Made by a program: the position numbers and the translations under genes | In this document: piece after piece, positions 1 to 32,855 of the stretch | How the letters are laid out: the number at the start of each line of letters is the position of its first letter | Position numbering within the stretch: position 1 is the first letter of the stretch | The notes under the pieces: generated by a model | What the model was told of the DNA's origin: nothing | The model's input: the letters and a program-made list of their open reading frames with translations, nothing else | Databases searched by the model: none | Assembly (NCBI GenBank): GCA_016840065.1 | Contig: JAEOTB010000077.1 | Span: 1 to 32,855, forward strand | Source: Candidatus Hermodarchaeota archaeon | GTDB taxonomy: Archaea; Asgardarchaeota; Hermodarchaeia; Hermodarchaeales; Hermodarchaeaceae | Length of the DNA stretch: 32,855 bases | Reading direction: 5' to 3'

Positions 1-116
1 ACAATCTCTGATCCCTTTAGGGGTACGATGGAATCACAATCTCGGATCTCAACATCCCCATCGATTCTTCCAATTTTGACTTGTTTTTCCTTTTCGAAGC
101 GTTGTTTTTCACCCAT
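1..116 (-). CDS. Bactofilin-like (polymer-forming cytoskeletal) protein, N-terminal fragment; runs off the window start
   Basis: Not in the ORF track. Manual translation from the ATG at 116: MGEKQRFEKEKQVKIGRIDGDVEIRDCDSIVPLKGSEI. This aligns with the N-terminus of 167..1042 (FKNEKWIQLGKVRGDVFIEDCDVLVPQKGKEIV). A GGTGA RBS lies just upstream. Confidence 0.8.
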   Translation of the reverse strand, partial: MGEKQRFEKEKQVKIGRIDGDVEIRDCDSIVPLKGSEI

Positions 117-166
117 TTTTTTCACCCATTTAATTTTCCTTTCAGTTTTCTTCTTACTTTTAGTTG

Positions 167-1042
167 TTACCATGAGCTTGAGCTAGCTGTGTGGATTCTC
201 GTGAAGTGACCGGCGTCGCTGACGCGTGGACAGTCGATTTGGCCTCCAACTCTGAGAATCCCGCCAACATGTATTTCCTCTCCAACGCGGAGGTCTCCAT
301 GGATTGAAGCGATACCGCCTACATCCAATCGTCTAGACAGTATTAGGGAACCCGAAACTTTGAGAACCCCACCGACTTCAATGGATTCACCGGCCGCATC
401 ACCTTCCAGTTTCACGCTGCCGCCGACATCAAGACTCTTGAATGTGATTTCACCAAGGCTCTTGAAAGTCCCTCCAACATTAATTGATATAATCTTTGAT
501 CCCTGACCGACAACTACTGTCCCACCAACATCCAAGTCACCAATCTCGACAGTGCCAGAAGCTTTGAAACTTCCTCCTACATCGACTCGTGAAATGATAC
601 CGTAGACACAAGAGGCAGAGCCGCCAACTGATAGTCTTTCAGCCCGGATTCTTCTTTCTATTTTTAGAGAACCGCCGCATTTGACGGTTTTACTGTCGAG
701 GTCTCCTCCAACATGTAAAGAACCGTCAATGTCAAAGTCGTGGGCCACTGCAGATCCAGTGACTTTCAGTCCTTTAGGGCCAGATGAGTGTCGATGTCGC
801 TCCTTCACTATGACTGAGCCATCTACTTTCAGGTCTCCTTGAATGATGACCTTATCATCTGATTTGATTCGTAGATGTTTACAGCTGAGCGAGCCTTCTA
901 TAATAAGGGAACCCTCAACAATCAGGGTGCCCTTTACGACGATTTCCTTTCCCTTTTGGGGAACGAGGACATCGCAGTCTTCGATGAAGACATCGCCGCG
1001 AACCTTACCCAGTTGAATCCATTTTTCATTTTTGAAGTGCAT
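167..1042 (-). CDS. Bactofilin-like beta-solenoid (polymer-forming cytoskeletal) protein
   Basis: 291 aa, rich in G/V/I, with a recurring xVGG(S/T/V/I) motif about every 16-18 residues (VGGSAS, VGGSFK, VGGTVV, VGGTFK, VGGSVK, VGGVLK, VGGIAS, VGGILR), typical of CcmA/bactofilin-type repeats. Confidence 0.75.
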   Translation of the reverse strand: MHFKNEKWIQLGKVRGDVFIEDCDVLVPQKGKEIVVKGTLIVEGSLIIEGSLSCKHLRIKSDDKVIIQGDLKVDGSVIVKERHRHSSGPKGLKVTGSAVAHDFDIDGSLHVGGDLDSKTVKCGGSLKIERRIRAERLSVGGSASCVYGIISRVDVGGSFKASGTVEIGDLDVGGTVVVGQGSKIISINVGGTFKSLGEITFKSLDVGGSVKLEGDAAGESIEVGGVLKVSGSLILSRRLDVGGIASIHGDLRVGEEIHVGGILRVGGQIDCPRVSDAGHFTRIHTASSSSW

Positions 1043-1117
1043 TTTTCATACCTTCTTTCGGTGCGCTTCAAGTGAATTTACTTCCCCGTCATTTAAAAGG
1101 CGGACTCACAAAATAGG

Positions 1118-1145
1118 GTCACAATTTGTGACTATCAAATAGTCA
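1118..1145. promoter_or_regulatory. Two overlapping inverted repeats; candidate transcription-factor operator upstream of the bactofilin-like genes
   Basis: GTCACAA-t-TTGTGAC (1118-1132) and TGACTAT-caa-ATAGTCA (1129-1145), just upstream of a minus-strand TTTTAAAT box (1091-1098). Confidence 0.45.
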
Positions 1146-1175
1146 TCGTTTCACTGTAAAATACTGATTTAGTTA

Positions 1176-1478
1176 TCAGAAGGGTGTAATTGGTTCTGGA
1201 ATTGGCATTCCTACAAGTCCAGCAATGCGCTTGTATAATTCAAGGTATTGATTTCCTCGAACCGTTACGCGGAACATTCGCTTACCATCCTCTTCGTCTT
1301 CTGCGAGAAGCCCACGTTCACACATAAATTCAATAACTTTCTTTGCCCGGTCCACAGGTAGATTGGTTGAACGGGCTGCGCGAGTGAGAGGACAGTATCC
1401 ATGAACAATAATTACTCGGATGAGCATGGCATAGATATCATAACGTGTACGTTTGAGCACCGCGTCTCCTCTGGGCAT
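1176..1478 (-). CDS. Archaeal winged helix-turn-helix DNA-binding protein
   Basis: 100 aa with the pattern KRTRYDIYAMLIR...LTRAARSTNL...ERGLL...FRVTVRG, typical of small archaeal wHTH regulators. Confidence 0.8.
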   Translation of the reverse strand: MPRGDAVLKRTRYDIYAMLIRVIIVHGYCPLTRAARSTNLPVDRAKKVIEFMCERGLLAEDEEDGKRMFRVTVRGNQYLELYKRIAGLVGMPIPEPITPF

Positions 1479-1596
1479 ATTGTTAACCTCTAAGGTAATT
1501 CATGTTTAGCCTACAAAAGGTATGGCATTGTGGAAATGTAATCTCTGTTATTATCAGCCGAGATATTAAATAGTCCTTCGTCAAGGGAGAAGGGTT

Positions 1597-2355
1597 GTGA
1601 TGTCAGCGAAAAACCGTGGGACACATTGCTTAATTCATTGGTTCTATACTATCATTCGTATCTGGTTAATGTTGATCCTAAGCGATGGTATGCGAGATAG
1701 GCTCTTCAAGGTGCTTAGGCGGCTTTTTGGCATCGAGTTGAGGGAGTGGTTCTATACAAAGCTGGACATTCCCGCATCGATGACGACTCAGGGAAGGTTC
1801 ACACATGAGAGGAAGGTAGTTTCGCTACTATTAAGCCTAAAAGGTGATGTTTTCATTGATGTTGGTGCTCATGTCGGATACTATCCCTTACTGCTTCGCT
1901 ATAATTTCTCAACGATACTAGCTGTTGAACCCCATCCCCAAACGTATACGCAGCTTAAACGAAACATTGCGAAAGAGGGAGCAGAAAATATACGGGTGCT
2001 CCGCGTAGCCGTTTCCAATAAGGAACAGGTCGGTGTTCCCCTCTATCTAGGAGAGTATTCATGGCTTCATTCCTTCAAAGAATTCCAGAACGGTGGGAAA
2101 TATGTGTTAGTTAATACAACAACCCTCACCAAGCTCATATCAAGGTTTCATTTGGTCGATTTAGTTAAGGTCGACGTGGAAGGGGCTGAATGGGAGGTCC
2201 TTGAGGGATCGGAACAAGCTTTGTCAAAAATTAAGAGTTGGTTAGTAGAGTTGCATGATATCAAGCGAAGAGAGGAACTTGAGCAGTGGTTTGGGAAACG
2301 AGGTTACAAGACTAGATGGATTGACGATTTACATATTTACGTATGGCGAGGATAG
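1597..2355 (+). CDS. FkbM family SAM-dependent methyltransferase (true start may be the ATG at 1690)
   Basis: Motifs FIDVGAHVGYY, AVEPHP, VKVDVEGAEWEVLEG and VELH. Confidence 0.85.
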   Translation: MMSAKNRGTHCLIHWFYTIIRIWLMLILSDGMRDRLFKVLRRLFGIELREWFYTKLDIPASMTTQGRFTHERKVVSLLLSLKGDVFIDVGAHVGYYPLLLRYNFSTILAVEPHPQTYTQLKRNIAKEGAENIRVLRVAVSNKEQVGVPLYLGEYSWLHSFKEFQNGGKYVLVNTTTLTKLISRFHLVDLVKVDVEGAEWEVLEGSEQALSKIKSWLVELHDIKRREELEQWFGKRGYKTRWIDDLHIYVWRG

Positions 2356-2497
2356 TGCCTGACCAGGTAGATGATTAAAAACTGACGGTAGCCTATAATA
2401 TAGAGGATAGTCTATAATCCTGCTAGAGGTCATTAGAATTACTGGTGTAACTGGAACATTTTGGGCTAGAACAGAACGTCTTCGCTGCATTAGAGAA

Positions 2498-2818
2498 ATG
2501 ACCCAGAAAGATTTACACCTGTTAGGTAAGGACATTGACCTGGGCAAGGTAGTAGTCAATCTTGTTTTTGGTGATTCAAAGGAGGCAGAAAGGGTTAGTA
2601 GAATCCTTGCCATAGTAATAGTGGACAGGTACTGCTATCTTTTCTGGGGGAAAACTGGGTCAATGAAGGGGGAAAACGCTTTCCAGGAGGTGAAGGCTAG
2701 CCTAAGAAAGTTATATCCAGCCTTGGAAGGTCTTACAATAATGACCCGTGGAAAACCGGGAGAGGTGTGGCCCAAACCTGTTAAAACAAAAGAGTCGCCG
2801 AGGTGGCGAAAGCAATGA
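2498..2818 (+). CDS. Hypothetical protein
   Basis: 106-aa ORF filling the gap between two plus-strand genes; no recognisable motif. Confidence 0.3.
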   Translation: MTQKDLHLLGKDIDLGKVVVNLVFGDSKEAERVSRILAIVIVDRYCYLFWGKTGSMKGENAFQEVKASLRKLYPALEGLTIMTRGKPGEVWPKPVKTKESPRWRKQ

Positions 2819-3978
2819 TTGTTGTAGCAACGAAGGAAGATTTTCAGGAACTGGTTCAAAGTGGTGAAACATTCAGAAGCAGCGTAGCAATCGTAGAGCC
2901 TGATGCTATTGTTGGAACCAATCCTTTGGGTGAGCCCGTAGCAGCCAGCCATAACGTCGCCTACATCTTGCGCGAGATTTCCAAGCAGAAATCTGTTATC
3001 TTCTCACTCTGGAATTCAGGTTATCAGTCGCTGAACGCTGTCACCCCATTTGCCCAGTTCCTTAGGTCATTTCAAGCAATCATTGTTGAAGGCGGACGTC
3101 CTTCCATATATGATTCTCAATCATTCAACCATAACCCTAGTCTTCCTCGAGAAGAATTCCTTAGCCTAGTAGACGCGCTGCTCCTTTCCCGAACGGCAGG
3201 TAGCGCTCCAGCTTTGTACATTTGTCTTGGGCACCAAGCTGTGGGTGAGGCGCTTATCCGTCTAATAAGACGCGCAATTACAGAGCTCAAGGGTGTAGAT
3301 AATCTACCTAAAATAACGCGTAACGCGTTTCACAAAGTCTCCACATATGTCCATCAACTCGGCGAACAAATCATAATACGCCGAGACGGTCACATTGTCG
3401 CAAATGGATATCGAGACACACGATTCGCTGTAGCTCCTAATGAGCAACGAGAAGTCGGAATAAGACGACTTCATCCCTATCAACCTCTTGAATACCTTCC
3501 AGAACCGTTACTTGAGGCTCATGACCAAACCGCAATCACAGAATCTGGAATCATTGAAGACCTTATCAGAATCGATGATTGGGACCTCGCGATGTTACAC
3601 TCCGACGAAGTCAACCAAGAAGCAATCCTCTTCGCCAATTGGGCACTAAACACCCTTCACACGGAACTTCAAAACCACAGAGACGACATAGCTAACTCAT
3701 CACTTGCTTGGCTTCTCAATCTCCCCTTCGGTGTTGAGGTTCTCTGCTCTACCTTCTTCCCAGACTCTACTCGACCTCTAACCGAAGTTGCAGCTACAGC
3801 GATCTACTACCAAGACCATAAAACCGGTCAAAAACACCGCGACTTCAGCCTCCAATTCCACCCTGAATTACTCGATGATTTACGCACCTTTCGCCCCCTA
3901 CCAACACCTCCTCCACCCCTCCTTGATAGCGATGGCACAAGGCTCCTCACCAGCCTACTAAAGCAAGAAACCGATTAG
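2803..3978 (+). CDS. Class I glutamine amidotransferase-like protein
   Basis: Oxyanion-type VEGG strand, nucleophile elbow YICLGHQ, and C-terminal SLQFHPE completing a Cys-His-Glu triad. Confidence 0.7.
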   Translation: MAKAMIVVATKEDFQELVQSGETFRSSVAIVEPDAIVGTNPLGEPVAASHNVAYILREISKQKSVIFSLWNSGYQSLNAVTPFAQFLRSFQAIIVEGGRPSIYDSQSFNHNPSLPREEFLSLVDALLLSRTAGSAPALYICLGHQAVGEALIRLIRRAITELKGVDNLPKITRNAFHKVSTYVHQLGEQIIIRRDGHIVANGYRDTRFAVAPNEQREVGIRRLHPYQPLEYLPEPLLEAHDQTAITESGIIEDLIRIDDWDLAMLHSDEVNQEAILFANWALNTLHTELQNHRDDIANSSLAWLLNLPFGVEVLCSTFFPDSTRPLTEVAATAIYYQDHKTGQKHRDFSLQFHPELLDDLRTFRPLPTPPPPLLDSDGTRLLTSLLKQETD

Positions 3979-3987
3979 ACCCAGAGG

Positions 3988-4452
3988 TTAGCCTGGTTCG
4001 TCATCGTTTTTAGGTCGAGGGATTTTCACTAGCTCCTGGGCAATCACAGACATTATCGCCCCTGCCCAAGCAATCCCCTGGAAGCGATTCAAGAACTCAA
4101 CTACGGTCAATGTACTGGCAATCCACATCTGAGCCAGATTCCAAATCAGAGCAAGCAGGCTCAAACCTGCCCCTAAACTCATCAGAAAAGCGCCTATGTT
4201 ATACCGGCGTAAGAGAATCAAAAGACATCCTAAAACGACAGTCCAACCCCCAAGCATCGCCAGAAAATTCAATCCCAACAGAACATAGACAAGAACCTCT
4301 ACAAGGACCCCCGACAAACCAAAATTCACGAGAATACCCGGAATCTCAAGGAGAAAACCAAGACTTCCCACGGTATTCGTCACAATCAAAATCAACGCAC
4401 TAACAAGACCCAAAACAATCGCAGCCACATTCCGCTTCAACAAACTGGCCAC
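3988..4452 (-). CDS. Membrane protein, about 4 TM, function unknown
   Basis: 154 aa made up mostly of hydrophobic segments. Confidence 0.75.
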   Translation of the reverse strand: MASLLKRNVAAIVLGLVSALILIVTNTVGSLGFLLEIPGILVNFGLSGVLVEVLVYVLLGLNFLAMLGGWTVVLGCLLILLRRYNIGAFLMSLGAGLSLLALIWNLAQMWIASTLTVVEFLNRFQGIAWAGAIMSVIAQELVKIPRPKNDDEPG

Positions 4453-4662
4453 CTACCCAAATACCTCTGAATGAATAACTAAGAATATCTAACAACTAGC
4501 TTTTATCACCTTTTACACCCCAGAAAAACTTGAAAACACTTAACCAGACACTAAAAAGCCGCCCAAGTACTTAGGCAAAAACCTTAAAGGAGTAACAGAG
4601 ACGGATAATGGAGAAGCTAATTCAAAAGCTTCACACTGAATAGAAAATTGAGGTAAAAAAAA

Positions 4663-5091
4663 TTGACCTTTACAACTGGTGAAATTGAAAAACTCCTCAA
4701 AGCACTTGAAATCAAGTACACAGTAAAGAGTGACCGCCTCATCAAATCAGGTTGGAGAACCGACCGATGGGAAGACCTACTCATCAACTTTGTAATCTCA
4801 AAGAACGCGAAGTGGCTAACAATCGTAGGCTACCCAATGGACCCCAAGTGCGGCGGCAAACCACTCAACCCCTTCAAGCGTGAAGGAATGACTGAAGCCA
4901 AGCGGTGCGAATTCTTCCAGAAACTCCTCTATGAGTCCTGGCTATACAATGGTTGCAAGTATACAATCGACGACGACAAGGACATTGCTATCGCAATCGA
5001 GACCGCTGACACCGACTTAACCACGGAAGAAATCCAGCGCTACATCAAGCAAGTGCTCCGCGCTTCGAACGAGATTGCTGACTGGCTCTAG
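4663..5091 (+). CDS. YbjN / type III secretion chaperone-like domain protein
   Basis: 142 aa with a GAGGT RBS. KLLYESWLYNGCKYTIDDDKDIAIAIE...DLTTEEIQRYI resembles the YbjN family pattern. Confidence 0.6.
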   Translation: MTFTTGEIEKLLKALEIKYTVKSDRLIKSGWRTDRWEDLLINFVISKNAKWLTIVGYPMDPKCGGKPLNPFKREGMTEAKRCEFFQKLLYESWLYNGCKYTIDDDKDIAIAIETADTDLTTEEIQRYIKQVLRASNEIADWL

Positions 5092-5171
5092 AGCTAGTTG
5101 GTTCTTGTTCTTGAGGAGTCGTTGGCAGGGCTTTGCAGAAGGCGTCTGCCCTTTTGTCCTGAGTACCTTCT

Positions 5172-5205
5172 GCCTGACCCTCGGTGGTCAGGCGTTTTCT
5201 TTTTT
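5172..5205 (+). terminator. Stem-loop followed by a T-tract, downstream of the YbjN-like gene
   Basis: GCCTGACC-ctcggt-GGTCAGGC (8-bp perfect stem) followed by gTTTTCTTTTTT. Confidence 0.55.
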
Positions 5206-5219
5206 ATACCTATAGATGT

Positions 5220-5495
5220 GGGTATTCACTCCGAAACGGGTAATACAAGGAGTTAAAATCGAGTTCGCCAAATAATCTAGTGTCGCCGCTAGTTGGGCGG
5301 AGACCCTAAACGCCTGTCTGAGGCGGGAGGTTACAACCCTAGCGAGGGTGGTGCCCGTCCATGATGCAGGAACCAAACACCAATACAGACCCTCTGTGTC
5401 TTATTTGGGTAAGTTTTGGACAACGGACAAATACAAACGGCAGTTTGTCCCTTCTGCCTGGCTCCCCTCGTGGGGGCTGGGCGGTTCTTATTTTT
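5220..5495 (+). ncRNA. Candidate structured non-coding RNA, family unassigned
   Basis: Intergenic, preceded by TTTTTATA (5201-5208), with six local hairpins, the last a GC-rich stem plus T-tract (5456-5499). No credible ORF. Confidence 0.3.
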
Positions 5496-5552
5496 TATTG
5501 CTAGAGAAGTAGTTTGGGGCAGGGTGTTGTTCAAGGAGGGCTGCCTTGTCTC

Positions 5553-6071
5553 CTATTGTGTTAGTGATAGAACGGAGAGGACGGTTTCGAGGTTGACTGT
5601 TGTGTTGTAGCATCCGTCGCGGGTGAGGAGGATGCCGACGGCTACGATGCCGTATTTTTCGAGAAGTAGAATTCCTAGGAGTGCTTCTTCTTCGCAGCTG
5701 ATGCCGATGACAGCCTTGGGCTGGGTCTTAGCGATGATATGTTTTAACATGCTGCCCCCAGGGAGGATGTAGCTGCTCTTGTACCCTAAACGCGTTGCTT
5801 CTTGGGAGAGCTTGTTTACTTGGCAATCAGGGCTACATTGTTGGCAGATATAGCCTTCTTCATTCTGTGGAGCCGGGCAATCGGGGTTGCGCAGGCATTG
5901 GGGGAGTAATAATATTCGTTCAGAAAAGGGTTTTGCGGCGAAAGCGCTGAGATTTCTGGAGTTGCGTTGCTGAATGTGTTTTCTGATTAATTCTTTCTCG
6001 CTGCACCCTGTTTCCTCAGCTTCACGTTTGATTTGGGCTAGGATTTCTACAGCGGAAGTCGTCATATACAT
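5553..6071 (-). CDS. DUF116 domain protein
   Basis: Cys pattern RILLLPQCLRxxxCPA...CQQCxxxC...ILPGGS...IGISC...LTRDGCYNT. Confidence 0.85.
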   Translation of the reverse strand: MYMTTSAVEILAQIKREAEETGCSEKELIRKHIQQRNSRNLSAFAAKPFSERILLLPQCLRNPDCPAPQNEEGYICQQCSPDCQVNKLSQEATRLGYKSSYILPGGSMLKHIIAKTQPKAVIGISCEEEALLGILLLEKYGIVAVGILLTRDGCYNTTVNLETVLSVLSLTQ

Positions 6072-6202
6072 CTCGATCCTAGAAGGAACGGGAATAGTAT
6101 TGTACGATTGAGTTTCTATAATAATAAAGTTTGGGTAAAGAGAACTAGTTGTTAGTGGTTGGAGGCGATTGATTTTTCCTTGTTGAAACAGGAGAGGAGT
6201 GT

Positions 6203-7129
6203 ATGAAATCGGAGCAGGTTGGCACTGCTTTCATTCTCGTCGGACTAATCGTGTATGGGGTTCATCCTGTTGTGGTAGAGGTTGGTGGGCTCTATCTATC
6301 GCCGCTGTTTTTTGCAGGAGTGACCACGACATTAGCGGGGTTGCTCGTAACGCCGCTGGCCCTCAATTCGCCCAAGTCTTCAAGTGATACTGTTAGGCGT
6401 GGTGATTATCTTCGGCTTATCCTTACAGGCTTCTTTGGGACCTTTGTAGCATTTACCTGTCTCTTTGTTGGTCTGCAATTTACGACTAGTAATAATGCAG
6501 CTATCATCCTTCGATCCGAGGTAGCTTTTGCGCTTCTTTTTGGATACTTCTTCCTGCGAGAGACCATCTCGTTGCGTCAGGCAGTTGTAATACTTCTGAC
6601 AATTTGTGGGGTACTACTTGTACTAGTATCTTCACAGGTCATCGTGCTGGGTTTGGGTGATTTATTGTTACTTGTCACACCTGCAGGTTGGGCTGCAGGT
6701 CACACCTTTGCGAAGCCAACACTAGCACGTGTCTCTCCCTGGGTTGTCGTAGCCTTCAGGAATCTAGTTGGTGGCGGACTGCTCCTACTAGTCACATTTC
6801 TCCTTGTGCTCCCATACAGCCCCCTTGTGTTAACCTCTAATCTATCTTCGATAATTGGAATTCTGATTATTGAGACTGTTGTGATTTCACTGGCGCACAA
6901 TCTCTGGTATCTGGGCATTCGAAGGATCAATCTAGGAAAAGCAACTACTTTGATTGCTCCTGCCCCGTTGGTCACTTTCCTCCTTTCCATTTTTGTGCTA
7001 CAAATTCTCCCCTCTCTATGGCAGATAGCTGGGGCAATCCTCGTTATATTCGCTACATTGCTCTTGAGTAGGGAACCTAGTCTAAAACGGCAGGATAAGG
7101 GAGGACCATCTTTTTCGGAGCACAGCTAA
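6203..7129 (+). CDS. DMT/EamA family transporter
   Basis: About 10 TM in two repeats; motifs GLQFTTSNNAAII, GDLLLL and WYLGIRRI. Confidence 0.9.
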   Translation: MKSEQVGTAFILVGLIVYGVHPVVVEVGGLYLSPLFFAGVTTTLAGLLVTPLALNSPKSSSDTVRRGDYLRLILTGFFGTFVAFTCLFVGLQFTTSNNAAIILRSEVAFALLFGYFFLRETISLRQAVVILLTICGVLLVLVSSQVIVLGLGDLLLLVTPAGWAAGHTFAKPTLARVSPWVVVAFRNLVGGGLLLLVTFLLVLPYSPLVLTSNLSSIIGILIIETVVISLAHNLWYLGIRRINLGKATTLIAPAPLVTFLLSIFVLQILPSLWQIAGAILVIFATLLLSREPSLKRQDKGGPSFSEHS

Positions 7130-7230
7130 GCTTTTATCTATTCTAATGAGTAGATGAGTAATAGTTCTCTCCGAGACTAGGTGCAAGGAGTTTGGAAGCA
7201 TCTAAGAGTTAGACAGGAGATAAGCAGCCA

Positions 7231-8367
7231 TTGTCCTTAGCGTTAATTGATGTGTATCGAGATATTGCGTTGGCAGCGCAGATAGCCGCGGTGTTGTTTG
7301 CTCTGCAGTTTTCTCTTATCATATTCAGCCAGTGGAGAAATCAGCGAGTTCGTCACTGGAAAGACATCCGATTGGGTTGGGGCACCTTCCTCCTAATGGC
7401 GGCAATTCATCTGATTTTCTTTACGATTGCAGATTTCTATACAGCTGGTCATGTTTTTCAACCGATACCACCAACATCGATGGAGCGAGAATTCTGGTTG
7501 AAACTAGGTTACTTCACACTTCAAATTGGGCTACTAATCCTCACGTTAGCTGTGAACCGAATACTCGCCAACCGAGTGTTCTATCTCATCAGTATTGTGA
7601 GCTTGGCCTCGGTTATACTATCAATAGTGCTATCACATGATATGCTACGAATTATAGCGTTTGCCGTCACTGCACCAGCCGTAGTTATTGAACTTTTAGC
7701 ATTCACTTATTTCACCATAAGAACGGTTAAGGGAAGAATGAGACGGTCAGTAGGAATGTTCTTCATTTCTTTCGTCTTTTTGATTGTTGGGTACATGTTC
7801 GAATCAGACTACTTTGTTGTAGATTTGATTGGACCTGTTTCCTACACAGTTGGAGCTCTCGTAATTGCAGCAGGCTGCATTATAATGGGAACAACTCTGC
7901 CTGAAATCACCGACTTTGACGAGTTTAATTGGTGGTTGGCGGTACGGGAGCTGTTCATGCTCACGAGGGATGGTGTGAGCTTAATGAGTATCGATTTCTC
8001 TGAGGGGCGTGCTAGCACCCTAGATACCGAATCATTGTTGACATCTAGCGGAATCACTGGAATCCGGACCGTATTGAAGAAGATTATTGGTACTGAGGAG
8101 GAGGTGCAGATTGTGGACCAAGGCACCATTAAGATGCTCTTCGCCTACTCAAAACATACTCTAGGGGTTCTTGTGGTTACTAAGCCTCTTGAAACCCTGA
8201 TTGAGAAATTAACAAGCTTTGTCACACGTTTTGAAGTGCTTTTCGCTGGAGTTCTTGAGGACTTCGATGGAAACATTTCCGTCTTTGCCCCAGCCCAGCG
8301 ACTAGCGCTAGCAGAGTTCAGCAGAACACAAGAAACCGCTCGCACAAAAATAGTGGGAACTCGATAA
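7231..8367 (+). CDS. Multi-pass (about 7 TM) membrane protein with a C-terminal longin/roadblock-like domain
   Basis: Hydrophobic N-terminal ~225 aa, then a soluble domain ELFMLTRDGVSL...SSGITGIRTVLKKI...IVDQGTIKMLF...KLTSFVTRFEVLF...FDGNISVF, a pattern I recognise from Asgard longin-like domains. Confidence 0.7.
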   Translation: MSLALIDVYRDIALAAQIAAVLFALQFSLIIFSQWRNQRVRHWKDIRLGWGTFLLMAAIHLIFFTIADFYTAGHVFQPIPPTSMEREFWLKLGYFTLQIGLLILTLAVNRILANRVFYLISIVSLASVILSIVLSHDMLRIIAFAVTAPAVVIELLAFTYFTIRTVKGRMRRSVGMFFISFVFLIVGYMFESDYFVVDLIGPVSYTVGALVIAAGCIIMGTTLPEITDFDEFNWWLAVRELFMLTRDGVSLMSIDFSEGRASTLDTESLLTSSGITGIRTVLKKIIGTEEEVQIVDQGTIKMLFAYSKHTLGVLVVTKPLETLIEKLTSFVTRFEVLFAGVLEDFDGNISVFAPAQRLALAEFSRTQETARTKIVGTR

Positions 8368-8419
8368 GAATAAGCGATCGCCGCCATCCTTCTTTACAGG
8401 CTGGCGGCTTTGTCTCCGA

Positions 8420-8560
8420 TTAGTGTCGACTTGTTATAATCGCAAAGGCCTGGCGGTGGTTTCGAGTTGGACGTGGGTTTCTGCATCCAGTGGTTGCTCG
8501 TTCACCTAGCTGCATTTGAGGAACCTTTGACCGCTTATTTTTAGTTATAATTTTTGCCAT
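8420..8560 (-). CDS. Small basic protein (46 aa), function unknown
   Basis: The ATG at 8560 is preceded by a strong SD (AAAGGAGGTGA); an upstream TTTATATA box lies near 8674-8681, and a GCCGCCA...TGGCGGC hairpin follows the stop. Confidence 0.5.
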   Translation of the reverse strand: MAKIITKNKRSKVPQMQLGERATTGCRNPRPTRNHRQAFAIITSRH

Positions 8561-8955
8561 GACATCACCTCCTTTTGGCTTGATTAATTCGATACCAAGC
8601 TGTTCTCTTCCGAGATGATCGCTTTTCGTTAACTTCACGGTTTGAACACCAAGTCCACCTAGCTCTCGGGCGATATATAAAGCGGGCTCACAAGAAATGG
8701 TCGCAGCCTGTGGTCACAATAAGTGACTATCAATGCAAAGCCAAAGAGAGATATTTGGACAGAAAAAATGGGAAACCCGCACAGATTGCTTCGACAATTG
8801 ACGAATTTTCAATGCTCTCAAGGGTAAAATTTATATCAGAAGTCCACTGGGACAAGGAAGACAAGCACAACTTTCCCGAGATTTGTGACCTATATATCCT
8901 TTATTTCAATGAATACTAACTGAGCAGAGAGCCCGAATGAAAACAGGATGATGTA

Positions 8956-9897
8956 ATGATGAATCCTTATCTTGTGAACACCCTCATTGCTGCAGTAGTT
9001 CTGGGAATTCTTGCCCTAGTATCATACAAAGCCCGAATTGTCACTAAATCCGGAGTAGCCGCCGCTTACCTTCTTGGTATCAGTATCTGGCTACTAGCCT
9101 CGTGGACCTGGTTTCTCTTGATGCTCCTCTTCTTCCTTGTAACAGCACAGTTTACTCACTATAAATACAAGATCAAGCGTCGTCATGGAGCTGCCCAAGA
9201 AAAAGGTGGGGCCCGAGACTGGGTTCATGTCCTTGCCAATGGCGGATTGCCCCTTAGCTTTGTCATTATTTGTTTCTTATTCACGGTGATTTATAGCCCT
9301 ACCATTGCTTATGGTGTTTCAGCGACTGGAACCGGTATGGTGACTCTGCCCATAACAAGCGTCTTTTTTGCTGCATTCCTTGGAGCATTAGCGACAGCAA
9401 CAGCTGACACTCTGGCAACAGAAATTGGACTGCTAAATCCATCACCTCCCCGTCTTATTACGAAACCATGGAAGGTAGTTTCTCCTGGAACATCAGGAGG
9501 TATTTCTCTCGCTGGCGAATTCGCCACTGTTCTTGGAACGCTCCTCATCGGAGGAGCCGCTGCTTTACTCGCCGCCCCCTTCTGGATTTCTCTTATTGGT
9601 AGAAACCTGATTAGTTTAATGCAATTTGCACCATCCACTATGCTCGTTGTTACCGCGGTCGGCGGCATTATAGGATGCACTGTCGATAGCCTCTTTGGTG
9701 CAACCATTCAGGGGATGTGGCAGTGTAACATCTGCCACAAACAGACAGAGAAAAGGAAGCATTGTGGCGAGCCCGCGAAGTACTTGCGGGGAACAAGGTT
9801 CTTTGACAACCACATTGTGAATGTGGTCTCCTGCCTAATCGGAGCTATTGTTGCAGCGGCTCTCTACGTTACTCTCCTCGCCTTTGGAGTCGCGTAA
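8956..9897 (+). CDS. DUF92 (TMEM19/VTE6-like) membrane protein
   Basis: Motifs EKGGARDWVHVLANG, ATADTLATEIG, PGTSGGISLAG and DSLFGATIQ; CxxC...HC near the C-terminus. Confidence 0.9.
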   Translation: MMNPYLVNTLIAAVVLGILALVSYKARIVTKSGVAAAYLLGISIWLLASWTWFLLMLLFFLVTAQFTHYKYKIKRRHGAAQEKGGARDWVHVLANGGLPLSFVIICFLFTVIYSPTIAYGVSATGTGMVTLPITSVFFAAFLGALATATADTLATEIGLLNPSPPRLITKPWKVVSPGTSGGISLAGEFATVLGTLLIGGAAALLAAPFWISLIGRNLISLMQFAPSTMLVVTAVGGIIGCTVDSLFGATIQGMWQCNICHKQTEKRKHCGEPAKYLRGTRFFDNHIVNVVSCLIGAIVAAALYVTLLAFGVA

Positions 9898-9923
9898 TAG
9901 ACGGCGTAAAGAGCTTGTGGTGA

Positions 9924-10613
9924 CTATGCGAGGCGAATATGGTCAAAGTCCTTGAAGGATAATTTTCCGATACGGGCAGCTATCTGTATAACCTGTTTGA
10001 GTTCTTCTGTGTTCACCTTGAGCCCGAAATATCTCTTTAGACCAGAACGGATATCTTTCAGACGTAGGACTCTGCTTTTGTCTTTCTCAAAGAGTTTCAT
10101 CGAGAGGTTTCGCAAATCTTCAGTTCGATTCCAAGGAAAGATATACCAAACCCAGTCTTCTTCTTTTATTGAGAAAAAGTCGGGTTTCAATTTCGAACCT
10201 GTGAGATAGATCATTACAGCGGTTTTGACAGCTTTCGCGCCTAGCTCTTTACAGTATTTGATGGTGTTGATGGCAGATTTTCCTGTATCCACAAGGTCAT
10301 CAATTACCAAGACCCGTTTGCCTTTAACGGGGAGTTGAGCACGGAATGGGATTACGGCTTCATCAGCATGCTCAGCTGTTGTGTCCAGCCAGTGTTCGAC
10401 TTTGAGAGCGTAGAGGTCCGTGTTACCAGTGTAGTCGGAGATGAGACGACCTGGAACAAAGCCGCTACGGGCGATAGCTAGAAGAAGATCAGGCTTGAAG
10501 CGAGAACTCATAACAATATCCGATAGGGTTCTTGTCCAGTCCACGATTTCCCGCCAAGAAACGAATCGACAATTAATAGGTTTGACCACAAGATTCAGCC
10601 CCTGTAGTTTCAT
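9924..10613 (-). CDS. Type I phosphoribosyltransferase (purine PRT-like)
   Basis: PRPP-binding motif VLVIDDLVDTGKS, plus AIARSG and WYIFPW. Confidence 0.9.
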   Translation of the reverse strand: MKLQGLNLVVKPINCRFVSWREIVDWTRTLSDIVMSSRFKPDLLLAIARSGFVPGRLISDYTGNTDLYALKVEHWLDTTAEHADEAVIPFRAQLPVKGKRVLVIDDLVDTGKSAINTIKYCKELGAKAVKTAVMIYLTGSKLKPDFFSIKEEDWVWYIFPWNRTEDLRNLSMKLFEKDKSRVLRLKDIRSGLKRYFGLKVNTEELKQVIQIAARIGKLSFKDFDHIRLA

Positions 10614-10711
10614 CAGCCGAATGGACTTAGAAGTTTAAAAATATTCTAGCCATTAACCCGCTCCAGCAAAGTTTTACTAGTAATTATGCCGGTTCCTATT
10701 AGTGAAGTTTA

Positions 10712-10975
10712 ATGACAGTAACATACAGTGGAACTGGAACACAAGATGACCCCATTCAGATTTCAGGAGTGACAACGAATACCGAGGGCGTGCGGGCCGA
10801 ATACGTCTACTTGAGTGAACGTTTTGGTAAGCGGGGACAAGACTGGACTTTGGAGCGGCAGGCCCTAATCAAGTTACCATCAGGTGGGATGGGTGACTTG
10901 ATGACCATTAAACTAGCGGATGGTCAGATTGTCGAAATCTACTTTGACATCTCATCCTTCTTCGGAAAATGGTGA
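10712..10975 (+). CDS. Conserved hypothetical protein
   Basis: 87-aa ORF with natural composition, GVRAEYVYL and a terminal YFDISSFFGKW motif. Confidence 0.65.
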   Translation: MTVTYSGTGTQDDPIQISGVTTNTEGVRAEYVYLSERFGKRGQDWTLERQALIKLPSGGMGDLMTIKLADGQIVEIYFDISSFFGKW

Positions 10976-10989
10976 CCGTAAGCTACAAC

Positions 10990-11997
10990 TTATCGGCTGT
11001 AATAGTGCTGTAGAACGCGTAGTGCTCGAAGAGTTATCCATTTGGAGGGTTGGTGCTTGACTTCGATGTCATGCCACATTCTACCGTTGAAGGTATGTTT
11101 GAGTAGCCATTTACCATCAGGCTGCTGTTTTGAAATAACAAGGTTGATTGCGCCTTGCATGCGTTCATCATGGACATCTAAGCGAGCTAGTGTGTCTAAA
11201 ACCTCTAGGGCATCTGAGTTGTAGAAGAGAGGAAAACCAAATCGGGTCCAGCCCACCTTCGCCTTACGACTTCCATTGGATGTCCTCAAGTACTGATACA
11301 CTCTGTTATCTAAAATGACTTCAGTGACTTTCCTGATAGCATCCTTCAACTGGAGCGACCGTTGAGTCTCAGGAATGAGAGAGAACGCACGAAGCGCCTT
11401 GCACATACCCATGAAGCAATTTGCGGGGAAAACAGAGTCGGGGTTTATGGGAAATGCACGACATTTCCAGCCACCCTCAGTTGATGAGTGATGGTCCATT
11501 AGGAAGTCAATTAGGTGGACAACTCGTGAATCGTCGAGGTAGCCAAAGTAAATCATGTAGTATAGAATGTTAGCATCAAAACAGACCATATCGCTAGCTT
11601 TGCTAGCCCGACCACGCGCAGTCTTGGGCACTATCGTTGAGAAATGACCTGAGTCAAGCTGAAACTTGAACATGTGATTAATTCCACGTTCAATGGCTGG
11701 AGTGAGTTTCGCCCCGAGTTCAGCAAGAATTAGTAGTTGATGAGTGGTAGCTGTGTATTTTTTGATATAACTGTGACCCGGATTGCCCCAATGACCCTCA
11801 GGTTCTTGTGCGGCTAGAATGGCTTTAACGACTAGTGATTCCATTAACGCATCTTGAGCGGTCTGGACGTCAGGGTCAGTCGGGGACTTGTTGTGTAGTA
11901 ATTGTAATGCCCAGAAACGAATACTCGGATTCGCTGGGTCTAGCAACCAGTCGATGACCTCTGGTCGGAATGCCTCATCCGCCGTCATAGAATACAA
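10990..11997 (-). CDS. Prenyltransferase / terpene-cyclase-like (alpha/alpha)6-barrel protein
   Basis: QW-like repeats QEPEGHW, QLDSGHF, TEGGW and QQPDGKW; FGFPLFY and PSKWITLRALRVL. Confidence 0.65.
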   Translation of the reverse strand: MYSMTADEAFRPEVIDWLLDPANPSIRFWALQLLHNKSPTDPDVQTAQDALMESLVVKAILAAQEPEGHWGNPGHSYIKKYTATTHQLLILAELGAKLTPAIERGINHMFKFQLDSGHFSTIVPKTARGRASKASDMVCFDANILYYMIYFGYLDDSRVVHLIDFLMDHHSSTEGGWKCRAFPINPDSVFPANCFMGMCKALRAFSLIPETQRSLQLKDAIRKVTEVILDNRVYQYLRTSNGSRKAKVGWTRFGFPLFYNSDALEVLDTLARLDVHDERMQGAINLVISKQQPDGKWLLKHTFNGRMWHDIEVKHQPSKWITLRALRVLQHYYSR

Positions 11998-12210
11998 GGT
12001 GTTACGACAGCCAATTAACTCTTTTGAGTGAAGTCAATCGAGTTTATTGGTCTTAATGCTTCAGCGACCTAAGCGCTCGCTGGATTATCCCAGATTTTTC
12101 CTAGTTAGCCCTGACTGTCTCTATCAGCGCATCGAAGTCAGGAACTGGCAGTCCAGCATCTTTCAGAAGGGCGGCGCTTTCAGAAGAAGCTCACCGAAAA
12201 ACTGATGTGA

Positions 12211-13203
12211 TTACCCGAATAGCTGTTTCAGCTGGGAGGTTCGGAAGGAGCGAGCACCAACATATCGAATAGTGGCACTAGCAATCTGCACACTATATTT
12301 AGCTGCGAGAGCAATATCTCCTTCTCTATGATAGATGTGGAGGAAACCTGCGCAGAAGGAGTCGCCAGCTCCTGTGGTGTCCACTGGATTCGTTTTGATA
12401 GCCTTCTCGAAGTGATAGTCTCCCTTCCTTGTGGCAGCTATCGCACCCTTGTCTCCTAGGGTTAGGACCGCTGTTTCAGCGTATTCTAATAAGCCTTCAA
12501 TTATCTCCCTGTGCTCCTCCTTTCCTGTGAACTCTTTCCCTTCGAATTCATTAGCGAAAAGGACATATGGTGTATGTTTTTTCATCAGCTTTTGAAGGAC
12601 AGGTTTATGTTGTTGGATAATGGCAGCGGCAGCTAAATCGAAACTAATCTTGTCCGCTGCTCCAAAGATTTTCCAGAGAGCAGGCTCAGAGTTCGCAACC
12701 AAGTAGCCTTCTAGATGAGTGATGTCAGCTTTTCGAATCAAGTCCTCATCAATGGCTTCTGCAGGCAAAACTTCAGCTGCACCTAAATAAGCAAGAAATG
12801 CTCGATCCCTATCTGGAGTGATTAGCGATAAAACTTGACCAGTCTTTTTCTCTTTATCAAGTACGCTGTGGGTTTTTGCACCATCCGATTTGAGGAGATC
12901 CATGAACTTGTAACCTTTAGGGTCATCCCCGTGTTTGCCAATGAACATCACTTTTGAACCTAATTTAGCCAGGTTTGACATAACATTGGCACAGCTTCCA
13001 CCAGGGTCGGTCATGACCTTCTCGTCTGTTTCGGTTTCTATTCTATCAAGGACTGACTTGATTGTAGGATAATCAACAGCTCTGTACCCACCTTTCTCAA
13101 TGCCAATCTCGTTGAGGAGGGAGTAATCAACGTAGACTAAGTAATCCCAGAGAACTGCACCAAATCCTATGAAATCCAATAACAGACCACCTAACTGAAT
13201 CAA
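12211..13203 (-). CDS. PfkB family carbohydrate/nucleoside kinase (adenosine kinase-like)
   Basis: Motifs PGGSCANV, LFANEFE, LTLGDKGA and VDTTGAGDSFCAGF. Confidence 0.9.
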   Translation of the reverse strand: MIQLGGLLLDFIGFGAVLWDYLVYVDYSLLNEIGIEKGGYRAVDYPTIKSVLDRIETETDEKVMTDPGGSCANVMSNLAKLGSKVMFIGKHGDDPKGYKFMDLLKSDGAKTHSVLDKEKKTGQVLSLITPDRDRAFLAYLGAAEVLPAEAIDEDLIRKADITHLEGYLVANSEPALWKIFGAADKISFDLAAAAIIQQHKPVLQKLMKKHTPYVLFANEFEGKEFTGKEEHREIIEGLLEYAETAVLTLGDKGAIAATRKGDYHFEKAIKTNPVDTTGAGDSFCAGFLHIYHREGDIALAAKYSVQIASATIRYVGARSFRTSQLKQLFG

Positions 13204-13259
13204 CTAGCTTTGATAGTAGAGGAGTATTCCCTGTGGGAATTGGTTTTTGAGTTTAACGC

Positions 13260-14081
13260 TTAGAATACAGCGCCTTGGAGGGCTTTGCCGCAACCGCATT
13301 TATCTTGTTTTTCAGACATTTTGGGAATAACTTCAGCTAGGAGTGTGCGGACCTTGTCTATGTTCTCAGACATGACGCGGCCAATTTCTTCAGCACTCAC
13401 TGGACGGTCAGCATAGACATCATAATCGGTAATCATGGCTATGTTTGCAAAGCAGAGCTCTGCCTCTCGTGCAAGGTTCACCTCAGGGTGTAGCGTCATC
13501 CCAATTAGATGGAAACCCTGACTCCTGTAAAAGCGAGACTCAGCTTTTGTAGAAAACTGTGGACCTTCCATTGTAAGGTATGTCCCTTCATCATGGATTG
13601 GCAGTTTGAGGGCACGAGCTTTCTTGATAATAAACTTCCTCAAATCCGGGCAGAATGGATTAGCCAGTGAGACATGAACTACTTTGCCTCCTTCAAAGAA
13701 GGTCTTCTTTCGGGTTCGGGTCCAGTCGAAAGCTTGGTCGGTAATGACGAGTTCGCCTGGTTTGTAATCATCTTGGAGACTACCAACTGCAGCGGTGGTG
13801 ATTAATCGCTTTACACCAAGAGATTTCAGGGCCCAGATATTGGCTCGATAGTTGACAAGATGGGGAGGAGCAGTGTGATAGCGACCATGGCGGGGGATGA
13901 AAGCGATACGACGCCCTTTTAGAGTGCCAATTGTAACATTATCGGAGGGGGCACCGTAAGGTGTGAAAATCTTGTACTCTTTGACATCAGTGATATCTTC
14001 AGGGTCGTATGCTCCAGTGCCGCCGATGAGACCGACACTTACTTTCTCAGGGGGTTTGATTATAGTCATAATGAAATACAC
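13260..14081 (-). CDS. mtnP: S-methyl-5'-thioadenosine phosphorylase
   Basis: Motifs GLIGGTG, TPYGAPS, PRHG, VNYRANIWALK, MEGPQFSTKAES, GMT and ITDYD. Confidence 0.92.
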   Translation of the reverse strand: MYFIMTIIKPPEKVSVGLIGGTGAYDPEDITDVKEYKIFTPYGAPSDNVTIGTLKGRRIAFIPRHGRYHTAPPHLVNYRANIWALKSLGVKRLITTAAVGSLQDDYKPGELVITDQAFDWTRTRKKTFFEGGKVVHVSLANPFCPDLRKFIIKKARALKLPIHDEGTYLTMEGPQFSTKAESRFYRSQGFHLIGMTLHPEVNLAREAELCFANIAMITDYDVYADRPVSAEEIGRVMSENIDKVRTLLAEVIPKMSEKQDKCGCGKALQGAVF

Positions 14082-14262
14082 CTGATGGAGATGAATGAAA
14101 TCTAGAGAAGTAGGAAGTACCTTCCACTCTTAAGTTTTCTAGACAACGAACCTTCCTTTCTCTTTTTACCCCTGATTAGTGCCCAATCACTTGGTTTAAT
14201 AAGTCATCAGAACGGATTAACGCTGAATCACAACTACGTATTCTCCTAGGTGGCGGTGATTT

Positions 14263-14700
14263 GTGATGCGTGAAGAGAAATATGACCTTGAATCATTGCT
14301 GCGAGGTAGGACTCTTAGAGTCTACTATGAATTGTTATCACTTCGTGAACCGATTGGTCCGCGTCAGCTGCAGCGAAAACTCGGGTTGTCTTCCCCAAGT
14401 TTAGCAGCATATCACCTTGACAAGTTAGTGGAATTCGGATTAGTGCGGTGTGATCGCGGGGTCTACTCGGTGGAAGAGGTTGTACAGGTAGGAGTATTGA
14501 AGCAGTTCATATTCATTGGCCGCTTAGCCCTACCTCGACACTTATTCTATGCGGTATTCTTCAGCGCAACTCTGATAACCTACCTAGTGATGTATCCGCA
14601 GCCATTGACCTTTGCTAATGTTGTTGCTTGGTTACTCGGCATCATCGCGTCAGGAGTTTGTTGGTATGAAACGGTTCGTGTCTTTCGTTCTCGTCCCTGA
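14263..14700 (+). CDS. HTH transcriptional regulator with two C-terminal TM helices
   Basis: GRTLRVYYELL...GPRQLQRKLGLSSPSLAAYHLDKLVEFGLV (wHTH) followed by two hydrophobic segments. Confidence 0.8.
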   Translation: MMREEKYDLESLLRGRTLRVYYELLSLREPIGPRQLQRKLGLSSPSLAAYHLDKLVEFGLVRCDRGVYSVEEVVQVGVLKQFIFIGRLALPRHLFYAVFFSATLITYLVMYPQPLTFANVVAWLLGIIASGVCWYETVRVFRSRP

Positions 14701-14759
14701 TTAGACGCGTTCTAAACGTTAGTATAATATTCATGATTTACTTGATTAGAAGGTGAGTA

Positions 14760-15071
14760 ATGGTGACAGAAAGGTATTCACGAAGAAACAGACGCAGAAC
14801 CCTCTATCTAGTGGTAGCTATACTTCTAGGAATTTGTATCATGGCTGTACCCGCACTCCTCAACCTAATTCTTGGCCCACTATTCATTCAAGCTGGCAAC
14901 GGGGTCTACGGTGGAGAACCTTACGCTGAACCAGCTCCTGTAGATTTGACAGGCGATTTGCTTTGGTTGCTCATACCGGCTTTCATCATTGCCTCTGTTC
15001 TGTACATGCTTTTTTCACGGCGTACTCGGTGGGCAGGCTACGACGAAGCAGTGAAATGGATACGTCGCTAA
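14760..15071 (+). CDS. Small two-TM membrane protein
   Basis: 103 aa with a GGTGA RBS; two hydrophobic helices flanked by Arg-rich ends. Confidence 0.7.
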   Translation: MVTERYSRRNRRRTLYLVVAILLGICIMAVPALLNLILGPLFIQAGNGVYGGEPYAEPAPVDLTGDLLWLLIPAFIIASVLYMLFSRRTRWAGYDEAVKWIRR

Positions 15072-15163
15072 AAGCCAAAGATTAAAAATTCCCGTTAGAC
15101 GGATAACACATCCTATCTAGAATAATACCTGCCAAGTTTAGACCAAAAGATGTAGTGTGAAGA

Positions 15164-16945
15164 GTGATGCAGATGATTTCTAAGGAACTCAGGAGACGGT
15201 TTCTCAAGTTCTTCGAGAAACGGGGGCACTCGGTAATCCCATCAACCTCACTTATCCCTGAAATGGATCCAACAGTGCTTTTCACTACTGCGGGTATGCA
15301 TCCTCTGGTACCTTACTTAATGGGACAGCCCCACCCTCAGGGGCGACGGCTAGTAAATTGCCAGAAGTGTTTTCGTACGGATGACATCGAAGAGATAGGA
15401 GATACTTTCCATTTAACATTCTTTGAGATGTTGGGTAACTGGTCTTTGGGTGACTATTACAAACGAGAAATCATTGAATGGGCTATGGAATTCCTCATCG
15501 ACCCGCATGAGGGGTTAGGATTAGATAAGGAGAAGCTATCAGTCACAGTATACGAGGGCGATAACCAGATACCGCCTGACGAAGAGGCGGCAAATATCTG
15601 GGAAGAGATGGGGATACCAAGAGAACGCATTCACTTTCTTACCCGAGAAGATAATTGGTGGGGTCCTGTAGGAGATTCTGGACCTTGTGGACCAGATACA
15701 GAGATTTTTTTTGATGTGGGACTGAATTCCTGTTCGCCAGAGTGTCGCCCAGGTTGCGGATGTGGGAAATACATCGAAATATGGAATCTAGTCTTCATGG
15801 GATATAACCAAACAACTGAGCGCCTTTATCCCCCGTTGAAACAGAAGAATGTGGACACTGGTATGGGTTTAGAGAGAGCACTCCAAGTTATCAATGGTTT
15901 CCCAAGCGTATATGAAACCGACCTCCTCAGCCCAATAATGGAGAAAGTTAAGAGGATTGCCCGGATTCGAGAACCAAGCTCCGAACAGATACTAATATTG
16001 AGAATACTAGTCGACCAGGCTCGTTCTGCGATAATGGCGTTGGCCGATGACAAAGGATTGGTGCCGTCTAATGTGGAGCATGGCTATGTAATCCGTAGGC
16101 TTCTACGTGTTGCCATACGAAAAGGACTACAGTTGGGGATTAACGAGTCCTTCTTGGGTGAACTTTTACCTACAGTTCTTGCGATACTGGGTGATACTTA
16201 TCCTGAACTGCATCGAAACCAAGAACGCATTACAGCCGAAATTGCCAAGGAGGAAAAGCGGTTTCGATCAGCCTTACGTCGCGGTCTCCGTGTGTGCGAA
16301 AAAATCCTCAAAGAGAAGGGAGAATTGACTGGGAAAGATGCCTTCATGCTCTTCCAATCCCATGGGTTTCCGCTAGAGATGACTGCACAGATAGCCAAAG
16401 AGCACGGACAACAAGTAGATGCTTCTGAATTCAGAAAGGAGTTTGAAAGACACCGACAAATATCGAGAGAGGCATCTCAGGGACGCTTTCAGAGTGGGCT
16501 AGCCGACCACTCAGAGGAGGTAATCAGGCTGCACACTGCTACCCATCTACTCCATCAGGCTCTACGCCTTTTTGTGGGACAGGAAGTAATGCAGAAAGGG
16601 AGCAATATCACAAGTGAGCGTACTCGCTTGGATGTCCAGCTTGACCGGAAACTCACAGAAGAGGAGTTGCGCCAGGTGGAAGAATGGGTGAACGAGATTA
16701 TCCAGAGGAATCTTCCGATAAGAAGCGAAACAATGTCACCGGAAAAAGCGCTTGAAATAGGCGCCATTGGCCTCTTTGGTGAAAAATACGGTGACCAAAT
16801 CACGGTTTACTCCGTGGGCGATGTGTCAAGAGAAATTTGTACTGGACCCCATGTTGAACGTACTGGAGTACTCGGGACATTCCGTATTACAAAACAGAAA
16901 CGGATAGGAGCCAATACACTTCGTGTTCGTGGTGTCCTAGAGTAG
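15164..16945 (+). CDS. alaS: Alanine--tRNA ligase, short form lacking the C-Ala domain
   Basis: Motifs LFTTAGMHPL, HLTFFEMLGNWSLGDY, GPCGPDTEIF, EIWNLVFM and VDTGMGLER; editing motifs HTATHLLH and EICTGPHV. The protein ends right after the editing domain (593 aa). Confidence 0.95.
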   Translation: MMQMISKELRRRFLKFFEKRGHSVIPSTSLIPEMDPTVLFTTAGMHPLVPYLMGQPHPQGRRLVNCQKCFRTDDIEEIGDTFHLTFFEMLGNWSLGDYYKREIIEWAMEFLIDPHEGLGLDKEKLSVTVYEGDNQIPPDEEAANIWEEMGIPRERIHFLTREDNWWGPVGDSGPCGPDTEIFFDVGLNSCSPECRPGCGCGKYIEIWNLVFMGYNQTTERLYPPLKQKNVDTGMGLERALQVINGFPSVYETDLLSPIMEKVKRIARIREPSSEQILILRILVDQARSAIMALADDKGLVPSNVEHGYVIRRLLRVAIRKGLQLGINESFLGELLPTVLAILGDTYPELHRNQERITAEIAKEEKRFRSALRRGLRVCEKILKEKGELTGKDAFMLFQSHGFPLEMTAQIAKEHGQQVDASEFRKEFERHRQISREASQGRFQSGLADHSEEVIRLHTATHLLHQALRLFVGQEVMQKGSNITSERTRLDVQLDRKLTEEELRQVEEWVNEIIQRNLPIRSETMSPEKALEIGAIGLFGEKYGDQITVYSVGDVSREICTGPHVERTGVLGTFRITKQKRIGANTLRVRGVLE

Positions 16946-16947
16946 GC

Positions 16948-17442
16948 TCATTCATTCTGTATCTTAATTGGGAGCGGCATTAGATACATTTTGGAGACGT
17001 AGGTAGATCCACCACAGGCGCAGGTACCCTCCTCTTTAAAGACGAAATCACCCTTAGCCCATGTTCGTTCGCCAGTACGATTGCATTCTGAACAGAGTGT
17101 ACCTATAATTACTCCTACTTTCCTGAAAACTTGAAGGAGGTGGTTCAAACGACCTCTAATACTGCCGGCAACGACATAGACCACCATGGCTACCATTATT
17201 GTGATGAAGAATGTGCCGAGAAACGCGGTACTTATTGTTTCTGTTGTGGGGATAACTATTCCAAATATCGGAAAGGACATGTACATCCAGAGGGCAAATT
17301 CAATCATCAGTATTAGCATTAATATCGACGAAACTCTAGACGCAAACTTGTTCGTTCTTACTAAAGACTTGATTCTGCGTCCTAGCTTCCGTACGCGGTC
17401 AACTGTCCAAGATGGTCCTTCTTGCCACTTCTCATCAGACAT
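16948..17442 (-). CDS. Two-TM membrane protein with a C-terminal Zn-ribbon-like motif
   Basis: Two hydrophobic helices followed by CSEC...GDFVFK...CACG. Confidence 0.7.
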   Translation of the reverse strand: MSDEKWQEGPSWTVDRVRKLGRRIKSLVRTNKFASRVSSILMLILMIEFALWMYMSFPIFGIVIPTTETISTAFLGTFFITIMVAMVVYVVAGSIRGRLNHLLQVFRKVGVIIGTLCSECNRTGERTWAKGDFVFKEEGTCACGGSTYVSKMYLMPLPIKIQNE

Positions 17443-17501
17443 TCTAATTCTGGTGAGCGTACAAATTGGCGCTTAAAAAACTTTAGGAAATGCGCATGTA
17501 T

Positions 17502-18962
17502 TCAACGGGCAAAAGTTTCTTCCGATTCTTGAGTAAGAAGAGACTTTGTTCTACTTCTTGTTGAGCCTCGAAAACTCCTTCGGCGTCCTTCTAGAAAGCT
17601 GCTAACGATGTTAAAGACAAAACTTTCTATAGACAGACCGAAGGCTTCATGTTGCCATCGAAACTGGGCGAAGGCACGAACTACTGCTAGGGGACCACGC
17701 AAAGTATGAATCATTTGACGCCCTACGAGGGCTGAAGTCAACGCAAGGGTTTCAAGTTGGCGTCTATCCCGCAAGTAACTGAGCCCACGATAACGGGAGA
17801 ACCCTGACCAGCCCGTCAACGATTGAGGCAAACGAGCACCTTCTTTTAGTGCCATCTCGAATAATGGTGTTCCCGGGTAGGGAGTGAAGATTTTTATGAC
17901 GAATTCAGCTTCCGGATTGATGCGATGCATACCCTTTATTGTGGCGATTGTCACTCGTCGGTCTTCTGGTGTTTCAGTGGGTATGCCTACCATCCATGAG
18001 TAGTCTGCTCTGACTCCTACGCTTTTAGTAATTTTAGAACTACGAACAAGTTGGTGAACTGTAATTTTCTTGTTAAGTAGCTGAAGCAACCTCGGTGAAC
18101 CTGATTCTGCACCGAAGAATAGGCATTTGCAACCCGCCCGTTTAACATCACGAGCGAGGCTACTTGTTAACTGATCTACACGGAGTTCAGCAGTCCAAGC
18201 TAATCCTTCCTTGTGGAAATAGGGAAGGAGTTTCCGGACACGCGCCTTATTTGTGAAAAATGCATCGTCAAAGAATAAGATGTCATCTGCACCTAACGCA
18301 ATCAAATGATCCAGTTCTCTTTGACACTGTTGGGCATTCCAGCCGCGCCAAGGCTGGCGAAGAATTGCATTATAACAGAAAGTGCATCGATATGGGCAAC
18401 CCCTGCTTGTAAGAGCGCTTGTGCGTCCTCGTGTGATATAGCGTCGTGGGTCAACCAACTCCCAGGGAACCGTTACCGTTGACATATCAGTGTGGGGTGC
18501 TAACCCTCCATTGTGGATTCTATTCTTCTGTTTGAAAACAAGTCCTTGAATTCGCTTCCATGCCATGTTTTGAACAAGTTGGGTGTACGCTCTTTCTCCA
18601 TCCCCCTGAATGACCAAATCAACATCGGGGTGATGCAGGGTTTGGAGGGGTAAAATTGTCGGGTGGATGCCACCCCACACTAATTTCGATTCAGGTACAT
18701 TTTGACGGAGGGCTTTGGTAACTTCAAGTGCATTCCGTATTTGTGGTCCAGTCATTACAGAGAGACCAATGTAGTCGGGAGTTGATTTAGCGGCAGCATG
18801 AACTACATCGTCGATTGTGTCATGGCGTAAATCGAATATCTCTACATCGACCCCGGCCTTTTGAAGAGCGTTTGCGATGAAAAGCACAGAGTAGGGGGGT
18901 GCAGGCCGCTGAAACTCTGAATATGCCAGGTCAGGATAAATGAGGATAGTATGCTTTGTCAT
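17502..18962 (-). CDS. B12-binding domain (class B-type) radical SAM protein
   Basis: N-terminal cobalamin-binding-type domain (PPYSVLFIA, VWGGIHPT, GDGE); SRGCPYRCTFC; GAESGS; FTPYPGT. Confidence 0.9.
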   Translation of the reverse strand: MTKHTILIYPDLAYSEFQRPAPPYSVLFIANALQKAGVDVEIFDLRHDTIDDVVHAAAKSTPDYIGLSVMTGPQIRNALEVTKALRQNVPESKLVWGGIHPTILPLQTLHHPDVDLVIQGDGERAYTQLVQNMAWKRIQGLVFKQKNRIHNGGLAPHTDMSTVTVPWELVDPRRYITRGRTSALTSRGCPYRCTFCYNAILRQPWRGWNAQQCQRELDHLIALGADDILFFDDAFFTNKARVRKLLPYFHKEGLAWTAELRVDQLTSSLARDVKRAGCKCLFFGAESGSPRLLQLLNKKITVHQLVRSSKITKSVGVRADYSWMVGIPTETPEDRRVTIATIKGMHRINPEAEFVIKIFTPYPGTPLFEMALKEGARLPQSLTGWSGFSRYRGLSYLRDRRQLETLALTSALVGRQMIHTLRGPLAVVRAFAQFRWQHEAFGLSIESFVFNIVSSFLEGRRRSFRGSTRSRTKSLLTQESEETFAR

Positions 18963-20065
18963 ACCGCATCCCTCTCTTTGCGATACTGGCGATAGCGATT
19001 CCGTTTACGCCAATAGGGAGGAAAAAGGCGTAGTCCACGTAGGAAAAGAGAACCCATTTTCCTTGTACCTATTAATCGGGATCGCTTTGCTATTTCAAGT
19101 AATTCTTCGCCTGCCGTGGTTCGTACAAAGAGAGCATTCGATAGGTATCTTGGGGGTAATTCAGGTGGTATTGTGCCACCAACTGAGAGGTCTGCAAGGT
19201 CTGAGGAATAATCAAAGCAATTCTCGTCGCATCGAAGCCGTTCCTTCTGGAGGTCCCGTAATAACATCAGAACTGAGAAGTCTACTTGTCCTGCAGTTGT
19301 GTGAACTCTGTAGGTCCGAATGCCTTTGAGTAAGGATGCACAGGCTGTGGTCACACGAGTTATCTTATCTAGTGGCACACCCTTCTCAGAAACATACTTC
19401 GCGAAACTCTCTGCTGTTAGCATTGCAGGGATTCCACAGAAAGTCCCAAGAATCACCCGGATCCGCTGTGTTAATTTCTGAAGTGATGGTTTGTCGGAAT
19501 ACTGCATCTTTCTCAGAGCGATAATATGACAAGGTAATCCGACGAAAAGCACTCGTTTTGCGTCACCGAGTTCCTTTAAAGCCCGTAAGTTTGGTGAAGG
19601 GAAGTACTTGCTCCCAAGACCTAATACTACGTCCTTGGGGTCCCGTATGATTTTTGGTCCTGGACGCCAGGGCTCGCCATCACCCCAAGAACAAATAATT
19701 GCTGCATCCACAAATCCTGAAGACAAGGCTGCATAAGTTAACGCGGAGGCAGTGCCGCCACCGTAGGCTTCTTTGCGAAGTATGGGATGTAGTGAGATTG
19801 CCTTGTAGACCCTTCGATATATACCGAATCCCTCGTCATCTTTTCGCAAGCGACCAAAAACCCGCTTTTCCAAAATGCTGTAGTCAGCAGTGATAGGACA
19901 AGCCTCTACACAAAGGCCCTCAGAGTAGCTAGAGCACCCGGTGCAGCCAATCACCTTAGCGTGATATTCTTTTAGAGTGACTGCCTTCACTGGACAGGCA
20001 ACAACACAAGCACCACAACGTCGACATTGGTCAGTGGGAATTAGCTTCTCAACGTTGTCCACCAA
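18959..20065 (-). CDS. FrhB/FdhB family (F420 hydrogenase beta-subunit-like) Fe-S flavoprotein with N-terminal ferredoxin
   Basis: CRRCGACVVACP and a second ferredoxin-like Cys group; GGTASAL, GSKY, VGLPCHI, GTFC and CFDYSSDLADLSVG. Overlaps the downstream radical SAM gene by 4 nt. Confidence 0.85.
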   Translation of the reverse strand: MVDNVEKLIPTDQCRRCGACVVACPVKAVTLKEYHAKVIGCTGCSSYSEGLCVEACPITADYSILEKRVFGRLRKDDEGFGIYRRVYKAISLHPILRKEAYGGGTASALTYAALSSGFVDAAIICSWGDGEPWRPGPKIIRDPKDVVLGLGSKYFPSPNLRALKELGDAKRVLFVGLPCHIIALRKMQYSDKPSLQKLTQRIRVILGTFCGIPAMLTAESFAKYVSEKGVPLDKITRVTTACASLLKGIRTYRVHTTAGQVDFSVLMLLRDLQKERLRCDENCFDYSSDLADLSVGGTIPPELPPRYLSNALFVRTTAGEELLEIAKRSRLIGTRKMGSLFLRGLRLFPPYWRKRNRYRQYRKERDAV

Positions 20066-20094
20066 TATCGTTCCCTTTCCAGAGTTCTACTAGG

Positions 20095-21606
20095 CTAATT
20101 TCGACCCGCTTTCTCTGCTTCTTTTTTCCTTGTACGCAGAGTTTGCATAATAAAGGACCCAAAAACACCAGTGGCTAGCCGCAATCCAACACGCATTAGC
20201 GGGAACCGTCCCTCTGCGACATATCCAAAAGCCTTGTTGAAAAATCGTAGATTGTGCTTCCAAGTAACCTCTAGAAGCTCCCAATGTGCGACTGTCATTT
20301 GCTCTCGAACACAGCGAGCCGATTGGGATAAAGCAGTATGTTTTACTGGCAAAAAGGAAAGGGGAAAGAAGAATGCTAGATGGTGAGTTAGGCTCTTGAT
20401 TAGGTTAATTGTTTCGCGGATGTCTTCTTCATCCTCACCAGGTAACCCCATGACCAAAGTGCAGCAGGGAAGCCAGCGGTTTTTATGCATGACATCAAGC
20501 GCCTCTTTTACTACTTCAGGCCACTCGCTGGGGTCACGTGGGTAGCATTTGTTTGGCATCAGTTCCTTAATGAGGCGGCCGCTTCCCGTTTCAAACCCAG
20601 GTTGGCACCCATAACCAGGCAGACCATGTTTTCGGATTAATTTAGTCAGTTTTGAGATGAAGTCGGGTTGGTGGGCGAAGGTAATCATGGATGCGTGGGT
20701 TAGAATCACGCGTTTTATGCCCAACTTGAAAAGCTCTTTGTAAAGTGTGAGGACTGCGTCCTCATCGCTCTCTAAGTTTGAGGAGCCGTAGCGGAGCGTA
20801 TCTTCAGACTGGATGGTCACTGACTTGATGCCCCGATCTAGATATGCTTGAGCATCTCCTAGAATTTTCTCAAGGGGAAAGCTGCGAAGTCTACCTGCCA
20901 CGCTAGGAGAGCAGAATTTACACCCCTTCCCGCAGCCACGAGTAATCTCTATGAGTGAGGTATTGGTGGGTCCAAGGATGCTAGGTACTTCCGTTTCCCG
21001 GGCTGGGAGACCTTGGATTACACGGTCTCCTGAGTAGGACCCTGATTCTAGCTCATTGAAAAGGTCAGGGATAACCCGTTCTCCCTCACCTACAAGGACA
21101 TGGTCTATCCCATAATAATCTTGGACATTGGGATCTTCAAGCTGCCAAGCGCCAGAACCTCCGAAGACGACTTTGAAGCCATGGCGCTCCTTCAAACGTC
21201 GAATACGGTGCATCAGGGCTGCAAACTTCAAGCGGTTTTGCGGCTGCCCACCCCAAAGTGCAACCCAGGATGTTGTGGCAGGCCCAATGCCCAATGGGTC
21301 CAATGCTGAAACTCCAACAATTTTAGTCTTTGAATCTATTACTCGGCTCACGTGATGGGGGTGTGCGATTCTGACATCACCTTCCCCATAACTGTCATTT
21401 CGAAGAATAGCTTCAACAGCTCTAAGAGAAAGAATAGGATAATCTGTGGTACCATCAGCGTTTGCAGGCACTGACCTACAAATCACATGTTTGAAGAGGA
21501 AATCCTGCACAATACGTCTAGGAAAAGTTGACAAGAATCCTGAGTATAGAGCGCCGATGAATTGATGCATTGCTGATGAATCTGCAGTTAGCACAGCACG
21601 CGGCAT
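20095..21606 (-). CDS. Radical SAM protein, GDGT ring synthase (Grs)/Gms-like family
   Basis: N-terminal VLTAD..M, DPLGIGP, GGSGAWQ, GEGE, EITRGCGKGCKFC, SEDTLRYG, THAS, GFETGS and GLPGE. This motif order matches my recollection of GrsA-like proteins. Confidence 0.8.
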   Translation of the reverse strand: MPRAVLTADSSAMHQFIGALYSGFLSTFPRRIVQDFLFKHVICRSVPANADGTTDYPILSLRAVEAILRNDSYGEGDVRIAHPHHVSRVIDSKTKIVGVSALDPLGIGPATTSWVALWGGQPQNRLKFAALMHRIRRLKERHGFKVVFGGSGAWQLEDPNVQDYYGIDHVLVGEGERVIPDLFNELESGSYSGDRVIQGLPARETEVPSILGPTNTSLIEITRGCGKGCKFCSPSVAGRLRSFPLEKILGDAQAYLDRGIKSVTIQSEDTLRYGSSNLESDEDAVLTLYKELFKLGIKRVILTHASMITFAHQPDFISKLTKLIRKHGLPGYGCQPGFETGSGRLIKELMPNKCYPRDPSEWPEVVKEALDVMHKNRWLPCCTLVMGLPGEDEEDIRETINLIKSLTHHLAFFFPLSFLPVKHTALSQSARCVREQMTVAHWELLEVTWKHNLRFFNKAFGYVAEGRFPLMRVGLRLATGVFGSFIMQTLRTRKKEAEKAGRN

Positions 21607-21695
21607 TTCAACATCCTCTGATTATCTTCTGCCTCTTTAATCTTCTACTTCTCTGATGTGAACTTGATTGGTTGGATGAGGAAAAAGAGGAGGAA

Positions 21696-21716
21696 TGGCG
21701 GCATACAATACCGCCA
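21696..21716 (-). terminator. Intergenic hairpin followed by a pyrimidine tract on the minus strand
   Basis: TGGCGG-catacaata-CCGCCA; on the minus strand it is followed by TTCCTCCTCTTTTTCC. Confidence 0.35.
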
Positions 21717-21745
21717 AGGATGTTTCGTGAGTAGCAGCTCATGGA

Positions 21746-22654
21746 TTAACGTCGGGTACTAGTTCGTTTGGAAAGGTGTTTCTTTGCGTGGGAGACAATC
21801 TGTATTACTGAGATGTGACAGATTATCATTAGTAGGAAGTTGAAGTAGCGAATCGCCTCCATCGTCAGCTGGTGGACGAAGAAGGGGAAGATAGCAAGTG
21901 GAACGAAAATTTCGACGTCGAAGACAATGGCTAGGTAGCTGAGAATCTGCATCCCTGCGGCTGTGGAGTAGAGGAGAATTCGATAGGGACGCTCACCTCT
22001 GGTTACCTTTACTTGGTGCAGTCCATCGGCTTGGTGTCGAGCTCTTGCATAGTCTACCATCACAAATCCAAAGAATGTTAGAAGACCCCAGAAGATGTCG
22101 ACGAAGCCTGCGAGTATGAGTGCGCCTACTACTGCTGCATCGGCGTATTTGTCAAGAACCTGGTCGAAGACACTGCCCCACTGTGATTGGTTTCTTGTAA
22201 GGCGAGCTACTGCTCCATCCAGTTGATCGAGAAGCCCTGAAAGGAGGAAGAGAGCGAACGCGAAGAACAACAGCAGCGTTGCTGTTAGTATTTGTGGTTT
22301 GAAGGTGTCATAACCTACCGCGGGCAGAAATCCCATCGGAGGAAAGAACATCTCCGGCCAAGTAAAGACTGGCTGCACTAGTAAAGCTGGTGTCACCGGT
22401 GCTAATGCCCATCCTGCCAGCAGAATGAGAGCTGCTGCAAGAAAGGAGGTGAAAATAGCGAGGTATGATACCTGATTCGGTGATAGGCCCATTCTTGCCA
22501 GGGCACGGGCGCCCTTGTAGGCAAAACCGAGCCATTTGAAGAGGAAAGGCTCCTTTCCTGCCTGGTCAACGGCTTCTTGAGCACCGTGTTCCTTGATCCA
22601 CGCCCCCAAGAATTCCTTGTAACTCAACCATTTTTCTTTTTCAGATTTTGGCAT
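21746..22654 (-). CDS. CDP-alcohol phosphatidyltransferase family protein
   Basis: Signature DQLDGAVAR...GSVFDQVLDKYAD (DxxDGxxAR...GxxxDxxxD); SPNQVS; multiple TM helices. Confidence 0.92.
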   Translation of the reverse strand: MPKSEKEKWLSYKEFLGAWIKEHGAQEAVDQAGKEPFLFKWLGFAYKGARALARMGLSPNQVSYLAIFTSFLAAALILLAGWALAPVTPALLVQPVFTWPEMFFPPMGFLPAVGYDTFKPQILTATLLLFFAFALFLLSGLLDQLDGAVARLTRNQSQWGSVFDQVLDKYADAAVVGALILAGFVDIFWGLLTFFGFVMVDYARARHQADGLHQVKVTRGERPYRILLYSTAAGMQILSYLAIVFDVEIFVPLAIFPFFVHQLTMEAIRYFNFLLMIICHISVIQIVSHAKKHLSKRTSTRR

Positions 22655-22660
22655 TAAAAT

Positions 22661-24088
22661 TCACTCCTTCTCGGTTTTCTCCCAAGTCTCAGGAACTTCA
22701 GGCGGTCGCATAGCTGTTCGAAACATAAACCAATACAGCTTGAAGAAACTGTAAAATGACATGATAAGTCCTGTTCGTTTTGCGTATCGCCGCGCTGACA
22801 CCATTAGGAGCAGCGTACAAAATATTGCGGGCACGATGAATATTAGACCAAATAGCCACCCATTAGTAGCCCAAGGGAGTCCAAATGATGGTCCGAGGTA
22901 GGCTAGCAGGAAGAGGGAGAGTCCGATGATTGTGCCGAAGAATGGATAGAAGGCGACAAAGTTAGCCATGACCAGAAACTCTAGCATTCCGAAGATGGCT
23001 TTTCGCTTGTTCTTTGTTACCTCCATTCGTCGTGAATTCTCTATATTCCAGCCAGCTGTCCAACGTGCACGCTGTTTTGCGAGCACATCCATTGATGTTG
23101 GTACATCCTCCCACGCTCTAGCGCGGGGGACAAATGCGAATCGACCCTCCATTTCAAGCAACTGGAAGGACACACGGATATCCTCCGTGAGGGCTTTGCC
23201 ATCATATCCACCCAGCTTGTCTAAAAGTTTCTTGCGTACGCAGTAATTTTTACCTAGCAAGAAAAATGGTCGACCGCGCTTTGTCTGCAATTCTTGGTAA
23301 AGACCCCCTCCGTCATGCCAAGCGTTTGCCAAAGCTTGTGCGCGAGTCAATTTATTGACACCCGCATTTTCCACCTGATTACTCCCCTGCGTTGCTAGAA
23401 CACCTTCCAGCTGCATTGGTCTAACCAGGTGGCTGAGCGCGTCTGGTTCCAGCCGCGTTTCAGCATCACATATCAGAATTACCTCATGTTTCGCCTGAGA
23501 TAAACCCAAACGGAGTGCCGAGGGTTTACCTTTCAGTGGTAGAGCTTTTGTTAGTACTTTGATAGGTCCGCGTTTGCCTTTCTCTTTGGCGATTTTTGCA
23601 GTGTTATCTGTTGAGCCACTGGCAATGACCAAGATTTCTAGCTTGTCCATAGGATAGTTTTGGCTGAGGAGCGCGTCTAGGGTGCCGCCGATGTATCGTT
23701 CTTCATTTAGGGCGGGTAATAAGATGCTAACAGAGGGTTCGTAGGGAGGGAGCGGTTTACCGATTCCCATTGATGAGAGGAAGAGGTAACCGAAATAGAA
23801 AGAATGCCAGAAGAATACGATAAACATTAGAGTTAGCAGAAGGAATGTCAAGAAGAAAACTGGGTTAAGAAGGGCGTTTAGCAGTGCGCCAGAGAAGATT
23901 GAATCTATGAGTAGCTGAGGGTTGATTGGCCAGAAACCAAGAGGGTTGTAGAAGTTAGAGTAAAGAAATGATATCTGTGGTTCAACGAAGGAGTACATTC
24001 CGAAGATGACGATGAGATACCAGAGAATAGCAGCGATGATGAGGCTTTGAGTTAATTTCCGTACTAATCGCATTAGATTGTCACTCAA
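22661..24088 (-). CDS. Membrane-bound GT2 glycosyltransferase
   Basis: Motifs SILLPALNEE, GKPSAL, ICDAE, LTED and KQRARW (QxxRW); TM helices at both ends. Confidence 0.9.
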   Translation of the reverse strand: MSDNLMRLVRKLTQSLIIAAILWYLIVIFGMYSFVEPQISFLYSNFYNPLGFWPINPQLLIDSIFSGALLNALLNPVFFLTFLLLTLMFIVFFWHSFYFGYLFLSSMGIGKPLPPYEPSVSILLPALNEERYIGGTLDALLSQNYPMDKLEILVIASGSTDNTAKIAKEKGKRGPIKVLTKALPLKGKPSALRLGLSQAKHEVILICDAETRLEPDALSHLVRPMQLEGVLATQGSNQVENAGVNKLTRAQALANAWHDGGGLYQELQTKRGRPFFLLGKNYCVRKKLLDKLGGYDGKALTEDIRVSFQLLEMEGRFAFVPRARAWEDVPTSMDVLAKQRARWTAGWNIENSRRMEVTKNKRKAIFGMLEFLVMANFVAFYPFFGTIIGLSLFLLAYLGPSFGLPWATNGWLFGLIFIVPAIFCTLLLMVSARRYAKRTGLIMSFYSFFKLYWFMFRTAMRPPEVPETWEKTEKE

Positions 24089-24146
24089 ATTTCAATGATG
24101 GATTGTACTCCCCACTATTAGTACAGGAATGATAAAAGTCTATTAG

Positions 24147-24893
24147 CTAACCCTCGGGAACTATCTCCTTTTGCTCAAGGTACCGCTGTATCTGTTTTAA
24201 CCGCGTTGCTGAGCGTTCTATAGAGAGGTGCCGGGCTGCAGTTAACACCGCGGGGCTTAGGAGGAACCTGATGCGACCCCAGCCCTGTTTGCGTATTAGA
24301 CGGAGGAGCTCATAGCTAAAAGCAGCATCTATCCCCAAGTTCCTAGGCACTGAAGGCAACCCTCCAACAGCGAAGAAGGCTTCACGACGAACACACATAT
24401 TACAACCGGGCAATTCAGGGTAGTTAAACAAATCCCTGAGCAAGTACCACGTTGCCATCATCAGAGATAGCGGTTCATAGCTGGTTAGCGTGAAGGTCCG
24501 TGAGCCTAACCTCCATTGTCGCACTCGCCTTCCGAAATATTTGTATCTAGCGCCGCACGCGAGGACCTTGGGGTGGCGGTCAAAAAACCGACAGATCCTG
24601 GTTAGGTAATTTCTTGGCAGTAATGTGTCTGCGTCAACAAGGCAGAAAATTTCACCTTTCGCCTTTTGTGCTGCATAATTAATTTGTGCTACTTTTCCCT
24701 TCCTAGTGGAGGTCAATACTTGTATACCTAGAGCCTCCGCGATGGTGCGGGTCTTGTCTGTACTCCCACCATCAACAACAATAACCTCATAGGGAAACCT
24801 AACATGCTGCTGCTTGGCTTTCTTTAAAACATCGCCGATTATTGTCTCCTCATTGAATGTTGGAATGAGGATGGACATCCGCATACTAGTCAC
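24147..24893 (-). CDS. GT2 glycosyltransferase
   Basis: Motifs ILIPTFNEE, VVDGGSTD, LVDAD (DxD) and PGCNMCVRREAF. Confidence 0.9.
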   Translation of the reverse strand: MTSMRMSILIPTFNEETIIGDVLKKAKQQHVRFPYEVIVVDGGSTDKTRTIAEALGIQVLTSTRKGKVAQINYAAQKAKGEIFCLVDADTLLPRNYLTRICRFFDRHPKVLACGARYKYFGRRVRQWRLGSRTFTLTSYEPLSLMMATWYLLRDLFNYPELPGCNMCVRREAFFAVGGLPSVPRNLGIDAAFSYELLRLIRKQGWGRIRFLLSPAVLTAARHLSIERSATRLKQIQRYLEQKEIVPEG

Positions 24894-24964
24894 CCTTTGA
24901 GAAGATTGCTTATCTGAGAAATGGAATACCTACTCCACTTAACATCTTAGTATAGGCAGGTTCT

Positions 24965-25708
24965 TCACGTAAAATCTCGAAGTGGGGCAAACGAGAATCG
25001 TCGCCTTCGAAGGAACCTGAGCAACTTCCTTAATCTATTCACGAAGGGAACACCAGTGTTTACCCATCGATCAGGCCGCATCAGAAGACCCTCAGCTTGA
25101 ATTCCAGCAGCCCTGAGGGGATGAACCATTGATACCGCTTCACTGGGGTGAAAAAAAAGGGTGAGCGGAGGATTACCTCGTGGAAAGAAGGTCTTGTACA
25201 ATCGTAAACCACCAGGAAACCTAAGAAAAACGTTTGGTATCGAAAGGGGGAACTCTACGATACTGGTTTGTCCTAGTTGGAGTCGCCGATGACGCGGCAG
25301 CCACATAGCTTGAGATGAATCATAACGATATCCCGCTGCTACAAGGGAAGGAAATAACGCCGAGGAGATACGAAGACGTGGTGCACGGAACCCTTCAACA
25401 GTTTGTCCAGTAACCTCCTCCAAGAGACGTTTTACCCTACGAAGTTCTGACGCGTGATCTGGTGATTGACCATCTAGAGTGGAATGGGTCAATCCATGGC
25501 TAGCCACCTCATGACGTGAGGAAAGGGTTTGGATAACTTTAGGAAAGGCATGAGCTAGACTACCTACGACAAAGAAAGTAGCTTGGATTTTCATTTCGTC
25601 AAGTATCTTCAGTATTCGAGGTAAACCCTTCTTGATGCCTAGATACGAGTCAGCGATACCAGGGCAGTCAGACTCCACATCAAAGGTAATAGCAGCTCTG
25701 ACCGTCAA
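24965..25708 (-). CDS. Polysaccharide deacetylase (CE4/NodB-type)
   Basis: Motifs ITFDVE, ATFFV, HEVASHGLTH, GFRAP, YDSS and FFHP. Confidence 0.9.
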   Translation of the reverse strand: MTVRAAITFDVESDCPGIADSYLGIKKGLPRILKILDEMKIQATFFVVGSLAHAFPKVIQTLSSRHEVASHGLTHSTLDGQSPDHASELRRVKRLLEEVTGQTVEGFRAPRLRISSALFPSLVAAGYRYDSSQAMWLPRHRRLQLGQTSIVEFPLSIPNVFLRFPGGLRLYKTFFPRGNPPLTLFFHPSEAVSMVHPLRAAGIQAEGLLMRPDRWVNTGVPFVNRLRKLLRFLRRRRFSFAPLRDFT

Positions 25709-25826
25709 TTCTCAAACACCACGAATACAAGCACCATATACTATCGCCGTTTAAGATATTTATGAAAGTGGAGGCTGAAGGACGGGAAGGATTATTACTA
25801 AAGAGTGGATAGAGAGACAGACCACA
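25709..25826. promoter_or_regulatory. Divergent promoter region between the two arms of the cluster
   Basis: 118-nt gap between divergent genes containing the AT-rich TTTAAGATATTTATGAAA. Confidence 0.4.
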
Positions 25827-27419
25827 ATGGCGTCATCGAGAGGATTCGAAGTTGTCCTAACTGCAAGTCGCGCAGTTATGAGCGACTACAGAGGAAACCA
25901 GGGCATGGGACTGAGCTCAGCGTTTCCAAGCCATCCGCTCTTTACCCCTTTCATTCAGCCAATCTTCACACTGAAGAGTGATGACGAGGGTCGAATGAAC
26001 CAAACCCACCTCGGACTTGGTAAAATCGAGGCTGCGTTGCTCTCAGATGGTTTTGCTAGGGAGCAAGTAGTTGTTGCCGATCCCACCAAACTTAACAAAG
26101 CTATAGGTCCTAAAACGAAGGTTGTTGGTATTACATGCCTTGATCCCTTAGGCCTAGGATACGGGGTCAAGGTTGTAAGCTTTCTCATGAAGAAACTTGG
26201 ACTTCCCTATTCCCAGTCTTATATTGCACACCACTTTCAGAGACTAATCAGAGATAAAACGCTTCAAAGATATCGAGAGAAAGGAGATTTGAGAGTAATT
26301 GTTGGAGGACCTGGTGTCTGGCAAATCGCTGACACAGGTATGCAGGAGAGCTTGGGAATCGACTGTCTTGTCGAATGGGAAGGGGAGTCGATAGCATCGC
26401 AACTCTTTCTAAGTGCAATAGCAGGTGAGCCTTTACCAAAGAGTGTAAGAGGTGAAGCACTCCCACCGAGAAAGGTTCCAACTCTACGGACCCCCAGCCG
26501 CTGTGGCATCGTCGAGATTACTCGGGGGTGCGGTCGCGGCTGCCGCTTCTGTTACCCAACTCAAATTCCCTTCCGTTCCTTCCCTATTGATGTCATTCTC
26601 AAGGAAATAAGGTTAAATCGGCGTGGAGGCGTTCCTCAGGTTTCGTTGCACAGTGACGATGCGATGCGGTATGGCTCGGAATCGTTGAAACCTAACCCAA
26701 ATAAAATGCTACGATTACTCCAAGCTGTGAAAGGAGAGATTCAAGGTCGTCGTTTTGGCTTTGACTTCTTTTCGGTAGCCTCAATCATGCAGGATCCAAA
26801 GCTTCTAAGCACCATTGCTGAATATATGGAGTTGGGAGGGCGCCACTACAGCACAGTTGAGGTCGGTATTGAGACTGGAAGTCCTAGGTTATTGAAGCGC
26901 CATATGTCTGGTAAGGTGAAGCCGTTTAGGGTAAAGGAGTGGCCCGACCTTGTAAGCGCAGCAGCCCAGAAACTCCATGATCATCAATGGATAGTTTGTT
27001 ACTCTATCATACTTGGACTGCCTGATGAAACACCCGATGATGTTCAGAGAACCAACGAGTTAGTAGACGATATCAAGAGCACCAATTCTGTGATAATCCC
27101 AATCATATTCATGCCTGCAGGGGGATTCCGCCGCCGCCAGAACTTCGGAATCGAAAATATGAGCCCAGAACATTGGGACCTCTACCTCAATTGTATGGAA
27201 CTCGTCCTAAAGAATGCTAAACTATTCGTGACTCACAGCTTCTCTCCATTCATGCAGCGAATAGTTGGAGACGCCATGCATGTAGCCCTCGGATATGTCC
27301 GTAAGAAGATTCGTAAATGGCGTTGGACAATCCGACGCCAAGAAGTGCCCTCACCGACAGAAAAAACAAGACCAATAACACATGCACCAACCTTTGAAGA
27401 GAGGGAGGTTGTTCATTGA
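25827..27419 (+). CDS. Radical SAM protein, Grs/Gms-like family (paralog 2)
   Basis: Motifs VVLTASRAVMSDY, GKIEAALL, DPLGLG, VGGPGVWQ, EITRGCGRGCRFC, HSDDAMRYG, GIETGS and GLPDET. Confidence 0.8.
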   Translation: MASSRGFEVVLTASRAVMSDYRGNQGMGLSSAFPSHPLFTPFIQPIFTLKSDDEGRMNQTHLGLGKIEAALLSDGFAREQVVVADPTKLNKAIGPKTKVVGITCLDPLGLGYGVKVVSFLMKKLGLPYSQSYIAHHFQRLIRDKTLQRYREKGDLRVIVGGPGVWQIADTGMQESLGIDCLVEWEGESIASQLFLSAIAGEPLPKSVRGEALPPRKVPTLRTPSRCGIVEITRGCGRGCRFCYPTQIPFRSFPIDVILKEIRLNRRGGVPQVSLHSDDAMRYGSESLKPNPNKMLRLLQAVKGEIQGRRFGFDFFSVASIMQDPKLLSTIAEYMELGGRHYSTVEVGIETGSPRLLKRHMSGKVKPFRVKEWPDLVSAAAQKLHDHQWIVCYSIILGLPDETPDDVQRTNELVDDIKSTNSVIIPIIFMPAGGFRRRQNFGIENMSPEHWDLYLNCMELVLKNAKLFVTHSFSPFMQRIVGDAMHVALGYVRKKIRKWRWTIRRQEVPSPTEKTRPITHAPTFEEREVVH

Positions 27420-28894
27420 AGATTGCACTAGTAAGTCCTGCTCCAAGTCAAATCGGTAAGCACCTATATGTGTATGAGAGTAGTGGAGGTATGCCACCGC
27501 TTGGCTTGCTTTATGTCGCTGGAAGCTTAGTTGAGAAAGGGCACGATGTCCTAGTAATTGATCAAGCTGCAGAGGGCCTCACGAATAAAACGGTTGCAGA
27601 GCGTGTACTACAAGCAGGAGCTGACTTGGTAGGTGTTTCTGCTTTAACTTCCTCTGCACTTCGTGCTGCAGAAATATCACGTCTTACCAAGAAAGCTAAC
27701 CCGAACATACACACTTTGATGGGAAATGTCCATGCTACTTTCTGTGCAGACCGGATACTAGACAAATACTCCCATGTAGACTTGTGTGTTCGCGGCGAAG
27801 GTGAGGAGACTATCGTTGAAGTCGTTCATGCTCTTGAGATGAATGGATATAGAAAGCTCAAACGAGTGAAAGGCATAACACTTCGAAACCGTGAAGGTCG
27901 CATAGTATCTACTGAAGATCGGCCACTAATCAAGGACCTAGACTCTCTACCGATACCCGACCGTACACTTCTTTCCCAAGATTATCATATCAAAATTGGT
28001 GAGATTGCTCTTCGAAGAGGGAAGTTTACAACGGTTGTCTCAAGCCGTGGCTGCCCCTTTGTATGCACCTTCTGTTGTTGTCATATCCTTTGCAAGCGAC
28101 AGTGGCGTGCTCGCAGTCCTGAGAATATAGCCGATGAGCTAGAGCTTCTCCAGAACCAAGGCTATGATCACTTCCTCTTTGCAGATGATAGTTTTACTGT
28201 GAATCCGCGTAGGGCAGTCAAGCTTGCCCACCTTATGCGTAAACGCCGAATTGAGATGGATTGGATTATCGAAGGTCGAGTTGATGCCGCATCGAGGGAA
28301 ATGTTTCAGGAGATGGTCCGTGCTGGCTGCCGCCTTGCTTTTTTCGGAATGGAGAGTGGTACTCAGCGCATCCTTGATCTTTATAAAAAGAAAACAACGC
28401 CACGCCAAAACCGACTAGCTGCTGCTAACGCTCGGGCTGCAGGTGTAGACATCATTGTTGGATCCTTCATTCTTGGTGGTCCTGGCGAGACTTTTAGAGA
28501 GATGCAAATCACCACTGATTTTGCCAAACACTGCGACATCGACTTCGCCCAGTTCAACATCCTCGGATTATCTCCTGGAGCTCCAATGTGGGATGAGGCG
28601 ATAACAAAGAGCTACCTTGACCCAGAACAATACTGGGAGAGCGGCGTATTAGCTGCGAACGTCTTTCCTGATTCGCCTCCCTTGACAAGAATTCGAGATA
28701 TCGCACGTGATGCTTTCATGGACTTCTCTCTGCGTCCTCGTTATCTAGTGAAAGAACTATTTCTTACACTTAGCAGCCCTTTCCGAATCAAGGCAATACT
28801 CTCTAGTGTTTCGAGTCTCCCACACTGGGTCAATCTTAGGCGTCTCTACAAATTCGTTGTACCCCCCACAGATGAAGGTAATGATGCTTCATGA
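27416..28894 (+). CDS. B12-binding domain (class B-type) radical SAM protein
   Basis: Motifs [37 protein letters not shown] and GMESG. Overlaps the upstream gene by 4 nt. Confidence 0.9.
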
Positions 28895-29983
28895 AGTGGA
28901 TGGAGTACGTTTCTTGATCACCTTTGCTGGGACTCCTGCCGCAATAGTCCACGGTGGTACATCTTCTGTAACTACTGCACCCACACCGACAATAGCACCT
29001 TCCCCGATGGTGACCCCTGGCATTATTGTAGAGTTCGCACCCACTCGACTCCAGCGGCACAGCTTGATTGGACCATAATAGAAAGTCATACGGTTTCCCG
29101 TGTCAATTATGCTATGAGTTAGCAATGTGCAGCCAATCCCCACACCCGAGTCATCTTCAAATTCAACGAGATCAGGTAACATAGGGTCTAGCCGGCTCCA
29201 TAAAGCGATGTGGCAATCCTTTCCAATCTTTGCGCCGGTCAGACGGAACAGTGCCCTTCGTGCCCTCGGCCATGCTGTTAAATGTGTTACAAATTCTGTA
29301 AGGAGGGTCAATACTGCACCTTTGAAGAAGCGGGCTGGTGAACGAACAGGAGCAGACTCGTTCTCCCATAAAGCTTGCTCGAACACCAAGGTCGGTGCAA
29401 TCCGTAATACACAATCAGGTTGACACCGGGAAGTATCAATGTGAATGTAGGTCAAACTATCCTTCCGTTCAACGGAGTAGCTTAGTAGACTGTATTGATG
29501 GCGCTCTCGTAATAAATCTCGATACCAGCAACTAAAATCGTAGAACCCTTCCAAGATTAAGATACTAGGCAAGAGCACACCAATAATATAACCAAGTAAC
29601 ATTACTGACTTTATCGTAAGATCGAGTAGGGATGAAAAGAATAGCACAAATGCACCATAAGCTATCAGGAAGAGTAACATTCCTGCCCACAATAACATCG
29701 CGCCTCCGTAGATGACTGTGCCCGCGATACGTCGCCTAGGAGCTATCGAATATCCAATTCCGAAAACAAACCCATCAAGAGCAAAGACCACTCCCCAAAC
29801 CAAGAACACTAATGGCACATACTCAACGAAAAACAGCCACACCCAGAACCACGCTATTTCTAATATCTCGCTTACATAGTAACCTAAGAGAGGTATGAAG
29901 AGAGAAGCGATGACCACACCTGCCGCTATCAGGACCAGCGTTAGACAACATTTCGAGCATCGAGACACTATAATTAACCTCAA
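28889..29983 (-). CDS. Membrane-anchored hexapeptide-repeat (LbH) acyltransferase
   Basis: About 4 N-terminal TM helices. C-terminal [10 protein letters not shown]...LLTH...[43 protein letters not shown]. Confidence 0.85.
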
Positions 29984-30024
29984 CCTTATTGGATTGGAAT
30001 TCTACGTGCCTCATTCATCCTCCG

Positions 30025-31617
30025 TCATTTGGGAAACCGCCAACCGAGGCTTCGTAGCAGTTTGTATCGCCGCTTGCGAAAGAGTCCGGCACTGAACATG
30101 AATAAACGATGAACTACAGCTTTCATAAATAGGTTGACTAAAGGGTTGGAGACACGACCTAGCCATAGGACGGCGTTTTCAAGGGTCTGCTCGATGCACT
30201 GCTGGAACAACGCCCACTGTTCTGGGGTCATTCGGTCAAAGGTTTGAAAGGTACTCCGCCTAAGACGACCTGCTGGGACGAAAATTACTGGTGTGATAAC
30301 GCAGTTGAAGTGTTTTATCCGATCCACGAGTTCCATGGTCTGCACAACATCTTTACTAGTCTCCCCCGGTAGTCCTATGATTAGTGAGTAGCAGCCAATC
30401 CAGTTATTCTCGTGAAGAACATTGGCTGCCTCTACTACGATCTCTGACCACTCCTCCATTTTGAATGGCTTCATCTTTCCTGGCATATGCTTTGCCAGTA
30501 ACTCGGGACTGCCCGTTTCGATTCCCATCTCGATTGTTGAGTAGCGACTTCCACCTAGCTCCATAATCTCTCCTACTTCTTCAAGGAGTTTCTCATCCTG
30601 TAGAATTGTTGCTGCTGACACAAAGCTAGCTCCGAACTTTGTGCCAGCTATTTCTTTCACTGCCTGCAAGAGTTGAAGAACAGGTTTTCTGACAGGTTTG
30701 AGGCTTGTCGAACCATATCGCAGGAAGTCATCCGATTGGAGTGAGACCTCACGTATTCCAGCCCGTTCGTTTACTCTAATATCTGCAAGTATTTGTTCCA
30801 GCGGGAAAGAGCGGAATTTCAAAAGCCCAGGAACACAGAAGCGGCATCCCCTTCCACAGCCTCGTGTAATTTCTACAATTCCGCAGCGGCTGGGTGTTAC
30901 CATTCTGGGCATCTCCTCTACGGAGACTGGTTTCCCTTGCACTCTTCTAGGTATAGGTTTTCCTTTTTGTGCGAGACGGAATAAATCACCAACGGCACCC
31001 TCTGCTTCTCCCTCTAGTATGCAGTCAATGCCTAGGCGTTCCTGCGTTCCTGTATCAGCAATCTGCCAGACACCAGGCCCACCAACAATAACTTTGAGTT
31101 GCCCCAATCGACGACGTTTCTGAATAATTGAGTTCCGAATTACTTGTAGGAATTCTGCGGACATGGTTGAGTGTCGACAGGGAATATGGAACTGCCTTAA
31201 CGTAAATTCTGTTACTTTAGCTCCATACGCTAGCCCGATTGGATCCAAGACTCCAATCCCTACTACTCTTGTTGCGGACCCTATTACGCGGTCTAGTTGT
31301 TGTGGATTAGCGATTATAACTTCATCCCTCTTGAACCCAGAAGCTAGCAATGCAGCCTCCACTCTGCCAATTCCTAGCTGGGCCATCTTCATTCTTCCGG
31401 CCTTGTCACTAGGAAGTTGAAAGATTCCCATCATCTTCCAGAAAGGTCTCAAATCAACGGGGAACATTGAAGCGTATCCAGAGCCAATGCCAAATCTGTA
31501 GTTTGCCATTAATGCGGTACCCGCTGTCAGTACAATTGGGTAACCAGTGTTGGCAGCCTTAGTCATGGTAAAGCATTCTACTTGCTGTACTTTCTTTAAA
31601 CTCTGATGCTCAATCAA
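30025..31617 (-). CDS. Radical SAM protein, Grs/Gms-like family (paralog 3; likely start at the ATG at 31566)
   Basis: Motifs GYPIVLTAGTALMANY, GRVEAALL, DPIGL, VGGPGVWQ, EITRGCGRGCRFC, QSDDFLRYG, GIETGS and GLPGET. Confidence 0.8.
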   Translation of the reverse strand: MIEHQSLKKVQQVECFTMTKAANTGYPIVLTAGTALMANYRFGIGSGYASMFPVDLRPFWKMMGIFQLPSDKAGRMKMAQLGIGRVEAALLASGFKRDEVIIANPQQLDRVIGSATRVVGIGVLDPIGLAYGAKVTEFTLRQFHIPCRHSTMSAEFLQVIRNSIIQKRRRLGQLKVIVGGPGVWQIADTGTQERLGIDCILEGEAEGAVGDLFRLAQKGKPIPRRVQGKPVSVEEMPRMVTPSRCGIVEITRGCGRGCRFCVPGLLKFRSFPLEQILADIRVNERAGIREVSLQSDDFLRYGSTSLKPVRKPVLQLLQAVKEIAGTKFGASFVSAATILQDEKLLEEVGEIMELGGSRYSTIEMGIETGSPELLAKHMPGKMKPFKMEEWSEIVVEAANVLHENNWIGCYSLIIGLPGETSKDVVQTMELVDRIKHFNCVITPVIFVPAGRLRRSTFQTFDRMTPEQWALFQQCIEQTLENAVLWLGRVSNPLVNLFMKAVVHRLFMFSAGLFRKRRYKLLRSLGWRFPK

Positions 31618-31700
31618 CCAAGAGTTAAATCATATTTTTTACTCGGTTATGTTTTTGTATGGATTCCTTTAATCTAACTGTTGATATCAGGTGACAAACA

Positions 31701-32177
31701 ATGAATACTGGTTTACCACCTCACACAGAGTCATCAGAGAATCAATCATCACCCCAGCGACGATGGACTGCTCTAGGAATGAAAACCCCAGTTCTAGCAG
31801 TAGACGCTGTAATATATATGAAAGATAATTGTGTTGTACTTATTCGACGGGGGAATCCACCCTTCCAAGGTTTTTGGGCTCTACCAGGGGGACTTTGCGA
31901 GCGGGGCGAAACTGTGGAGCAGGCACTTTGTCGAGAAGTTGAGGAGGAGACTGGTTTACTGGTAGAGCCTGTACAACTCCTTGGTGTTTTCTCTGAACCT
32001 GACCGGGACCCTCGAGGACACACGGTATCTATAGCGTTCCTCGCAAGACCTACTGGTGGTCAACTTCGAGCGGGTAGTGATGCTTCTCATGTGAAAACAT
32101 TCAAGCGAGCTCCTCGAAACATGGCATTCGATCATCGACGAATTCTAGCGGCAGCTGAAGAGATAAGAAATAAGTAG
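31701..32177 (+). CDS. NUDIX hydrolase (ADP-ribose pyrophosphatase/MutT-like)
   Basis: Nudix box GGLCERGETVEQALCREVEEETG; also WALPGG, RDPRGH and AFDH. Confidence 0.92.
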   Translation: MNTGLPPHTESSENQSSPQRRWTALGMKTPVLAVDAVIYMKDNCVVLIRRGNPPFQGFWALPGGLCERGETVEQALCREVEEETGLLVEPVQLLGVFSEPDRDPRGHTVSIAFLARPTGGQLRAGSDASHVKTFKRAPRNMAFDHRRILAAAEEIRNK

Positions 32178-32277
32178 TTGTGAAACAGTACTAGACCGCG
32201 AGCCTGTACAATTTAACAAAGTTTAAATTTGTAATTTAATTACATAATTCACAGTGAAAAATGAGTGGATTCATGAA

Positions 32278-32855
32278 ATGTCAGAAAAAGAAGCGATTCT
32301 AATCCGGGTTTCGGACTTTCTAACAAAGTCCGTCAACAGTCTTGGAGAGGCTATTCAGGAAGTCGCAAAACAGGTAGCTGAGTTTCAGAAGAGCCTTAAG
32401 AAAATCCGGAAAGACCTCAAAGAAGCGAGAGTCCTTCCAACAGCTGGTTCCTCGAGCGTTCACCTCCTTTCAGGACCCGAAGGAACAGCTCCAGATTCAA
32501 CAAGCATCTTCGGAATTGTTGAGGGTGAAGCACAGACTACCGCTTCATCAGCTGGATTAGCTGAGTCAATTCTTCTGGGTGAAGAGACCACCGCACCCAC
32601 ACCCGAATCAACCGCTGAAACGCCAACCATAACACCAACTTCAGGACCTCCAACCGCAGGCCCACCCACAGCAGGTCCCCCAACAGCCAGCCCACCCACA
32701 GCAGGTCCCCCAACAGCCAGCCCACCCACAGCAGGTCCCCCAACAGCCAGCCCACCCACAGCAGGACCTCCAACCGCAGGCCCACCCACAGCAGGACCTC
32801 CAACCGCAGGCCCACCCACAGCAGGACCTCCAACCGCAGGCCCACCCACAGCAGG
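32278..32855 (+). CDS. Coiled-coil plus proline-rich repeat protein; runs off the window end
   Basis: Not in the ORF track because it has no stop. Manual translation: MSEKEAILIRVSDFLTKSVNSLGEAIQEVAKQVAEFQKSLKKIRKDLKEARV...TPTSGPPTAGPPTAGPPTASPPT...; open to the last base. Confidence 0.85.
   Translation, partial: MSEKEAILIRVSDFLTKSVNSLGEAIQEVAKQVAEFQKSLKKIRKDLKEARVLPTAGSSSVHLLSGPEGTAPDSTSIFGIVEGEAQTTASSAGLAESILLGEETTAPTPESTAETPTITPTSGPPTAGPPTAGPPTASPPTAGPPTASPPTAGPPTASPPTAGPPTAGPPTAGPPTAGPPTAGPPTAGPPTA
32641..32855 (+). repeat. Coding tandem repeat, 15-bp unit with 30-bp higher-order period
   Basis: 14 complete units plus a partial one (GCAGGACCTCCAACC, GCAGGCCCACCCACA, GCAGGTCCCCCAACA, GCCAGCCCACCCACA; first unit TCAGGACCTCCAACC), encoding AGPPT/ASPPT. 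Confidence 0.95.

Follow-up and report, generated by a model that had tools for sequence, protein, structure and literature searches.

A radical SAM-rich gene island shared among Asgard archaea, with a membrane glyco-phospholipid as its candidate product

The window analyzed here is a 32,855-nucleotide stretch of DNA from a marine-sediment, Hermod-type Asgard archaeon. Between positions 17502 and 31617 the ORF list gives exactly 11 open reading frames, which form a minus-strand arm of seven genes (g1 to g7), a divergent plus-strand arm (g8 and g9) and a convergent minus-strand arm (g10 and g11). Genes overlap by 4 nt at 18959-18962 (g1/g2) and at 27416-27419 (g8/g9), and the remaining gaps range from -6 to 139 nt. 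The ORF list thereby bears out the contiguity, the three arms and both overlaps given in a preliminary description of this DNA, and Pfam does the same for its domain assignments (FrhB-like, CDP-alcohol transferase, two GT2s and CE4). The features are as follows:

17502..18962, minus strand: g1, B12-binding domain and radical SAM protein, 486 aa, CPYRCTFC at 189
18959..20065, minus strand: g2, ferredoxin-like 2x[4Fe-4S] and FrhB-like protein (Pfam), 368 aa
20095..21606, minus strand: g3, divergent Grs-family radical SAM protein, 503 aa, CGKGCKFC at 225
21746..22654, minus strand: g4, CDP-alcohol phosphotransferase, 302 aa, PF01066 37.3 bits
22661..24088, minus strand: g5, membrane GT2, 475 aa, Glyco_transf_21 49.6 bits and GT2 families
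24147..24893, minus strand: g6, soluble GT2, 248 aa, PF00535 107 bits, DAD motif at 87
24965..25708, minus strand: g7, CE4 deacetylase, 247 aa, PF01522 68.1 bits
25709..25826, no strand: divergent g7/g8 intergenic region (ORF coordinates), 118 bp
25827..27419, plus strand: g8, Grs-family radical SAM protein, 530 aa, CGRGCRFC at 235
27416..28894, plus strand: g9, B12-binding domain and radical SAM protein, 492 aa, CPFVCTFC at 213
28889..29983, minus strand: g10, membrane-anchored hexapeptide-repeat (LbH) acyltransferase, 364 aa, Hexapep 28.6 bits
30025..31617, minus strand: g11, Grs-family radical SAM protein, g8 paralogue (50% identity), likely start 31566

Five of the island proteins are radical SAM proteins (g1, g3, g8, g9 and g11); all are of the two-domain type (Rossmann-like and radical SAM), and the intact CxxxCxxC reported earlier is indeed present in 5/5. 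Of the 26 PF04055 matches in the genome, these 5 fall within 14.1 kb of 2.59 Mb, a density beyond chance expectation (Poisson P ~4e-7 per window, in a test that is not fully independent because g8 and g11 are paralogues). With the more likely start at 31566, g11 has 513 aa and matches the called protein P0031. The region between g7 and g8 is presumed to hold their shared promoter. TM helix prediction shows that g4, g5 and g10 are integral membrane proteins, which was counted in favour of a lipid product, and the lack of an ether-lipid core gene among the island genes was counted against it.

g3, g8 and g11 match Pfam Radical_SAM, with a weak or absent B12-binding match. In the tree they are monophyletic with S. 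acidocaldarius GrsA and GrsB, as opposed to Cgm, g1 and g9 (support 100/100), and their full-length identity to GrsA/GrsB is 27-32% (28-30% to GrsB/GrsA for g3; 32.4% to GrsA and 30.2% to GrsB for g8). Judged from sequence, all three fall within the GDGT ring synthase (Grs) family. Within it g3 lies on a long branch without firm placement, whilst g8, g11 and a homologue on contig L199 form a clade (100/99) nested in a 99/95 clade with Nitrososphaerota, Ignisphaera and Caldivirga homologues; the tree rules out all three as GrsA or GrsB orthologues. Orthologues of g3 are found on L001, L208 and L209 (70-76% identity), and those of g11 on the same-genus contigs L181-L183 (84-88%). In the AF2 model of g8 (pLDDT 89.9) a Rossmann-like N-domain is combined with a radical SAM barrel and two long helices at the C-terminus; the top Foldseek matches of g8 are MgmA, MiaB, AprD4 and TsrM. 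Two such helices were described for GrsA (PMC11186832), and this likeness was counted in favour of a lipid product. The three proteins had been called 'Grs/Gms-like'; the Grs part of this label stands and the Gms part falls, because Gms is a SPASM-type radical SAM enzyme (PMC11186832). By sequence comparison, a Gms-, Cds- or Tes-like identity was rejected for all five island radical SAM proteins.

The B12-binding proteins g1 and g9 match PF02310 (77.7 and 84.4 bits) and PF04055 (56.7 and 81.5 bits). In NCBIfam, g1 scores 124 for BchE and 107 for HpnJ and reaches no equivalog cut-off, and g9 scores 206 bits for BchE, 175 for HpnJ and 199 for ApyD, each well under its cut-off. The GDGT methylase Cgm itself gives a BchE/HpnR/HpnJ pattern as unspecific as that of g9. 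It is the closest characterised relative of g9 that was compared (31.6% identity), which was counted towards a lipid product, and g1 is 25.9% identical to it (Saci_1785). g1 and g9 form Asgard-specific clades within a broad BchE/HpnJ/Cgm-like group, at 26-32% identity to Cgm; the tree rules them out as Cgm orthologues. The g1 orthogroup (support 100) joins L208 and the Loki-type island genes of L185 and L194, whilst g9 has orthologues at 88-90% in the same genus only and homologues at ~43% that are common among Loki-type genomes. The earlier expectation that the radical SAM proteins fall in lipid-modifying clades holds for g3, g8 and g11, with no GrsA, GrsB or Cgm orthologue among the five; since g8/g11 and g1/g9 are not orthologues of these named enzymes, the chemistry cannot be read from them. 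Among solved proteins AprD4, whose substrate is an aminoglycoside sugar, comes closest to g1 and g9 in sequence, and this was counted against a lipid product. Next to g1, g2 matches FrhB_FdhB_N (56 bits), FrhB_FdhB_C (70.5 bits) and Fer4 families, and was rejected as an FrhB equivalog (81 versus the required 331 bits). Its subfamily comprises ~10 clusters at >=58% identity, with the next relatives at 31%, and the g3-g2-g1 arrangement is kept around g2 relatives in L208 and L209.

The head-group-type genes of the island are intact. g4 has ~6 TM helices and an N-terminal extension. Its intact motif DxxDGxxARx8GxxxDxxxD (143-168) was counted in favour of a lipid product, as was the finding that only inositol-phosphate-type lipid or polyol phosphotransferases are among its relatives, with PIP/PI synthases and IPCT-DIPPS as the best solved ones. 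g4 scores 87 bits on NF040950, below the cut-off of 180, and the canonical copy, outside the island on C69, scores 199 bits; g4 is best described as a third, diverged archaetidylinositol-phosphate-synthase-like copy in the genome. Among more distant relatives, a 721 aa g5-g4 fusion protein is found in L208, and a second fused sequence, 85% identical to it, covers both parts. In g5, two TM helices lie at the N-terminus and 3-4 at the C-terminus, and the TED and QRARW motifs are present; among solved proteins it is related to PcManGT-type GT2, BcsA and ceramide glucosyltransferase, and its top NCBIfam match is PgaC_IcaA (117 bits, cut-off 422). The QxxRW motif and PgaC-like topology recall processive polysaccharide synthases and were counted against a lipid product. 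The solved relatives of g6 include dolichol-phosphate mannose synthase, and its orthologues in Loki-type islands are at 43-45%. g7 contains the TFD, HGLTH and RAPR motifs. In g10, 4-5 N-terminal hydrophobic helices precede the hexapeptide domain, in agreement with the TM-fused acyltransferase described earlier, and its full-length relatives carry Asgard names only.

One option, which we regard as unlikely, is that the island builds a surface glycan or exopolysaccharide. In such a case g5 would act as a processive synthase of the PNAG- or chitin-like kind, g7 would partially de-N-acetylate and g10 O-acylate the polymer, g4 would supply either a lipid primer or a decoration with a phospho-alcohol, and g1/g9 would C-methylate or deoxygenate sugars, whilst the Grs-type genes would act on a polyprenyl (dolichol-type) carrier or be linked by co-regulation only. 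The match, motifs and topology of g5 fit this option, together with the best matches of g7 (polysaccharide and chitooligosaccharide deacetylases), the likeness of the g10 hexapeptide domain to WcaF-type polysaccharide O-acetyltransferases and of g6 to polyprenyl-phosphate glycosyltransferases, the kinship of g1/g9 with AprD4, and the lack of Grs genes in the Loki-type core described below. However, g5 misses the curated PgaC, NodC and CelA cut-offs, g4 belongs to the archaetidylinositol-phosphate-synthase type and forms one protein with g5 in relatives, and a Pfam search of the island turned up no gene for a flippase, a polymerase, export or an oligosaccharyltransferase. Moreover, lipid chains are, to our knowledge, the substrate of every characterised Grs-family enzyme, and seven contigs link one specific Grs clade to the island.

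g7 lies beside a g8-type Grs gene in four different arrangements, divergent or co-directional with 14-60 nt gaps, and this adjacency is the most conserved feature among Grs-containing islands. It would fit a carbocyclic or rearranged head group, by analogy with HpnI-HpnK-HpnJ (hopanoid cyclitol ether) and Cds (calditol), although we hold this to be improbable. Here a GT2 would add GlcNAc to a lipid, g7 would deacetylate it, and a radical SAM enzyme, either the g7-adjacent g8-type Grs homologue or g9/g1, would rearrange the amino sugar, so that the island-specific Grs clade would have a non-tail substrate. A triad of GT2, deacetylase and radical SAM enzyme is found in the hopanoid pathway (PMC13459092), and g9 does score on the HpnJ model; yet its 175 bits are far under the cut-off of 577 bits, and the tail methylase Cgm scores similarly (142 bits). 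The CE4 gene is also present in Loki-type islands without Grs genes. Cds, a SPASM enzyme, matches none of the five island proteins, and we know of no Grs-family member that acts on a sugar.

At least 12 further contigs carry the island or parts of it, with the gene order shuffled, which is the synteny that the preliminary description proposed to search for. These include Hermod-type contigs at 53-92% identity (L001, L003-5, L181-183, L203, L208, L209 and JGI 3300042731), intermediate-type contigs with a g8-like gene at 49-52% (L197, L199, L204 and L205) and Loki-type contigs (L185-187, L194 and L196). Four species of one Hermod genus carry the island, and in L203 it is inverted between AlaRS and up164, the genes that flank it here as well. 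The Loki/Hel-type core consists of seven genes (g1, g4, g5, g6, g7, g9 and g10), to which the Hermod variant adds the FrhB-like gene and the Grs genes embedded in the island. No Grs gene is found in the core island of Loki-type genomes, which implies that its product needs no Grs chemistry and was counted against a lipid product. An SCP2 lipid-transfer-domain gene lies inside the Loki-type island of L194 and was counted in favour. The 11 intact genes remain together through rearrangement, across species and lineages, and the data support a conserved, functionally linked biosynthetic island.

Of 400 Asgard genomes, 70 have g10: all 3 of its own genus, none of the 15 in the sister genus and 58 of the 135 in f9. 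This patchy spread, in one genus of its family, and the variation of the radical SAM content among species might point to a specialised metabolite of the moenomycin kind instead of a bulk membrane lipid. Such a phosphoglycolipid, a prenyl-phospho-sugar methylated by a B12 radical SAM enzyme, would be secreted or made in small amounts and would serve in microbe-microbe interactions. Gmm-type B12 radical SAMs are akin to the moenomycin methylase MoeK5 (PMC11214058). We nevertheless consider this very improbable, as the island lacks genes for resistance or export and is flanked by housekeeping genes, no tRNA or integrase was found with it and bacterial moenomycin-type scaffold genes were not seen. 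In addition, Grs enzymes work on membrane tetraethers. The tetraether synthase (Tes) that the preliminary description looked for elsewhere in the genome gave no match in the 84%-complete source assembly, which was counted against a lipid product; its presence in the same-genus genome G156 (E 1.7e-115) and in 15 of 15 sister-genus genomes was counted in favour.

The interpretation we favour, with slightly better than even confidence, is that the locus is the Hermod-type variant of an Asgard-specific island and most likely makes a membrane-anchored glyco-phospholipid that is tailored by radical-SAM chemistry. In such a pathway g4 would put a phospho-polyol (inositol-like) head group onto an archaeal ether lipid, g5 and g6 would add an (N-acetyl)hexosamine or hexose, g7 would take off the N-acetyl group and g10 would re-acylate the head group. 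g3, g8 and g11 may make rings (C-C bonds) in the isoprenoid chains, g1 and g9 may methylate, desaturate or otherwise modify inert carbons, and g2, as a ferredoxin-FrhB fusion, could supply the radical SAM clusters or cobalamin with low-potential electrons. The membrane-lipid tailoring proposed earlier is backed in part, by the Grs membership, the conserved island and the head-group genes, and is weakened by the Grs-free Loki-type core and by Tes, which was not found here. The single heavily modified ether glyco/phospholipid and the source of an orphan sediment lipid that were envisaged there remain conjectural. No published description of the island was found in the literature searched, as the preliminary description had supposed for a cluster of such composition. 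Clustering of lipid genes is known from other systems, namely the lipid radical SAM genes gms-grs-gmm (PMC11214058) and ted, which adjoins grs (10.1101/2025.10.20.683597), and both were counted in favour of a lipid product.

The eleven genes at 17502-31617 make up an Asgard-specific island, akin to lipid radical SAM clusters, in its Hermod-type form with Grs genes. All eleven ORFs of the preliminary description are present in the ORF list, and its domain calls for the island were confirmed by Pfam:

17502-18962, minus strand: g1, B12-binding radical SAM protein
18959-20065, minus strand: g2, FrhB-like protein
20095-21606, minus strand: g3, Grs-family radical SAM protein
21746-22654, minus strand: g4, CDP-alcohol phosphotransferase
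22661-24088, minus strand: g5, GT2 glycosyltransferase
24147-24893, minus strand: g6, GT2 glycosyltransferase
24965-25708, minus strand: g7, CE4 deacetylase
25827-27419, plus strand: g8, Grs-family radical SAM protein
27416-28894, plus strand: g9, B12-binding radical SAM protein
28889-29983, minus strand: g10, hexapeptide (LbH) acyltransferase
30025-31617, minus strand: g11, Grs-family radical SAM protein

The 4-nt overlaps described between g1 and g2 and between g8 and g9 are found as well, intergenic gaps range from -6 to 139 nt, and the CxxxCxxC motif occurs in five of five island radical SAM proteins. The assembly is 2.59 Mb in 131 contigs and 84% complete, and the window is its contig C60; 5 of the 26 PF04055 matches of the genome fall within these 14.1 kb (Poisson P ~4e-7 per window). 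The DNA of the window was found in three marine-sediment DNA runs, all from one study and with no RNA run among them. The island is flanked by housekeeping genes. A recent mobile-element origin is not supported, because there is no tRNA and no integrase in the window and the GC content along it shows no anomaly at the island.

Between AlaRS and g1 lies an ORF of 164 aa (16948-17442, minus strand) with two TM helices and a Cys-rich C-terminal tail (CxxC...CxC). It is a flank gene that marks the island border, and its orthologue, at 56% identity, adjoins AlaRS at the same flank in the related locus L203. It has no homology to the zinc-ribbon proteins with multiple TM helices that sister islands encode, and the genes of these have no tblastn match in the window. 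The AlaRS ORF (15164-16945, plus strand) encodes only 593 aa and ends just after the tRNA_SAD domain, with the usual C-terminal part absent. The same length recurs in L203 (6251-8032), which suggests that a short or split form is conserved. Two further flank genes have counterparts in L203. One is a DUF92 (TIGR00297) integral membrane protein 8 kb upstream (8956-9897, plus strand), kept at the same flank, from a family that includes phytyl-phosphate kinase-like proteins; the other is a 335-aa ORF (10990-11997, minus strand) with a weak, below-cut-off match to a squalene-hopene cyclase C-terminal domain (22 bits), whose counterpart has 331 aa. At the ends of the window are a bactofilin-like ORF (167-1042, minus strand, 28.7 bits) and a proline-rich, extensin-like ORF (32254-32853, plus strand) that continues past the right end.

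Judging from their sequences, g3, g8 and g11 are members of the GDGT ring synthase (Grs) family. Their CxxxCxxC motifs start at C225, C235 and C254, respectively, and they score 53-59 bits with PF04055. The references were taken from S. acidocaldarius DSM 639, which has 18 PF04055 genes, the number given in PMC8941075, and confirmed by protein name (GrsA, Saci_1585; GrsB, Saci_0240; tetraether synthase Tes, Saci_0703). By full-length BLASTP the identities to GrsA and GrsB are 32.4% and 30.2% for g8, 30.4% and 27.4% for g11, and 30.4% and 27.7% for g3, over alignments of 450-500 residues (E 1e-61 to 1e-76 in a small database). A maximum-likelihood tree of 49 sequences separated a Grs group of 46 rows, with g3, g8 and g11 included, from g1, g9 and the Cgm reference at 100/100. 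Within this group g8, g11 and an island-linked homologue from locus L199 form a clade (100/99), nested in a 17-row clade (99/95) with sequences from Nitrososphaerota, Ignisphaera, Thermoplasmatales and Caldivirga/Acidilobaceae. GrsA, GrsB, the long-branch g3 and a paralogue on contig C23 of the same genome fall on a backbone without resolution. None of the three island proteins is placed as an orthologue of GrsA or GrsB in this tree, which was built without the characterised TK0167 (GrsA') and Cmaq_1853 (GrsB').

GrsA has a Rossmann-like N-domain and two C-terminal membrane-binding helices (PMC11186832). The AlphaFold (AF2) model of g8 (pLDDT 89.9) likewise has a Rossmann-like N-domain, followed by a radical SAM barrel and, at the C-terminus, two long helices (residues 447-469 and 474-506), and a Foldseek search with it returned only two-domain radical SAM proteins at TM ~0.5. 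Outside this lineage, Grs homologues are mostly single or paired genes. The C23 paralogue (12907-14484; L206:8018-9675), which lies outside the island, adjoins two zinc-ribbon proteins of 182 and 327 aa, and multi-TM zinc-ribbon proteins recur in the sister islands L001, L197, L199 and L203-205; Grs-type enzymes may thus have in them a partner that has gone unrecognised. Another homologue, on a contig labelled Desulfobacteraceae (CAYZXU010000055.1), nests in a Thermoplasmatales clade (99-100), reflecting either a binning error or transfer to a bacterium.

The other two radical SAM proteins, g1 and g9, exceed the Pfam cut-offs for both B12-binding and radical SAM domains. The Cgm reference, a 584-aa B12 radical SAM protein at the position of Saci_1785, is 31.6% identical to g9 and 25.9% to g1 by BLASTP. 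In a quick tree of B12-type proteins, g1 belongs to an orthogroup (100) with genes of Loki-type islands (Loki/Hel-type Asgard islands), g9 lies within a large Asgard clade, and Cgm is placed elsewhere. Neither was thus recovered as an orthologue of the characterised Cgm, in a comparison made without Gmm and Ted sequences. NCBIfam models place g9 below cut-off in all cases (BchE 206/481, HpnJ 175/578, HpnR 124/650, ApyD 199/750 bits) and g1 lower still, and no island radical SAM protein reaches any NCBIfam equivalog cut-off. Cgm gives the same below-cut-off pattern as g9, and GrsA and GrsB share with g3, g8 and g11 a weak TIGR04013 pattern, also below cut-off; the label "BchE/HpnJ-like" is therefore unspecific. 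The putative chemistry of g1 and g9 may be methylation, desaturation or another reaction.

The preliminary description had also called some of these proteins Gms-like. Gms is a SPASM enzyme (PMC11186832), and by Pfam none of the five has a SPASM domain, so this label was wrong. By sequence, their closest PDB relatives are MgmA (9ccb), AprD4, TokK, OxsB and MiaB/RimO. The tetraether synthase structure 7tol is not matched by g1, g3, g8 or g9, Saci_0703 is not matched by any of the five in BLASTP, and neither, at E 1e-3, is the SPASM protein Saci_1489, taken as Cds from its position and annotation. SPASM genes do occur in one island variant (L204:10513-12052, JGI 3300069122), where the gene after that of a SPASM radical SAM protein encodes 999 aa with both radical SAM/SPASM domains and a domain of the aromatic prenyltransferase type (PTase_Orf2).

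The remaining genes are of the kind that builds head groups. In g4, which has about six hydrophobic helices, the CDP-alcohol motif DxxDGxxARx8GxxxDxxxD is intact at residues 143-168. Its relatives are PIP/PI synthases and IPCT-DIPPS, and it scores 87 bits against the archaetidylinositol-phosphate (AIP) synthase model NF040950, below the cut-off of 180. The genome encodes a canonical AIP synthase on contig C69 (199 bits) and a second copy on C81 (141 bits), and g4 has an N-terminal extension common to island-linked orthologues elsewhere. With two N-terminal and three to four C-terminal hydrophobic helices, g5 has a PgaC-like TM topology; it carries the motifs TED and QRARW and resembles PcManGT, BcsA and ceramide glucosyltransferase. 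Similarity to polyprenyl-phosphate glycosyltransferases is seen for g6, and g7 passes the cut-off of PF01522 (68.1 bits) with the CE4 motifs TFD, HGLTH and RAPR kept. The acyltransferase g10 has four to five N-terminal hydrophobic helices, and its full-length relatives are confined to Asgard archaea, where it occurs in 70 of 400 genomes (3/3 of its own genus, 0/15 of the sister genus and 58/135 of one Asgard family); an ESM Atlas search with its TM part gave no usable match. Three of the island enzymes, g4, g5 and g10, are membrane proteins, and the catalytic motifs described above are intact. Finally, g2 belongs to a small FrhB-like subfamily of ~10 clusters at >=58% identity, after which identity falls to 31%. 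It passes the Pfam cut-offs for the FrhB_N/C domains only and stays below the FrhB equivalog (81/331 bits). There are no hydrogenase genes among the window ORFs, and CofD is encoded in the genome.

The main alternative to a lipid as product is a surface glycan. The PgaC-like GT2, the CE4 protein and the LbH acyltransferase speak for it: the best NCBIfam match of g5 is PgaC/IcaA (TIGR03937, 117 bits for a cut-off of 422), and the PNAG machinery (PgaC/IcaA with PgaB/IcaB) likewise pairs a CE4 deacetylase with a QxxRW-bearing membrane GT2. However, the island differs from that machinery in having no PgaD/IcaD or export component, and relatives of g5 have the GT2 fused to the CDP-alcohol transferase. 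In one contig (L208:5183-7345, JGI 3300034378) the g5 and g4 orthologues form one 721-aa protein (56% and 59% identity), and a 663-aa protein sequence (P0323), 85% identical to this fusion, covers both parts too. In the window, 6 nt separate the stop of g5 from the start of g4, and the two genes share one reading frame.

The preliminary description proposed a search for the cluster in other genomes, and syntenic recurrence was found there. Within the genus, each of the three other species has the island on short contigs (69-92% identity). Hermod-type relatives with the island are L001, L003-5 and one JGI contig; in L203 it is inverted between the same flank genes, AlaRS and the 164-aa ORF, and L208 and L209 retain the arm g7-g6-g5-g4-g3-g2-g1. 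Intermediate forms (L197, L199, L204 and L205) combine a g8-type Grs gene (49-52%) with CE4, GT2s, a g4-like transferase, a g9-type gene and a g10-type acyltransferase, with LuxE-like synthetases, a multi-TM zinc-ribbon protein, a U32 protein or SPASM radical SAMs in addition. The adjacency of the CE4 gene and the g8-type gene is retained in four different arrangements. Loki-type islands (L185-187, L194 and L196) have homologues (28-46% identity) of g1, g9, g4, g5, g6, g7 and g10, the g9-like gene in up to five copies, and contain no Grs and no FrhB gene. The gene set is conserved yet rearranges, and is therefore functionally coupled.

From these data we infer that the product of the island is a membrane-anchored glyco-phospholipid. 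A possible route would start from a phospho-polyol head group, to which an amino sugar would be added, de-N-acetylated and re-acylated. Grs-type enzymes would cyclise the isoprenoid part, g1 and g9 might modify it further, and g2 could act as electron donor. Two observations weaken the case for a lipid: Grs genes are absent from the Loki-type core, and no radical SAM protein of the island is orthologous to a characterised enzyme. A second alternative is that the radical SAM chemistry takes place on the head group, by the logic of the hopanoid enzymes HpnI, HpnK and HpnJ (summarised, with calditol synthase Cds, in PMC13459092). The island shares their logic of sugar transfer to a lipid, deacetylation and a radical SAM step, but it matches the HpnJ and HpnI models only far below cut-offs and has no hopanoid context. 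A bolder version of the glyco-phospholipid reading is that the island is an Asgard gene cluster dedicated to a "specialty lipid". This would be a GPI-like, acylated aminosugar-inositol-phosphate ether lipid, and the island's own Grs-type and B12 radical SAM enzymes would cyclise and alkylate its isoprenoid core (or, more radically, its head group). We consider this version rather improbable. If true, it would mean a new substrate or reaction for the Grs family and a genetic source of an orphan lipid for sediment lipidomics. Of the earlier interpretation, which saw a locus for one heavily modified ether lipid, the conserved, coupled island and the three Grs-family genes hold, the Gms-like genes do not, and the lipid product is one that we only infer.

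Tes, which would supply tetraether substrates, was not found in this assembly, where the best candidate was a 31-bit radical SAM core match. The S. acidocaldarius Tes reference matches 7tol at 1e-135. NCBIfam scans of ten other radical SAM ORFs of the genome revealed no Tes, and a 581-aa variant radical SAM protein on contig C7 has no PDB match. A genome of the same genus does have Tes (E 1.7e-115), as do 15/15 genomes of the sister genus and 50/61 relatives, and its absence here is most simply explained by the incompleteness of the assembly. The only weak Tes match of the genome is a 443-aa SPASM radical SAM protein (C38:19388-20719), NirJ2/AhbD-like below cut-offs, which might act in the heme pathway or be of the Gms type.

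Asgard archaea are the closest archaeal relatives of eukaryotes, and their polar lipids are almost unknown. To our knowledge, the radical SAM enzymes of archaeal lipids discovered to date (Tes, Grs, Gms, Gmm, Cgm, Ted and Cds) all came to light singly or in clusters of two or three genes. That no cluster of this composition had been described, as was supposed, agrees with the archaeal lipid radical SAM literature: no description of the island was found in the papers on Tes, Grs, Gms/Gmm and Cgm/Pgm/Ted/Hgs (PMC8941075; PMC11214058; PMC11186832; 10.1101/2025.10.20.683597) or in a 2026 review that makes no mention of Asgard archaea (PMC13459092). The only remark on Asgard archaea in the preprint is that they supply ~10% of Ted homologues (10.1101/2025.10.20.683597). 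The genes of the island are defined and open to testing. They comprise three Grs paralogues from a new clade, members of two B12 radical SAM clades that are specific to Asgard archaea, an extra AIP-synthase-like transferase that is GT2-fused in relatives, and an Asgard-only membrane acyltransferase. It could link orphan sediment lipids to Asgard producers.

Comparison with known systems begins with the Loki-type islands, with which the common core is the g1- and g9-type B12 radical SAM proteins, a g4-like transferase, g5-/g6-like GT2s, a CE4 protein and a TM-LbH acyltransferase. The Hermod variant is without their LuxE-like synthetases and their alpha/beta-hydrolase, SCP2 and U32 neighbours, and has three Grs-family genes and the FrhB-like protein in addition. 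In mycobacteria and eukaryotes, respectively, PIM and GPI synthesis open with an inositol phospholipid, transfer of a sugar or GlcNAc, de-N-acetylation and acylation. A similar set is seen in the island (glycosyltransferases, a deacetylase, a membrane acyltransferase and a CDP-alcohol transferase of the inositol-phosphate type), and used in this reaction order it would give an acylated glucosaminyl-inositol phospholipid. The likeness is one of analogy only and not of homology, as the families differ: GT2 vs GT4/PIG-A, CE4 vs PIG-L, and LbH vs PIG-W/PatA.

Among the radical SAM enzymes, Cds is a SPASM protein unrelated to the five of the island. Cgm shares the B12 and radical SAM architecture and basic amphipathic C-termini with g1 and g9, but these lie in separate Asgard-specific clades, as distant from Cgm as Ted is from Gmm (31% identity; 10.1101/2025.10.20.683597). 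GrsA and GrsB share their full-length architecture with g3, g8 and g11, and differ in three respects: the island-linked clade of g8 and g11 belongs to a third supported clade, the branch of g3 is long, and all three genes are embedded among head-group genes. The closest known arrangements are the gms-grs-gmm cluster of Thermococcus guaymasensis (PMC11214058) and the grs, ted and hgs neighbourhood of Bathyarchaeota B1_G15 (10.1101/2025.10.20.683597). As in the island, a Grs gene stands there beside Gmm/Cgm/Ted-like B12 radical SAM genes, which in both clusters modify tetraether chains (PMC11214058; 10.1101/2025.10.20.683597). Unlike them, the island has no Gms and no AttH-like Hgs gene, and it joins five radical SAM proteins to a phosphotransferase, two GT2s, a CE4 protein, an FrhB-like protein and an acyltransferase. 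In contrast to both clusters, it thereby links enzymes of the tail type with those of the head-group type, which these Asgard archaea keep as one unit.
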